Source: an uncultured Verrucomicrobiota bacterium
GTDB taxonomy: Bacteria > Verrucomicrobiota > Kiritimatiellia > CAIQIC01 > Lenti-01
Assembly (NCBI GenBank): GCA_964567795.1
Contig: CAZMOR010000043.1
Span: 1-47,258 of the forward strand
Reading direction: 5' to 3'
Length of the DNA: 47,258 nucleotides
The translations under genes were made by a program, and so were the position numbers. This document shows positions 1 to 47,258 of this stretch, one piece after another. The number at the start of each line of letters is the position of its first letter. Position 1 is the stretch's first letter. Below the pieces are notes generated by a model. That model had not been told where the DNA came from and ran no database searches. It saw nothing but the letters and a program-made list of their open reading frames with translations.

Positions 1-1
1 G

Positions 2-232
2 CTGCCGGCGGATGCCGCGCCGGAACGCCAGGCGGCGGTTGAAAGCGTGCTTCAGGCCCGGCTGGCGCGGCACCGCCTGGAAAGCGCCTCGGTGCGCGAA
101 GGCATCGCGAGCTACCAATACGTGTTCTCGGGCCTGAAGGGGGACATCGCGGCGCTGCAGGCGGAACTGGCGCGCCAGGCCCCGGTGCAGACGCTGAACG
201 TCTTCCTCGACCGCCCCGGTGGCATCCGCTGA
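2..232 (+). CDS. 3' end of a CDS running off the left window edge (hypothetical protein fragment)
   Basis: Frame 2 is open from the window edge to TGA at 230-232. The listed 47..232 ORF is only its Met-onward part. The stop lies 1 nt before the ATG at 234 of the next gene. No recognisable motif. Confidence 0.35.
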   Translation: MPADAAPERQAAVESVLQARLARHRLESASVREGIASYQYVFSGLKGDIAALQAELARQAPVQTLNVFLDRPGGIR

Positions 233-233
233 A

Positions 234-3179
234 ATGAAGTGGCGCGGGGTTTTGTGGTTCGCCCTGCTGCTGGCGGCAGCGGCCGGCCTGACCGGCCTCT
301 ACCGTTCTGATCATTATCTGTTCGAACTCCCGGATGCGTGGGTCCAGAGTTGCGCTAAACGGTTGAGCTTTCACCTGGCCAAGGATGACGGCCTGGCCCT
401 GCTGCTGCCGCTGGATGAAGCGCAGCCCGTGGAATGGATCGGGCGTCGCGAAATCCATTATCCCGGCACCGACCGCGTTCCGGGCCGGTTCGGCTCCGCC
501 CGCCGTTTCGACGGAAAATCCCATGCCGGCATCGAAACCACGACCAAATGGTCATCGCTCGGGCTGAACTACACGCTCTCGTTGTGGCTCAAGCTGGCGG
601 ATGAAGGTCGCGACCAGGAAATCTGGTACACCGACATCCAGGGGCGGCCGACGGGACTCAAGCTGCGCAACGGCCAGATGACCCTTTTCGTTCCGGGCGG
701 GTCGCAAATGCAGTGCGCCGCCTATCCGTTTACTTCCTACGGGCGCTTTGTCCATCTGGCCGCCGTGGTGAGCAGTCCGAACGGCACGGCCCGCCTCTAT
801 GAAAACGGCGAACTGATGGTGGAAGTGCCCGTGGAAGCGGTTGCTCCGCCGGTCCACAACATCGAGTTTGGCAAGATGCGCTGGTACGTGGCCGACAATC
901 CGGTCAGCGGCGATCTTGACGAAATCGCCGCTTGGAACCGGGCGCTCACGCCCCGGGAAATCCGGCGGCTGGCGCAGGCCCGGCAATCCCTTCTGGCCAC
1001 CCTGCAGCCCTGGCGCTACTTGCGCTGGCATTTCGCCCGGACGCTTCAGGCGGAAATTAAAAATATCCTGAAGCTGCTGGACCGGTTCAATCTGTGGCTT
1101 CCAGAAGGCGGTAAAACGGACACCGACCTGCCTGAAATTGTTTTGCATTTCAGTTCCGGCGATGCCCGGCATTTCGTCCACACCCACGAGCAAAGCCTGG
1201 CGTCCGGCCGGCGTACCGACAAGGGCGCCAAATTCCGGCGCATCTTCGCCCAATACGAAGGCAAAACCGTCGAAGCCCAGCTCCAGTTGGACGGATCGGA
1301 TGATCGATATGAAGCAAGTCGCCGGCCGGGGTTCATTCTGCTCGCGCCCGCTGACGCCCCGGTGTTCGGTGTCCGGCGGCTGCATCTGGTTCCGCCCGAA
1401 AACCTGGCCGAAAACCTCGCGGCTCTCGGCCTTGCCCTGAACCAGAAAAACATCCGGCCGACAATAACGAACGGTCTGTGCCGCCTGTTGATCGGCGGTC
1501 AATCCCGGGGTATTTATTATTTTGAATCGTACGACCAGTTCGGGTTGGAGCCCGGCGAACGTTCGGATGTCACCACGGGATCCGGCAATCGCGACAAGTG
1601 GGGCTGGCTGTTCCGCGCGCTGTCGTCCGTGACTGGATATCCATGCCCCGGAATCAGCCGTTCGGATTTGAAATCCCGCTTGGAACAGGTGCAGCAACTC
1701 CTGGCGAGCGACCTGTACCATCCCTGGAGCCGCCGGGAATGGTCCTGGCGCGTTCACCATTTCTTGTCCGGACCGGCCCCGGCCTGCCCGCGTTGGACGG
1801 AAATCCTATCGCCCTATGCGCTGCTGGGCCGGAATCCTTCGCCGGACTACATTGTGGGCGATCTCGAGTTGCAGGCCGTTCCCGGCCTGCCGTCGGACCT
1901 GGCTTGGAGCAGTTCGCGGCCCGATATAATTGACGACCGCGGCCATGTGCAGCGCCCGGACGGCGACCGGCCCGTCCAGGTTGTGCTCACCGCGAGCCGC
2001 CGTTCCGGCGACACCGTTGAAACCCGACCGCTCCCCTTCCGCGTCATGCCCCGGGACCGCAAGCTGCCGGCGCTGATGCTGTACGTCCGGGAACCCCTGT
2101 CCTTTTTCCGGCGCGCCGATTTCACCGCCCTCTACCATCCGGCCCACGATGAAACCACCGTGCAGTTTCTCGAAGGCGGGCAGGATCGGGGAGCCGGCAT
2201 CAAGCATCACGGCAACACCACGTTCTGGGACTGCCCCGGCAAAAAGCCCCTTTCGCTGGAATTCGACGAGCCCCATCACTTGCTCGACGGTACCGAAACC
2301 CGGCATCTCAATCTGCTCAACGGCTGCGTCGATACCACGCGGCTGAAGAACAAGCTGGCCTACGACCTGTTCCGCGCCTTTGCGAAGGGGGACCAGCCGC
2401 GCTACGCCCCCGAAACCGGCTGGACGGAGGTCTTCATAAACGGAGTGTATTCCGGCGTATATGAAATGAGCACCCGCATCCATGGCGCCATGCTGGGAGT
2501 CGATGAGGAACCGGAACATCCAGAGGCCGCGCCCCTGCTGTTCCGACAGCGGGCCGCGCCCAAGTATTATTTCGCGGAACCCTGGGACGATGAATTCGCG
2601 CAGGTTTTGCCGCCGCCCAAGATGCTGACCCGCAAAGGTGTCATGCTGGACCTGCTGCGGTTTACGAGCCTGGCCAAAACCAACCAGTTTGCGCAAGAGG
2701 CCGCCACCCGCTTCGATTTAGACAACTTGATCGACTATCTGCTGCTGATCAATGCCACGGGGAACGTTGATGGTCGAACGGCCAACTTCTACATGGCCCG
2801 GGACACCGCCCCCGGTTCGGGCTTCTTCATCATCCCCTATGATTTCGACCATTCTTTCGAAGCCCCCTGCTGGCTGAGCAACTTCCTGTATGACCGCCTG
2901 CGCGCCGAAGTCCCGGGATTTGAAGATCGGCTGCGCCGGCGCTGGGCGGAATTGAGGCAAGGGCCGCTGGCCCGAACCGCCCTCGCTGAACGCCTCGGCC
3001 AGATGGCCGCCACGCTGGATGGCTACATGGATTGGGACATGGCCCAGATCGGCGAGACTTCTCCTGCCGCTTATCTGAACGTGGTCGCGGATCTGCAGCA
3101 GAAAATGGCAACACAGCTGGATTTCGTGGATTCCGAACTCGGTTATGCGCCGGCGGGCGCTGCGGCGCCGCAAAACTAG
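234..3179 (+). CDS. Secreted or membrane-anchored LamG (concanavalin-like) + CotH kinase-like domain protein
   Basis: ATG at 234 gives MKWRGVLWFALLLAAAAGL, a signal or anchor. The LamG-like block is LSLWLKLADEG...NGQMTLFVPG...YENGELMVEV...GDLDEIAAWNRALTPREI. The CotH-like block is KKPLSLEFDE...LLNGCVDTTRLKNKLAYDLFRAF...WTEVFINGVYSGVYEMSTRIH...NFYMARD...FIIPYDFDHSF. This is the longest ORF in the region with a normal amino-acid composition. Confidence 0.8.
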   Translation: MKWRGVLWFALLLAAAAGLTGLYRSDHYLFELPDAWVQSCAKRLSFHLAKDDGLALLLPLDEAQPVEWIGRREIHYPGTDRVPGRFGSARRFDGKSHAGIETTTKWSSLGLNYTLSLWLKLADEGRDQEIWYTDIQGRPTGLKLRNGQMTLFVPGGSQMQCAAYPFTSYGRFVHLAAVVSSPNGTARLYENGELMVEVPVEAVAPPVHNIEFGKMRWYVADNPVSGDLDEIAAWNRALTPREIRRLAQARQSLLATLQPWRYLRWHFARTLQAEIKNILKLLDRFNLWLPEGGKTDTDLPEIVLHFSSGDARHFVHTHEQSLASGRRTDKGAKFRRIFAQYEGKTVEAQLQLDGSDDRYEASRRPGFILLAPADAPVFGVRRLHLVPPENLAENLAALGLALNQKNIRPTITNGLCRLLIGGQSRGIYYFESYDQFGLEPGERSDVTTGSGNRDKWGWLFRALSSVTGYPCPGISRSDLKSRLEQVQQLLASDLYHPWSRREWSWRVHHFLSGPAPACPRWTEILSPYALLGRNPSPDYIVGDLELQAVPGLPSDLAWSSSRPDIIDDRGHVQRPDGDRPVQVVLTASRRSGDTVETRPLPFRVMPRDRKLPALMLYVREPLSFFRRADFTALYHPAHDETTVQFLEGGQDRGAGIKHHGNTTFWDCPGKKPLSLEFDEPHHLLDGTETRHLNLLNGCVDTTRLKNKLAYDLFRAFAKGDQPRYAPETGWTEVFINGVYSGVYEMSTRIHGAMLGVDEEPEHPEAAPLLFRQRAAPKYYFAEPWDDEFAQVLPPPKMLTRKGVMLDLLRFTSLAKTNQFAQEAATRFDLDNLIDYLLLINATGNVDGRTANFYMARDTAPGSGFFIIPYDFDHSFEAPCWLSNFLYDRLRAEVPGFEDRLRRRWAELRQGPLARTALAERLGQMAATLDGYMDWDMAQIGETSPAAYLNVVADLQQKMATQLDFVDSELGYAPAGAAAPQN

Positions 3180-4312
3180 GCCGGCCGGCCGGTCCCCCGG
3201 GCAGCCGCCGCACCAACCAGCACCTGCCAGAGCTTCTCCGCACTGGCTTCCCAGGTGAAGGCCGCGGCGCGTTGTTTGGCGGACTCGACCAGACGCAACC
3301 GTTCTGCGCGCGGCAGGTTGACCGCGGCCAGCAGGGCCTGGGCGAATGCGGACTCGTCGCGGCCATCCGCATACAGCACCGTCTCGCCGCCGATTTCAGG
3401 AATGGACGCCTCCCGCGTGGTCAGCACCGGCACGCCCGCGCACATGGACTCCAGCACCGGCAGTCCAAAGCCTTCGTAGAGCGACGGAAACACAAACCAG
3501 TCCGCGGCCTGGTACAACCCGATCAGTTCGAGCCACGGCAAGCCCGGCAGGCGAACCACGCGGCCGGCCGGAGATTCCTGCACGGCGGATGCCACCTCCG
3601 CCTCGCCCAGGCGCGCCTTGCCCACCAGCACCAGCCGGTGCGGAATGGCGGCGGCCACGCGGTTGAACGCCCGGACAAGCAGCGCGGTGTTTTTGTGCGG
3701 ATAGGTGTGCGCCACGCACAGGAGGAAGGGCCCGGGCGGCACCCCGTCCGGAACCGGCTGCTTTTTCCGAAAGAGGGGATCCACCCCTTCCAGCGTCACG
3801 AACACGCGGTCGGCCGGCGCGCCGGTGAATGCCACGATTTCCCGCTTGGCGAATTCCGTCGGCGCCACCAGGGCGGAGCAATGACGGGCGACCCCGGGAT
3901 AGAGCACATCCATGGTGCGCGCGGCCAGCCAGGTCACATCGGCCGGAAACCGCTTGTACTGCATGTCGTGCATGGTTGCGACCTGGGGGCAGGCACAGCA
4001 AAACGGGGCCGTATAGCCGGGCGACCACAGCACGTCCACGCCTGACCGCTTAACAAGCCGCGGCAGTTGGAATTGCTCGGCCAGAATGCGGACAAAGCGG
4101 TTCGTAGCCCCGATGCCCGCCGCCACCACCTCCGCTTCCGGAAATTCGCCCCGCAGCTTGCCCTCGTTTTCGACATTGGAAAACAGCACCAGATCCGGCC
4201 GGTCCGGGCGGCGCACGAGCGCGCGCAGCGTTTCCAGCAGATAGGTTTCGGTTCCGCCGACTTCCCCCGGCAGATAAAAAAGCGTGTTAACGCCCAGGCG
4301 CAGGGCGTTCAT
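3176..4312 (-). CDS. Glycosyltransferase, GT4 (GT-B, group 1) family
   Basis: 378 aa, starting MNALRLGVNTLFYLPGEVGGTETY. The C-terminal signature is FVFPSLYEGFGLPVLESMCAGVPVLTT (E-x7-E type motif). Last gene of the long minus-strand operon. Confidence 0.85.
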   Translation of the reverse strand: MNALRLGVNTLFYLPGEVGGTETYLLETLRALVRRPDRPDLVLFSNVENEGKLRGEFPEAEVVAAGIGATNRFVRILAEQFQLPRLVKRSGVDVLWSPGYTAPFCCACPQVATMHDMQYKRFPADVTWLAARTMDVLYPGVARHCSALVAPTEFAKREIVAFTGAPADRVFVTLEGVDPLFRKKQPVPDGVPPGPFLLCVAHTYPHKNTALLVRAFNRVAAAIPHRLVLVGKARLGEAEVASAVQESPAGRVVRLPGLPWLELIGLYQAADWFVFPSLYEGFGLPVLESMCAGVPVLTTREASIPEIGGETVLYADGRDESAFAQALLAAVNLPRAERLRLVESAKQRAAAFTWEASAEKLWQVLVGAAAARGTGRPA

Positions 4313-4769
4313 CGGACGGCTCCTTGGAGGCGGGCGGCGGCGCCAACCGGCTTTCCAGTTCCCGGATCCGCGCCTCCAGGATCGCGCAGCGGGAGGCCGT
4401 GGCCGCGGCCTTGTCGTTCAAGGCCGACAGCGCGATCGAAAAATGGAATGACACCAGAACCAGGAAAACGAAAACCACGGCCACGACGGAAGTGACATAC
4501 TGCATCCCCAGCCAATGACGGGCGGCATCCATCACCTGCGGGAAAAAGGCGGCCAAAATGATCATCATGGCCGTTGCCAGCCACAGGACGGCGTATTTCT
4601 CCCGCAGTTTGTAGCTCCGGATGGCCAGCAACGTGATCAGAAAAACCCCCAGGCTGACCGCACCCATCAGGACGCGGATCCGGGTCATCTGGCTGGCCGC
4701 CGCCAACCACGGCCAGCTGATCCAGGCCGCAATGGCCAGAAGCACCATGACACCCAGGCATTTTTTCAC
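4287..4769 (-). CDS. Small 4-TM membrane protein with C-terminal coiled coil (DUF2304-like), partner of the upstream GT2
   Basis: The hydrophobic core runs MVLLAIAAWISWPWL...LGVFLITLLAI...AVLWLATAMMIILAAFF...VVAVVFVFLVLVSFHF, followed by ILEARIRELESRL. A GTG at 4769 overlaps the GT2 stop by 4 nt (GTGA). An alternative ATG lies at 4748. The 242-aa ORF in the track is an over-extension. Confidence 0.65.
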   Translation of the reverse strand: MKKCLGVMVLLAIAAWISWPWLAAASQMTRIRVLMGAVSLGVFLITLLAIRSYKLREKYAVLWLATAMMIILAAFFPQVMDAARHWLGMQYVTSVVAVVFVFLVLVSFHFSIALSALNDKAAATASRCAILEARIRELESRLAPPPASKEPSDERPAPGR

Positions 4770-5527
4770 GGCCGGCCTCCTTGCTTGATGAATTCCGCCG
4801 ATCCATGCGGATTCACCGCCCGCAGCCGGTCCACGAACAGGGCCAAAAAAACCTTGGCCGCAAAATTCAGCGAGCCCCAGACGCGGATGGAGGACTGGCC
4901 CGCCTGGCGGGGCCGGAACGCCACCGGCACCTCTCCCAGCGAAAAGCCCTGGCGCCGCAGCAGCGCGATCGCTTCCGCCTCGGGATAATCCGAGGGGTAG
5001 TGCAGGGCGAAGCATTGCAGCAGCGGCCGCGACACCAGCCAGAAGCCCGAGGTGGGGTCCGTGATGCGCTGGCGACAGATGATGGAGACGAACAGCGCCA
5101 ACCCCTTCAGCACCAGTTGCCGCGACCAGTTGCCGTGGTAGGTGCTGCCCGCGCCGTAACGCGTGCCCACGACCAGATCGACGGGGTGCGCCAGCATGGC
5201 TTCGATCAACTTGCGGGCTTCGGCCGGCGGATGCTGGCCATCGGCGTCCAGCCGGATGAGGTGCCGGCAGCCACTCTCGAGGGCATACTTGAAACCGGTC
5301 TGGACCGCCGGACCAACACCCAGATTGCAGGGCAGGCGCAATACCCGGGCGCCACAGGCCTGCGCCACGGCGGTGGTTCCGTCGGTCGAACCGTCGTCCA
5401 CCACGGTCACCACCGCGCCCGGCAGGTGGTGCCGCACTTCCGCCAGCAAGTCCGGCAACGACGCCTCTTCGTTGAAGGCGGGGATCAGCACCACCGTGGA
5501 ATCCAGAAATGACTGGATGGTTTCCAT
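4766..5527 (-). CDS. GT2 glycosyltransferase, polyprenyl-phosphate sugar synthase-like (DPM1/GtrB-like)
   Basis: The ATG at 5527 gives METIQSFLDSTVVLIPAFNEEASLPDLL...VVTVVDDGSTDGT...IRLDADGQHPP, which are classic GT-A DxD/DAD motifs. The upstream part of the 320-aa track ORF has no GT homology and overlaps the previous gene. Confidence 0.85.
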   Translation of the reverse strand: METIQSFLDSTVVLIPAFNEEASLPDLLAEVRHHLPGAVVTVVDDGSTDGTTAVAQACGARVLRLPCNLGVGPAVQTGFKYALESGCRHLIRLDADGQHPPAEARKLIEAMLAHPVDLVVGTRYGAGSTYHGNWSRQLVLKGLALFVSIICRQRITDPTSGFWLVSRPLLQCFALHYPSDYPEAEAIALLRRQGFSLGEVPVAFRPRQAGQSSIRVWGSLNFAAKVFLALFVDRLRAVNPHGSAEFIKQGGRP

Positions 5528-5534
5528 GACAGAA

Positions 5535-7826
5535 CTAGTCTGGCACGGAAGGACGGGCCGGTTCAATCCGAATGATGATCCGCCGGGCCACGACGCCCAG
5601 ATCGGGGGCATAGCCGCGCAGTCCGAATGCCTGCGGATCGTAGGGCCGCTCCACCCGGCAGGAATAGATGCCGGTGACCGGCCGGGAGACGTCGGCCGCG
5701 GGCCGGGCCAGCATGCCGCGCAATTCATGGCTCCCGACGGGAACCGTCAGCCGCAAGGGGTCCCCCCCCCACGGCGGAACGACCAGCATGACCTGCTCCG
5801 GCCACTCCGGCACCGGCGAGGCCCATTCGCATTCAGCTTCGAAAAGAACCTGCCCGCCCGGTTCCGGCACCGGACCGATGATTCCGCTGCCCTGGCGGGT
5901 CCAGGCCCCGCCGTTGCGCAAAGGTTCCCAGGGCCCCCGCAAGCCGAGGGGACTTCCGTCCAGGATTTTGACTTGTTCAAGGCCGGCGGACGACGACACC
6001 GGGCGCGCCAGGCAAAAACTGGTTTTTACCTCGCGCGTCCCGCGTTCCGCCGGGAAAAAATTCTTGGCGTTTACGACCGGAAAACTGCCCGTGGCCGCAA
6101 AAACGGGATCCAGCGCCAGGCCGTCTTCCAAGGTGCAGGGGGTCCACGCGGTGGCCACCCAGACTTCCTGCGTCTGTGCCAGCGTGGAAATCCATTCGGC
6201 GATTTCCGGCCAGCGGCCGGTGGAGGACTTGCCCAGCCCCATGACCCGGTGTTTCAAATCCGGCGCATAGGGCACCTGATGCGGATGGTAATCGAAGATC
6301 ACCCACCGGTTGGTTCCGATCCGTTCCTCAATCGCCCTGGCCCACTGGGTGGCGCCTTGTTCGTTGACGGCGATATACGGCGCCGGCCAGTGGACCAGGT
6401 TCCATCCGCCGGCCACGACGACGCCCAGGGCCAGCACCATGGCCGTCCGGCGAAAACGGGCGGCCACCGCCGCGAGACCGGCGCCCAGCGGGGCCACCAG
6501 CAGGGAGATTCCGGCCAGCGCCACCGGCACGAAACGGCGCTGGCTCCACAGGCCCGCCGGCGTTTCCACGCCCTTGAGGTAGATGAAAAACAGCGCCGCC
6601 AGGCAGAACGCCGCCAGCAGGACGCGCTCGCGCATCGGCCGGGGCAGCAGAAACAGGCTCAAGCCGCCCGCCAGGACCAAGCCGGCCATGCCCCAGCGGA
6701 TGCCCGTCCAAATGGCGAGCCATCCGTTTTCCAAGGGACCGTCCAAACCATGCGGAATCCATAACGTGGCCAGGCAGGGCAACGCCAGCAGGGCAACGAC
6801 CACGGAACTCCGCCAGCCCGTACGCAGCCAGTTGCGCACATACTCCGCCCGGGCCAGCGCAATCAAGCCGGTCCCGATTCCCGCGGCCACCAGGAAACCC
6901 GCGGCCAGCGCCCGGAGTTCCGGAGTCAAGGTGATCATCTGCCGCAGGATGTCCAGCCGCGTCCAATCCCCGTAGGGATGACAGACCCAGCGGGTCATCG
7001 CCCACAACGGAACGAGTCCTGCCACGGCGCCGCCCAGCAGGGCGCCGAGGGATTTGCGGTCCCGGGATTCCATGACCAGCACCACCCCCACGGGCAGGGC
7101 CAGCATCACCAGTTCAGGGTGAAAACCGATCGAGAGACCCAGCGCCCAGCCCGCCACGGCGGACATGACGCCCCGCCAGGGACGGATCGCGGCGGTCGCC
7201 ACAACGCCCCCGATCAGCACCGATCCGACCGCCTCCGGATAGTAGCCGCGCAGGAACCAGGCGGGCCACGCGGTGGCCAGCGCCAGCGCACCTGCCGCCA
7301 GCAGGCCCCAGCCTTTTCCGGACTGGAAGCCGGCCAATATCACCAGCACCAGCCACAGCGCGCCCATCAAGGGCACAAACCGGTCCGGCGATAAAACCGG
7401 CGACAACCCGCCAGCCGCCAGCGGCAGCAGCGGCTGGAAAAACGGTGTGGTCTTCGTCCGGCCCCAGTCGGACAGTTGGAACACCATGTCGCGTGTCGGC
7501 CGTCCCTGCGGACCCGGCCGGTAGTACAATGCCTGCCGGATGTTCAACGGCACCTGGTCCAGCACCGTGTCGCGATCGTGGAATCCGCGGCCGGCGTGAA
7601 ACGTCCTGGCCATCAACCGGTAGGCCGCCACATCCAGCCCGGCGAAGACTTCTTCATGCGGAATCAGGCAAATCGCAAAGGACAAGCCCAGGCCCAGGAT
7701 CAGCGCCGCCCGCCAGGCCGGCGCCGCTTCCCGCCAGCGTCCCGCCAGGCGTGCGCCGGTCCAGAAAACCATGGCCGCCATGGGCAGCACCGCTGCCAGC
7801 ATCGTCAGGATCATGAGTAGACGCAT
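5535..7826 (-). CDS. Large polytopic membrane protein with about 250-aa C-terminal soluble domain (putative GT-C-type glycosyltransferase or polymerase)
   Basis: 763 aa, starting MRLLMILTMLAAVLPMAAMVFW. There are more than 10 predicted hydrophobic helices over about 500 aa, then a hydrophilic domain. It sits in the glycan operon. The function is inferred from topology and context only. Confidence 0.55.
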   Translation of the reverse strand: MRLLMILTMLAAVLPMAAMVFWTGARLAGRWREAAPAWRAALILGLGLSFAICLIPHEEVFAGLDVAAYRLMARTFHAGRGFHDRDTVLDQVPLNIRQALYYRPGPQGRPTRDMVFQLSDWGRTKTTPFFQPLLPLAAGGLSPVLSPDRFVPLMGALWLVLVILAGFQSGKGWGLLAAGALALATAWPAWFLRGYYPEAVGSVLIGGVVATAAIRPWRGVMSAVAGWALGLSIGFHPELVMLALPVGVVLVMESRDRKSLGALLGGAVAGLVPLWAMTRWVCHPYGDWTRLDILRQMITLTPELRALAAGFLVAAGIGTGLIALARAEYVRNWLRTGWRSSVVVALLALPCLATLWIPHGLDGPLENGWLAIWTGIRWGMAGLVLAGGLSLFLLPRPMRERVLLAAFCLAALFFIYLKGVETPAGLWSQRRFVPVALAGISLLVAPLGAGLAAVAARFRRTAMVLALGVVVAGGWNLVHWPAPYIAVNEQGATQWARAIEERIGTNRWVIFDYHPHQVPYAPDLKHRVMGLGKSSTGRWPEIAEWISTLAQTQEVWVATAWTPCTLEDGLALDPVFAATGSFPVVNAKNFFPAERGTREVKTSFCLARPVSSSAGLEQVKILDGSPLGLRGPWEPLRNGGAWTRQGSGIIGPVPEPGGQVLFEAECEWASPVPEWPEQVMLVVPPWGGDPLRLTVPVGSHELRGMLARPAADVSRPVTGIYSCRVERPYDPQAFGLRGYAPDLGVVARRIIIRIEPARPSVPD

Positions 7827-7830
7827 GGTT

Positions 7831-9582
7831 TTACTCCGGCCGGATCACCCAGACATCCAAATTCGATGATATATTCATGACACGGACTGGATACGGGGCC
7901 AACTGGGCTTCGATTTTCTGGTTGTACTGCTCGCCCCGGCGCAGGCGTTTCGCGCTATACGCCGAAAGCGCCGGCTGCAGGATCTGCATGGCCCGGGAAG
8001 CCGGCGTCACCGTCATGGGGCGATCCCGTAGGAACCAGACGGGCCCGTCCCGAACGGCCAGCTCCGATATATCCGAAATCGTGTTGGGATGCAAGGTTCG
8101 CACGACATCCCCCTGTCCCGATTCGAAGCCCGACATGTGGCGCGCCAGCACGGTTGCTTGCGGGTCCAGGAACAGCAGATAGCGGACCACATCGGATTCC
8201 GCCGCGCCCCCAAGAAAGACATGCCCGGGCGGAACCGCCAGGCCGGCCAAGGCGGCCAGGGCCAGCCCTGCACCCAAAACGCGGCGGCCGGGCGCGCCGG
8301 CCCAGCGGTTCCAGAGCGAACCGAAAAGCAAGCCGCCCAGGGCGGCGGTGGCCAGCATCAGGCTCCAGCCTTCCCGCTGGTAATTGGTGAATTGAAACAC
8401 GCCCAAATGGACATTGAGGCTCGCCAGCAACCCCCAGGTGCCGACCAGGCGCCAGGCCGCGGCGCGCCGCCGCCAACCGAGAACCAAGGCCGCGGCGAAG
8501 ACCGCCGAGGTGGCCAACGCCAGGAAATTCAGCGCGCCGGAGGCATACCCGATGCGCTTGCAGGCGAAGAAGTTTCCGGCCAGAACCCGCAGCACGTCCA
8601 GCCAGTCGGCACCGGCCGATTCCACGATGCGGGTTTCCCCCGTCAACATCTGGGCCACCCCGATGCCGCGGTCGAGCGGCAACTGGATCGCCATGACCAG
8701 CACGGCGACGAACACCACCGCCAGAAGCGCCAGCAGGTTGAAACGGCCACGGCCGGAATCCCGATCCAGCAGGATGAGCAAACCCAGTAGCAGCAGCACA
8801 TGCAGCAGCATCATCGGCACGGCCACCGCCAGGCCCGCCAAGACCAGCGCCAGCCAGCCCCGCCGGTGCCCGGCGTACGCCCACAACGCCGCCGGAATCA
8901 GCAACAGTCCCAGCTGATTCGCAAAACAACCCACCCCGGTTTTTTGCAGCAGGTAGAAGGCCGGACAGCCCGCCACGAGCGCGGCGGCCGCCAGGCCGGC
9001 CGGCCGGCCGCGCAACTGCGCCAGCAGCGCGTAGGCGCCCAGGACCATTCCCATTCCGAAAAACGCCCCGCCAAACCGCGCCACCCAGTATGGCGGCCCC
9101 GGCAATAGCCACGCCGGCAGCGCCAGCACCCAGGCATAGGCGGGCGGATAGACCGCATGGTTTACACGGCCCCGTTCCAGCACATCCACCAGGAATCCCA
9201 AATGGCTGTAAGCATCCGATTGTCCCAGCGCCCACGTTTGCAGCGGATGGATCAAGCGCACCAGCCACGCCAGCAGCAGAATCGCGAAGATCGGCGAGAC
9301 CCATGAAAGCGGCGCGGTTTCATGCAACCGGCGGCGCAACAACAGTCCGGCGATGATCCATCCGCCCAGCCAGACGAGCACGGCCACGGCCGGTCCGATT
9401 CCGGAGCCATTGCACGCCTGTCCCAGCAGGGCGGCGGCGGAAACGCCTGCCACCCATGAAGCAAACAGGTATTCCCCGGCATCGGTCCAGCGCAACCGGA
9501 CCAAGGTCCAGGCCGGCAGCAGCAGATACAGCAGCAGTTGCATTCCGGTGACCTGCACGGCATGGAGCAGCAGGCTTTTCAT
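7831..9582 (-). CDS. Polytopic membrane protein (putative glycan polymerase or GT-C-like)
   Basis: The ATG at 9582 (MKSLLLHAVQVTGMQLLLYLLLPAW) overlaps the upstream stop by 4 nt (ATGA). There are many hydrophobic helices and a short soluble C-terminus. No specific family recognised. Confidence 0.55.
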   Translation of the reverse strand: MKSLLLHAVQVTGMQLLLYLLLPAWTLVRLRWTDAGEYLFASWVAGVSAAALLGQACNGSGIGPAVAVLVWLGGWIIAGLLLRRRLHETAPLSWVSPIFAILLLAWLVRLIHPLQTWALGQSDAYSHLGFLVDVLERGRVNHAVYPPAYAWVLALPAWLLPGPPYWVARFGGAFFGMGMVLGAYALLAQLRGRPAGLAAAALVAGCPAFYLLQKTGVGCFANQLGLLLIPAALWAYAGHRRGWLALVLAGLAVAVPMMLLHVLLLLGLLILLDRDSGRGRFNLLALLAVVFVAVLVMAIQLPLDRGIGVAQMLTGETRIVESAGADWLDVLRVLAGNFFACKRIGYASGALNFLALATSAVFAAALVLGWRRRAAAWRLVGTWGLLASLNVHLGVFQFTNYQREGWSLMLATAALGGLLFGSLWNRWAGAPGRRVLGAGLALAALAGLAVPPGHVFLGGAAESDVVRYLLFLDPQATVLARHMSGFESGQGDVVRTLHPNTISDISELAVRDGPVWFLRDRPMTVTPASRAMQILQPALSAYSAKRLRRGEQYNQKIEAQLAPYPVRVMNISSNLDVWVIRPE

Positions 9583-10490
9583 TTCCGGGCCCCCGCCTCC
9601 CGGCACAACCGGAGCCACACTCCGGCTTGATAAGCCAGTTTTCCCGCGGCCAGGAACGGCAGGAACAACGGCCAGCGGCAGTCCACACCGCGCATTTCCC
9701 AAGCTTGCCGCAAGGTCAACAACGCGGCATAAGGCAGGCCGAAAACCGGATATAACCAGGGCTGCGAAAAACGGACGGCCAGTTGCGCGGCCGGCCCCAG
9801 AACCGCGGCATGCCGGCGCTGAACCGCCAGCCCGCTCAACCAGCCGGAACGATATGACTGTGCAAAAATGCCGCGCATCCTCCCGCGCCGGTGGTCATGG
9901 GCGACCGTCACGCCCGCCTCGAAATAGCTTTTCCAGCCGGCGGCCTGCAGGCGCAACCCGAAATCCCAGTCCTCGGAAGCCAGGAGGGTTTCGTCGAATC
10001 CGCCCACCTGCCGGAAGATCTCCGTCCGAACCGTCAAAGCGCCTGAACCGAGATGGCGATAGCCAGAAATCCGGGACTGCGTGGCCGAGAAAATCACATA
10101 ATCGGCGCAACGGGACCAAAAACCTTCATCTGCCCCAACCACCCGGCAGGCCGCGGCCGCCACGTCGGTCCTGGTTTCAAGCACGCGCGAAAGAACCGCC
10201 ATCCAATCCGGCGGCGGCAGGCAGTCGTCGTCGATGAAATATAACGTGCGGCCGCGGGCGTGTGCGGCGCCCAGGTTGCGCATCCGGCCCGGTGCGAACA
10301 ATTCGCCGGTTTCAACCCAATTCAGTTCCATTCCGCCGGCACCCGGAGCAACGCCGGGGCGTACGGGCGTTGACACGATGATCTCCGTGCCGCCGGTCAG
10401 GCCGGTTTGCCGGTTCAAGGCGGCCAGCAGCGCCGGCAGCCGGTCCGGCCGCGCGCAAGGAACAATCACGCTGTGGAGGATGCCGCTCAT
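9579..10490 (-). CDS. GT2 family glycosyltransferase
   Basis: The ATG at 10490 gives MSGILHSVIVPCARPDRLPALLAALNRQT...YFIDDDCLPPPDW (GT-A fold with DDD motif). There are ATGA overlaps at both ends. The 385-aa track ORF is an N-terminal over-extension. Confidence 0.8.
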   Translation of the reverse strand: MSGILHSVIVPCARPDRLPALLAALNRQTGLTGGTEIIVSTPVRPGVAPGAGGMELNWVETGELFAPGRMRNLGAAHARGRTLYFIDDDCLPPPDWMAVLSRVLETRTDVAAAACRVVGADEGFWSRCADYVIFSATQSRISGYRHLGSGALTVRTEIFRQVGGFDETLLASEDWDFGLRLQAAGWKSYFEAGVTVAHDHRRGRMRGIFAQSYRSGWLSGLAVQRRHAAVLGPAAQLAVRFSQPWLYPVFGLPYAALLTLRQAWEMRGVDCRWPLFLPFLAAGKLAYQAGVWLRLCREAGARK

Positions 10491-11419
10491 CGCTTCCACC
10501 CCGCCCGGCCCAGACACCAGCCGAACACATACGCCATGTAGATGCGCGCCTGAATGCGGCGCGGCGCGCGGGCCAGGCCGAGCGAGGCCAGGAAATTGAG
10601 CGCTACCCGTACGAGCGCAGGTCCGCCCGCCGGCCCGGCGACGGGCGCGGCGGCCGCGGCCGTTCCGCCCGCGGGCGCCGTACGCCGGAGCATGGCATCC
10701 GAAACTCCACCCCAGAAATAGCGGCGATAGAACCAAGCCGGATGAGTCCGGTCGGGCGTTACCCGGTGCCGCACTGCCGCGGCCGGTGCATAATACAGAT
10801 AGCCGCCTGCCTCCTCGATGCGCCGCTGCAGCAGGGTTTCCTCGCCGGACAGCAGGCAGGTCCCCTTGCGCCCGAGCCGTTCGTCAAAACCATCCAACAG
10901 TTCGAGGCATTTCCTGGAATAAAAGCAGTTGGCGCCAATGATCCATTCCGACGGCAGCAGCTTGCGCGGCGTGGAACCCCAATCCACTTCTCCCAGCGGT
11001 TGGCGCAGGGGCGCATTCATCCACGCAGGCTCCGGCGTGTCCCATTGCAGCTGCACCGGCCCGCCCAGGCCGGCAGGCGGCGGCGTGACCGATTGAATAG
11101 CCGCCAGAGCCGCGGTCAGCCAGCCTTCGCCGGCGATGGCGTCATCGTCGAGATAAGCGATGAATTCACCCTGGGCCGCCCGCCAGCCGGTGTTGCGGGC
11201 GTGCGACAGTCCCGGCACGGGATCGAAAATGCGTTGCACGCCCCGGGCTTGATACGAATGGCAAACAGCCATCGTGTCATCGGTGGAAGCATTGTCCACC
11301 ACGATGATTTCATACCGTTCGCGGGGCAGATCCTGGCGCAAGAGGCTGTCCAGGCAGGCGGGCAGATAAGCCGCCCGGTTGTGGGTGCAGATGACCACGG
11401 TGATGTCCGGCATGGTCAT
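10487..11419 (-). CDS. GT2 family glycosyltransferase
   Basis: The ATG at 11419 gives MTMPDITVVICTHNRAAYLPACLDSLLRQDLPRERYEIIVVDNASTDDT...IAYLDDDA. It has an ATGA overlap with the upstream gene. Confidence 0.85.
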   Translation of the reverse strand: MTMPDITVVICTHNRAAYLPACLDSLLRQDLPRERYEIIVVDNASTDDTMAVCHSYQARGVQRIFDPVPGLSHARNTGWRAAQGEFIAYLDDDAIAGEGWLTAALAAIQSVTPPPAGLGGPVQLQWDTPEPAWMNAPLRQPLGEVDWGSTPRKLLPSEWIIGANCFYSRKCLELLDGFDERLGRKGTCLLSGEETLLQRRIEEAGGYLYYAPAAAVRHRVTPDRTHPAWFYRRYFWGGVSDAMLRRTAPAGGTAAAAAPVAGPAGGPALVRVALNFLASLGLARAPRRIQARIYMAYVFGWCLGRAGWKR

Positions 11420-12456
11420 GGCGCGGCTCCCTTGTTCGAACCGGAACGCAGCGCCACACGAAGCAGGGCGGCCCATTCGCGGACCGAGGTCGGACGCGCG
11501 CGGCGCAACGAAGATCCGGCATAACGCCGCAACATCTCACGGCCAACCGGACCGGCATGATAGCAGGCGCTGTACCAGATGCCCGCCACGATCCGGCGCA
11601 AGGCGGCGCGATCGTACCGGCCGGCGCGGTCATTGGCGGCGAGCAGTTGCTGCAGCCAGCCTTCCGCCCGCTCCAGGGTTGCGGCATCGCCGATCGGGAA
11701 GCAGCCACCGCGGCCGAGGTTGCGGTGAAAGCGCAGAGTCGCGTCGTCCACGGCCAAGCCCAAGGCCTGCAACTCCCGGCCGGCCACGCGGGCGGCACAC
11801 GCATCCATGCTCCCCCATTCCGTCCCGGTCAGGCTCGCGCCATGCACGCGGTAGCGCAGCACCACGCGATCCAGATTGGCCACGGGGAACAGGCGCGCCG
11901 CGCGGCTCCACAGCTCGTAGTCGTCGGCCGGGCAAAAGGCGGGATCGAAACGCAGTCCGTGCCGCTCGATCCATTCGCGGCGCATCATCACGGTGGGATG
12001 CACGAACGGACTGTCGAACAGCAAGTAAGCCTGGATTTCGGCATGTGTCATGGGGGGCCGGAAATAAGCTCCCCGGCGCAGGCCGAAGGCCGTGGCCAGG
12101 CCGCCGCTCAACCCGATGTCCGGATGCGCCTGCATGAAGGCGCGCTGGCAGGCAAGCCGGTCCGGCAGGGCAATGTCGTCCGCATCCATGCGGGCGATCA
12201 AGCTGCCGCGCGCATGGTCGAGACCGAGATTCAGGGCGCCGGAGAACCGCAGCCGCTCGCGGCTCTTCAACAGCCGCAGTCGTGGATCGCCGAAACTTTC
12301 GAGAATTTCGACCGTGCGGTCGTCCGAGGCGTCGTCCACCACGAGAAATTCAAAATCGCGGAAAGTCTGGTTCAGGATGCTGGCCGCCGCTTCGCGGACA
12401 TGCGGCTCCCCGTTGTGCACGGGCATCAATACCGTGATTTCCGGAATCCGGTCCAT
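11416..12456 (-). CDS. GT2 family glycosyltransferase
   Basis: The ATG at 12456 gives MDRIPEITVLMPVHNGEPHVREAAASILNQTFRDFEFLVVDDASDDRT...IARMDADD. The start lies 2 nt downstream of the preceding gene's stop. Confidence 0.85.
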   Translation of the reverse strand: MDRIPEITVLMPVHNGEPHVREAAASILNQTFRDFEFLVVDDASDDRTVEILESFGDPRLRLLKSRERLRFSGALNLGLDHARGSLIARMDADDIALPDRLACQRAFMQAHPDIGLSGGLATAFGLRRGAYFRPPMTHAEIQAYLLFDSPFVHPTVMMRREWIERHGLRFDPAFCPADDYELWSRAARLFPVANLDRVVLRYRVHGASLTGTEWGSMDACAARVAGRELQALGLAVDDATLRFHRNLGRGGCFPIGDAATLERAEGWLQQLLAANDRAGRYDRAALRRIVAGIWYSACYHAGPVGREMLRRYAGSSLRRARPTSVREWAALLRVALRSGSNKGAAP

Positions 12457-12458
12457 GT

Positions 12459-13592
12459 TCAGGCCTCCCCCGGACGCTGAACCAATTGACCGAAGAGTTC
12501 CGCATGCCGCTGCAGCCAGGGCCGGACATCCAGCGCTTCCTCGGCGCGTTGGCGGGCGGACCGGGCGTAGGCCGGCAGATTCCCGGCAATGGCATGCAGG
12601 GCCTCCGCCAGCGCTTCCGGTTCGGGGGCATGATCCTGCTCGTAGTCGCAGGGCGCCGGCAGGCCGATTCCGGCGGCATCCCCCACCAGTTCCGGCATGC
12701 CGCCGCTGGCGGAATACACCACCGGCAGGCCGCAAGCGAGCGCTTCCGCCGCCAGCCGCGGACAAGGATCGGCATATTTCGTATGCAGCAGGACGTGGGC
12801 GCGGCGCAGCAGCGCCGCCGCTTCCGTCTGGCGATAAGGACCATCGAATTCCACGGCCTCACCCATGCCCAACTGCGCCGCGAGCCCGCGCGCCTCGGCC
12901 AGGGCCGCGGCCGGATCGGACCGCCAGACATAGCGCCCGGCAACCAGCAGGCGCGCCTCCGGCAGGCGCCGGCGCAGCAAGGCAAACGCCTCGAGCGCCA
13001 CCCGCACGCGATACTCGAAATGATGGCTGCCCGCCAGCAGGATGACAAACCGCCCCGGCGCCGGATCCGCCGGCGCCGGGCTGAATACCTTTGTATCCAC
13101 CGGATTCAAGAGCACTTCGCTGTTTCCGTGAAAAGGAGCCAGGAACCGGTCGGCCGTCTCCCGGCAGAACCGGCTCTGGTACACCACATGATCCGCCAGT
13201 TCCAGCACTTGCCGCATCGGCCGATTGTGCTTCCGCCAGCCGACCGGCAGCCAGCCGGGATAGCCCACGCCGTTCTGGTTCAAGACCACCTTCACGCCGG
13301 CGCGGCGCGCCAAACGCGCCAGCCGCGGCGCAAATTGCGGCAGGGAACTGCTGATCAAGTACAGCACGTTCGCCCCGCGCGGGGTGTTGGGAAAGCGGGT
13401 TTGCAGATCCTGTGCCTTGATGATACCGCCCGAACCGAATTCCTGCGGGCCCGGCAGCCGGTCGAATCCGTAGAAAACCCGGGGCGTGCCGCCTGTTGCG
13501 GGCCGGACCCAGCGCCGGAGATCGCGCGGCAGCGTGGCGGCATAGAGCAGGCTGTCAACCAGGCCGGACCATGCGGGGTGCGGCGCGCTCAT
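12459..13592 (-). CDS. GT4 (GT-B) family glycosyltransferase
   Basis: 377 aa. The C-terminal half reads LLHTKYADPCPRLAAEALACGLPVVYSASGGMPELVGD (GT1/GT4 nucleotide-sugar binding signature). The ATG at 13592 overlaps the upstream stop (ATGA). Confidence 0.8.
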   Translation of the reverse strand: MSAPHPAWSGLVDSLLYAATLPRDLRRWVRPATGGTPRVFYGFDRLPGPQEFGSGGIIKAQDLQTRFPNTPRGANVLYLISSSLPQFAPRLARLARRAGVKVVLNQNGVGYPGWLPVGWRKHNRPMRQVLELADHVVYQSRFCRETADRFLAPFHGNSEVLLNPVDTKVFSPAPADPAPGRFVILLAGSHHFEYRVRVALEAFALLRRRLPEARLLVAGRYVWRSDPAAALAEARGLAAQLGMGEAVEFDGPYRQTEAAALLRRAHVLLHTKYADPCPRLAAEALACGLPVVYSASGGMPELVGDAAGIGLPAPCDYEQDHAPEPEALAEALHAIAGNLPAYARSARQRAEEALDVRPWLQRHAELFGQLVQRPGEA

Positions 13593-14659
13593 GCCAGGAC
13601 CCCTTTCATGAACACCGCGTGCTCCGCCGCCACCGCTTCGGTGGCATAGTGTTTCTCCACCACCTTGCGGGCGGCGGCCTCCTCGGCGGTCCAGTCCAGG
13701 CGCCCCTCCAACAACCGGTCAAAGGCCGCGCGCCACTCCTCGGCGGTCGCACACAACCAGACGCCCGCCCCGCCGGACCGTTCGGCCACGTCGCGGTAAC
13801 TGGGCACGGGCCCCGCCAGGGCGAGCCGCCCGCACGCCATCGCCAGCGTGATTTTCCATTCGGTATGCCCGAGATTGTAGCTGTTGTCCGCAAAACGGGG
13901 CGACAGGCAAATGCAGCGGTGCGCGGCATAAAACGCCAGCAGGTCCGCCACGGAAGTATAGGGCTGTATCCGGTGCGGCACGTCCGCCAGCAGGCGGTCG
14001 AACCGCGCACGCAGATCCGGCTTCCAGGAATCCAGGGCGTTCAGCGAATTCGTAACCAGCGTCAGCCGGATGCGGGCACCCAGTCCGCGCAACTCTTCTT
14101 CAATGGCCAGCAGTTCGAACAACTTGACGGCCTGTCCGGACCAAACCAGTTCCAAGGGGCCGGAGCCGGCGGCCGCCGGCCCGCGCGGGGGCACAAGTTC
14201 CAGATTTATGTTGTCCGGAATCCACCGCACCACCGGATTCAGCGCCGCGCACCGTTCCGCCAGGAAACGGGAATCGGCAATGACCGCGTCGCAGCCGCGG
14301 GTCATGTCCTCAGCTTCCCGCCGCTGTTGCTCCGTCGGCGCCATGCCGTCATAGTAGAAGGTGCCGTCGCGGTCGTAGTAATTCACGTTGGCGTCGAAGA
14401 CCGTTTGGAGTCCGGCGCGGCGGGCGCGGTCGCGCAAGGCGCGGTCGCGCGGGCCCATGGCCTTGACGAACACCAGCGCATCGTAACGGCGCCAGGGCCG
14501 GTACAACTCGTATCGCAGGCCGAATTCCGGGCGCCGGTTGACGGCCGCGGCAATCCAGCCGAAGCGCATGAGACCGAAATCCCCTTCCGGAATCCGGTCC
14601 GCGTGCAGCAGCCGGATCTGGCGCAGCTGGTTGCCAATGATGAAACCGATGCGCTTCAT
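13589..14659 (-). CDS. Putative GT-B-like glycosyltransferase or hypothetical protein
   Basis: The ATG at 14659 (MKRIGFIIGNQL...) has an ATGA overlap. It shows a two-Rossmann-like pattern (VFVKAMG..., LELVWSGQAVK...) but no strong signature. The function is inferred from context. Confidence 0.5.
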   Translation of the reverse strand: MKRIGFIIGNQLRQIRLLHADRIPEGDFGLMRFGWIAAAVNRRPEFGLRYELYRPWRRYDALVFVKAMGPRDRALRDRARRAGLQTVFDANVNYYDRDGTFYYDGMAPTEQQRREAEDMTRGCDAVIADSRFLAERCAALNPVVRWIPDNINLELVPPRGPAAAGSGPLELVWSGQAVKLFELLAIEEELRGLGARIRLTLVTNSLNALDSWKPDLRARFDRLLADVPHRIQPYTSVADLLAFYAAHRCICLSPRFADNSYNLGHTEWKITLAMACGRLALAGPVPSYRDVAERSGGAGVWLCATAEEWRAAFDRLLEGRLDWTAEEAAARKVVEKHYATEAVAAEHAVFMKGVLA

Positions 14660-15459
14660 GCGGGCCGGCCTCCGCCGTCCGGAAAAAAAGCGCGGACATC
14701 CTCCGTGCACCGGGGTCCCTGGCGGTAACTGGTGTCCTTATAGGCAGAAACTGCCGGCCGGCCCAGGCCTGCGGCCAGAACCCGGCGGAGGCGCGCGCGC
14801 CAGCCGCCGCGCCAGGATTCCGACACATTGGGCCGTGCCCCGGCCGCCGCCTGCCGGGAACTGCGGGCCAGGAATGCCATGTGCAGGCAGCGGAAATCGG
14901 ACGTCGCCCAATCGGCATGCTCGAAGAACCGGTACTGGCGCTCCCCGGAAAAACCGGCGCGGAAGCGCTGGACACCGCCATGCAGCCGCTGGCCACAGCC
15001 GGTCCAGGATTCGAGCGCCGCAAAATTGTAGAGCTTGGTTGCTGTCCGGGAAGGCGGACCACGGTAGCCCGAGGCGATGTTCCGGACCTCGTCCAGGGAT
15101 TCGCAATGCAGTGTGTGGCCGACGATGCGCCAGCAATCGGCATGCGCGCCGGCCAGCAGATCCCGCCGGAGCCGCGCCAAGCCCTGCGGGTCGTAAATCT
15201 CGTCGCCATCCACCCCGAACACCCACGTGTCGGTGCCGGCCAATGCAGCCACCAAATCGTGGGATTCGGATGGATGCGCAACCGTGCGGAGTTCGATGCG
15301 GCCGGTTTCCCGCCACGACTCCAGAATGGCGGGCGTGCCGTCGGTTGAACCATTGTCCGCCACGATCATGCGGTCGCAGAAGCCCGCGATGTTCCGGAGC
15401 ACGCGGTCCAGGAAACGGTCCTCGTTGCGGATCAGCAGAATGGCCACGATGGATGTCAT
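14656..15459 (-). CDS. GT2-like glycosyltransferase
   Basis: The ATG at 15459 gives MTSIVAILLIRNEDRFLDRVLRNIAGFCDRMIVADNGSTDGTPAILE...GVDGDEIY (GT-A DxD). ATGA overlaps at both ends. Confidence 0.75.
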   Translation of the reverse strand: MTSIVAILLIRNEDRFLDRVLRNIAGFCDRMIVADNGSTDGTPAILESWRETGRIELRTVAHPSESHDLVAALAGTDTWVFGVDGDEIYDPQGLARLRRDLLAGAHADCWRIVGHTLHCESLDEVRNIASGYRGPPSRTATKLYNFAALESWTGCGQRLHGGVQRFRAGFSGERQYRFFEHADWATSDFRCLHMAFLARSSRQAAAGARPNVSESWRGGWRARLRRVLAAGLGRPAVSAYKDTSYRQGPRCTEDVRAFFPDGGGRPA

Positions 15460-16988
15460 CGCGAATCCCGGCTCCACCGGACCAGGCGATAGGCCGCATT
15501 GCTAAAGACACATTCCGAAGCCGGAGGCAGAGGCGTGTTTGCCGTCACGGGATCCATTAAGACCAGCGAAACCGTGCCCGCCGGATCCAGCGCGGCCAGC
15601 GGCCGGGGATCGCCGTCGTACCAGGCCCGGGCGGCCTGCCAGCGGGCTCTCCATTCGAGGATTTCCACGTCTCGGTAGGGATGGGTTTTGCGATCGATCC
15701 AGACGGGCACGCGGGCATCCAGGCGGAATTCCTCCAGATGCGGAGGAATCAACAACACGCCGCCGGGCGACAACCGGGCCGGCACCGCCGCCAGCAATTC
15801 CTGATACTGCGGATCTTTTGCGACCCGGAGCTGCCGCCCCCCCAGAACGCCCAGAACCGCGGCCAGGAGACTGGCCCCCACGCCCATCACGGCCAGCACC
15901 GCCATGACATTCCGTCCCGCCGGCCGGCGGCCAACGATCTCCGCGAGCCAACCGGCAATCAACGCCAGCGATACCGGAACGAGCCACACCGACACCCGCC
16001 ACGGAAAAAGCAGCGCCAGCGAAGCATTCCGGAACAACCCGGCGGCCAGCGAAAGAACCAGGGCTCCGGCCACGGGCACCAGCAACACGCGTCGCAACGG
16101 CTGCTTCCAGACGCAGGCGAGGCCCGCCATTACCAAACCGATTTTCAACCATGCCAGGCGGGTCCACCAGAAAGCGGGATCGGCATGCTGGGGAATCCGC
16201 TCGGAAAACAGGATGTTTTGCGCGACGGCAAACACCTCCGGACCGGTTGGCCGGAAACGCAGGAAATTGAAAACCACGAACGGCAACATGACCGCGGCGC
16301 CGCCCGCCAGCAAGCCGATGGCCCGGCGCGGATTTTTTCCCTCCGCCCACGCCGCCCAGGCGATGCCGGCGATCAGCATGGCGGCGCCCAGCATGTACGA
16401 CGCATGAAACGCCTGGGCGGCCACGGCGCAGGCGATCGCGGCCACCGGCCGCTGGCGGGCAGCCAAGGCCACGGCCAAAACCAGCAGCACGCCGAAGACG
16501 CAGGGTTGCCAGACGGGTCCGAGGACGTATTGGCTGGCCAGCCCGCTGGTCCAGAATTCCGGAGTCCACGGATCGTGGAGATTCCGCGCCAGGAAGTTGA
16601 ATTGCATGGAATGCAACAGGACCAGAAAGGCCATGACGGCGGTCCGGCCCGGCCAGCCGGAAGCCGGTGTCGCCATCCGCACCAGCTGCCACAGCGCCGC
16701 GCCATAAACCAGCAACATGCCTCCGTAAGCCACCTGCAGGAAAACCGGAGCAAGCTGCATCAACGCCACGGATAGACCGGTGAACAAAGGAAAGGGATCC
16801 AGGGTGCGCACTACCCAGTCCTGCGCCAATCCGGCGGGTTCCACCTGCGCCACCGCGTGAAGCAAATAGGTATTCTGGTTGCCGGAATACAGCGGCAGTT
16901 GGCCATGGGCCAGGGCGAACAGCCCGCCCCACCCCGCCGGCTCAAGGATTCGTGCCAGGCGGACCAGAATGGATCGCGGCACGTTCAT
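15456..16988 (-). CDS. Polytopic membrane protein (putative O-antigen polymerase/ligase-like or GT-C-like)
   Basis: 510 aa, with about 11-12 hydrophobic helices and then a soluble tail of about 110 aa. The ATG at 16988 overlaps the upstream stop (ATGA). No specific family recognised. Confidence 0.55.
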   Translation of the reverse strand: MNVPRSILVRLARILEPAGWGGLFALAHGQLPLYSGNQNTYLLHAVAQVEPAGLAQDWVVRTLDPFPLFTGLSVALMQLAPVFLQVAYGGMLLVYGAALWQLVRMATPASGWPGRTAVMAFLVLLHSMQFNFLARNLHDPWTPEFWTSGLASQYVLGPVWQPCVFGVLLVLAVALAARQRPVAAIACAVAAQAFHASYMLGAAMLIAGIAWAAWAEGKNPRRAIGLLAGGAAVMLPFVVFNFLRFRPTGPEVFAVAQNILFSERIPQHADPAFWWTRLAWLKIGLVMAGLACVWKQPLRRVLLVPVAGALVLSLAAGLFRNASLALLFPWRVSVWLVPVSLALIAGWLAEIVGRRPAGRNVMAVLAVMGVGASLLAAVLGVLGGRQLRVAKDPQYQELLAAVPARLSPGGVLLIPPHLEEFRLDARVPVWIDRKTHPYRDVEILEWRARWQAARAWYDGDPRPLAALDPAGTVSLVLMDPVTANTPLPPASECVFSNAAYRLVRWSRDSR

Positions 16989-17743
16989 GCGCGCCGGCGT
17001 TCCTGCATGTTCATGATCCAGTGGTTCAGGCGGGCGCGCCAGGACCGGTAGAACCGGATTTTCTTGGGATCAAAACCAAAATCCCGAAAGGCGCGCCATT
17101 CGCGCGACACGTCGGACAGGCCATGAATGAGGTACACCTCCCGCCGGGCTTCAGGATGCGCCGCCAGCCAGTCCCAGTTGACGATTTTCGGATTCATGTC
17201 GAACCCGTCCGCCAGCTGTTTTTCCTTGGTCATCGCCAACGCTTCGGTCCAGGCCCGCTCGTCGTGGAACCATTTGTTGTAGAGCAGGTCCAGGAAGCGG
17301 TCCCAGTCGCAGGACCGGTCGTAATATACGCAACCGCAGCCCACCACCTTGTTCGCTGCGTGATAGTTGGGCATGAACAGGAAGCGGGGCGCCCGGCCGA
17401 GCCAGTCGGTCAGGGCCGCGTCCGGCGGGCGCACCGCCAGGATGTCGAAATCGCAATACAGGATGGCGCCGAACCGCTGCACGGCCAGATGCGCCCACCA
17501 TCCCTTGCAATTCCACATCGGGTTGGCCCGCACGACGGCCGGCATGTCGCGGTCCACCACGATCTCGCCGAAATATTTGGCAAATGGGCGGGCCTGACGT
17601 TCGCAGGTGGAATCCACATACAGCAGGGCGTTTTTCCAGAATTCCGGATTTTGCCGGACGGTCCAGCGCAGTTCCGCCAGCGCCGCATCGAATCCCCGGG
17701 GAGCATAGAACAATCCGGCGACAACCTGCAGCGGGGCGCTCAT
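16985..17743 (-). CDS. Putative DxD-motif (GT-A/GT32-like) glycosyltransferase
   Basis: 252 aa. KGWWAHLAVQRFGAILYCDFDILAVRPPD resembles the sugar-transferase DxD region of GT32-type enzymes. ATGA overlaps at both ends. Weak assignment. Confidence 0.45.
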   Translation of the reverse strand: MSAPLQVVAGLFYAPRGFDAALAELRWTVRQNPEFWKNALLYVDSTCERQARPFAKYFGEIVVDRDMPAVVRANPMWNCKGWWAHLAVQRFGAILYCDFDILAVRPPDAALTDWLGRAPRFLFMPNYHAANKVVGCGCVYYDRSCDWDRFLDLLYNKWFHDERAWTEALAMTKEKQLADGFDMNPKIVNWDWLAAHPEARREVYLIHGLSDVSREWRAFRDFGFDPKKIRFYRSWRARLNHWIMNMQERRRA

Positions 17744-18864
17744 GTGGATTTCCTCGCAACCAGCGCCAGGTCACGAATCCGGTCGGCATAGGCCATGGCC
17801 ATGCGGTCGCCGTCGGGCGCCGCCGCCAGCACGCGCCGGCGATACTCGGCGTAATCCGTGCGCAGGGTGTGGATGGCCACGGCGGGATCGTCGCGAAACC
17901 CCACGCCGTAGCGCCGGCCGGCCTCGACGATGCCGCCGCCATCCTCATGATATGCCATGGGCAGGCCGCACTGCGCGGCCTCGACATGGTGCATGCCGCA
18001 CGGTTCCCACAAACTGGCCGTGATATGGGCGTGGCATTGGCGCAGCAGTCCCGCCAGGCGCCGGCCGCTGACCGCCGGGAAGGTCCGCGCCGCGCGCCAG
18101 CGGATCGCCGCCGGCCAGCGGCCAATGATCCACAATTCCACGCCCGGAAGTGCTCCGTCCGCGATCATGCGGTCCACCTGCTCATAGACCGGGAATCCCT
18201 TCATCGGATTGTCCGACCAGTGGTGCGTGCAGATCCGGAACGGCTGCCCGTCGACGTACGGCAACTGCCCGACGGGATGGAAGATCGCGGGATCGGCGCC
18301 GTTGTATATGACGGAATGGGGCCGCGCCGGGTCGAACCAGCGTTCCATAAAATAGCCTTGCAGCCATTCCGAAATAAATACGGTGTGGTCCGCCAATTGG
18401 TTGGCCTCTTTCAGCAGGGGATCCATAAACGTGGTCTGCTTGCGCTGATCACATTCGTTGATGCGATGCAGAACCTGGACCCGGGGATGCCGCTGCTTGT
18501 AATCCCGGATTTCCGCCGGACCGAACGCCTTGCTTTCCAGATCCTCGCGCGGATCGATCAAAACAATGACATCCACGTCTCCGCGCAGGTGGTATTGCAC
18601 GCGGCAGCCCCGGCGCCGGAGGCAGGCGGCCAGTTGATGCACGAAAACACTGCTGCCGCCCCATGGTCCGAACACTGGCCGCATGCTGACGGCCACCGTG
18701 AACACCGGCGGGGCGGTCCAGGCTTCCCAACCAGCCCGACCCAGCCCCTGCAGCTTCCGGCCGCAATGAAGCGCACCGGCGAAGGCCCGGTTGGCTGCGG
18801 CACGCAACGAAGACATGGCCAGGGGCGCGGCGACGGTTTCGGCCTGGATCGTTTTCTCGTTCAT
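17740..18864 (-). CDS. GT4 (GT-B) family glycosyltransferase
   Basis: 374 aa. It contains VFTVAVSMRPVFGPWGGSSVFVHQLAACLRRRG (N-terminal Rossmann) and ITASLWEPCGMHHVEAAQCGLPMAYHEDGG (GT4-like C-terminal motif). The ATG at 18864 lies 9 nt after the upstream stop. Confidence 0.75.
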   Translation of the reverse strand: MNEKTIQAETVAAPLAMSSLRAAANRAFAGALHCGRKLQGLGRAGWEAWTAPPVFTVAVSMRPVFGPWGGSSVFVHQLAACLRRRGCRVQYHLRGDVDVIVLIDPREDLESKAFGPAEIRDYKQRHPRVQVLHRINECDQRKQTTFMDPLLKEANQLADHTVFISEWLQGYFMERWFDPARPHSVIYNGADPAIFHPVGQLPYVDGQPFRICTHHWSDNPMKGFPVYEQVDRMIADGALPGVELWIIGRWPAAIRWRAARTFPAVSGRRLAGLLRQCHAHITASLWEPCGMHHVEAAQCGLPMAYHEDGGGIVEAGRRYGVGFRDDPAVAIHTLRTDYAEYRRRVLAAAPDGDRMAMAYADRIRDLALVARKST

Positions 18865-18873
18865 GCTGGTCGC

Positions 18874-19827
18874 TCAACCAAGTCTTCCATAGCGCCACCG
18901 CTCGCGCAATCCCGGGCGAAGCTGTTCCGCGAGTTTCCACAGCCGGGCATAGGCCCGCCCCAGGCGGATGGAGCGGCGCAACAGACAGGACCAGGGCGAC
19001 CGCACCCGCCGCTGGCGCGCCAGTTCCAGAACCTCCCGAACGGCATCGGGATCGCCATACCGGAAGGCCCGCCGGAGCGCCAGATCCACCGCTTTCCCGC
19101 CGGCGTGGGCCGGCAGCACATCCACCGCCCCCGCCTGCCGCAACCGGTCGATGTGGTCCAGCGTGCAGGCCAAGCCCTTCATCAAGGTCAGGCGCCAATT
19201 GCCCGACACGTTGGCGGCATGCTGCTTCTTGCGCAGCACGACGGCATTGCAATACTTGAACTTGGCCAGCAGGCCGAGTCGAATGAACAGGTCCTGATCC
19301 TCGACGCCGTCGCGACGGCTGTCAAATCCGCCCGCCTGGCGAAACAGGTCGGCCTGGATCAACATCGCCCCGGGAGCGAGAATTTGAACCCGGAACAGAT
19401 TCGCCTGCATGGCGGCCGGCACGGGACCTTCGCAAGCCGCCGAGCCGGAGACCCGCCAGCCGCGGCCACCTTGCCGCTCCGTTTCAATCGCCCCGTAATA
19501 TACCGGAAAACCGGGATAGACCTCGGCCGTCCGCGCAAGACGCGCGAGGGCTTCCGGCGGCAAGTCGTCGTCCTGGTCGAGGAACAGCAGCCATTCGCCC
19601 GCGGCCGCCTGCGCCCCCCGGTTGCGCGCGGCGCTGACGCCCGCATTCGCCTGTGGGATCAGGCGCACGTCGGAAAAGGCGGCCACCACTTCTCGGGAGG
19701 CATCGGTACTGCCGTCATCCACCACGATGATCTCGCGTGGCGGGACCGTCTGGGCCTGGGCGCTGCGGATGGCCTCCGGGATCAGGGCCGCGCCGTTATA
19801 ACAGGCGATGATGACGGAAACGTTCAT
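18874..19827 (-). CDS. GT2 family glycosyltransferase
   Basis: The ATG at 19827 gives MNVSVIIACYNGAALIPEAIRSAQAQTVPPREIIVVDDGSTDAS...LLFLDQDD. It has an ATGA overlap with the Prim-Pol gene stop. Confidence 0.85.
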   Translation of the reverse strand: MNVSVIIACYNGAALIPEAIRSAQAQTVPPREIIVVDDGSTDASREVVAAFSDVRLIPQANAGVSAARNRGAQAAAGEWLLFLDQDDDLPPEALARLARTAEVYPGFPVYYGAIETERQGGRGWRVSGSAACEGPVPAAMQANLFRVQILAPGAMLIQADLFRQAGGFDSRRDGVEDQDLFIRLGLLAKFKYCNAVVLRKKQHAANVSGNWRLTLMKGLACTLDHIDRLRQAGAVDVLPAHAGGKAVDLALRRAFRYGDPDAVREVLELARQRRVRSPWSCLLRRSIRLGRAYARLWKLAEQLRPGLRERWRYGRLG

Positions 19828-20576
19828 GTCTCCCCCGGCGGTTTGCGGAGAACGACCGTGCGGAAGAAATCGCGGAGCATTCGGCGGTGCAGGTACCTGA
19901 AATTGCGCATGAATTTCCAGACGTGCCAGTAGCGGGAAACGCCGCACGCCCGGAAACGCGCCGCTGCAGCCGCCGGCAGGACCGCAACGGGCTGGGCCGG
20001 GTGGATGAACTCGTAATCAACGCCCGTGCCATGCCGGGAAGGGGGAATGGTGCAGAAGCAATACTCGCCGCGCACATCAATACCGCGGGCCACGCAGTCA
20101 TGGGTGGCCGGGATGAAGGGGCAGGACTCCGGCATGCGGTAGAACAAGTGGAAGCCGCCGCCGCCTGTCCGGACAGCCAAGGTCGGCGGCAGTTGGCATT
20201 CCCGGATCAATGTCTTGGCGGATTCAAAATCGTCCAGGTCGATCACCACCAGATTGAAGCGCTTTCCGGTCCGCACTCCGAAATTGAACCGGGCCAGCAA
20301 ATCCGGATCCCGGCGCAGCCGGGCATAGGAGGACAGGCGCGGGAAAAAATAGTGGCTCAGCGAAACCGGCAATTTGGCCGCCAATTTGCGGGTCCGGGCC
20401 GACATCCAAGGCCGGTCCTTCGCGAGCAGAATCAAAGTCAGCCCGCGTTTTTCATAGAAATCAAGGTAATCGCGCGTCGTTTCCAGCCGGGGAATGCCGG
20501 CGGACCCCGGCGGTGGCGGCGAACCGGCCGGCAACCAGTCGGGAATCGCTTGAACGCTGGCGGGATTCACGGTCAT
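19824..20576 (-). CDS. Stand-alone archaeo-eukaryotic primase (AEP) Prim-Pol domain protein
   Basis: 250 aa from the ATG at 20576, which lies 1 nt after the wzt stop. The three AEP motifs appear in order: NLVVIDLDDFE, TGGGGFHLFYRM, GIDVRGEYCFCTIPPSRHGTGVDYEF. The TTG at 20633 listed in the track is a less likely start. Confidence 0.7.
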   Translation of the reverse strand: MTVNPASVQAIPDWLPAGSPPPPGSAGIPRLETTRDYLDFYEKRGLTLILLAKDRPWMSARTRKLAAKLPVSLSHYFFPRLSSYARLRRDPDLLARFNFGVRTGKRFNLVVIDLDDFESAKTLIRECQLPPTLAVRTGGGGFHLFYRMPESCPFIPATHDCVARGIDVRGEYCFCTIPPSRHGTGVDYEFIHPAQPVAVLPAAAAARFRACGVSRYWHVWKFMRNFRYLHRRMLRDFFRTVVLRKPPGET

Positions 20577-20577
20577 G

Positions 20578-21897
20578 TCACCCGGGAGTGGCGGATTCCG
20601 GCGGCAGCGCCTCGAATCGGATGAGGGGCGCAATCGCCCCCGGCCGGGCCACGATCCAGTGAGGCGAATCGCTCAGCCCGCCGTGGACATGGAACTTGAC
20701 CGACGGGGCGTCGACCCGGGGGCGGCAGATCCATTCAGAATGGTGCAGGTTCGCCGTCAACTCGATCCGGTAGGTGCCTTCGTTGAGCAGGTGCGGGGGG
20801 ATCCAGGCCACCAGCCGATTGTGTCCCGCCCGGATGGGCGGCCAGCGGGAAGGCTCCGAGTCCGTGTGTTTCGTGATAAACACGGAATCGCCATTGGCGG
20901 TAATGAGTTCGAAGCCCAAGGTCAAATCCGGGCGGGGCGTGCGGCTCACACCCTCGATCAGCACGCCGACCAGTTCGTCGGCGCGCGCGTCGCGGTGCAG
21001 AAGTTCACCTTTCCCGTCCGCGATGGCCAGGCGGGTCGGCTGGAAATAGGGATTGCCCCCGGTCACATCCGCGGCGCGCCATTCGGCTTCGCCGGCATTG
21101 AAATCCATGTAGCGGCCGACCAGTTCTTCGGTATCGCCGGCGGCCACCAACCGGCCCTGGTCCAACCACAAACAGCGCGTGCACATGTTCCGCACGGCAT
21201 TCATCTGGTGGCTGACGAACAGGACCGTCCGCCCTTCGCTGGCCACCGCCCCCATCTTGCCCATGCATTTTTTCTGAAAGGCGGCATCGCCGACGGCCAG
21301 AACCTCGTCCACGATCAGGATTTCGGTTTCCAGGTGGGCGGCGACGGCGAACGCGAGCCGCACCATCATGCCGCTGGAGTAGCGCTTGACGGGCGTGTCC
21401 ATGAAGCGCTCGACCTCGGCGAAGGCGACGATTTCGTCGAATTTGCGGTCGATTTCGGCTTTCTTCATGCCCAGGATCGTGCCGTTCATGTACACGTTTT
21501 CACGCCCGGTCAGGTCGGGATGGAAGCCGGTGCCCACTTCCAGCAGGGAACCCCAGCGGCCTTCAATCGTGGCTTCGCCGCTGGTGGGTTCGGTGATCCG
21601 GCTTAAAATTTTCAGCAGGGTGGATTTTCCGGCGCCGTTGCGGCCGATGATGCCCACCACATCGCCCTGGTGGACATCGAAACTGACGTCGTCCAGCGCC
21701 CAGAAGAGTTCGCGCCCTGGGGGGCCGGACCGGGAGGCGAGTCCACCAGGCCGGATCTTGCCCATGTGTTCCACGGGATTGCGGCCGCGCAGGCGGTGCC
21801 ACCAGAACTGGATTTCGTCCTGCAGCGTTTGGCGGCCGATGGTGCCCAGGCGATAGGCCTTGGACAGGTTGCGGACTTGGATGACGGGTTGGCTCAT
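20578..21897 (-). CDS. wzt: Polysaccharide ABC exporter ATP-binding protein with C-terminal glycan-binding (Wzt_C-like) domain
   Basis: It has Walker A (GRNGAGKSTLLK), an ABC signature (YSSGMMVRLAF), Walker B (ILIVDEVLAVGD) and an N-terminal TagH/Wzt-type QDEIQFWW segment. About 170 extra C-terminal residues are beta-rich. Confidence 0.9.
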   Translation of the reverse strand: MSQPVIQVRNLSKAYRLGTIGRQTLQDEIQFWWHRLRGRNPVEHMGKIRPGGLASRSGPPGRELFWALDDVSFDVHQGDVVGIIGRNGAGKSTLLKILSRITEPTSGEATIEGRWGSLLEVGTGFHPDLTGRENVYMNGTILGMKKAEIDRKFDEIVAFAEVERFMDTPVKRYSSGMMVRLAFAVAAHLETEILIVDEVLAVGDAAFQKKCMGKMGAVASEGRTVLFVSHQMNAVRNMCTRCLWLDQGRLVAAGDTEELVGRYMDFNAGEAEWRAADVTGGNPYFQPTRLAIADGKGELLHRDARADELVGVLIEGVSRTPRPDLTLGFELITANGDSVFITKHTDSEPSRWPPIRAGHNRLVAWIPPHLLNEGTYRIELTANLHHSEWICRPRVDAPSVKFHVHGGLSDSPHWIVARPGAIAPLIRFEALPPESATPG

Positions 21898-21909
21898 GGC
21901 GGATCCGGT

Positions 21910-22746
21910 TTACACGATGTCGATGAAGGTTCGTTGCACTTTGTTGAACATCAGCAGTCCCGTGACAAACAGCAGCGCCCCGGCCGCCAGGCCCGAGCCG
22001 AGGAGGACCAGGTCCGCCGCACCGGTGCCCAGGAAGGCGCGCCGGGCGAACACTACCACGCAGGACATGGGATTCACGTACACCACCCACATCCACTTCG
22101 CCGGCACGTTGGTCGTGGAATAGACGATGGGGGTCGCGAACATCCAGAGCTGCGACAGGAAGGCCAGGGCATAGCGCAGATCGCGGTATTTGGCCGTCAG
22201 GGAGGCCAACCAGAGTCCGGCGCCCATGCCGGTCAGGGTGCACTGGAGCAGCAGGACCGGCACCAATGCCAACCAATGGTTGGGCTGGAGTACCGAACCG
22301 GGCCGGCTGTAGAAGTAGAAATAGAAGCCCAGGAACATGAGCAGGTTGAGGACAAACTGCTCCAGGCTCTTGATGGCCAGTGAAAGGGGAACAATGAGCC
22401 GCGGGAAATACACCTTGCCGAAGATGCTGGCGTTGCCAACGAACGTGTTCGAAATGTCGTTGAGGCAGCCCTGGAAAAAGGTCCAGAACACCATCCCGCT
22501 CATATAGAACAGGAAAGGCGGCATGCCGTCGGTGCCCACCTTGGCGATGTTGCCAAAGACCACGGTGAAGACCAGGGTCGTGGCCAGCGGCTGCAGGACG
22601 AACCACAGCGGCCCGAGGATGCTCTGCTTGTATTGCGTGGTGAAATCCCGGCGCACCAGGAACCAGAGCAGGTCGCGGTATTCCGCGATCTCCCGCCAGG
22701 GAATGGTCCACCAAGGCTGGTTGGCGCTAATGCGGGTGCGGTGCAT
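21910..22746 (-). CDS. wzm: Polysaccharide ABC exporter permease (ABC-2 type)
   Basis: The ATG at 22746 is preceded by GGGAG. WREIAEYRDLLWFLVRRDFTTQYKQSILGPLWFVLQPL is the typical ABC-2 N-terminal signature, followed by 6 hydrophobic helices. The TTG at 22764 in the track is less likely. Confidence 0.85.
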   Translation of the reverse strand: MHRTRISANQPWWTIPWREIAEYRDLLWFLVRRDFTTQYKQSILGPLWFVLQPLATTLVFTVVFGNIAKVGTDGMPPFLFYMSGMVFWTFFQGCLNDISNTFVGNASIFGKVYFPRLIVPLSLAIKSLEQFVLNLLMFLGFYFYFYSRPGSVLQPNHWLALVPVLLLQCTLTGMGAGLWLASLTAKYRDLRYALAFLSQLWMFATPIVYSTTNVPAKWMWVVYVNPMSCVVVFARRAFLGTGAADLVLLGSGLAAGALLFVTGLLMFNKVQRTFIDIV

Positions 22747-22760
22747 GCGCGGGCTCCCGT

Positions 22761-23288
22761 TCAACCGGATTTCTGCCGCAGCAGATCCAGATACCGCCGG
22801 TTGCGCCCGGGACGTTCCCGGGTGGTCGCGGACGACTCCGTCCAGAAATGATCCTCCCCGCGCCCGAGGGCCCGGCCCCGCGCGGTGTGCTTATCCAGCG
22901 CGTAGTCGGGAATCTCCTTTCGCCCGAGCAGGCCTTTCTGGAGACAATGGTAGAGTTCGTCCACCATGCGGTCCTTGGGCGCCGCCGCCAGATAGGTCGC
23001 CCCCATCAACCCGTAGAGAAACCGCTCCGTGCGTCCGGCGGGGAATTCGAAATAGGCCGCGCGCAAGGTCGCCACGACGACCACGGCCTGGGGATCGGCC
23101 AGCCCGACATCCTCCGCGGCGATGGTGGCCAACCGGCTCCAGAGCTTGGACTCAAGCTCGGAAAGGATCATTTCATAGGCCCAGTAGGCGGCCTCTTCGA
23201 CCTGGCCGCGGCGGATTTCCTTCTGCAAGGCCGAAATGACCTCGTCGGCCACATAGCCGTTCTTGGTTTTGACGGTCGCATAGTTCAT
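22761..23288 (-). CDS. RarA/MgsA C-terminal helical domain-only protein (no AAA+ module)
   Basis: 175 aa. ISALQKEIRRG, RLATIAAEDVGLADPQA and GATYLAAAPKD match my recollection of the conserved blocks of the RarA/MgsA C-terminal domain (E. coli: ISALHKS.RGS, ASEDVGNADP, YLA.APKSN). There is no Walker A/B. A strong RBS (GGAGGAGG) precedes the ATG at 23288. Confidence 0.6.
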   Translation of the reverse strand: MNYATVKTKNGYVADEVISALQKEIRRGQVEEAAYWAYEMILSELESKLWSRLATIAAEDVGLADPQAVVVVATLRAAYFEFPAGRTERFLYGLMGATYLAAAPKDRMVDELYHCLQKGLLGRKEIPDYALDKHTARGRALGRGEDHFWTESSATTRERPGRNRRYLDLLRQKSG

Positions 23289-23309
23289 GGCGGTCTTCCT
23301 CCTCCGGGT

Positions 23310-23828
23310 TCATTTGCGCCGGGTCAGCCGGCGCACGATGGGGTTGGACAACAATGCGCCGAACCGCTTGTGCAGCTGGCGTGAACGGGTCAGGCGGCTG
23401 TTCAGGAAGTCCCATTCGGCCGCATCGATCGCGCCGGCGGATTGCTGCAGCAGTTCCAAGGCGTCGTCGAGCGCGGTGCCTGCGGCATCGAATTTCCGCC
23501 GCAACAAGGCCAGGACGCCTTCCTGCAGCGCCGTGCCGATGTTTTCCGCGGTGCGGTAATAGCTCTTGCGGTCGCCCTGCTTCCAGGCCCGGCGCACCAG
23601 CCCCAGATGTTCGAGCTGCCGCGAGGCTATGCTGACCGCGGCCTTGCTCAATCCCAGGTCCGCCTCGATGCGGTCCAGAGGACATTCGCCGGCCGTGAGG
23701 TAGAGATACACCAGGACCTGGCCCAGCGTCCGCCCCAGCCCCAGATCCTGGGAAGTGGCGCCCCCGGCCTGCACCAGGCGCTGCTTCACCGCCGCGCTGC
23801 CCGTCGTTTTTCTCGTGGATGTGGCCAT
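23310..23828 (-). CDS. GbsR/MarR-family winged-helix transcriptional regulator
   Basis: 172 aa. LGLGRTLGQVLVYLYLTAGECPLDRIEADLGLSKAAVSIASRQLEHLGLVRRAWKQGDRKSYY is a GbsR-type wHTH. It is the first gene after the promoter-like region. Confidence 0.7.
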   Translation of the reverse strand: MATSTRKTTGSAAVKQRLVQAGGATSQDLGLGRTLGQVLVYLYLTAGECPLDRIEADLGLSKAAVSIASRQLEHLGLVRRAWKQGDRKSYYRTAENIGTALQEGVLALLRRKFDAAGTALDDALELLQQSAGAIDAAEWDFLNSRLTRSRQLHKRFGALLSNPIVRRLTRRK

Positions 23829-23834
23829 GGATTA

Positions 23835-23882
23835 AACTTTTATCGTTTTATAAAAGTTATAGAATCCGCAAAAGCTTGTCAA
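23835..23882 (-). promoter_or_regulatory. Sigma70-like promoter with overlapping palindromic operator for the regulator/glycan operon
   Basis: On the minus strand: TTGACA (23882-23877), a 15-nt spacer, TATAAC (23861-23856). This is followed and overlapped by a perfect 9-bp inverted repeat, AACTTTTAT (23835-23843) / ATAAAAGTT (23850-23858). The region is an AT-rich island in a GC-rich genome, 7 nt upstream of the regulator ATG. Confidence 0.5.
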
Positions 23883-23973
23883 TCTCCCGTTCCGCGCCGG
23901 CGCATAGGGGGCGCGGTCGTGCATGAAAACGCCCAGCGGAAATCCGCGCTCGCCTGCGGGCGCACAAGGCTGT

Positions 23974-26900
23974 TCAAGGAGCCACGGGGTTCACTTCGAT
24001 TTCGCGAACGGCAGGTGGCGGCTCCCCGGGGGCCGCCGGGAAGAGGAACCAGAAGTAATTCGCGGTCACAGGGCCGAGCTCCAATTCGGGTTCCAGTTCA
24101 AACCAATCACGGGCGTCGTCGCTGGCGAGCGTCAAGACACCCAGCGGGGAACCCGGGGCGAACTGCACGTCCACCGCGTGGACCTCTACGGGCGCGGCGT
24201 AGCCAAGGCAAATCCATGAGCCCCGATTGCCAGCCGCCTGCCAGGTGGTATTAAGATCACCGTCTACCGCCGCCCAGCCGGCTCCGGGAATACGCGCCTC
24301 CTCCGACGACAGCACCGTATCCGGCGCGCGCCGGGTGGTCGTCCACACGGTTTTGGCCTGGGTCATTTTCCGGCCCGCACCCCCGCCGGCCATGATTTCG
24401 ATGCCGTTGAACTGGGCGCTGTCCACCGAGGCCACCCCCTGGATCTGCAGGCCTCCGCTGACCGCCACGTTCTCGAAGGTCTTGGCCACGGCCCGGTTCC
24501 CCCCCCCCGCCTCCTGGTAAATGTCGAAGTTGGTCAACTTCGTTTGGCCCTCGATCGCAACATTGAATATCCGCTGGCCGGCCGCTTTGGCGTACGACTC
24601 CGCGAAGTGCAGCCGGATCGTATAGGTCCCGTCCGGCACGTCCGCAAAGCTGTAGGTCAGGGTCGGCGCATAGCGCCGCGTCTGGTACACGGCCTCGGGC
24701 GCATTCGTCGCATTGGCCATGGCCACGGTCGTGGACTTGGCCGTCCCGCCCGAATACGCCGTGTCCGCCACCCAGTCCCCGGCCAGCGCCCCCCCGCCGC
24801 AGTTGACCTTGCGCGAAAATGCCGGCGCGTCGTTGTCCTGTTCCGTCGCGGTTACGCTGGCGGCGGTGTAGCCGGATGCCGTGCACTGGATCGCGGCCGT
24901 GCCCCCGGTGGTGTCGGCATCATCGGCCGCGGCCAGCGTCACAGTCTGGTCGACGGCGTAATTCGCCGCCGTGAACACCAGGCTCTCGCCGCCGGAAACG
25001 GTGAGATCGGTGTCGCCGCTGGCGCGGGTGACACTCACGGTGATCGCACTGGCCGGCGCGGTGTCCAAATGCACGCCGAAGGTGGCCGTGGCGCCCTCCG
25101 CCACCGTCACCTGCGAAACACTCGTCACGATGGCCGGCACCGGCGGGCCCGCCGATTCGATTTCGATGCCATTGAACTGGGCGCTGTCCACCGAGGCCAC
25201 CCCTTGGATCTGCAGACCTCCGCTGACCGCCACGTTTTCGATGGTCTTGACGACGGCCCGGTTCTTCCCCCCCGCCTCCTGGAAGATGTCGAAGTTGGTC
25301 AGCTGGGTCTGGCCCTCGATCGCGACATTGAATCTCCGCTGACCGGCCGCGTTGGAGTATAATTCCGCGAAGTGCAGCCGGATCGTGTAGGTTCCGTCCG
25401 GCACGTCCGCAAAGCTATAGGTCAATGTTGAAGCATTGCGCCGGGTCTGGTACACGGCCTGGGGCGCATTCGTCGCATTGGCCATGGCCACGGTCGTGGA
25501 CTTGGCCGTACCGCCCGAATACCCCGTGTCCGCCACCCAGTCCCCGTCCTGCGCCCCCCCGCCGCAGTTGACCTTGCGCAAAAATGCCGGCGCGCGGTCG
25601 AATTCGGCCAGCAGGGATTGTGCGGTCGTCATGGAAACCGTGACCGTCGGTGAGAAACTATTGGGAATTCCGGTCCACCGGACAAATCGATATCCCGGAT
25701 CGGGGATGGCCAGAATCGTCACATTGGTGCCGCGCGGGAACCACCCGCTGGCCACCGTGACCGCGCCGCTGCCCTGAGCCGCCGTCGCCAGCCAGTAGTT
25801 CGTCCGCCACAGCCAGGTGACCGAGGAATTGCTGGCCAACCCGAACGGTCCCGTGTCGATGCCCGCCCCGCTGGCCGGCGCGCTGCCGGTGCCCGACCAG
25901 CCCGTGCAGACATACTGGGTGGTTCCGCCCAACACGACCGGCGAAGCCGCCAGGGCGACATTCGTCACCGTATCCTTCTGCAACCAGTTCGTGCCGGCCG
26001 GCGGCGTCGAAATGCCATAGCTGCTCCGCACCACGAGGGAGTTGGTCGCCATAGCGAATTCCGCGGTAAGGGTTTTTGCCGCCGTCATGAAGACGGTAAA
26101 CGTCTGCGAATAAGCCACGAAGGTCCCGGTCCACCGGACAAACTTGTAACCCGGGTCGGGAATCGCCTGAATCACCACGTTGCTGCCCTTGGCAAACCAC
26201 CCGCTGGCGGCACCGCTGACCGAACCGCCCGCCGTGGCCGCCAATTCAAGCCAGTAGTTCGTGCGCCACAGCCAGGAAACCGTCGTATTGTTGGTGACCG
26301 TGAACGTCCCGGTATCCAAGTCGGTTCCGCTGGCTGGCTCGCTGCCGCTCCGGGTCCAGCCGGTGCAGACGTATTGGGTCGCCCCGCCGATCGTCACCGG
26401 CGAACCCGCCAGGCTGGCGTTCGTCACCGTCCCCTTTCGCATCCAGTTTGTGCCCGCCGGCGCCGGTGCGCCATAGGCGCTCCAGATTTTCAAATAGGGA
26501 CTTGCTGATTGCGACACGCCGAAGGCCCGGCTGGCCCCGTTGTTGGAAATATAGATCGAACCGTAGCGGGAGGGGCCGACATTCTCGGCCACATTGTAGG
26601 TCACCGTGCCGTTGCCCGTGCCGCCGCCGCCGGTGACGGTGATCCAATCCCGGTTCGGGTTGGCCGTCCAAGCCAGCTTGGTGACCACTGAAAACGTATT
26701 TCCAACCGCCCCGGCATCGGCGATTTGCGCGCTGGTGGGCTTCAACGAGAAGATTTGGATTTTGGCGGCGAACGTCTGGGCGATGAGTTCCGCGCCGGCA
26801 TCGTTCGGATGGAAATTATCGGAGGTGAACAACCCGGAGCCCGAGCCGAAGGCGGCTTCGATGTCGGCGAGATCGATGCCGTTGGCGGCGGCGCGGCTGC

Positions 26901-27348
26901 GGAGATAACTGTTGAACTGGTGCACGCGGGACATGTAGCTGGACCGGGAGCCGATCTGGGGCGGCACCGTTCCGATCACCGGGGTGGCGCCGTAGGCCCG
27001 GGCCCGCAAGGCGATCTGGATGACGCAATTGGCCGCGTCCGAAAGATCGTGGTTGGGGGAATTAATGTCGTTGGTGCCGTATAAAATGAGGACATTCATC
27101 GGATCATATTGGGTCAGCAGCCCGTCAATGGCCCGCAATCCATAGGAGCAAGACACCCCGCCAACCCCGGCATTGACGGTTGAATAACCCGTATTGTTGG
27201 ACAAACGGGTCGGATAGGGAATGGACACCCCGTACCCCCAGGTGATGCTATCCCCGGCGCAAAGCACCGCCGTTGCCGACCAGGCTGGCTGCAGGCTCAA
27301 GGCCAGCCAGAATACACACACCCGCATGACCCATGATCGCATTGCCAT
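23974..27348 (-). CDS. Secreted multidomain carbohydrate esterase/lectin: SGNH hydrolase, BACON-like, 2x InlB-B-repeat module, malectin, Calx-beta-like, malectin, F5/8 type C (discoidin)
   Basis: The ATG at 27348 is preceded by GAGGAG. Signal peptide: MAMRSWVMRVCVFWLALSLQPAWSA. SGNH blocks: CAGDSITWGYG, NAGVGG, LYGTNDIN, FHPNDAG. BACON-like: DWITVTGGGGTGNGTVTYNVAEN. InlB-B-like, twice: QYVCTGW..SG..W.WRTNYWL...IPDPGY.FVRWTG. Malectin, twice: KVNCGGG...DWVADT.YSGG...YQTRR...TY.F. Discoidin-like C-terminus: WAAVDGDLNTTWQA. The 104 residues upstream in the track ORF are an over-extension. Confidence 0.85.
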   Translation of the reverse strand: MAMRSWVMRVCVFWLALSLQPAWSATAVLCAGDSITWGYGVSIPYPTRLSNNTGYSTVNAGVGGVSCSYGLRAIDGLLTQYDPMNVLILYGTNDINSPNHDLSDAANCVIQIALRARAYGATPVIGTVPPQIGSRSSYMSRVHQFNSYLRSRAAANGIDLADIEAAFGSGSGLFTSDNFHPNDAGAELIAQTFAAKIQIFSLKPTSAQIADAGAVGNTFSVVTKLAWTANPNRDWITVTGGGGTGNGTVTYNVAENVGPSRYGSIYISNNGASRAFGVSQSASPYLKIWSAYGAPAPAGTNWMRKGTVTNASLAGSPVTIGGATQYVCTGWTRSGSEPASGTDLDTGTFTVTNNTTVSWLWRTNYWLELAATAGGSVSGAASGWFAKGSNVVIQAIPDPGYKFVRWTGTFVAYSQTFTVFMTAAKTLTAEFAMATNSLVVRSSYGISTPPAGTNWLQKDTVTNVALAASPVVLGGTTQYVCTGWSGTGSAPASGAGIDTGPFGLASNSSVTWLWRTNYWLATAAQGSGAVTVASGWFPRGTNVTILAIPDPGYRFVRWTGIPNSFSPTVTVSMTTAQSLLAEFDRAPAFLRKVNCGGGAQDGDWVADTGYSGGTAKSTTVAMANATNAPQAVYQTRRNASTLTYSFADVPDGTYTIRLHFAELYSNAAGQRRFNVAIEGQTQLTNFDIFQEAGGKNRAVVKTIENVAVSGGLQIQGVASVDSAQFNGIEIESAGPPVPAIVTSVSQVTVAEGATATFGVHLDTAPASAITVSVTRASGDTDLTVSGGESLVFTAANYAVDQTVTLAAADDADTTGGTAAIQCTASGYTAASVTATEQDNDAPAFSRKVNCGGGALAGDWVADTAYSGGTAKSTTVAMANATNAPEAVYQTRRYAPTLTYSFADVPDGTYTIRLHFAESYAKAAGQRIFNVAIEGQTKLTNFDIYQEAGGGNRAVAKTFENVAVSGGLQIQGVASVDSAQFNGIEIMAGGGAGRKMTQAKTVWTTTRRAPDTVLSSEEARIPGAGWAAVDGDLNTTWQAAGNRGSWICLGYAAPVEVHAVDVQFAPGSPLGVLTLASDDARDWFELEPELELGPVTANYFWFLFPAAPGEPPPAVREIEVNPVAP
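24394..24829. repeat. Intragenic direct repeat, copy A (malectin-domain coding segment)
   Basis: Aligns without gaps to 25159..25594 (offset 765 bp = 255 codons), with roughly nine in ten positions identical by eye and an identical run of more than 40 nt (ggcgcattcgtcgcattggccatggccacggtcgtggacttggccgt). Confidence 0.9.
25159..25594. repeat. Intragenic direct repeat, copy B (malectin-domain coding segment)
   Basis: Partner of 24394..24829. See copy A. Confidence 0.9.
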
Positions 27349-27580
27349 AAAATCCGGTCTCCTCAATGTCAAATGGCGGGCAGTCAACCCAAGCCACCGC
27401 GCTAGACAGCAACTTTTAAGCATTTTACCGTTCAAATCAAATAATATTGAAGGAAACCCGGATTTTTCAAATTCGGCTCGAACCCCCGCTCCGCTTGCAT
27501 GATTCGGCCCGGCGCGGCGGTCACATGCTCTTCTCATGGGGTTGACTTGACCGGAAAATCGGGCAGTCTTTCTGGGATAT

Positions 27581-28732
27581 ATGACGTCCCGTGCACATAT
27601 ATATTGGCGAATTGGGTGGTTGGCCGCGGGCGTCGGCCTGGTGTTCATGGTCGGCGCCATGTACCATTCTTTTCCCCGCGCACATTCACGGCCGCATCCC
27701 GTCCGCGATTCCGCCAGCGAAAACCCCGTTCAACCGTCATCTGCAACCAGGCCCGGCGAACCTGCCGCCGGACAGGAATTGCTCCGCGCGGCAGTTCCCG
27801 CCCCGTCGGCTTCGGTAGCCGGGCCGATTCCCCCACCTCCGGTTTTGGCCTCTTCCGCACCGGCAGACTCAGCCCGGGAACCGCTGGATGAGTATGAAAA
27901 CCGGATTGCCGCCCTGGTGAATCGAATCCAGACCCTCCGCAGCGACGTTCCGGAAGCCCGGCGGCAAGTTCCCGGTCTGCTGGCTTCGGCCAATCCGCAG
28001 GACCAGGTTTGCGGGCTCGTCCTGATGGCCGGCTTGGGTCTGGGGGATGCTGCCCGTCCGGATCAGGCCAGACATGCACCGGAGCTCTGGCTGGCCGCCG
28101 TGGATCTGTGCAACGCCTTGTTCGATGAACCCGCCGCCCGCAGCCTGCTGGAACAATGGCAAGCATTCATGGGCGGCACCCAAGCCGCTGGCGAAGCCGC
28201 CCATAATCTTCTCCTGGAAGCCCGCCTGCCGTATGGCGGCGGCACAACCGCCTTGCAACTGATGATCGGCATCAACGACCCGCAGGCGATCGCCATCGGC
28301 CTGTACGAGTTCGCAGTGAACGATCAGCTGCCGCCTTCCGTTCGAACCGAGGCCCTGATCCTTTTGCGCGAACATGCACCCCCTTCGGCTGATGTGGATG
28401 TCATCCAGACCTGCGCGGAGCAAGTGCAGCAAACGGGCGATGCCTGGTCCCAGCGGGCGCAAGCTCTGCGGGCCTGGCTGGAGCCCGATTTCGTGCTGGA
28501 CCGCCGGTTTGTCGAAAATACCTTCGCCAAGCCATATCCCGGGCTGGTCACGGATCTCGAATCCTATTGCCGGAATGCATCCCGAACCGGCCGGTTGACC
28601 ATGGCTGAAGATACTTTGAATGCTTTCCGCAACTCGTTGGATTCCACCGAGAAGAGCTCGCTTTCCGGATCCGACATGGTTGCCCTGGCAAGTCTGCAAC
28701 GTTGTCTGGATGCCTTGGCGGACCGCCGTTGA
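27581..28732 (+). CDS. Hypothetical membrane-anchored protein (N-terminal TM, Pro/Ala-rich linker, helical domain)
   Basis: 383 aa. IGWLAAGVGLVFMVGAM is the single hydrophobic helix, followed by a PSSATRPGEPAAG...PPPPVLASSAP linker and a helical region. It is the only long ORF here with a normal composition. Codon usage is less GC3-biased than in core genes. No family recognised. Confidence 0.5.
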   Translation: MTSRAHIYWRIGWLAAGVGLVFMVGAMYHSFPRAHSRPHPVRDSASENPVQPSSATRPGEPAAGQELLRAAVPAPSASVAGPIPPPPVLASSAPADSAREPLDEYENRIAALVNRIQTLRSDVPEARRQVPGLLASANPQDQVCGLVLMAGLGLGDAARPDQARHAPELWLAAVDLCNALFDEPAARSLLEQWQAFMGGTQAAGEAAHNLLLEARLPYGGGTTALQLMIGINDPQAIAIGLYEFAVNDQLPPSVRTEALILLREHAPPSADVDVIQTCAEQVQQTGDAWSQRAQALRAWLEPDFVLDRRFVENTFAKPYPGLVTDLESYCRNASRTGRLTMAEDTLNAFRNSLDSTEKSSLSGSDMVALASLQRCLDALADRR

Positions 28733-28777
28733 CCGGTCTTGTGTTTCAGACTTCATCCCTAAATCCGGGGCCCAAGC

Positions 28778-28805
28778 TTGACTTGCCTGCCGGGCAGGCA
28801 ATACT
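28778..28805 (+). promoter_or_regulatory. Candidate sigma70-like promoter with a palindrome in the spacer
   Basis: TTGACT (28778-28783), a 16-nt spacer, AATACT (28800-28805). The spacer contains the perfect inverted repeat TGCCTGC-CGG-GCAGGCA (28784-28800). The ATG at 28812 lies 7 nt after the -10, which would imply a leaderless or near-leaderless mRNA. Prediction by eye only. Confidence 0.25.
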
Positions 28806-28811
28806 CGGGAC

Positions 28812-30491
28812 ATGAAATGGCGGGAATTATTGGGGCCATTGCGTTGTTCGCAACGATCCATTCCCGAGGAAAAATTGCCGGCATGCAGAAAATCGCCGCG
28901 CCCGCCGTTCGCCGCCACCGGACAGCCGGCAGGCCCGTCGCATCCGCCGGCGGACCTGTTCATTGGCCATGCCGTCATGGCCACGCTCCAGCATTTCATG
29001 ACGCAACACAACGCCGGGCATCCCGGCTTGAGGATCATGGAGGTCCGTTGCATGCCCTGCTCGGTGACGCGCGGGCTGGGGCTGCGTGCCATCTCCGACC
29101 TCGACGGTTTGGTATTTTACATCCAGGCCCGGACGCGGGCGAAGCCGCCGGCGGAATGGGCGGCATTGAAAACCGGCCTGCAGGCGGTCTTGACCCGGGA
29201 AGGCATCCATTCTGGCGGCGACTACGATCCCGTGAGCGAATTGACTCTGGTCCGGGTAGACCGGGAGGGGCGGATCGCGGGGCATCTGTTCCTCAAGGAT
29301 GGCCGCCGGATGCCGAAAGCGCAGGATGAGCCGATCTCCACACTGGTGCTCTTCCGCACCGACTGGCGGGGCCGGCTCGTGGAGATGGAAAACAATACCC
29401 ATTGCTGCAAGCCGGGGCCGGTGCTGAGCGGTTATGACAAAAGCCGGGGTTTGAGCAAATGCGAGGCCCGGTTGAGATTGGCCTATCTTCTGGGCGCGCT
29501 CCGCGAAGCCGACCTGCTGGAGGCGCTGGCGTTTGACACGCCGGACGACGAGGTCCGGATGGCGCATCTGTGCAACCTGCGCCAGCGCATGCGGAACTTT
29601 CTCGCCACCCGGCCGGCCTTTTCGTCCGCCGCCGAGGGCTTCGTCCGCCGGCTACATGATGTCCTGGTGGCGGAAGATCCCGCGGCAGCTTTCAATCAAT
29701 TTGCCGGCGAACAGGCGCCCGCCGTCCTCCGCCGGATCCTGTGCGAACTGCTGCAGTTGCGCATCGTCAAGGTGGACGCAACAGGAACGGGCATCCTGCC
29801 GTTGTGGCACCAGAAGCAAACGCTGCTGGTGGACGACGAGCGGAACGGCATTTTCCTGCATTTGCCGGCCGCGGTCGTTCCGGGCGGAAGCCGCGGGGTC
29901 CTGGCCCGGGCGGAGGCCCTCGCCTGGCGGCTGGACCGCAAGCACCTGACGGGGGCGCCGCAGGCGCGGGGCATTCTGGCGCAGCCCGAACTGGAGGTGG
30001 ATCCGTTCCTGCGGGATGCCGCAGTGAAGTATCTCGGAGCCCGGATGTGCGCCCCGGACCTGCCGCTGCTGATCGGCGTGCTGGGCGACCAGTATGATGT
30101 CGCCGCCGGTTCGGCCATCACGCTGCTGGCCGGGGCGGATGCACCGGAATTGCGGCAGCACCTGTGCCGCGCGATCGACCAGCAGCGGGACCGCGAAGTG
30201 TTCTGCACGAACGCGATCAGCGTCCTGGGAAAACGGCACTATCCGGATGCCCGGGAATGCGCGACCGTGGCGACCTACCTCGAAGGCGTCATTTCCGAGG
30301 CCCGGAACCGCGCGAACGGGGGACTGCGCATCTGCTACAGCGGCATCCTGGCGCTGAAGCGCCTGAGCCAGCAGGAACCCGCCGCCCGGGATTCGATCCT
30401 GGAATACGTTGTCACGCTGGCGGCCGAACCCCGGACGCCGAAGATTCTTTCCGGCCTGATCCGCCATCTGTTTCCGGCCGAGACGGCCTGA
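28812..30491 (+). CDS. Hypothetical protein with C-terminal HEAT/ARM-like repeats
   Basis: 559 aa if started at the ATG at 28812. An alternative ATG at 28977 (MATLQHF...) is possible because the first 55 codons or so have poorer GC3. The C-terminal part (PDLPLLIGVLGDQYDVAAGSAITLLAG..., ARDSILEYVVTLAAEPRTPKILSGLI) looks like helical repeats. No family recognised. Confidence 0.5.
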   Translation: MKWRELLGPLRCSQRSIPEEKLPACRKSPRPPFAATGQPAGPSHPPADLFIGHAVMATLQHFMTQHNAGHPGLRIMEVRCMPCSVTRGLGLRAISDLDGLVFYIQARTRAKPPAEWAALKTGLQAVLTREGIHSGGDYDPVSELTLVRVDREGRIAGHLFLKDGRRMPKAQDEPISTLVLFRTDWRGRLVEMENNTHCCKPGPVLSGYDKSRGLSKCEARLRLAYLLGALREADLLEALAFDTPDDEVRMAHLCNLRQRMRNFLATRPAFSSAAEGFVRRLHDVLVAEDPAAAFNQFAGEQAPAVLRRILCELLQLRIVKVDATGTGILPLWHQKQTLLVDDERNGIFLHLPAAVVPGGSRGVLARAEALAWRLDRKHLTGAPQARGILAQPELEVDPFLRDAAVKYLGARMCAPDLPLLIGVLGDQYDVAAGSAITLLAGADAPELRQHLCRAIDQQRDREVFCTNAISVLGKRHYPDARECATVATYLEGVISEARNRANGGLRICYSGILALKRLSQQEPAARDSILEYVVTLAAEPRTPKILSGLIRHLFPAETA

Positions 30492-30511
30492 TCGCGCCGC
30501 GGCAGCCGGAG

Positions 30512-31951
30512 CTAAGGGACCTTCACGTAATACGTGCAACTCAGCTTCTGGTTGCGGTTGGTCCAGAATTCAAGGTGATAAACGCCGCCGGGCAGGGTCA
30601 GATCCGCCGGCGGAATGTATGGCTTCGGACTGTCCCAGTCGACGGGAACAAAAAGCGGCCCTTTGTATAGGCGGTAAAACGCGGGCCCCTGATACTGGTC
30701 GAGCATGTCCGCCGGCTGAATGCCGGGAAAGTAGTAGCGCACCCGCGGAACCAGCCAGGCATCGATGACCGTCACCGCGCCGGGTGCCGGACGCGCGGCG
30801 ATTTCCCGCGCCAGGCCGCGCCAGTCCTGGCGCTCGATTTTCAAGCTGTCACGGTAATAGGGCACGAGGTAGACGGCGGTCCAGCCGGCGATGAGCAGGC
30901 CGGCGACGAGCACGCGCAGCGGCGGGGCATAGCGGGCAATGGCGCGCGCCAGCAGAAGCATCAGGGGGATATGGGCAAAGCCCAAATAGCGCACAATGAG
31001 CACGTGGTGCGCCACGGCATCCACGGTCAGGAACAGGGCAGGCGGCACGGCCAGCGCCAGCACGGCGAGAACGTCGCCGCGCGTCCACACGCGCAAATGC
31101 AGGCGCCGGGCGGCGGACCAGCTGATCCAGGCGGAGACCAGGATCAACCCGTAGAGCGCCAGTTCGGCCGGCCGCGGCGGAACCACCCAGTTGCCCGTGA
31201 TCGTGGCCCCGAGTTTCATCAGGAAGGCGCCCGCGGATTCGGGCGGATTGATCCAGCCCATGGCTTCCTCGCGGCGGCCGATGGCTTTCAGCAGGCGCAG
31301 CGCCCACGGCACGTAGGCCGCGAGAACGGCAAGCTGCGCGAACAGCCAGCCGCGGCGGCCGCGCCGCGCCAGGAGGAAGAATATCAGGTTCTCGACCACC
31401 AGGACGACGAACCCCATGTAAAAGGTATAGATCGATACAACGGAAACCGCGGCGTAGACCGCGAGGTCGCGCCGCGCCGCGGTGCGCAGGTAGCGGCAAA
31501 GAAACCAGAACGAGACCGTGCCCAGCAGCCAGAAGAGGCTGAACATCTTCGCCTCCTGGGCGTAGTTGATGCTGTAGGGCGAAAAGGCCAGCAGGACCGC
31601 GGCCACGCGCGCGGTCCGGCGGTCGAACAATTCCCGCGCCAGGAAATACAGCGCGACGACGCCCAGGACGGAATAGACGGCGGAAGGAAACCTCAGGGCG
31701 GCTTCGCTCAGGCCGGAAACGAGCGACCACAGCTTGCCGATGATGTAATAGAACGGCGGGAAGGGATCGCTCTGCCGGATGACGGTCCAGAGGTCGGAAT
31801 GATAGCGGTTGGCGGTGAAGAGTTCGTCGGTCCAGAGGCTGGGCGTTCCGATCCGGAACAGGCGCAGGACGAGGCCCGCCAGGACAAGTCCGCCCAGGAA
31901 CCAGCCGTCGCGCCGCGGCTCCTGGCCGGGTTCAACCACGGCGAACGGCAT
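30512..31951 (-). CDS. GT-C glycosyltransferase of the PMT_2/ArnT-like (polyprenyl-phosphate-sugar dependent) type
   Basis: The ATG at 31951 gives MPFAVVEPGQEPRRDGWFLGGLVLAGLVLRLFRIGTPSLWTDELFT (DE motif in the first periplasmic loop), then YSVLGVVALYFLARELFDRRTA...AFSPYSINYAQEAKMFS. There are about 11 TM helices and a short soluble C-terminus. It overlaps the upstream GT2 gene by 20 nt. Confidence 0.75.
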   Translation of the reverse strand: MPFAVVEPGQEPRRDGWFLGGLVLAGLVLRLFRIGTPSLWTDELFTANRYHSDLWTVIRQSDPFPPFYYIIGKLWSLVSGLSEAALRFPSAVYSVLGVVALYFLARELFDRRTARVAAVLLAFSPYSINYAQEAKMFSLFWLLGTVSFWFLCRYLRTAARRDLAVYAAVSVVSIYTFYMGFVVLVVENLIFFLLARRGRRGWLFAQLAVLAAYVPWALRLLKAIGRREEAMGWINPPESAGAFLMKLGATITGNWVVPPRPAELALYGLILVSAWISWSAARRLHLRVWTRGDVLAVLALAVPPALFLTVDAVAHHVLIVRYLGFAHIPLMLLLARAIARYAPPLRVLVAGLLIAGWTAVYLVPYYRDSLKIERQDWRGLAREIAARPAPGAVTVIDAWLVPRVRYYFPGIQPADMLDQYQGPAFYRLYKGPLFVPVDWDSPKPYIPPADLTLPGGVYHLEFWTNRNQKLSCTYYVKVP

Positions 31952-32708
31952 CCGCGGGTTGGCGGCACACGACCACCCAGTCGGCGGGAACCATGCGGTC
32001 CGGACTGCGGCGCAGGGTCTGGCGGAGGTCGCCGAATCCGAGCCGGACAATGTCCTTGAGGCCGACCGGCAGCCGGTTGCGGAGGTTGTACTTGGACACG
32101 CCGTAGCGGCGCGGCCGGTCGGTGACCACGATGTCGGTGACCCGCGCCCCGAGCTTGCGCACGATGAAGGTGAAGAACCGGTATTCGTCGGCCGTGAAGC
32201 AAATGCCCGCCACCGCCTCGCGCTTGAAGGCACGGATGGCGCAGCCGACGTCGTGGACGCGGTCGCCCATCAGCAGGCGGCGCGCATAGTTGGCGGTTTT
32301 CGAACTGAACTTCTTGAACCAGGAATCCTGCCGGTTCTTGCGCCAGCCGCAGGCGACGTCATAGCCTTCCTGCAGCTTCGCCACCAGCCGGGGAAAATCC
32401 GCCGGGTCGTTCTGGAAATCGGCATCCAAAGTGAGGAACACCCGGCCGCGCGCCGCGTCGAACGCGACCTGCAGCGCGCCGGATTTGCCGCTGCGGTGCT
32501 TCAAATGCAATAGTTGCATCAATTCGGGATGGGCATCCGCAAACCGTTCCGCCGCGGCCCGCGTTCCATCCTCCGAATGGTCGTCCACGAACACGATCTC
32601 ATACGGCTCCCCCAGGCCGTCGAGCACGCCGCGAACCGCCTCCAGCAGTGGCTCAACCGTGCCTTCCTCGTTGAAGGCGGGGATGATGACTGAATACGTC
32701 GGTTGCAT
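31932..32708 (-). CDS. GT2 polyprenyl-phosphate glycosyltransferase (Ppm1/ArnC/DPM1-like)
   Basis: The ATG at 32708 is preceded by GGAAGAGG. MQPTYSVIIPAFNEEGTVEPLLEAV...YEIVFVDDHSEDGT...HRSGKSGALQVAF...LTLDADFQNDP matches the polyprenyl-P sugar synthase pattern. Confidence 0.85.
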   Translation of the reverse strand: MQPTYSVIIPAFNEEGTVEPLLEAVRGVLDGLGEPYEIVFVDDHSEDGTRAAAERFADAHPELMQLLHLKHRSGKSGALQVAFDAARGRVFLTLDADFQNDPADFPRLVAKLQEGYDVACGWRKNRQDSWFKKFSSKTANYARRLLMGDRVHDVGCAIRAFKREAVAGICFTADEYRFFTFIVRKLGARVTDIVVTDRPRRYGVSKYNLRNRLPVGLKDIVRLGFGDLRQTLRRSPDRMVPADWVVVCRQPADAVRRG

Positions 32709-32836
32709 GTCCTCTTCCTTTTCTCCGGACGCGCCGCGGCGGCCGCCGGCCCGGCGGGTCTTGGATACCGCTTTGTGCATAACAGAACCGGCCGGCCAGT
32801 ACAAAGCAAAAGCTAAAATTTTCCCGCCCGCCGCCG

Positions 32837-33946
32837 CTACTGCATCTGCTCTTCGCGCCAGTAGACCGGCGTCACTTTCTTGTCCCCCACTTCGAACACC
32901 GCCCACACCCCGCTCTGCACCCCGTGGTCTTCCCCGAGCGACACCACCCGCACGTACTGCCGGTCCGATACCGAGATCTTATCCGCGAATGCCGGATCCA
33001 TGCCCGACTTGCTGATGGCCTCCTCCACGCTGTCGAACCCGTCGTCCTTGGTGTTGGGCAACCCGTCGTCGCCCAGCCGGTATTTCAGCAGGTCGTCCAC
33101 CACCCAGTCGTCCATCATCTTGTCGTTAACGGTCAAGGTCAGCAGCACGTCGCGCGAGGCCGTGTTCACGTTCACCTTGCCGTCGCCGAACGTCGTCAGC
33201 AGGTGCGCGATGCCCTGCAGCGGGGGACTCTTCGGATCCGGCGGCGGACCGCCGTAAACCAGCGCCGGCGTGAAGCCCTTGATCAGCAGCAGCTCGTCCA
33301 CCGTGTCCAGCGGCGCGTTCTTCGGCGCATAGCCCTGCTCCTTGTAATACGCGTCGTCCTCTTCTGCACCGTTAATTCGGTGATCTTTATTATCATCGGT
33401 CCAATCCATGAAACAGTCGATCAGCTCGGGCCACTGCTCATCCGGTACGCCGGCCTGGTCCAGCAGTTCCTCCCAGTCCGCATCCCCGAGCTTGTTCACG
33501 TTCCGCCGCCCCGCCTCCGGCAGGATGTCCACTGTCGCCACCGCCTCCCCCTGCTCCACCTTCACCCCCGACACCCCGATGCCGCGCGCCAGGTTTTTCT
33601 CCAGGATGCGCGCCGCCTCCTTGCCCTCGTCGCTCTCCTCGAACGCGCTCGGTTCAAAGCTTTTCGCCAGCAGGAACTTGGCATATTCCACGCCGCCGCG
33701 CGCGGCCACCAGCGCCTTCACCCGCTTCCGCGCATAGGAGGTGATCCCCGCCTCCACGTGCATCTCGTACGCCATCCCGCCCACCAGCAGGCTCAGGATC
33801 AGCACCATCCACAGCGCCACGATCAGCGCCGCCCCGCGGTTTTCCGCGGCGTACGGTCTGCGGGCTCGCGGCTCGCGGTTTTTCCACAGTGTGGACCCGC
33901 CGCGGCGGGTTCCACAGTGTGGAAAAATGAGGCAAAGTTTTTCCAT
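32837..33946 (-). CDS. gspK: Type II secretion minor pseudopilin GspK-like
   Basis: ENRGAALIVALWMVLILSLLVGGMAY is a GspK-type N-terminal helix. The GspK core reads DILPEAGRRNVNKL...FMDWTDDNKDHRINGAEEDDAYYKEQGYAPKNAPLDTVDELLLIKGFTP...VNVNTASRDVLLTL. The start is uncertain. The ATG at 33946 is the closest canonical start upstream of the helix. The ATG at 33994 would give an ATGA overlap with gspJ but translates the repeat array. The 595-aa track ORF is over-extended. Confidence 0.75.
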   Translation of the reverse strand: MEKLCLIFPHCGTRRGGSTLWKNREPRARRPYAAENRGAALIVALWMVLILSLLVGGMAYEMHVEAGITSYARKRVKALVAARGGVEYAKFLLAKSFEPSAFEESDEGKEAARILEKNLARGIGVSGVKVEQGEAVATVDILPEAGRRNVNKLGDADWEELLDQAGVPDEQWPELIDCFMDWTDDNKDHRINGAEEDDAYYKEQGYAPKNAPLDTVDELLLIKGFTPALVYGGPPPDPKSPPLQGIAHLLTTFGDGKVNVNTASRDVLLTLTVNDKMMDDWVVDDLLKYRLGDDGLPNTKDDGFDSVEEAISKSGMDPAFADKISVSDRQYVRVVSLGEDHGVQSGVWAVFEVGDKKVTPVYWREEQMQ

Positions 33947-33990
33947 GGTGTGGAAAATCCGCCGAAAGTTTTTCCATTCCGTGGAAAAAA
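33876..33990. repeat. Four tandem units of about 31 bp, each carrying a TTTTCCA-N5-TGGAAAA type palindrome
   Basis: The palindromic cores are TTCCACagtGTGGAc (33882-33896), TTCCACagtGTGGAA (33910-33924), TTCCAtggtGTGGAA (33941-33955) and TTCCAttccGTGGAA (33972-33986). Spacings are 28, 31 and 31 bp. Units 3 and 4 share the flanks aaagtttttcca...gtggaaaa. The array is locally AT-rich, lies at the gspJ-stop/gspK-start junction and overlaps the annotated gspK 5' end. Confidence 0.85.
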
Positions 33991-34737
33991 TCATGGGGCA
34001 GTCTCCGGCTTTTGGCTCGGATTGTTGGTCACGGTGGCCACCGGCTGCGTCCCGCCGGTGGTGTCCGTACCGCTTGCCTCGCCCGTGTCGGTTGTGCGGT
34101 CGCGGTTCTCGCGCGCCGGAATCTCCGGCGCCACTTCCAGCTCCACCACCCGCTGCAATTCCAGCTCCTCGTCGAATTCCTTGCGCTTTTTCATCTTCAG
34201 CGTCACGCGCACGAGCTTCGGCAGCGAATTCGTCTCCTCCCAGTCGTGGCTCCAGGAATCCAGGTCGAAGTCGTACCACTCGCAGTCGAAATCCTCGACC
34301 TGCGCGCACGCCATCCAGGGCTGGGCGTCGCGCTCGTCCATGTCTTCCGCCAGGTGCGGCCACGCCCGCACCGCCAGCCCGTGTTCGCCCTCCACGCGCT
34401 CGACCGATACCGACACCCGGTGCAGCCCGTTCCGCAGCGGCGAATCCGGCGGCAGGAACGCCGAGCCGCTGGTCACCCAGCTCGCCTTGCCGTTCTCCAG
34501 CCAGAACCCGAACGCCGACGGCTTCGAGGGAAACCATGCCGCTCCGCGCAGCGTGGTCACCAGCTGGTCCATCGCGAATTCCCCGTAGTGCAGCTGCTCC
34601 AGCAGTTCCCCCCCGCGCGTCCACGCCTTCGTCACGCCCCAGAAGGCGCTGCCGGCCACCGCCATCGCCAGGCTGAAGATCGCCAGCGAGATCAGCAGCT
34701 CCAGCAGCGTGAAACCGTTTGGCCGCCGGGTCCGCAT
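33991..34737 (-). CDS. gspJ: Type II secretion minor pseudopilin GspJ-like with Thr/Pro/Glu-rich C-terminal tail
   Basis: The ATG at 34737 gives MRTRRPNGFTLLELLISLAIFSLAMAVAGSAFWGV (prepilin cleavage/methylation motif G|FTLLE). It occupies the position after gspI. The tail reads TTDTGEASGTDTTGGTQPVATVTNNPSQKPETAP. There is a TGATG 1-nt overlap with gspI. Confidence 0.6.
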   Translation of the reverse strand: MRTRRPNGFTLLELLISLAIFSLAMAVAGSAFWGVTKAWTRGGELLEQLHYGEFAMDQLVTTLRGAAWFPSKPSAFGFWLENGKASWVTSGSAFLPPDSPLRNGLHRVSVSVERVEGEHGLAVRAWPHLAEDMDERDAQPWMACAQVEDFDCEWYDFDLDSWSHDWEETNSLPKLVRVTLKMKKRKEFDEELELQRVVELEVAPEIPARENRDRTTDTGEASGTDTTGGTQPVATVTNNPSQKPETAP

Positions 34738-35162
34738 CAGAGCACCTTCGGCTTCAGCGTGCGCACGCCGTCGTTGTTCTTGGGCACGTACAGCATTTGG
34801 GTCACTTCCTCCGCCGAACGTTTCTCGCCCTGCGCCCAGCTCACGCGGGTCGTCATGCGGAACAGCCCCTCCTGCTGCTCGTCGTCCGCCCCCAGGTCCT
34901 CCAGCGTGCGCGTCCAGCTCCACCCCGCCGGCCCGCCTGAAAAACTGCCCGATTCCGTCTCCGCCTGGATTTCATCCTTCAGCCGCAGCGGGCTTTCCAC
35001 GTCCACCCGTCCCAGCATCCGCCGCGCCAGTTCGTAGTTGCGCGCCTGCCGCACCACCGCCAGCGACCGCGAGGCCGCCCCCACCAGCGCCCCCAGCGCC
35101 ACGCCGAGGATCACCACCGCCATCAGCACCTCGACCAGCGTCATGCCCCGGCGCCGGTTCAT
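34737..35162 (-). CDS. gspI: Type II secretion minor pseudopilin GspI-like
   Basis: 141 aa. MNRRRGMTLVEVLMAVVILGVALGALVGA is a prepilin-type N-terminus. Size and position are typical of GspI. It has an ATGA overlap with gspH. Confidence 0.65.
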   Translation of the reverse strand: MNRRRGMTLVEVLMAVVILGVALGALVGAASRSLAVVRQARNYELARRMLGRVDVESPLRLKDEIQAETESGSFSGGPAGWSWTRTLEDLGADDEQQEGLFRMTTRVSWAQGEKRSAEEVTQMLYVPKNNDGVRTLKPKVL

Positions 35163-35734
35163 TTGCCGACCTTCGCCTTGCCGGTCACCGGATCCACCGT
35201 GATGGTCGCCGTGCGGTTCTCGCTGTCGCCGATTTCAATCTGGTAGCCGTCGCACATGCCGTTCGGATAGTAGCTGACATAATAGAGGTCTTCGATTTCC
35301 TTGCCCCCGTCAAACGCCAGGATTTTCACCCCGTCCTCCAGCGTCCGCACCAGCTGCGATGAAGTCTGTTCGGCCGGCGCGGCCGCGCCGGTTCCCTCCG
35401 AGCCATCGCTGCCGCTGAAGACCTGCCCCTGGCCCGCGTTGCCGCCGCCGTCCAGCTCCCCGAAGAATTCGTCCTTCTTCCGCTCGGGCGCCCCCTGCTC
35501 CACCAGTTCCAGCGTGCCCTTGCGCTGGTCGAACAGGATCGCCATGTAGCGCTGCCCCAGCACCGCCTTCGACTGCGCATTCCGGTGCATCGACAGCACC
35601 AGCCGCGTCGAGGCCCGCAGCTTCGCCCCCTTGAACGAACGCGCGAACTGGGCCACGGCCACCGTCGAGGCAATGCCGATGATCACCACCACCAGCATGA
35701 TTTCCAGCAGGGTGAAGCCCGCGCGCCTGCTCAC
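35159..35734 (-). CDS. gspH: Type II secretion minor pseudopilin GspH-like
   Basis: It has a GTG start at 35734. (M)SRRAGFTLLEIMLVVVIIGIASTVAVAQF is a prepilin motif. The size (191 aa) and position after gspG fit GspH. Confidence 0.65.
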   Translation of the reverse strand: MSRRAGFTLLEIMLVVVIIGIASTVAVAQFARSFKGAKLRASTRLVLSMHRNAQSKAVLGQRYMAILFDQRKGTLELVEQGAPERKKDEFFGELDGGGNAGQGQVFSGSDGSEGTGAAAPAEQTSSQLVRTLEDGVKILAFDGGKEIEDLYYVSYYPNGMCDGYQIEIGDSENRTATITVDPVTGKAKVGK

Positions 35735-35764
35735 AATGCCCTGCCTTTGCCCGCGCCGGGCCCC

Positions 35765-36166
35765 CTACTTGATGTCGTCCCCGCTGCCGAAGTTGCCGTC
35801 CGCCCCCGCCGACACCACCGTGTAGCTGTTTTCCGACTTGGAATACTGGTATTCATTGCCCCACGGATCCTTCAGGCCCTCGGCCTTCTTCAGATAGGGC
35901 CCGTTCCAGTTGTTCTCGCTCCCCTTCGTCAGCAGGCCCTGCAAGCTGTCCGGCAGCTTGCCGTTGTCCACTTCGTACATGTCAATCGCCTGCTCGATCG
36001 CCGCCACGCCCTGCTTGGCGACGTTCTTCTTCGCCTGGCCGATCTTGCCGGTCAGCTTGACCCCCGCCACGGCCGCCAGCATGCCGATGATCACCACCAC
36101 CAGCATGATTTCAATCAGCGTAAAGCCCGCGTCCCGCCGGCGGATTTCCTTGTTCAGCGTCGTCAT
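35765..36166 (-). CDS. gspG: Type II secretion major pseudopilin GspG
   Basis: The ATG at 36166 is preceded by GGAGG. MTTLNKEIRRRDAGFTLIEIMLVVVIIGMLAAVA...AKQGVAAIEQAIDMYEVDNGKLPDSLQGLL...NGPYLKK...DPWGNEYQY...SAGADG is the canonical GspG sequence. Confidence 0.9.
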   Translation of the reverse strand: MTTLNKEIRRRDAGFTLIEIMLVVVIIGMLAAVAGVKLTGKIGQAKKNVAKQGVAAIEQAIDMYEVDNGKLPDSLQGLLTKGSENNWNGPYLKKAEGLKDPWGNEYQYSKSENSYTVVSAGADGNFGSGDDIK

Positions 36167-36370
36167 CCTGCACCTCCAAATCATGGGTTATCTCCAGACT
36201 TCCACCTTACCACACCTTCCGCCGCCGCCGCGAGGATTTCTTGGCCCGCCGCCCGCCCCCGGCGGCGGGGGCCGGCCGGCCGTTCTGTGCTTGCCTTTTC
36301 GGGACCGCCGACGGCATAGTGAATGGTTTGCCGTGGCGCTCCCGGACCCCGGCGAGGAGTGAATGGAATC

Positions 36371-38230
36371 ATGAGTACGTTTCAAATCACGATGCTGCTG
36401 TTCCAGGTCCTGGGCGGCCTGAGCCTCTTCATCTACGGCATGCACGTCATGACCCGCAGCCTGCGCACGGCCGCGGGCAGCTCCCTGCGCACCATCCTGG
36501 CCCGCGCCACCCAAAGCCGCGTCCATGGCGCCGTCTTCGGCACCGTCGTCGGCTTCCTCGCCCACTCCGGCGCCGCCGTGGCCATGCTGGCGGGTTTCAT
36601 CAACGCCGGCGTCATGACCCTCGAACAGGCCATCGCCCCCGTCTTCGGCGCCAACATCGGCACCTCGCTTTCCATGCAGTTGATTTCCTTCCACCTGGCC
36701 GACTACTGCTGGGCCGCCATCGGCATCGGCTTCCTCCTCGATTCCCTCATCCCCTCCGAACGCTGGCGCAAGCTCGGCGACGCCCTCATCGGCTTCGGTT
36801 TGCTCTTTTTGGGCATGGACACGATTTCCTCCGGCATCGCCCCCCACAAGGATCTGCTCGCTCCCTACCTCGCCCACATCCGCGGCGACGTCTGGACCTG
36901 GCGCATCCTCGGCGTCACCATCTCCGCCCTCCTGACCGCCCTGCTGACCTCTTCCGGCGCCATGATCGGTCTCTGCTTCGCCCTCGTCACCGCCAACGTC
37001 TTCACCCGCTTCGACCAGGTGGCCGTCGTCGTCCTCGGCGCGCACATCGGCACCTGCATCGTGCCCATCATGGCCGCCATTCCCATGCGCATCGGCGCCT
37101 GGCGCGCGGCCATCGCCCACCTCGTGTTCAACATCGCCAACGTCCTCTTCGTGCTTCTGGCCTGGCCGCTCTTCGTCTGGGCCTGCGACGCCTCCGCTCC
37201 GGGCAACCTCCTGCGCCAGGCGGCCAATCTGCATACCTTCGCCATGGTCTTCGCCACGGTCATCCTCCTGCCGTTCATCGGCCTCTTCACCCGCCTCGTG
37301 CGCGTCGTCACCCCTTCCAAGGAACCCGTGCCCGCCCCCTCCTTCCTCGATGCCAAGCTCCTCGCCAAGCCCGAGCAGGCCCTCGCCGCCGTCATCCGCG
37401 AACTCCGCCGCATGGCCGAGGTCTGCGTCGACAGCATGCTCCTCAACGGCGAACTCATCCTCGCCCCCTGCCGCAAGACCCACCGCCGCCTCCTCTCCAA
37501 CGAGGACATCATCAACGAAGTCCGCCAGTCCATGGGCGACTATCTCAACCACCTCGCCCGCCATTACCTCTCCCGCCGCCAGACCCTCTTCATCCAGCAC
37601 CTCGACCGCTGCATGAAGGACATCGAACGCATCAGCGACCACCTCACCCACATCGGCGATACCTCCATCGAGCGCTTCAAGATCCCCGACGCCATCGTCC
37701 CCGAGGACGTTTTCCGCGCCTGGTTCACGCTCTTCTGCTCCGCCAAGCATGTCGTCTCCCTCATGGCCAAATCCTTCGACCCCGACTCCAACACCTTCCA
37801 GAACACCGCCCTCGAAATCCTCCGCGCCCGCGACGCCTACATGATCCAGTCCATGGACGCCAAGGCCGAGTTCGCCGGCGCCGCCCGCGACAAGCGCATC
37901 ACCCCCATCGGCGGCTATTACCTCTCCCGCTACATCGAGGACCTCGACCGCCTCGTCCGCCGCGCCAAGTCCATCGCCTTCGCCGAACGCCAGCCCGACT
38001 TCTGGGTCAAGGCCGCCAAGCTCGAGAAGGAGGCCAAGGAGGCCATCGCCTACATCGCCCCGGCCCGCGTCGCCCCCAAGGACTATCTCGAACTCCTCAA
38101 GAAGGAAACCCCCTTCGACGACTCCGACCTCCCCGAGGACCTGCCCCACTACATCCCCGCCGAATCCCCCCACCAGCCCCCGCCCGACGAGCACCCCCAC
38201 GCCGGCAACGGGACCCCGCCCCAGGCCTGA
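36371..38230 (+). CDS. Na+/phosphate cotransporter family protein with PhoU-like cytoplasmic domain
   Basis: The ATG at 36371 gives MSTFQITMLLFQVLGGLSLFIYGMHVMTRSL...LAHSGAAVAMLAGFINAGVMTLEQAIAPVFGANIGTS (Na/Pi-cotransporter repeat), plus a second repeat (LLTSSGAMIGL...VVLGAHIGTC) and a helical PhoU-like C-terminal half. Very strong C3 codon bias. Confidence 0.9.
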   Translation: MSTFQITMLLFQVLGGLSLFIYGMHVMTRSLRTAAGSSLRTILARATQSRVHGAVFGTVVGFLAHSGAAVAMLAGFINAGVMTLEQAIAPVFGANIGTSLSMQLISFHLADYCWAAIGIGFLLDSLIPSERWRKLGDALIGFGLLFLGMDTISSGIAPHKDLLAPYLAHIRGDVWTWRILGVTISALLTALLTSSGAMIGLCFALVTANVFTRFDQVAVVVLGAHIGTCIVPIMAAIPMRIGAWRAAIAHLVFNIANVLFVLLAWPLFVWACDASAPGNLLRQAANLHTFAMVFATVILLPFIGLFTRLVRVVTPSKEPVPAPSFLDAKLLAKPEQALAAVIRELRRMAEVCVDSMLLNGELILAPCRKTHRRLLSNEDIINEVRQSMGDYLNHLARHYLSRRQTLFIQHLDRCMKDIERISDHLTHIGDTSIERFKIPDAIVPEDVFRAWFTLFCSAKHVVSLMAKSFDPDSNTFQNTALEILRARDAYMIQSMDAKAEFAGAARDKRITPIGGYYLSRYIEDLDRLVRRAKSIAFAERQPDFWVKAAKLEKEAKEAIAYIAPARVAPKDYLELLKKETPFDDSDLPEDLPHYIPAESPHQPPPDEHPHAGNGTPPQA

Positions 38231-38244
38231 GTTCCGCTGCCGCG

Positions 38245-38276
38245 CCCCCCCATGCGGGGGCTCGCGGCTCATGCCG
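38245..38276. repeat. GC-rich 32-nt intergenic repeat, copy 1
   Basis: cccccccatgcgggggctcgcggctcatgccg is identical to 39813..39844. It lies 15 nt after the Na/Pi transporter stop. It contains a CCCCC-atgc-GGGGG hairpin and is followed by ..gctt-aaatccgg.., which is also present with a gap after copy 2. Confidence 0.85.
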
Positions 38277-38343
38277 GCTTAAATCCGGCTGTTCTTGCAT
38301 CCCCCTTTCAGGCAGGATGGGGGACCAAAAGGAGCGCTTCGCC

Positions 38344-39015
38344 ATGCTGAGCCAATTCGACATCTTCATCCGCCTGCTCGCCGCCGCCATCCTCGGCGGC
38401 CTGATCGGCCTGGAACGCGAACTCCACGACCAGCCCGCCGGCCTGCGCACGCACATCATCCTCGTCCTCGGCGCCACCATCGCCATGTGCATCTCCATCA
38501 ACCTCTCCATGCAGTTCCACACCGTCGCCACCAACGGCGACCCCGAACGCCTCGCCGCGCAGGTCATCTCCGGCATCGGCTTCCTCGGCGCCGGCGCCAT
38601 CTTCCGCTACGGCGCCAACGTCAAGGGCCTCACCACCGCCGCCAGCCTCTGGACCACCGCCATCATCGGCCTCGCCGTCGGCGCCGGCTACTTCCTCCTC
38701 GGCCTCGCCGCGACCCTCTGCGTCCTCTTCGCCCTCATCGCCCTCGATTCGATGGAAAAGAGATTTCTCCGCAGCCACGCCACCCGCGTCGTCAGCATTC
38801 GCGGCACCGACCGCCCCGGCTTCCTCGCGGATGTCAAACAGACCCTGCTCGCATTCCACGTCCCCCTGCGCTCCGTCTCCCTTTCCCGGGACCTGAAAAA
38901 CACCACCGTGCAGATCGAAGGCGTCGCCAAGCTCTCCAAGGCCCAGTCCATGGAAGACCTCGTCCAGGCCATTTCAAAGATCGAAGGCGTCGCCGACTTC
39001 CAGATCCGCGAGTAA
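38344..39015 (+). CDS. mgtC: MgtC/SapB family membrane protein with C-terminal ACT-like domain
   Basis: The ATG at 38344 lies 9 nt after AAGGAG. MLSQFDIFIRLLAAAILGGLIGLERELHDQPAGLRTHIILVLGA...QVISGIGFLGAGAIF...GLTTAASLWTTAIIGLAVGAG is the canonical MgtC core. An alternative ATG lies at 38317. The 924-aa track ORF upstream of this is a frame artefact. Confidence 0.85.
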   Translation: MLSQFDIFIRLLAAAILGGLIGLERELHDQPAGLRTHIILVLGATIAMCISINLSMQFHTVATNGDPERLAAQVISGIGFLGAGAIFRYGANVKGLTTAASLWTTAIIGLAVGAGYFLLGLAATLCVLFALIALDSMEKRFLRSHATRVVSIRGTDRPGFLADVKQTLLAFHVPLRSVSLSRDLKNTTVQIEGVAKLSKAQSMEDLVQAISKIEGVADFQIRE

Positions 39016-39024
39016 GGACGGCCC

Positions 39025-39366
39025 ATGGAACAAGTCGCCTCCTATTTTGACGACAAAAGCGTGGAAACGGTCAAGGCCGTCTTCGCTAAACTGCAAATTC
39101 CCTATGAACTCCGCGTCGAGGAAGGCGACATGCCCGCCACCTCCGTCTGGGTCCCGCCCGAATTCTTCGACCAGGCCTGCGACACCGTCGAAAAGCTGGA
39201 ACAGTACCGGATGGAGAAACTGGCCAAGACGCGCGGCCCCCGCCGCTGCCGCAACTGCTACGGCACGGACCTGGAAGAATGTACCGAACAGTACCGGGAT
39301 AAACTTCCCCCCGAAGTCACCGCCCTCTACCGCTGCCGCAAGTGCAACCAGATCCTTGCGGAATAA
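39025..39366 (+). CDS. Small protein: DUF2007-like N-terminal domain + CxxC...CxxC zinc ribbon
   Basis: 113 aa. The ATG lies 9 nt after the mgtC stop, with AAGGA upstream. It contains CRNC (x24) CRKC. No specific family can be confirmed. Confidence 0.55.
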   Translation: MEQVASYFDDKSVETVKAVFAKLQIPYELRVEEGDMPATSVWVPPEFFDQACDTVEKLEQYRMEKLAKTRGPRRCRNCYGTDLEECTEQYRDKLPPEVTALYRCRKCNQILAE

Positions 39367-39794
39367 TGCCCCGTCCAACCCCCATCACCCGCTACCGCCC
39401 TCATCCGCTCCCGGTTATTTATGGGCTGGCAGTCATGGCCTTCGCTGCCTGGGACTGGTGTCGGGAACCGTTTTGCTCCGTCAATAATACTATTTTGTTT
39501 TTCGGCGGAATGTTTTTACTGATTTTTCTCCCCAACGTAACGGTTTCCGATGAGGAATTGGTCGTTTCCTGGGTTTTCGGTCTGTACAAACGCCGGACAT
39601 CCTTGTCATCGATTGTGGAAATCAAGAACGCAACCGGTCGCGGCAGAGGTGCGGCAATTTTGTGCCTTTGCATCGCCAACGGCAAGCCCTGCAATATCTT
39701 CCTGGTTACGCAAACGCGTTTGGCCAGGTTCGTGCAGGACATCCGCTCCCGGTTGAAACATCCTTCCGTCCCATCCGGCGCGCCGGCCCCATAA
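39366..39794 (+). CDS. Small two-TM membrane protein (PH-like C-terminal part), lower GC than its surroundings
   Basis: The ATG at 39366 overlaps the previous TAA by 1 nt (TAATG). Hydrophobic segments are VIYGLAVMAFAAW and ILFFGGMFLLIFL. There are AT-rich stretches such as tcaataatactattttgtttttcggcggaatgtttttactgatttttctcc. Confidence 0.45.
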   Translation: MPRPTPITRYRPHPLPVIYGLAVMAFAAWDWCREPFCSVNNTILFFGGMFLLIFLPNVTVSDEELVVSWVFGLYKRRTSLSSIVEIKNATGRGRGAAILCLCIANGKPCNIFLVTQTRLARFVQDIRSRLKHPSVPSGAPAP

Positions 39795-39812
39795 TTGCCC
39801 GGCTGATCCATC

Positions 39813-39844
39813 CCCCCCCATGCGGGGGCTCGCGGCTCATGCCG
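39813..39844. repeat. GC-rich 32-nt intergenic repeat, copy 2
   Basis: Identical to 38245..38276. It lies 19 nt after the stop of the 39366..39794 gene. Confidence 0.85.
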
Positions 39845-40126
39845 TTCCGAAGGCTTCTGAATCCGGACTCCTGAATGCTGAATCCTCGCCGCCCCGGCGG
39901 CGAAAAACGCCGCGAAAGTGCCCTTTTTGAGCCTTTGGGGCCTTTCCCGGCCCGGAGCCCCCCCCTTCCGCCTTGCCTTGCCCCCGGCCGCCCGCTTATC
40001 CTCGGTTCCGAACACCGCCCGGCCCATGCCGGGAAAATGGGAAAACTTTCTAAGATGTCTGTCCGTCAGCCGTAGTACAGGATGATCAGATTCCGGGAAT
40101 CCCATTCCCCAACCAGGAGCACCGCC

Positions 40127-43100
40127 ATGAAAAAATGGACCGCCTTCGCCGCCGCCGCCCTCTTCGCCGCCGGTGCCGCCGCCCAGGAAATCGGCTACAT
40201 CGAAGAATACGCCCTCGCTTCCAACCGCGTGGAAGCCCTCCGCGACCTTGTGCCGGGCACCGACGACTATTTCTATTTCCACGCCCTGCAGGCCCAGAAT
40301 TCGGGCCAGCGGGCGGAATTCAAGGAGATCCTGGACCGCTGGCTCCGCGAGCGCTCCGGCACCACCCCCGACCCGGCCCGCGAATTGCTCAACCGCCAGG
40401 CCCTCCTGGATTACAACCAGGACCCCGACCTCACCCTGGCCTATCTCCGCGACCAGCTCCGCCCCTATCTCGGCCACGCCCGCAAAACCGGCGAACGCCA
40501 CAGCACCGCCCCTTCCACGCTCGATCCCCGCCTCATCGCCACCGACACGCTGCTCCAGCGCGCCCTCGCCAACGATCCGCCCAGCCTCCTCCGCATCGAG
40601 GACGAAGGCCTCGGCGTGGTCGCCGGCGCCGCTCTCGCCGCCGGACCGGCTTTCTCCGGCGAAGACCTTGCCCAGGCCCTCGCCGGCGACCGGAGCCGTT
40701 TCGAACCCGTTCAAAACTTGCGCCAGAAGCTGGCCCCCGGCCAGCCGCTCACCGGCGAACAGCGCCGCAACCTCCTCTCCCGCCTCACCCGGCCGGATTA
40801 TCCCGGGCTCGTGGACCTGATTCTCGCCGACCTCGATTACCGCGACAGCCGCGGCTTCGGCCACCACAACATCCACCGCCTCCTGACCCTCGCGCAAATG
40901 GATGAGCTGCTGCAGAAACGCCCCGCCCTGCGCAACCAGACCGTCTTCGTCAACGCCTACCTCGCCAAGCTCGCGCCCGAGGACGAGGCCGATCTCGATT
41001 CCGATCTCGCCGCCCGCCAGGCCTACTTCGACCGGCTCTGGGCCTTCGTGAAAACCCTCGATCCCGTCCACAATTCCCTCAAGGCCAACGTGCTCTACGG
41101 CCGCCTGCTGCTCGACCGCCAGCAGGGCGTCTACGACGAAACCCGCTTCCGCGAATATGTCCAGCTTCCGCGCGACGTGTACTACCTGGCCGACGACGTG
41201 CGCCAGGCCCTGCCGCGCAGTGACCAGATGGCCCGGTTGGGCCAGAGCTTCGGCCTCCCGATGCTGCCCCCCGTCGGCAACGAGGAACCGCTCGTCTGCG
41301 ACTTCCTGCTCCATTTCTTCGCCGCCGCCCCCGATTACCAGGCCTACCTGCCCTGGATCCGCGACGACTTCCTCAAGCGCCTCTTCGCCGAAGCCAAGAT
41401 CACCTCCGGCGCCGGCACTCCCGAACAATGGTCCAGCCTGCTGTCGCCGGATGACTACCGCCGCCTGATGGAACGGGTGGATATCGATTTCGCGCCGGAC
41501 AATCCCGTCGTCTTCGGCCCCGGCGACGCGGTGCAGTTGCAGGCCTTCGTCAAGAACGTGCCGAACCTGATCGTCAAGGTGTACGAAATCAACACGCTGA
41601 ACTACTACCGCGAAACCGGCCGGCCGCTGGATCTCGCCCTCAATCTCGACGGCCTCGTGGCCTCCGCCGAACGGCGCGTGGCCTATTCGGATTCGCCCGA
41701 ACGCCGCACGCTGCGCACCTTCGATTTCCCCGAACTCAAGAACCGCGGCGCCTATGTCATCGAACTGATCGGCAACGGCAAGAGCAGCCGCGCCCTCGTG
41801 CAGAAAGGCCGTCTCAACGTGCTGCAGGAGGCCACCGCCGCCGGCCAGGCCTTCACGGTCTACGACGAGGACAACCGGCTGCTGGCCGATGCCAGCGCCT
41901 GGCTCGGCGGCCGCGAGTTCACGCCGGACGCCAAAGGCCGCCTGCTCATCCCCTACAGCACCGACCCGGGCCGCGAAGCGCTGGTGGTCCACGCCAACGG
42001 CTTTGCCACGCTCGTGCGCTTCGACCACCAGGAGGAAAGCTACACCCTGCAGGCCGGCTTCTATCTCGACCGCGAGGCGCTGCTCCGCCGCGAAAAGGCC
42101 CAGCTGGCCGTGCGCCCGGTCCTGCTTGTGAACGGCCGCCCCGCCAGCCTCAAGCTCCTCGAAGAACCCCGCCTGGTGATCCGCGCCACCGACCTCCAGG
42201 GCGTCGCCACCGAAAAGGAAATCACCGGCCTCGCCCTCCAGGAAAACGCCGAAACCATCCAGGAATTCTCCGTGCCGGAAAACCTGGTCTCGGTCTCCGT
42301 CGCGCTCAAGGCGAAAGTCCAGAACATCAGCCGCAACGAAAAACAGGACCTCGCCAGCAGTGCGGGGTTCCGCCTGAATGAAATCGACCGCGGGCCCGCC
42401 GTCCAGGACCTGCACGTCAGCCGCACGGTGGCCGGCTATCTCGTCGAACTGCGCGGCAAAAACGGCGAACTCCGCCCCGGCGAACCCCTTTCCTGCTGGT
42501 TCAAGCACCGCTGGTTCCGGGATGAAGTGGAAATCGAACTCCAGACCGATGCCCAGGGCCGCGCGGTTCTCGGTCCCTTGCCCGACATCGCGAGTTTCCG
42601 CATCCGCGAACCCATGGGCACCGAACACACCTGGGCCACCGCCGCGGACGCCTGCTCGCTGCCGGATGACTTGAACGGCCGGGCCGGCGAAACCCTGCGC
42701 CTGCCGGCCGCCTTCCCCGGCGCCGGCCAGCCGGCCGCCGTCTCCCTGCTCGAACGCCGCCAGGGCCAGTTCGTCAAGGATTGGCAGTCCGCCGTCGCCA
42801 TCACCAACGGCTTCATCGAACTCGCCAACCTGCCCGCCGGCAATTACTCGTTGTTCATCAAACCGCTCGCCCGCGAAATCCTCGTGCACGTAACGGCCGG
42901 CACGGAGGGCAACGGCTACATTCTCTCCGCACGCCGGGCGCTGGAGCGCCCCCGCCTGGCCCCGCTGCAGGTGCAGGACGTCACCGCCAGCCAGGATGCG
43001 GTTGAAATCCGGCTCGCCAACGCCACGCCTTTCACCCGCGTCCACGTGCTGGCCACCCGCTACCTTCCGGACTACGACCTCTTCGCACGTCTTGGCTCCA

Positions 43101-46100
43101 CCGGCGCCCCGGGCCTGCTCCAGCAGCTCTGGCAGCCCGCGCGCTCCTTCTACGAATCCGGCCGCGACATCGGCGACGAATACCGCTACATCCTCGACCG
43201 CCAAACGGCGAAAAAATTCCCCGGCAACATGCTCGACCGCCCCGGCCTGTTGCTTAATCCCTGGGAACTGCACGACACCGAGGCCGAAGCCGAAACGCTC
43301 GCGGATCAAGGCCAGTACGCCAGCCAGGCCATGCCCGCGCCCTCTGCCGCCATGGCGGAATACGGCGGCGCCGCCGGCGGCAGCGGCACCCAGGAGGGAT
43401 TCGCCGATCTCGATTTCCTGCAACAGCCGGCCGTGACGCTCTGGAATCAGGTGCCGGACAAAAACGGCGTCGTGCGCATCCCCCGCGCCGCGCTGCAGGG
43501 CCACCCGGACCTGCGCATCCTCGCCACCGACCCGGTCTCGTCCGCCCTGCGCCACGTGGCCCTGGAAGATTCCCCCGTCGCCACCCGCGAACTGCGCCAG
43601 GTGGCCGGCCTCGATCCGGCCAAGACCTACGCCGAACAGAAAATCATCACCCCCCTCCCCGCCCAGGCAGGGCTGACCATCGCCGATGCCACCACCGCGC
43701 GTTTCGAAACCTGCGACACCCTGGCCAAGGCCTACCGCCTGCTCGCCACGCTCAGCGAAGATCCGCTCATCGAGGAATTCTCGTTCATCACCACCTGGCC
43801 CAGTCTCGACGCCAAGGAACAGCGCCGGCTCTACTCGAAATACGCCTGCCACGAACTGAATTTCTTCTTGCATGAAAAGGATCCGAAGTTCTTCCGGGAA
43901 GTCGTCGCCCCCTATCTGAAGAACAAGAAGGACAAGACTTTCATGGATCACTGGCTGCTGGAGGATGACCTGGCGGAATATCTCGAGCCGGCGCGGTTCG
44001 AACGGCTGAACGCGGTCGAACGCATCCTGCTCGGCCAGCGGATCCCCGCGCAGACCGCCTCCCTCGTCCGCGACGCCCGGGATCGCGCCGACCTCCTCCC
44101 CCCCGACATCGACGAATTCAACCGCCGCTTCGACACCGCCCTCCAGTCCGGCGGCCTCGACCTCGGCGGCGGCATGCAGGCGGCCATCGGCGGATTGAGC
44201 CGGCTGATGGATCAAAAACGCAGCGCGTCTCTCGCGGACATGGTGCTCATGGGCGATGGAAAAGCCGTCGGACTTGAAGCCGCACCGGCACCGGATGCTG
44301 ATATGATGATGGCCGCCGACGCCGTCTCGCCCATCGTCATGAAAGGCCTGGCTCCAGGCTTGATGGCCAACCGCGCGGGAGCCCGGCGCGCGGAGCCTGT
44401 TTCCGAAGCGGAATTGGACGAGTTCCGGAGCGCGCCGGAAGCGCCGGCCTTCTTGAATAGCTTTTTTGATCGGGAATCTGGCGCCCGGGAGCAGGCGCAG
44501 CGGCGGTTCTTCCAGAAGCTGGACCAGACGAAGGAACTGGCGGAGAACAACTACTACCACCTGCCGCTCGAGCAGCAGGATGCCGACCTGGTCCCGGCCA
44601 GCGCCTTCTGGGCCGACTACGCGGCCCGCGATTCCCAACAGCCCTTCCTCTCGCCGCATTTCATGGACGCCACGCGCAGCTTCACCGAAATGATGCTGGC
44701 GCTGGCCGTGCTCGACCTCCCGTTCGAAGCCGGCGCGCACGCGGAGCAGCTGGACGGTCTGCAGTACAAGCTGTCCGCCGCTTCCCCGCTGGTGGTCTTC
44801 CACCGCGAAATCCTCGCGGCCGAAAAGGCCGACGAACCCGGCACCGTGCTCGTGGCCCAGCACTTCTTCCGGGCCGACGACCGCTACCGCTACGAGAACA
44901 ACGAGCGCTACGATAAATACGTGACCGACGAATTCCTCCCGCACGTGGTCTACGGCGCCCAGGTGCTCCTGACCAATCCGACGGGCAACCGCCAGAACCT
45001 GCAGGTCCTGCTGCAGATCCCCATGGGCGCCCTCCCTGTCAGCTCCGGCTTCTACACCCGCGGCATTCATGTCGCCCTCGACCCGCATGCCACCCAGACG
45101 ATTGAATATTTCTTCTACTTCCCGACCGCCGGCACCTATCCGCACTACCCCGTCACCCTCGCCCAGAACGACCGCGTCACCGGCGGCGCCGCCCCGTTCA
45201 CCTTCCGCGTCGTGGAGCAGCTCAGCCACATCGACAAGACCAGCTGGGCCTGGATTTCCCAGAACGGCACGCCGGAGGAAGTCCTGGCCTTCCTCGACCA
45301 GGCCAACCTCCTGCGCCTGGACCTGAACGAAATCGCCTGGCGGATGAAGGACAAGGAATTTTTCAAGAAAACAACCGCCCTCCTGCAGGCCCGCCACGTC
45401 TATCAGGACACCCTCTGGGCCTACGGCCTGCTGCACAACGATCCGGACACCCTGCGCACCTGGCTGGAGCATTCCCCCATCGCCGACCAGTGCGGCCTCT
45501 ATCTCGTCTCGCCGCTGCTGGTGCTTGATCCGGTCGCGCGCCTGGACTACCAGCACCTCGAATACGCGCCGCTGGTCAATCCGCGCGCCCACACCGTCGG
45601 CGCCAAGCGCAAGATCCTCAACTCCCGCTTCCGCGAACAGTACCAGCAGTTCCTGAAGGTGCTGAGCTACAAGGCCACCCTCGCCGACGCCGACAAACTG
45701 GCCGTGGCCTATTACCTGACCCTGCAGGACCGCGTGGAAGAGGCCCTCGACTGGTACGCGCGCGTCGACCGCCGCGCCGTGCCCGAGCAGCTCCAGTGCG
45801 ACTACCTCGAGGTCTACCTCGCGTTCTACCGCGGCGACACCGCCACCGCCCGCCGCCTCGCGCAGCCGCATGCGGAGGATCCTGTCGACCGCTGGCGCAG
45901 CCGCTTCGAACTGGCGCTGGCCCAGCTGGACGAAATCGAAAACGGCGCAGCCGCCGCCGTCGCGGATCCCGAAAACCGCGACCAGGTCCAGGGCGCGCTG
46001 GCCGCCACCGAACCCGCGCTCGACCTCCAAGTCGAGGCCGGCCGGATCCGCCTCGACACCCGCAACCTCAAGTCCTGCACGCTGAATTTCTATCCCATGG

Positions 46101-46585
46101 ACATCGAGCTGCTCTTTTCCCGCAATCCGTTCCTGCAGGAGGGCGCGGCGCAGTTCTCCTACATCCGGCCCCTGTTGAGCCGCACCGTCGACCTGCCGGC
46201 CGGGCAGAACCCGTACACGGTCGATCTGCCGGCGGAATTCAAGACCCGCAACGTGATGGTCGAGGCGCTCGGCGCCGGCCTGCGCGCCACGCAGGCCTAT
46301 TACGCCAACACGCTGAAGGTGCAGGTCATCGAAACCTACGGCCAGCTGGTGGTCACCCATGCGACCACGCAAAAGCCCGTGCCCGGCGCCTACGTGAAGG
46401 TCTACGCCAGCCTGCCCAACGGCGAAGTCAAATTCGTGAAGGACGGCTACACCGACCTGCGCGGCCGCTTCGACTACGCCTCGCTCAACACCAACGAAAT
46501 CGACGATGCCGTCCGGCTCGCCATGCTCATTCTCAGCAGCGACTTCGGCGCCGTCGTCCGCGAGGCCGACCCGCCCAAGCGCTGA
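40127..46585 (+). CDS. Giant (2152 aa) secreted protein of unknown function with mixed helical-repeat and beta-sandwich regions
   Basis: The ATG at 40127 lies 9 nt after AGGAG. Signal peptide: MKKWTAFAAAALFAAGAAAQ. Composition is balanced (K, N, Y, F, W present) and C3 codon bias is strong in this frame. Beta-sandwich-like stretches include YVIELIGNGKSSRALVQKG, TVYDEDNRLLADA..GRLLIPYS and the C-terminal YVKVYASLPNGEVKFVKDGYTDLRGRFDY. No catalytic or thioester motif recognised. Confidence 0.8.
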   Translation: MKKWTAFAAAALFAAGAAAQEIGYIEEYALASNRVEALRDLVPGTDDYFYFHALQAQNSGQRAEFKEILDRWLRERSGTTPDPARELLNRQALLDYNQDPDLTLAYLRDQLRPYLGHARKTGERHSTAPSTLDPRLIATDTLLQRALANDPPSLLRIEDEGLGVVAGAALAAGPAFSGEDLAQALAGDRSRFEPVQNLRQKLAPGQPLTGEQRRNLLSRLTRPDYPGLVDLILADLDYRDSRGFGHHNIHRLLTLAQMDELLQKRPALRNQTVFVNAYLAKLAPEDEADLDSDLAARQAYFDRLWAFVKTLDPVHNSLKANVLYGRLLLDRQQGVYDETRFREYVQLPRDVYYLADDVRQALPRSDQMARLGQSFGLPMLPPVGNEEPLVCDFLLHFFAAAPDYQAYLPWIRDDFLKRLFAEAKITSGAGTPEQWSSLLSPDDYRRLMERVDIDFAPDNPVVFGPGDAVQLQAFVKNVPNLIVKVYEINTLNYYRETGRPLDLALNLDGLVASAERRVAYSDSPERRTLRTFDFPELKNRGAYVIELIGNGKSSRALVQKGRLNVLQEATAAGQAFTVYDEDNRLLADASAWLGGREFTPDAKGRLLIPYSTDPGREALVVHANGFATLVRFDHQEESYTLQAGFYLDREALLRREKAQLAVRPVLLVNGRPASLKLLEEPRLVIRATDLQGVATEKEITGLALQENAETIQEFSVPENLVSVSVALKAKVQNISRNEKQDLASSAGFRLNEIDRGPAVQDLHVSRTVAGYLVELRGKNGELRPGEPLSCWFKHRWFRDEVEIELQTDAQGRAVLGPLPDIASFRIREPMGTEHTWATAADACSLPDDLNGRAGETLRLPAAFPGAGQPAAVSLLERRQGQFVKDWQSAVAITNGFIELANLPAGNYSLFIKPLAREILVHVTAGTEGNGYILSARRALERPRLAPLQVQDVTASQDAVEIRLANATPFTRVHVLATRYLPDYDLFARLGSTGAPGLLQQLWQPARSFYESGRDIGDEYRYILDRQTAKKFPGNMLDRPGLLLNPWELHDTEAEAETLADQGQYASQAMPAPSAAMAEYGGAAGGSGTQEGFADLDFLQQPAVTLWNQVPDKNGVVRIPRAALQGHPDLRILATDPVSSALRHVALEDSPVATRELRQVAGLDPAKTYAEQKIITPLPAQAGLTIADATTARFETCDTLAKAYRLLATLSEDPLIEEFSFITTWPSLDAKEQRRLYSKYACHELNFFLHEKDPKFFREVVAPYLKNKKDKTFMDHWLLEDDLAEYLEPARFERLNAVERILLGQRIPAQTASLVRDARDRADLLPPDIDEFNRRFDTALQSGGLDLGGGMQAAIGGLSRLMDQKRSASLADMVLMGDGKAVGLEAAPAPDADMMMAADAVSPIVMKGLAPGLMANRAGARRAEPVSEAELDEFRSAPEAPAFLNSFFDRESGAREQAQRRFFQKLDQTKELAENNYYHLPLEQQDADLVPASAFWADYAARDSQQPFLSPHFMDATRSFTEMMLALAVLDLPFEAGAHAEQLDGLQYKLSAASPLVVFHREILAAEKADEPGTVLVAQHFFRADDRYRYENNERYDKYVTDEFLPHVVYGAQVLLTNPTGNRQNLQVLLQIPMGALPVSSGFYTRGIHVALDPHATQTIEYFFYFPTAGTYPHYPVTLAQNDRVTGGAAPFTFRVVEQLSHIDKTSWAWISQNGTPEEVLAFLDQANLLRLDLNEIAWRMKDKEFFKKTTALLQARHVYQDTLWAYGLLHNDPDTLRTWLEHSPIADQCGLYLVSPLLVLDPVARLDYQHLEYAPLVNPRAHTVGAKRKILNSRFREQYQQFLKVLSYKATLADADKLAVAYYLTLQDRVEEALDWYARVDRRAVPEQLQCDYLEVYLAFYRGDTATARRLAQPHAEDPVDRWRSRFELALAQLDEIENGAAAAVADPENRDQVQGALAATEPALDLQVEAGRIRLDTRNLKSCTLNFYPMDIELLFSRNPFLQEGAAQFSYIRPLLSRTVDLPAGQNPYTVDLPAEFKTRNVMVEALGAGLRATQAYYANTLKVQVIETYGQLVVTHATTQKPVPGAYVKVYASLPNGEVKFVKDGYTDLRGRFDYASLNTNEIDDAVRLAMLILSSDFGAVVREADPPKR

Positions 46586-46656
46586 ACCTGGCGCACCTCG
46601 CGGTTCCGTCGGCTCAGGAATGAAAATCCGCCCCGGTGTATTTGGGGATTTGTTGT

Positions 46657-46689
46657 AGCTGCGCCCGTTGGGCGCGGAGCTTTTGATTT
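46657..46689 (+). terminator. Candidate intrinsic terminator of the giant gene
   Basis: The stem is AGCT-GCGCCC / GGGCGC-(gg)-AGCT with loop GTT (46657-46681), followed by TTTgaTTT. Confidence 0.45.
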
Positions 46690-46715
46690 AAAGGCCGGCC
46701 CCGGCGGGACCGGCC
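46688..46715 (-). terminator. Candidate intrinsic terminator of ugd (convergent)
   Basis: The stem is GGCCGG-c-CCC / GGG-a-CCGGCC (46693-46715). On the minus strand it is followed by TTTAAATCAAAA, which is a weak U-tract. Confidence 0.3.
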
Positions 46716-46735
46716 AGGAAAAATCGGAATCCGCT

Positions 46736-47258
46736 CTAGTTGCGGCCGACGCTGTGGTAGGTGAAGCCCAGCGCGCGGATCTTTTCCGGATCGAAGATGT
46801 TGCGGCCGTCCACGATCACGGGGCAGGCCATCACGTCCTTCAGCTTCTTCAGGTCGATCTTCTTCACCGCGTCCCATTCCGTCAGGATCAGGACCAAGTC
46901 CGCATCCTTGGCGCATTCATAGAGATCCTGCACGCATTCGAGCTCGGGATGGATCTCCTTGAACTTGCCTTCGGCGACGGGGTCCCACGCGCGCAGCTTG
47001 GCTTTCATCTCCTCCAGCTTCGGCACGAAGTAGAGGCTCGGGGCTTCGCGGACGTCGTCCGTCTCGGGCTTGAAGGCCAGGCCGAAGAGGGCGATGCGCT
47101 TGTCCTGCACCACCCAGAGCTCCTGCTTGATCTTCTTCATCACGTATTCGCGCTGGGTCTTGTTGATCGCCTGGACTTCCTTCAGCAGCTTGAATTCGTG
47201 GCCGAGGGCGTCGGCCAGGCGCACGAAGGCGTCCACGTCCTTCGGGAAGCACGAGCCG
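46736..47258 (-). CDS. ugd: UDP-glucose 6-dehydrogenase, C-terminal part (5' end beyond the right window edge)
   Basis: KRIALFGLAFKPETDDVREAPSLYFVPKL...DADLVLILTEWDAVKKIDL...PVIVDGRNIFDP is the UDP-glucose/GDP-mannose dehydrogenase C-terminal domain. The frame is open to the window end. Confidence 0.85.
   Translation of the reverse strand, partial: GSCFPKDVDAFVRLADALGHEFKLLKEVQAINKTQREYVMKKIKQELWVVQDKRIALFGLAFKPETDDVREAPSLYFVPKLEEMKAKLRAWDPVAEGKFKEIHPELECVQDLYECAKDADLVLILTEWDAVKKIDLKKLKDVMACPVIVDGRNIFDPEKIRALGFTYHSVGRN

Follow-up and report, generated by a model that had tools for sequence, protein, structure and literature searches.

A mini primase-polymerase encoded within a Wzm/Wzt surface-glycan operon of an uncultured bacterium

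A small primase-polymerase (Prim-Pol) of the archaeo-eukaryotic primase (AEP) type is encoded within a surface-glycan assembly operon in the 47,258-nucleotide stretch of DNA analysed here (the window), which comes from the genome of an uncultured bacterium with 65% G+C. A mini Prim-Pol with an intact active site occurs in glycan operons not only here but also in several diverged uncultured bacteria, and for this reason a function in the assembly of surface glycans is probable; no such function has ever been described for the primase-polymerase superfamily, and our literature search on it returned nothing. That the Prim-Pol contributes functionally to the glycan system we consider likely; that it transfers a nucleotidyl group to the glycan or to the end of its chain is a more tentative proposal, to which we give less than even weight.

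Layout and control of the operon

This region forms the head of a surface-glycan assembly operon of the ABC-transporter-dependent (Wzm/Wzt) kind, which comprises about 20 genes (Table 1). Its minus-strand order runs from a regulator through a 175-aa protein corresponding to the C-terminal domain of RarA/MgsA (MgsA_C), wzm, wzt and the 250-aa Prim-Pol to a GT2 glycosyltransferase. The operon is translationally coupled, and the Prim-Pol gene is coupled on both sides: its ATG lies one base beyond the TGA of wzt, and its own TGA overlaps the ATG of the GT2 gene (ATGA). An earlier note on this DNA had described this gene order and these junctions, and coordinates, one-base gap and overlap were all verified. 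Three relatives (L001, L003 and L004) share the arrangement regulator, MgsA_C, wzm, wzt, Prim-Pol, GT2, GT4 and beyond without change, and the same downstream order with 4-nt overlaps continues in relatives for about seven genes past the Prim-Pol, as far as the loci extend.

Table 1. Features of the glycan operon in the window
Feature	Coordinates	Strand	Evidence or remark
Candidate promoter and palindrome	23835..23880	-	Upstream of regulator; block conserved in relatives
GbsR/CudC/MarR-like winged-helix regulator, 172 aa, first operon gene	23310..23828	-	Sub-cut-off MarR and CudC matches
Stand-alone RarA/MgsA C-terminal-domain protein, 175 aa, without AAA+ module	22761..23288	-	PF12002
wzm, ABC-2 permease, 278 aa	21910..22746	-	ABC2_membrane E=4.7e-17
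wzt, ABC ATPase, 439 aa, C-terminal extension ~170 aa	20578..21897	-	ABC_tran E=5e-22
Mini Prim-Pol (AEP), 250 aa	19824..20576	-	PF09250 E=1.5e-17
GT2 glycosyltransferase (GT2_317), 317 aa	18874..19827	-	Glycos_transf_2 E=7e-30
GT4 glycosyltransferase (GT4_374), 374 aa	17740..18864	-	Glyco_transf_4 and Glycos_transf_1 matches
unk252, 252-aa protein of unknown family	16985..17743	-	YCDFDI motif, basic C-terminal tail
510-aa protein with DUF6798 domain	15456..16988	-	DUF6798 E=2.5e-10; syntenic in relatives
Operon remainder	3176..15459	-	Pfam matches
GT2 (operon remainder)	14656-15459	-	Pfam
GT-like (operon remainder)	13589-14659	-	Pfam
GT4 (operon remainder)	12459-13592	-	Pfam
GT2 (operon remainder)	11416-12462	-	Pfam
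GT2 (operon remainder)	10487-11419	-	Pfam
GT2 (operon remainder)	9579-10490	-	Pfam
Two large unknown proteins (operon remainder)	7831-9702 and 5535-7826	-	
GT2 (operon remainder)	4766-5728	-	Pfam
GT4 (operon remainder)	3176-4312	-	Pfam

The exporter is recognised by an ABC-2 permease and a Wzt/TagH-type ATPase lying beside glycosyltransferases. Wzm has NCBIfam matches of the Wzm/RfbD and KpsM types, below the equivalog cut-offs, and Wzt has TagH/Wzt-type NCBIfam matches at 1.7e-60 and 1e-53. As in known Wzm/Wzt and TagGH exporters, a long series of GT2 and GT4 genes comes after the permease and the C-terminally extended ATPase; unlike in those systems, the operon carries two replication-type genes, and the C-terminal 174 aa of Wzt match Wzt_C only below threshold (E=0.0066, 16.9 bits vs a cut-off of 30.4). 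This extension is conserved, at ~55% identity in the diverged locus L024. Pfam and NCBIfam searches of the operon products revealed no chain terminator (methyltransferase, kinase or Kdo transferase), and no initiating phosphoglycosyl transferase was recognised in the operon. The product of the first glycosyltransferase gene, GT2_317, recurs as the partner of both replication-type genes: an orthologue that is 44% identical adjoins a mini Prim-Pol in L026, and one that is 55.5% identical adjoins an MgsA_C-only gene in L019. The unk252 protein has no Pfam or NCBIfam match and is conserved in L001, L003, L004 and also L024. Basic tails are carried by GT2_317 (charge +9, muH 0.72), unk252 (+8) and another GT2 (+8).

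The earlier note had also proposed a dedicated GbsR/MarR-like regulator. The gene does head the operon, as its orthologue does in L001, L003 and L004, while its family identity is softer than claimed, with matches to MarR (E=8.1e-5, 22.9 bits, below the cut-off of 24.6) and to the NCBIfam CudC/GbsR type (E=2.7e-11, 43.6 bits, far below the equivalog cut-off of 218). Upstream of it lie a candidate promoter (TTGACA ... TATAAC) and a perfect palindrome, AACTTTTAT-N6-ATAAAAGTT, at 23835-23858. This block is conserved between the window and the same three relatives while the flanking intergenic DNA diverges, and the palindrome occurs once in the window (0 expected by chance) and once upstream of each orthologous regulator, which is consistent with a dimeric winged-helix repressor. 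The GbsR/MarR-like protein would probably bind this palindrome over the promoter and so control the operon. In a further locus, L029, a regulator orthologue (59% identity) is divergent from a mini Prim-Pol gene (38% identity) that stands alone behind its own promoter (TTGACG-N17-TATAAT).

Identity and recurrence of the mini Prim-Pol

The 250-aa protein is a genuine AEP-type Prim-Pol with a complete active site. It matches Pfam PF09250 at E=1.5e-17 (65 bits against a cut-off of 22.8) and PHROG DNA primase families at 2.8e-10, and the three AEP signatures recognised in the earlier note are invariant in 11 close orthologues. The catalytic residues D113, D115, H143 and D167 do not vary in alignments of 12 and 13 sequences, and in one of 25 sequences the three aspartates are invariant and H143 nearly so; the canonical core is kept by close orthologues, by diverged members of the mini family and by generic Prim-Pols alike. 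Foldseek searches with an AF2 model (pLDDT 88.8, pTM 0.87) retrieved pRN1 ORF904 (5e-7) and NrS-1, in an E range of 5e-7 to 7e-5 and with probability 1.00 to 1ro0, 1rni, 3m1m and 6a9w, while phage Prim_Pol domains (BFVD) matched down to 3e-12 at an rmsd of ~3.4 A. Both folds that had been read from motifs, AEP and MgsA_C, were thereby confirmed.

With pRN1 ORF904 and NrS-1 (PF09250) the protein shares its fold and the motifs DxD, sGxGxH and hDhRG...PPS, but it departs from them in several ways. Its core domain (residues ~34-200) is followed by only ~50 residues, and neither Pfam nor the AF2 model showed a PriCT/helix-bundle, AAA_25, DnaB_C, D5 or helicase domain. The GGY after motif III is replaced (E-Y-C-F), the N-terminal region contains an insertion, and the protein ends in a basic amphipathic helix (217-242), within which residues 218-241 have the highest hydrophobic moment of the protein (muH 0.79); the last 40 residues have a net charge of +8, and the pI of the whole is 10.07. 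Its gene, moreover, lies in a glycan operon and not in a plasmid or phage replication module.

We assign the protein to a small and so far undescribed subfamily of 'mini Prim-Pols' (190-250 aa), maintained by selection as a component of polysaccharide loci, whose members are without a PriCT/helix-bundle domain or helicase and mostly end in a basic helix. Recurrence with glycan genes, raised as a question in the earlier note, was found in relatives including diverged and rearranged loci. In the syntenic relatives the Prim-Pol is 68-73% identical; taken together, mini Prim-Pol genes follow wzt, precede or follow one GT2, precede a GT4, lie beside the regulator or stand as two tandem copies ahead of a Wzx-like flippase. 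Four of the five contexts beyond the syntenic relatives are contigs of 1.3-2.8 kb. The order in L024 is wzt (55% identity), Prim-Pol (42%), the GT4_374 orthologue directly after it (76%) and the unk252 orthologue (66%), and in L026 the GT2_317 orthologue is followed by a Prim-Pol (39%). In L030, amid PEP-CTERM proteins, two tandem copies, the first more diverged at motif III, immediately precede a Polysacc_synt (Wzx-like) flippase, and P0150 is a fused tandem form with the metal- and nucleotide-binding residues kept in both halves. These loci span 55% to 71% G+C, and the mini Prim-Pols stay linked to glycan genes through several rearrangements and at identities as low as 28-43%. Most of these further contexts may come from one broad lineage, and the recurrence may partly reflect vertical inheritance. 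The eight nearest generic Prim-Pols that two motif patterns could retrieve from 185,579 species genomes are 28-39% identical in the best segment; six were read as full ORFs (358-852 aa), five of these with PriCT_1, AAA_25, DnaB_C, HTH or DUF5906 domains, and none of these generic relatives has a homologue of the window's operon genes close by.

The Prim-Pol gene is under purifying selection (dN/dS 0.22-0.35 in four genomes). Its dN/dS is the highest or near-highest in the operon, and in L024 its identity of 42% compares with 55-76% for its neighbours; this faster evolution could represent relaxed constraint. Its GC3 (0.76, against 0.75 to 0.84 in neighbouring genes) and GC content resemble those of its surroundings, in agreement with the codon usage described before. 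Neither an integrase, a tRNA target nor repeat scars were found, IMG/VR yielded no relatives of the Prim-Pol, and plasmid matches covered the core domain only. PADLOC gave no defence-system match for the Prim-Pol, the MgsA_C protein or unk252, and a weak Csa3-like winged-helix match for the regulator only. By the absence of scars and viral relatives and by its neighbour-like composition, the gene does not qualify as part of an integrated mobile element or prophage remnant. Where the earlier note had offered exaptation or a domesticated mobile remnant, synteny, linkage, selection and invariant residues thus favour functional integration of the Prim-Pol, while the remnant found no scars, viral relatives or defence match to support it.

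Possible roles of the Prim-Pol

Our tentatively preferred explanation gives the Prim-Pol a place in glycan assembly as a nucleotidyltransferase close to the membrane, which possibly caps the chain end. We propose that its C-terminal helix would tether it at the cytoplasmic face of the membrane, beside glycosyltransferases of which several have similar tails, and that its two-metal AEP site would use an NTP or dNTP as the donor of an NMP, with a hydroxyl of the lipid-linked glycan taking the place of a primer 3'-OH as the acceptor. Most likely it is the non-reducing end that would be capped; elongation would stop, and the mark would be read by the extended C-terminal domain of Wzt. The weak Wzt_C extension and the failure to detect a methyltransferase or kinase suggest a free terminator slot for the Prim-Pol.

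LicD/fukutin/FKRP-type enzymes, in which a Pol-beta-like nucleotidyltransferase fold is used for phospho-transfer in glycan synthesis, are a precedent for a polymerase-type nucleotidyltransferase fold in glycan chemistry; their fold and superfamily differ from AEP, and we know of no case of such recruitment among AEPs. WbdD provides an analogy of role only, and its gene presumably follows wzt directly in its cluster. In E. coli O9a this kinase-methyltransferase, a 708-aa protein with a borrowed eukaryote-type kinase domain, a coiled coil and a C-terminal helical region, caps the chain, and recognition is by a Wzt that carries a C-terminal recognition domain (PMC3482155). WbdD and the Prim-Pol are related in neither sequence nor fold, and the cap in the window's system is hypothetical. 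Since the partner in L030 is a Wzx-type flippase and not Wzt, a role strictly tied to Wzt recognition fails for the subfamily as a whole.

All conserved residues are canonical and, to our knowledge, no AEP has a non-nucleic-acid acceptor, so that by default the substrate would be expected to be DNA or RNA; nucleic acid could just as well be what the basic helix binds. The Prim-Pol might still act on DNA (translesion synthesis, terminal-transferase-type synthesis or repriming), perhaps with the RarA-like protein, its gene having descended from the replication gene of a mobile element and persisted in the glycan operon as a long-term passenger. The closest folds are indeed plasmid and phage primase-polymerases, the protein is strongly basic and outpaces its neighbours in evolution, and the operon contains a second replication-type domain whose family also occurs in an actinophage RecB/HNH region. 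Yet a helix-bundle/PriCT domain, a helicase, mobile-element scars and viral relatives are all missing, the gene is translationally coupled to wzt and the GT2 gene, its linkage to glycan genes has outlasted rearrangement and deep divergence, other genes separate the Prim-Pol gene from the MgsA_C gene, and for each of the two there is a locus in which the other was not seen. We regard a DNA-acting passenger as unlikely.

Polymerisation proceeds by attack on the NTP alpha-phosphate and releases pyrophosphate, and this chemistry would also suit a nucleotidylyltransferase that does not alter the finished chain but supplies a transferase of the operon with an activated precursor (an NDP-linked sugar, alditol or phospho-donor). 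This reading, which we hold to be distinctly improbable, gains from the fact that no sugar-nucleotide synthesis gene was detected within the operon, from the recurrent position of the Prim-Pol before or after one particular GT2, and from the HD, nucleoside-hydrolase and PRTase-like neighbours of other MgsA_C-only genes described below; however, the AEP superfamily offers no precedent, a soluble precursor enzyme has no obvious need of a membrane-type amphipathic tail, and dedicated nucleotidylyltransferase folds are ubiquitous and the expected solution. It is very improbable that glycan synthesis or export is regulated by a short oligonucleotide or nucleotide that the protein makes as a signal, possibly sensed by the regulator or the MgsA_C-only protein. 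The solitary, divergently transcribed Prim-Pol of L029 and the conservation of regulator and operator with the operon would fit such a signal, but the helix-bundle domain that AEPs require for de novo dinucleotide synthesis, as reported for pRN1 (PMC2965215) and for RepB' (PMC8567376), is absent here. The one-base and ATGA couplings, moreover, suggest stoichiometric co-production with structural genes, and the tail resembles those of the transferases. The tandem pair of L030 and the fused P0150 suggest a dimeric architecture, and with the diverged motif III of the first L030 copy they could speak for a non-catalytic scaffold or adaptor in an assembly complex; the metal- and nucleotide-binding residues are invariant subfamily-wide, including both halves of P0150, and make this extremely improbable.

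The MgsA_C-only protein

The 175-aa protein was correctly described in the earlier note as a RarA/MgsA C-terminal domain without a Walker module: PF12002 (MgsA_C) is its only Pfam match (E=1.2e-9, 38.7 bits against a cut-off of 27), and Pfam showed no AAA/Walker module. It begins at the equivalent of RarA residue ~250, with the winged-helix regulator gene 21 nt upstream, and it aligns to residues 257-391 of RarA/MgsA (E. coli 3PVS; fragments 2R9G, 3CTD, 3BGE and 8G28), sharing the motifs ISALxKxxRG and EDxGxADP but not the AAA+ ATPase module or the lid N-terminal to the domain. The family profile matches PDB entries 3ctd, 2r9g, 3bge and 3pvs at 1.4e-11 to 3e-8, and the AF2 model (pLDDT 96.1) has RarA/MgsA C-terminal fragments as its top Foldseek matches.

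The role of this protein in the operon is less certain than that of the Prim-Pol. It is probably an oligomeric adaptor or ligand-binding subunit, because RarA tetramerises through the same C-terminal region. The suggestion that two replication-type domains jointly bracket the exporter found no support: stand-alone MgsA_C proteins form a large independent family of at least 991 homologues (113-210 aa among the 120 listed) in varied contexts, and the two genes occur separately. L019 has MgsA_C without a Prim-Pol, and the short contigs L024, L026 and L029 have a Prim-Pol and no MgsA_C gene in view. Some contexts of the family are glycan loci; another is the actinophage RecB/HNH DNA-metabolism region, and further neighbours include a tRNA deacylase, HD and nucleoside-hydrolase genes and a PRTase-like protein (weak Pribosyltran match). 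CPR bacteria, Woesearchaeota and Anaerolineae are named among the matches listed, along with phage matches. Databases often label MgsA_C-only proteins as 'RarA' or 'AAA ATPase'.

A Prim-Pol gene within a glycan-export operon

From 23828 to 3176 every real gene lies on the minus strand, separated by short gaps or joined by 4-nt overlaps, and the gene order proposed in the earlier note was borne out by the six-frame ORF list and the sequence. So were the junctions it described around the gene for the 250-aa protein, with one base between the wzt stop and its ATG and the start of the GT2 gene overlapping its stop (ATGA), and its remark on neighbour-like codon usage, as GC and GC3 match those of the adjoining genes. 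Downstream of this GT2 gene come a GT4 gene, a 252-aa protein without a family (unk252) and a DUF6798 protein, and the rest of the operon comprises further GT2/GT4/GT-like genes, two large unknown proteins and another GT2 and GT4. Wzt, the ATPase of the Wzm/Wzt ABC glycan exporter, is similar to TagH/Wzt ATPases (1.7e-60 and 1e-53) and continues for about 170 aa at its C terminus, where Wzt_C matches below threshold (E=0.0066). No chain terminator (methyltransferase, kinase or other recognised type) was found among the operon products. A pattern scan for sigma-70 promoters and terminators within the operon gave nothing above chance, and neither a tRNA nor an Rfam family was detected in the window.

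The regulator, described previously as GbsR/MarR-like, gives only sub-cut-off matches to the MarR and CudC/GbsR models. Upstream of it, one conserved block combines TTGACA and TATAAC with a perfect palindrome, AACTTTTAT-N6-ATAAAAGTT (23835-23858). The surrounding intergenic DNA has diverged between the window and two relatives carrying the same operon (L001 and L004), and this block alone has been kept; the palindrome motif occurs once in the window, where chance alone would give 0. Judging from this conservation, the block is probably the promoter and operator for the regulator and for the whole glycan operon. A regulator orthologue in a more distant locus (L029) has a related palindrome, TTTAGAA-AA-TTCTAAA, abutting its start, and the promoter of the divergent Prim-Pol gene there is near-consensus.

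Coordinates of the features discussed and gene content of related loci (percentages after gene names are identities)
Feature	Locus	Position	Strand	Basis or content
Regulator	window	23310-23828	minus	six-frame ORF list and sequence
175-aa protein (MgsA_C-only)	window	22761-23288	minus	six-frame ORF list and sequence
wzm	window	21910-22746	minus	ABC2_membrane (Pfam)
wzt	window	20578-21897	minus	ABC_tran (Pfam)
250-aa protein (Prim-Pol)	window	19824-20576	minus	Prim-Pol PF09250 (Pfam)
GT2 (GT2_317)	window	18874-19827	minus	six-frame ORF list and sequence
unk252	window	16985-17743	minus	
Footprint upstream of regulator	window	23835-23880	minus	
Footprint upstream of regulator	L001	6717-6740		
Footprint upstream of regulator	L003	6719-6742		
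Footprint upstream of regulator	L004	732-755		
Basic tails, C-terminal 40 codons	window	19824-19943, 18874-18993, 16985-17104, 10487-10606		
Locus with Prim-Pol	L024			wzt (55%, incl. C-terminal domain), Prim-Pol (42%), GT4_374 (operon GT4) orthologue (76%), unk252 orthologue (66%)
Locus with Prim-Pol	L026			GT2_317 orthologue (44%), then Prim-Pol (39%)
Locus with Prim-Pol	L029	263-460		regulator orthologue (59%) divergent from Prim-Pol (38%), which has its own promoter, TTGACG-N17-TATAAT
Locus with Prim-Pol	L030	2528-3882		tandem mini Prim-Pols (225 + 226 aa, 4-nt overlap), then directly a Polysacc_synt (Wzx-like) flippase; PEP-CTERM proteins nearby
Locus with MgsA_C	L019			MgsA_C (64%), then GT2_317 orthologue (55.5%), then B12-radical SAM gene
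Locus with MgsA_C	L015/L016			cluster GT9, GT2, HD, PLP-decarboxylase, MgsA_C, GT4; 38% G+C
Kitkat gp80	L031	3938-4657		
1228-aa protein	window	23974-27660	minus	
CotH-kinase/Laminin_G_3 protein	window	219-3179	plus	
Four pseudopilin genes	window	33991-36184	minus	
2167-aa ORF	window	40082-46585	plus	
2317-aa ORF	window	39419-46372	opposite to 2167-aa ORF	

A reduced Prim-Pol subfamily kept with glycan genes

The assignment of the 250-aa protein to the Prim-Pol family holds in Pfam (PF09250, E=1.5e-17, 65 bits against a cut-off of 22.8). A search of the PDB by sequence with the narrow family profile returned nothing meaningful, and it was the fold search that brought matches: the AlphaFold2 model built from 25 sequences (pLDDT 88.8, pTM 0.87) best matches the prim-pol domain of pRN1 ORF904 (E=5e-7) and the phage NrS-1 primase-polymerase, and in BFVD the Prim_Pol domains of 600-900 aa phage primase-helicases (about 3.4 A rmsd). 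The catalytic signatures recognised earlier correspond to D113, D115, H143 and D167, which are conserved across the 11 close orthologues and also when distant Prim-Pols are aligned, as are K68, P70, T137, G141, PPS178-180, H182, G185 and Y188 at canonical positions. The active site is intact and the protein is under selection, with pairwise dN/dS of 0.22-0.35 indicating purifying selection, among the most relaxed in the operon (0.06-0.35 for the other genes).

The core is followed by no more than about 50 residues, which make up a short helix and then a long one (217-242) with the largest hydrophobic moment of the protein (0.79); the 40-residue tail has a net charge of +8. Neither a PriCT/helix-bundle domain nor a helicase is present in the protein, so that a conventional self-sufficient primase seems unlikely. 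Basic, aromatic-rich tails with net charges of +8 to +9 also end GT2_317 (+9, muH 0.72), unk252 and one more GT2, and the tails of four comparison proteins from outside the operon carry -1 to -8. These basic tails may be a shared membrane-interface anchor.

The 11 orthologues (68-89% identity) came from a word-indexed search of 5.8 billion proteins, in which the next matches were generic Prim-Pols aligning over the core only. On the three long contigs that carry orthologues the order is identical: regulator, MgsA_C, wzm, wzt, Prim-Pol, GT2, GT4, unk252, DUF6798 and onwards. Given this conserved synteny, the composition of the gene and its coupling to its neighbours, a recent insertion was rejected. 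Between the window and L003, another relative with the same operon, identity is a mosaic, high for DUF6798 (97%, dS 0.08), wzm (96%) and the regulator (95%) and lower for MgsA_C (86%), GT4 (84%) and Prim-Pol (73%). This pattern points to recombination within the locus or to locally fast evolution at Prim-Pol.

Two motif patterns, run against 185,579 species genomes, brought up no close relative. The eight matches are generic Prim-Pols (best-segment identity 28-39%). For six of them the full ORF was read (358-852 aa), and PriCT_1, AAA_25, DnaB_C, HTH or DUF5906 domains occur in five of these six; no homologues of the window's operon genes lie near the eight. There were no relatives in IMG/VR, and plasmids gave matches to the core only. 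PADLOC matched neither the Prim-Pol nor the MgsA_C-only protein, and membership of the Prim-Pol in a known defence system was discarded.

When 1.84 billion cluster representatives were searched exhaustively with HMMER, a few full-length relatives 190-230 aa in size emerged (P0146-P0148, P0152-P0154, P0157 and P0159), which we term mini Prim-Pols, together with a 456-aa protein (P0150) that has two complete mini Prim-Pol domains in tandem. The N-terminal K-x-P region and the full set of catalytic residues are common to these proteins, most of which have a basic C-terminal tail. A metagenome scan with a 6-sequence alignment yielded 3 loci only, 1 of them informative. Taken together, the context loci (L024, L026, L029 and L030; G+C 55% to 71%) indicate that the gene stays with the same glycan genes while its immediate neighbour varies, and the most distant mini Prim-Pols adjoin another type of polysaccharide exporter. 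The translationally coupled tandem gene pair and the 456-aa double protein suggest a dimer or pseudo-dimer as the functional unit.

The recurrence next to wzm/wzt that the earlier note had asked about is found for both genes in the relatives with the same operon, and L024, L026, L029 and L030 show the Prim-Pol in rearranged loci. As to the two origins it had offered, the Prim-Pol gene has stayed in polysaccharide loci despite rearrangements and deep divergence, and its present context bears no sign of a mobile-element origin. Searches of full-text literature found nothing linking AEP/Prim-Pol proteins to polysaccharide loci; the superfamily and the operon type are already known, and the architecture of the subfamily, like its conserved place among glycan genes, seems to be undescribed.

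The MgsA_C-only protein as an independent domain family

The 175-aa protein is, as had been proposed, the RarA/MgsA C-terminal domain (PF12002, E=1.2e-9, 38.7 bits, cut-off 27) without the AAA module, and neither Pfam nor NCBIfam detected an ATPase module in it. Its family profile matches crystallised RarA C-terminal fragments and residues 257-391 of E. coli RarA, and its AF2 model (pLDDT 96.1) matches the same structures. There are at least 991 homologues, 113-210 aa long among the 120 listed. The few that bear organism names belong to a Woesearchaeota archaeon, a Shapirobacteria (CPR) bacterium and Anaerolineae; phages gave matches too, such as gp80 of Arthrobacter phage Kitkat, which is 239 aa long, carries the label 'ATPase' and is encoded near genes for a RecB-like exonuclease and an HNH endonuclease. 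Elsewhere the neighbours are glycosyltransferase genes (L015/L016 and L019), a tRNA deacylase (in archaea), a nucleoside hydrolase or a PRTase-like protein with a weak Pribosyltran match.

In view of the family size and the varied contexts, the protein is not a decayed RarA; a truncated or pseudogenised RarA was rejected on the large family of similar length, purifying selection and the lack of an upstream AAA remnant. It is an independent domain family, whose link to glycan loci is recurrent and not exclusive, and hundreds of 'RarA/AAA ATPase' annotations are in fact stand-alone MgsA_C domains without an ATPase. We found nothing describing such stand-alone proteins in full-text literature. 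MgsA_C and Prim-Pol were seen together only in the window's clade, and an obligatory pair was ruled out because each gene occurs in a locus where the other is unseen.

Possible roles of the Prim-Pol and neighbouring genes

A catalytically intact subfamily, reduced to its core, is thus kept in polysaccharide assembly and export loci of diverged lineages, and we consider it likely that the Prim-Pol functions within the glycan system. To our knowledge AEP/Prim-Pol enzymes act only in DNA/RNA transactions (replication priming, repair, and plasmid and phage replication). Its retention here points either to a new reaction for the AEP fold or to a previously unrecognised coupling of nucleotide polymerisation with the synthesis of envelope glycans.

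In E. coli, wbdD presumably lies directly after wzt, the place taken here by the Prim-Pol gene. Its product, a eukaryote-type kinase-methyltransferase, caps the O9a glycan, leading to recognition by Wzt (PMC3482155). The Prim-Pol would work at the membrane, having a tail like those of GT2_317, unk252 and another GT2. By analogy with WbdD, it would transfer a nucleotide onto the glycan or its terminus and so occupy a terminator position that is otherwise vacant, in a pathway where Wzt is extended at its C terminus. That it transfers a nucleotide to the glycan at all is a tentative proposal, with rather less than an even chance of being right. The complete version is doubtful: mini Prim-Pols would be the first AEP-fold enzymes to use a non-nucleic-acid acceptor, adding one or more nucleotides to the end of the lipid-linked polysaccharide as a cap that ends polymerisation and licenses Wzm/Wzt export. 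Against it count the flippase in place of Wzt in L030, the very short contigs from which most of the additional contexts come, and the fact that we know of no AEP enzyme with a non-nucleic-acid acceptor.

A DNA-acting passenger gene would accord with the retained canonical residues; the protein lacks the accessory domains of a self-sufficient primase and has been retained with glycan genes across rearranged loci, and we regard this explanation as unlikely. If it is instead a working part of the pathway, it might synthesise an activated precursor, which is improbable, or a signalling oligonucleotide, which is less probable still. A role as a scaffold, against which the conserved catalytic residues speak, is very improbable indeed. 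Were the nucleotide cap nevertheless real, it would represent a new class of glycan chain terminator, and ABC-transporter-dependent pathways would gain a new way of controlling chain length and licensing export. The product, a nucleotide-capped or -tailed surface glycan, would be a new glycan-nucleotide conjugate and a predicted new class of surface antigen, and the enzyme one for joining nucleotides to glycans.

Several other genes deserve mention. Unk252 has no Pfam or NCBIfam match, contains a DxD-like motif (YCDFDI) and adjoins GT4 in all relatives, L024 included; it is a candidate for a GT-A-type transferase that has escaped recognition. The 1228-aa protein encoded immediately upstream of the operon combines a GDSL lipase, a BACON, two Flg_new_2 and two malectin domains with a weak, sub-threshold F5/8 type C match, and the same neighbour is found in L001 and L003, which makes it a candidate glycan-active esterase associated with the locus. 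A sulfatase is present in L001 and, with the CotH-kinase/Laminin_G_3 and pseudopilin genes of the window, suggests a bacterium of PVC type. The 2167-aa ORF has a very high GC3 (0.87) and no Pfam match, and the 2317-aa ORF opposite it is presumably its shadow. The window also encodes a 986-aa CotH-kinase/Laminin_G_3 protein and, in one cluster, four prepilin-type pseudopilins (N_methyl/T2SS G and J).

Follow-up and report, generated by a model that had tools for sequence, protein, structure and literature searches.

A palindromic repeat array at the gspJ/gspK junction of a Kiritimatiellia bacterium is probably a local cluster of a dispersed, translation-tolerant repeat family

The palindromic array at the start of gspK in this bacterium is probably a local cluster of a dispersed, REP-like and translation-tolerant repeat family, placed in an expendable leader and not acting as a locus-specific switch. 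This interpretation was drawn from sequence comparison. The repeat family exists, is dispersed through genomes of the clade and has a quantised unit spacing. Conservation of the DNA holds for all three reading frames in which it occurs, arrays keep their positions from species to species and the half-sites shift symmetrically between CAC and CAA from one lineage to another. The reading frame is preserved at the gspJ/gspK junction, stop codons are depleted, and true in-frame insertions of arrays occur within genes elsewhere.

Results

The array at the gspJ/gspK junction

In the window, i.e. the whole stretch of 47,258 nucleotides that was analysed, the junction array consists of four units of a palindrome of about 19 bp, TTTTCCAC-N3-GTGGAAAA, and occupies positions 33880-33990, directly past the gspJ stop codon (Table 1). 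Reading of the sequence confirmed the unit cores of the original prediction, at 33882-33896, 33910-33924, 33941-33955 and 33972-33986, with spacings of 28, 31 and 31 bp, and Tandem Repeats Finder returned a period-31 array at 33910-33989. Unit 4 has arms of 8 bp (TTTTTCCA/TGGAAAAA), unit 1 is imperfect with a right arm TGGAC, and unit 2 is devoid of the left T-run. The odd 28-bp spacing of units 1 and 2 is accounted for by the GC-rich palindrome CCCGCCGCGGCGGG, which loosely resembles ATCCCGC-N4-GCGGGAT, a GC-rich palindrome seen in long spacers of other arrays. The block was also found to be AT-richer than its surroundings, as had been proposed, with a GC content of 0.49 across 33876-33994 vs 0.65 for the whole window.

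When TTCCAY-N3-GTGGAA was searched with at most one mismatch, only the four array sites matched in the 47-kb window, compared to 0.39 matches expected by chance, and none of 100 shuffles equalled this number. No further unit was present anywhere in the window, in agreement with the claim that it holds no other array. A related half-unit that had been reported at 39614 did not stand out from chance (10 one-mismatch 9-mer matches vs 5.8 expected).

Table 1. Features at the gspJ/gspK junction (positions in the window)
Feature	Positions	Strand	Basis or remark
gspK, 385 aa, Pfam T2SSK_1st E = 7.6e-12	32837-33994	-	called on five public contigs
Predicted 54-codon pre-GspK leader MIFSTEWKNF...AENRG, mostly array	33833-33994	-	ends at predicted prepilin-peptidase site RG/AALIVALW (cleavage at the slash)
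Unit 1, TTTTCCACAGTGTGGAccc, right arm degenerate	33880-33898	.	sequence read, pattern search
GC-rich palindrome CCCGCCGCGGCGGG, spacer of units 1 and 2	33896-33909	.	sequence read, folding, spacing analysis
Unit 2, TTCCACAGTGTGGAAAAA	33910-33927	.	sequence read, pattern search
Unit 3, TTTTTCCATGGTGTGGAAAA	33938-33957	.	sequence read, pattern search
Unit 4, TTTTTCCATTCCGTGGAAAAAA, 8-bp arms; starts 5 nt past the gspJ stop in gene direction	33969-33990	.	
ATGA overlap: gspJ stop TGA (33991-33993) with gspK start ATG (33992-33994)	33991-33994	-	
gspJ, 248 aa in public calls; Pfam N_methyl and weak T2SSJ match	33991-34737	-	
GGAG, Shine-Dalgarno-like, 8 nt upstream of the ATG	34003-34006	-	

The ATG of the overlap is the gspK start used by public gene callers, and the first hairpin of the array begins 5 nt past it. 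Ahead of the GspK transmembrane helix, the only canonical in-frame starts are this ATG (33994) and an ATG at 33946 on the minus strand, which lies within unit 3 as had been pointed out. The cleavage site that ends the leader is one which we take to be used by analogy to the known processing of GspK/XcpX. Around the array, the genes called are those of the gsp cluster together with a glycosyltransferase and a Na/Pi transporter. The same 4-unit array was present on five independent contigs of the window's organism, with an identical gspK product of 385 aa.

A dispersed family with quantised spacing

A two-unit pattern search of the genome collection returned at least 114 stretches, all but about two from assemblies of this clade, which carry the labels Kiritimatiellia, Kiritimatiellae, Verrucomicrobia, Lentisphaerae or Opitutia. 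At least 12 arrays were found in one metagenome-assembled genome and at least 6-8 in several others, these numbers being lower bounds from metagenome-assembled genomes. Among the matches listed, a single one of the 114 stretches is a gspJ/K junction (locus L025), and about 112 are genuine family stretches elsewhere. For the window's own organism, one array was seen in 47 kb and no second one. Matches in MetH (L053), in DAHP synthase (L094, position 7352) and in Richelia (L063) were rejected as native sequence. In a scan of viral contigs, two were found to carry one and the same 3-unit array past a gene end; both are probably host DNA.

Family arrays hold 2-11 copies spaced by 22 or 30-32 bp. 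Taken over all adjacent units, spacings of 22 bp (n=116), 30-32 bp (n=264), 40-43 bp (n=15) and 49-52 bp (n=6) were observed, and almost none outside these classes. A position weight matrix of 453 units gave the consensus TTTTCCAC R S N R TGGAAAA, a 19-bp palindrome, and adjacent 19-bp units are separated by 3 or 12 nt of partly conserved spacer. The repeat unit measures 31 bp, or 22 bp when shortened, with TTTTCCAC-R-S-N-R-TGGAAAA as its core. Units are arranged as direct repeats, with a uniform polarity in 93 arrays and a mixed one in 13. Polarity was associated neither with GC skew (Fisher p = 0.37) nor with gene strand. We found no description of this palindromic family in the literature searched on Kiritimatiellia and repeats.

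Among the matches listed, the genes on either side of an array were co-directional in 52 cases, convergent in 19 and divergent in 11, and mostly stood 0-50 bp away from it; these counts come from a crude gene finder made for this analysis. The downstream genes are diverse housekeeping genes, pheS, trpD, alaS, purA, dnaE and ruvB included, and a regulon test yielded 101 Pfam families across 78 downstream genes with no common function. A homologous flanking gene was common to the array of another locus for 33 of 121 arrays.

Conservation at the junctions of GspK relatives

GspK relatives carry between 0 and 11 units at the same junction. At GspK identities of 71-84% these were mostly 2-11 CAC-type units, and five loci at 68-83% had no units. 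At identities of 40-58%, pure TTCCAA..TTGGAA units were found, and some relatives had none. TTCCAA-N3-TTGGAA is the symmetric variant of distant lineages, with CAC replaced by CAA in both half-sites. Motif and position were strongly conserved across GspK identities of 40-84%. The GspK homologues read the units in three frames, as FSTxWK, FHxxEK or FPxxGK. Since every one of the three frames is used, it is the DNA and not the peptide that is conserved. The orthologous junctions thereby bear out the earlier argument for DNA-level palindromy and against a conserved peptide.

At 20 of the 21 array-bearing orthologous junctions, an NTG start codon overlaps the gspJ TGA (ATGA/GTGA) and leads in frame into the GspK core. 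The distances from start to core take 15 distinct values between 93 and 357 nt, all of them multiples of 3, and usually no start codon is present between the array and the transmembrane helix. A GGAGG-like Shine-Dalgarno sequence lies upstream at the same place in orthologues with or without arrays. The leader, of 54 residues at this locus, reaches a length of about 115 in relatives. The preservation of the gspK frame indicates that the repeat is probably translated as part of pre-GspK, and it points indirectly towards translation of the repeat within GspK, which the original prediction had named as a second outcome against it if seen by proteomics; we infer that at the present junction, too, the array would be translated and the leader cleaved off. 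When a leader of 115 residues encoded by an array was used as protein query, the 6 matches were all small hypothetical proteins, which was uninformative on other gene contexts.

Compatibility of the arrays with translation

Across the arrays, 81% of the six reading frames were free of stop codons vs 16% in shuffled arrays, and 31-bp-type spacers contained 56 stop-type trinucleotides vs 376 expected. At the other co-directional arrays, 18 of 51 had an open downstream frame whose start codon coincides with the upstream stop, as compared to 7 and 2 in the two control frames. Arrays were also located within the Pfam domains of TatD, Amidohydro_1 and NTP_transferase, the TatD model (positions 1-253) aligning in one stretch across an array. 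In TilS and in an OppB-like permease they lay between Pfam domains.

Discussion

A proposed tolerated cluster in the pre-GspK leader

We propose that the junction cluster, which starts just past the ATGA, would be transcribed with the pseudopilin operon and translated as most of the 54-residue pre-GspK leader upstream of the cleavage site. The leader position would tolerate insertions because the leader is removed, and selection would need only to hold the array in frame and free of stops. The junction array may then be largely a tolerated passenger, its hairpins possibly tying GspK synthesis to ribosomes that come from gspJ (translational coupling). Growth of the array may proceed by local duplication of units or by the action of a putative factor that recognises the palindrome.

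Passive tolerance may not be the whole account. The conservation of motif and position at 40-84% GspK identity, the symmetric change from CAC to CAA and the spacing in steps of about 10 bp suggest a selected function beyond it, for example as sites for a protein that binds along one face of the helix. In a tentative extension, which we regard as rather unlikely, the arrays would be the cis-acting part of a chromosomal system that is new to the Kiritimatiellia literature, with a clade-specific, co-evolving palindrome binder, and would serve as phased binding platforms or as landing pads for the addition of units. Such a putative binder would explain the concerted CAC..GTG to CAA..TTG change in both half-sites, and the arrays would have been held for very long at orthologous sites and shaped stop-free in six frames to fit operons and genes. 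Neither a cognate transposase nor a protein that binds the units was identified: in the fetched loci, a regular expression for RAYT-type (Y1 HUH) proteins with HUH and Y..NP motifs hit a single ORF (L183, 106-570), which is flanked by a different palindrome.

Alternative explanations

Among the alternatives, the arrays, the junction one included, could be double-stranded DNA platforms for a clade-specific palindrome-binding protein (nucleoid-associated, chromosome-organising or gyrase/IHF-like) that binds along one face of the helix. This is possible, if on balance doubtful, and it is compatible with translation of the arrays. It draws on the clustering of spacings at 22, 31, 41-42 and 51 bp, with almost none between and diverse spacer sequences at these lengths, on the joint switch of both half-sites between lineages, on the persistence of motif and position across deep divergence, and on an array polarity that is independent of transcription direction and GC skew. 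In addition, unit positions 6 and 10 show an excess of the non-pairing combinations C-A (144) and T-G (116) vs T-A (14), which argues against plain hairpin selection. However, the protein is hypothetical, and insertion of a second palindrome module largely accounts for the 42-43-bp class, so that spacing may be modular and not due to helical phasing. Moreover, the recently duplicated, identical 31-bp units at two loci (L026 and L030) look like slippage and not selection, and in the window itself the 28-bp spacing does not keep to the phase.

Action at the RNA level, with the four hairpins at the gspK start blocking independent initiation, forcing coupling to gspJ or altering mRNA stability or processing, seems unlikely to us as the explanation of the array. 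The sense strand of the array folds strongly (-77.8 kcal/mol; z = -6.7 and -7.7 for the two strands, the former being the sense strand), the first hairpin follows the start codon closely, and relatives retain both the ATGA overlap and the GGAG. REPs that lie close to stop codons or inside operons of E. coli affect mRNA fate. Other results point the other way. For units with one CAT half-site, the G-U-capable strand was not preferentially the mRNA strand (64 units vs 57), and at the junction array the antisense strand is the capable one; arrays are also found between convergent genes and inside enzyme genes. An Rfam search of 33000-35000 gave only sub-threshold noise from microRNA models and no family match, and terminator-like matches fell away from the units, without a terminator-like U tract at the array. 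Of the original reading as protein-binding sites or RNA hairpins acting on gspK, the strong single-strand folding is retained and the specificity for gspK is not.

That the array would be an operator or internal promoter for a multimeric regulator specific to gspK or the pseudopilin operon, as the original prediction had suggested together with translational control of gspK, is largely refuted by the genome-wide distribution, and we consider it very unlikely. The palindromic units, the phased spacing, the AT-rich block and the conserved junction position would all suit an operator. On the other hand, the motif is not gsp-specific, with the single gsp junction noted above among the 114 stretches listed; the same arrays occur at unrelated loci, 19 of them between convergent genes and several inside genes, the genes downstream have no common function, and the motif was found at random positions, which the prediction had itself named as an outcome against it. 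A scan for sigma-70-like promoters in 33000-35000 found none, and the array lies within a frame-preserved ORF. Some protein could still bind the units.

A phase-variation switch, in which gain or loss of a 22- or 31-bp unit would shift the frame by one base and thereby toggle GspK and the secretion system, is highly improbable. The unit lengths are not multiples of 3 (both leave a remainder of 1), the array lies in the 5' coding region and relatives differ in their number of units (0 to 11), but all junctions except one of 21 are in frame, the five contigs of this organism share one 4-unit array with no out-of-frame allele, and arrays also occur in housekeeping genes, tatD and tilS among them, for which an on-off switch is hardly plausible. 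A cluster of DnaA boxes, as a replication origin or a datA-like titrating locus, was rejected as extremely unlikely: TTTTCCACA fits the TTWTNCACA consensus, with three perfect boxes in the array and five in the window vs 0.91 expected per window, but the weight matrix has A (46%) or G (49%) at box position 9 and C or T at the preceding base, sister lineages use TTCCAA, arrays are numerous (at least 12 in one assembly) and found in all sorts of gene context, the array does not mark a negative-to-positive switch of GC skew, and neither dnaA nor dnaN is among the genes called near it.

Significance

If the array is a translated repeat cluster, the odd N-terminal segments FSTPWKN.., FFHTMEK.. and FPHCGK.. 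of GspK and of other proteins are translated DNA repeats and not protein motifs, and the same holds for a number of small 'hypothetical proteins' of these bacteria. Judged from its gene sequence, a minor pseudopilin appears able to stay functional with a leader that is 50 to more than 100 residues long. The arrays add, for a little-studied phylum, a REP-type repeat family whose tolerance of translation is like that of Rickettsia palindromic elements. Its unusual traits are 19-bp units at 22 or 31 bp, six nearly stop-free frames, positions that have been conserved over long times and half-sites that changed symmetrically throughout a lineage, and they make the family a good case for studying how such repeats spread and are recognised.

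Comparison with known repeat systems

REPs are mostly located between unidirectional and convergent ORFs, with some inside genes; for many of them, transcription and a role as RNA elements are considered plausible, and GTAG and CGTC tags define two large REP superfamilies (Di Nocera et al. 2013, PMC3733652). The present family resembles REPs and BIMEs in its short palindromic units capable of forming stem-loops (about 20-40 bp there, 19 bp here, with the folding z scores given above), in its many dispersed and often clustered copies, which lie mainly between co-directional and convergent genes and sometimes within genes, and in a family sequence that varies between lineages. It differs in that its weight matrix contains neither GTAG nor CGTC and the flanks are TTTT and AAAA; no associated RAYT transposase was found in the fetched loci. 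The units are arranged head-to-tail with one polarity per array, whereas those of REPs and BIMEs alternate, and they follow each other at fixed intervals of 22 or 31 bp. Finally, the units are far more AT-rich than the host genome, and each of the six frames shows a strong avoidance of stop codons.

Rickettsia palindromic elements (RPEs) insert in frame (PMC10969869). The likeness lies in palindromic repeats that are in frame in unrelated coding genes and tolerated as extra peptide segments. In contrast to the arrays of 19-bp units read in three frames described here, RPEs are single elements of about 100-150 bp with one conserved peptide, and they belong to another phylum. CRISPR arrays have repeats of 23-47 bp with unique spacers of similar length, whereas the spacers here are 3 or 12 nt and no cas genes are among the genes called near the array.

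MIRUs (mycobacterial interspersed repetitive units) are reportedly tandem units of 46-101 bp, non-palindromic and located at dispersed intergenic sites within operons. Their small ORFs are said to overlap the flanking stop and start codons, which preserves translational coupling, and their copy number is said to vary at fixed loci. The arrays share with them the tandem repeats at dispersed sites, the variable copy number at fixed loci and a repeat ORF that overlaps the upstream stop with translation continuous downstream (20/21 gspK junctions; 18/51 other arrays). They differ by their palindromic units of 22 or 31 bp and by the in-frame fusion of the array with the downstream gene in place of a separate small ORF.

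As for the leader itself, GspK/XcpX is reportedly processed by prepilin peptidase, and the usual leaders of type II secretion pseudopilins have about 6-10 residues. The predicted pre-GspK has the plan of type IVb prepilins and GspK/XcpX, an N-terminal leader that ends in Gly, is followed by a hydrophobic helix and is removed by the peptidase. Its leader, however, would be 54 residues long, and up to about 115 in relatives, and would be built of translated DNA repeats.

Architecture of the window array

The gspJ/gspK junction carries four palindromic units spaced by 28, 31 and 31 bp, and Tandem Repeats Finder returned a period-31 array at this locus. Allowing at most one mismatch, TTCCAY-N3-GTGGAA matched these four units and no further site in the 47-kb window, against 0.39 matches expected by chance, and none of 100 shuffles reached this count. 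The array block has 49% GC compared to 65% for the window. The original prediction holds for the units and their spacing, the AT-richer block, the position at the gspJ stop, the single array and the sole additional in-frame start, ATG 33946. Its related half-unit upstream of the giant gene does not hold, the match at 39614 being at chance level. One array was seen in the window's own organism.

The ATG overlapping the gspJ stop was called as gspK start on five public metagenome contigs, so that the array falls within gspK as called, on the upstream side of the conserved RGAALIVALW. Still in leader-coding sequence, but beyond the array as gspK is transcribed (lower plus-strand coordinates), lie a perfect hairpin and a 7-bp tandem. 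GC skew stayed close to zero across 1-32 kb (−0.11 to +0.07); beyond about 33 kb it was strongly negative up to the window end (−0.09 to −0.33), with genes of both strands; the array shows no sign change.

Coordinates of features in the window and in related loci
Feature	Sequence	Position	Strand	Remarks
gspG, H, I, J, K (all gsp genes)	window		minus	Pfam T2SSG, N_methyl, weak T2SSJ, T2SSK_1st
gspJ stop TGA	window	33991-33993	minus	overlaps ATG 33992-33994
Four-unit array	window	33880-33990		cores 33882-33896, 33910-33924, 33941-33955, 33972-33986
In-frame canonical starts before GspK helix	window	33994, 33946		ATG; only these two
CCGCGG-TTTT-CCGCGG hairpin and GGCTCGC x 2.3 tandem	window	33834-33849 and 33863-33878		
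Three-unit array, classed viral (IMG/VR)	L200	10050-10117		just past gene end
Same three-unit array, classed viral (IMG/VR)	L201	3831-3898		just past gene end
Metagenome contig Ga0075120_10032540	L183	1-730		
154-aa ORF	L183	106-570	plus	just upstream of gspJ
Second TTCCAA-type array	L184	1413-1532		
Second TTCCAA-type array	L191	1757-1802		
NTP_transferase array position	L048	3416-4255		
NTP_transferase array position	L112	944-1789		
OppB-like permease array position	L015	3572-4828		
OppB-like permease array position	L101	165-1517		

A dispersed repeat family

A strict two-unit pattern was run over one-genome-per-species contigs, with counts that are lower bounds in genomes assembled from metagenomes. 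At least 114 two-unit stretches were found, among the matches listed all but about two in assemblies of the window's clade, and a single assembled genome had at least 12 arrays, several others at least 6-8. Among the same matches, arrays had 2-11 units and adjacent-unit spacings were sharply quantised at 22 bp (n = 116), 30-32 bp (n = 264), 40-43 bp (n = 15) and 49-52 bp (n = 6), with almost none outside these classes. The consensus from 453 units reads TTTTCCAC-R-S-N-R-TGGAAAA, and in the 31-bp unit the spacer too is semi-conserved, reading AA(C)TTTT.CGCGATTT or the reverse complement. Some long spacers contain a second palindrome, the GC-rich ATCCCGC-N4-GCGGGAT, which makes the arrays modular, as BIMEs are. 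Seven loci with 42-43 bp spacers (L006, L007, L050, L061, L102, L079 and L105) carry this or a AATCCTGC-N4-GCAGGA module, and the window spacer between units 1 and 2 (CCCGCCGCGGCGGG) is another short GC-rich palindrome of loose similarity. Two contigs classed as viral share one three-unit array of the family. Six "hypothetical" small proteins of 73-165 aa (P0121-P0126) match an array-encoded leader peptide; they probably stem from translated intergenic arrays and do not represent real genes.

Polarity, defined by units with one CAT half-site instead of CAC, was uniform within 93 arrays and mixed in 13 among the matches listed; it correlated neither with gene direction (64 units versus 57, same matches) nor with local GC skew (p = 0.37). 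The units may have a protein-binding role across the family, as suggested by the spacing in roughly 10-bp steps, a switch that changes both half-sites symmetrically, non-pairing C-A and T-G combinations that outnumber T-A, and deep conservation.

Conservation of DNA and peptide at gspK

GspK homologues at 53-82% identity, mostly from assemblies named Kiritimatiellia, Kiritimatiellae, Lentisphaerae, Verrucomicrobia or Opitutae, have between 0 and about 9 peptide units at the N-terminus. The units are of three types, FSTxWK, F(F)HxxEK/N and FPxxGK, one for each of the three frames in which TTTTCCAC-NNN-GTGGAAAA can be read. In more distant homologues, FSNxWK, FQSLEK and FPxxGK correspond to TTTTCCAA-NNN-TTGGAAAA. 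Judged from these sequences, the conserved entity at gspK is the DNA and not the peptide, as originally proposed.

Junctions were compared in 80 metagenome loci encoding GspK relatives. In most relatives at 71-84% identity, a CAC-type array with 2-11 units follows immediately on the gspJ stop, and relatives at 40-58% have pure TTCCAA..TTGGAA arrays with the same 22/31-bp spacing. Arrays were absent from the junction in L123, L134 and L138-L140 (68-83% GspK identity). The TTCCAA-type lineages have a second array in the same pseudopilin operon, some 1.2-1.5 kb upstream of the junction; in L191 it directly precedes another prepilin-type N-terminus (..GLTLIEVMLAIVILGV). Some distant relatives have other, unrelated repeats at the same junction: within 100-300 bp upstream of the GspK core, L190-L194, L184, L185, L133 and L145 show, among others, ATCCCCTCC..GGAGGGGT palindromes, 7-mer tandems (e.g. 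AATCGTC), a T-rich block and CCTTGGA tandems. The part of gspK that encodes the leader seems to draw repeats of various kinds.

Translation across the arrays

In 20 of 21 array-bearing junctions an NTG start overlaps the gspJ TGA in frame with the GspK core. Among the intervening lengths there are 15 different values, from 93 to 357 nt, and every one is a multiple of 3; as each 22- or 31-bp unit shifts the frame by one base, this requires reading-frame selection. In the relatives, a start codon is usually lacking between array and GspK helix, and NTGA is preceded by a GGAGG-like Shine-Dalgarno sequence with or without an array. We conclude from the sequences that gspK probably starts at the ATGA and that the window array is probably translated.

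GspK/XcpX is processed by prepilin peptidase. Here, a predicted 54-residue leader (MIFSTEWKNF...AENRG) would be cut off at RG/AALIVALW, and its removal would make the array position permissive for insertions. The gspK mRNA at the array is predicted to be highly structured, with a folding energy of −77.8 kcal/mol over 171 nt (z = −6.7), and its first hairpin begins 5 nt past the ATG; ribosomes that come from gspJ are probably needed for GspK synthesis. RNA-level control by such hairpins is possible as a side effect, but the mRNA strand is not favoured as the one capable of a G-U pair at the CAT half-site, and no Rfam match was obtained at the window locus. The architecture would also fit phase variation of GspK through gain or loss of units; against this stand the 20 of 21 junctions in frame, five contigs with the same four-unit array and an identical GspK protein, and the presence of such arrays in housekeeping genes.

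The arrays probably grow by local duplication, and identical neighbouring units occur in L026 and L030. No RAYT-type transposase linked to the units was found near arrays. The L183 ORF encodes HUH and Y..NPV motifs, as are typical of IS200/RAYT-type tyrosine transposases. Direct repeats of roughly 100 bp, which contain the palindrome GGACGTTGGGGACAACGTCC, border it on either side, and the whole resembles a REPtron-like element that lies in the pseudopilin operon and belongs to a different repeat family.

In arrays generally, 81% of the six frames are stop-free, versus 16% in composition-matched shuffles and 66% in neighbouring GC-rich DNA, and 31-bp-type spacers contain 56 stop-type trinucleotides where 376 are expected. 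Of 51 co-directional arrays elsewhere, 18 leave the frame of the downstream gene open and have a start codon at the upstream stop, compared with 7 and 2 for the two control frames. Arrays also occur in frame within genes in several cases: one is spanned by the TatD Pfam model (positions 1-253) as a single aligned stretch, Amidohydro_1 and NTP_transferase domains each contain arrays, and TilS and an OppB-like permease have them between their Pfam domains. The NTP_transferase and permease positions recur in a second assembled genome, so these insertions were inherited and tolerated. By these counts, the repeat family as a whole is compatible with translation.

Genomic context

Context counts depend on a self-trained codon-score gene finder, which reproduced the public calls around gspK. 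Among the matches listed, flanking genes were co-directional (52), convergent (19) or divergent (11), usually 0-50 bp from the array on both sides. The 78 genes whose 5' end faces an array cover 101 different Pfam families without a common theme, e.g. pheS (4 cases), trpD, alaS, purA, dnaE and ruvB. A homologous flanking gene is shared with an array in another locus for 33 of 121 arrays; position conservation is therefore general.

Three perfect TTWTNCACA matches within the window array would suit DnaA boxes or a replication origin, which the family weight matrix, the CAA variant, the number of arrays and the GC skew argue against. A locus-specific operator or internal promoter for gspK, the original prediction, is contradicted by the dispersal of the motif over many loci (the gspJ/gspK junction appears once among the matches listed, in L025), the varied gene contexts, the preserved reading frame and the lack of a promoter-like site at the window locus.

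Comparison with known repeat families

Literature searches returned no description of such repeats in Kiritimatiellia. The distribution of the arrays agrees with REPs as described (PMC3733652) and not with promoter-linked operators, and in-frame presence inside genes is known behaviour of Rickettsia palindromic elements, RPEs (PMC10969869). Unlike REP/BIME repeats, the family has no GTAG or CGTC tag and no alternating unit orientation, and the loci around arrays yielded no linked RAYT transposase; it differs from MIRUs in unit size and palindromy, and from RPEs in lacking a conserved peptide. It is thus outside the defining features of each of the three. As a general kind, the family resembles REP/BIME repeats, and its tolerance of translation is akin to that of RPEs and MIRUs.
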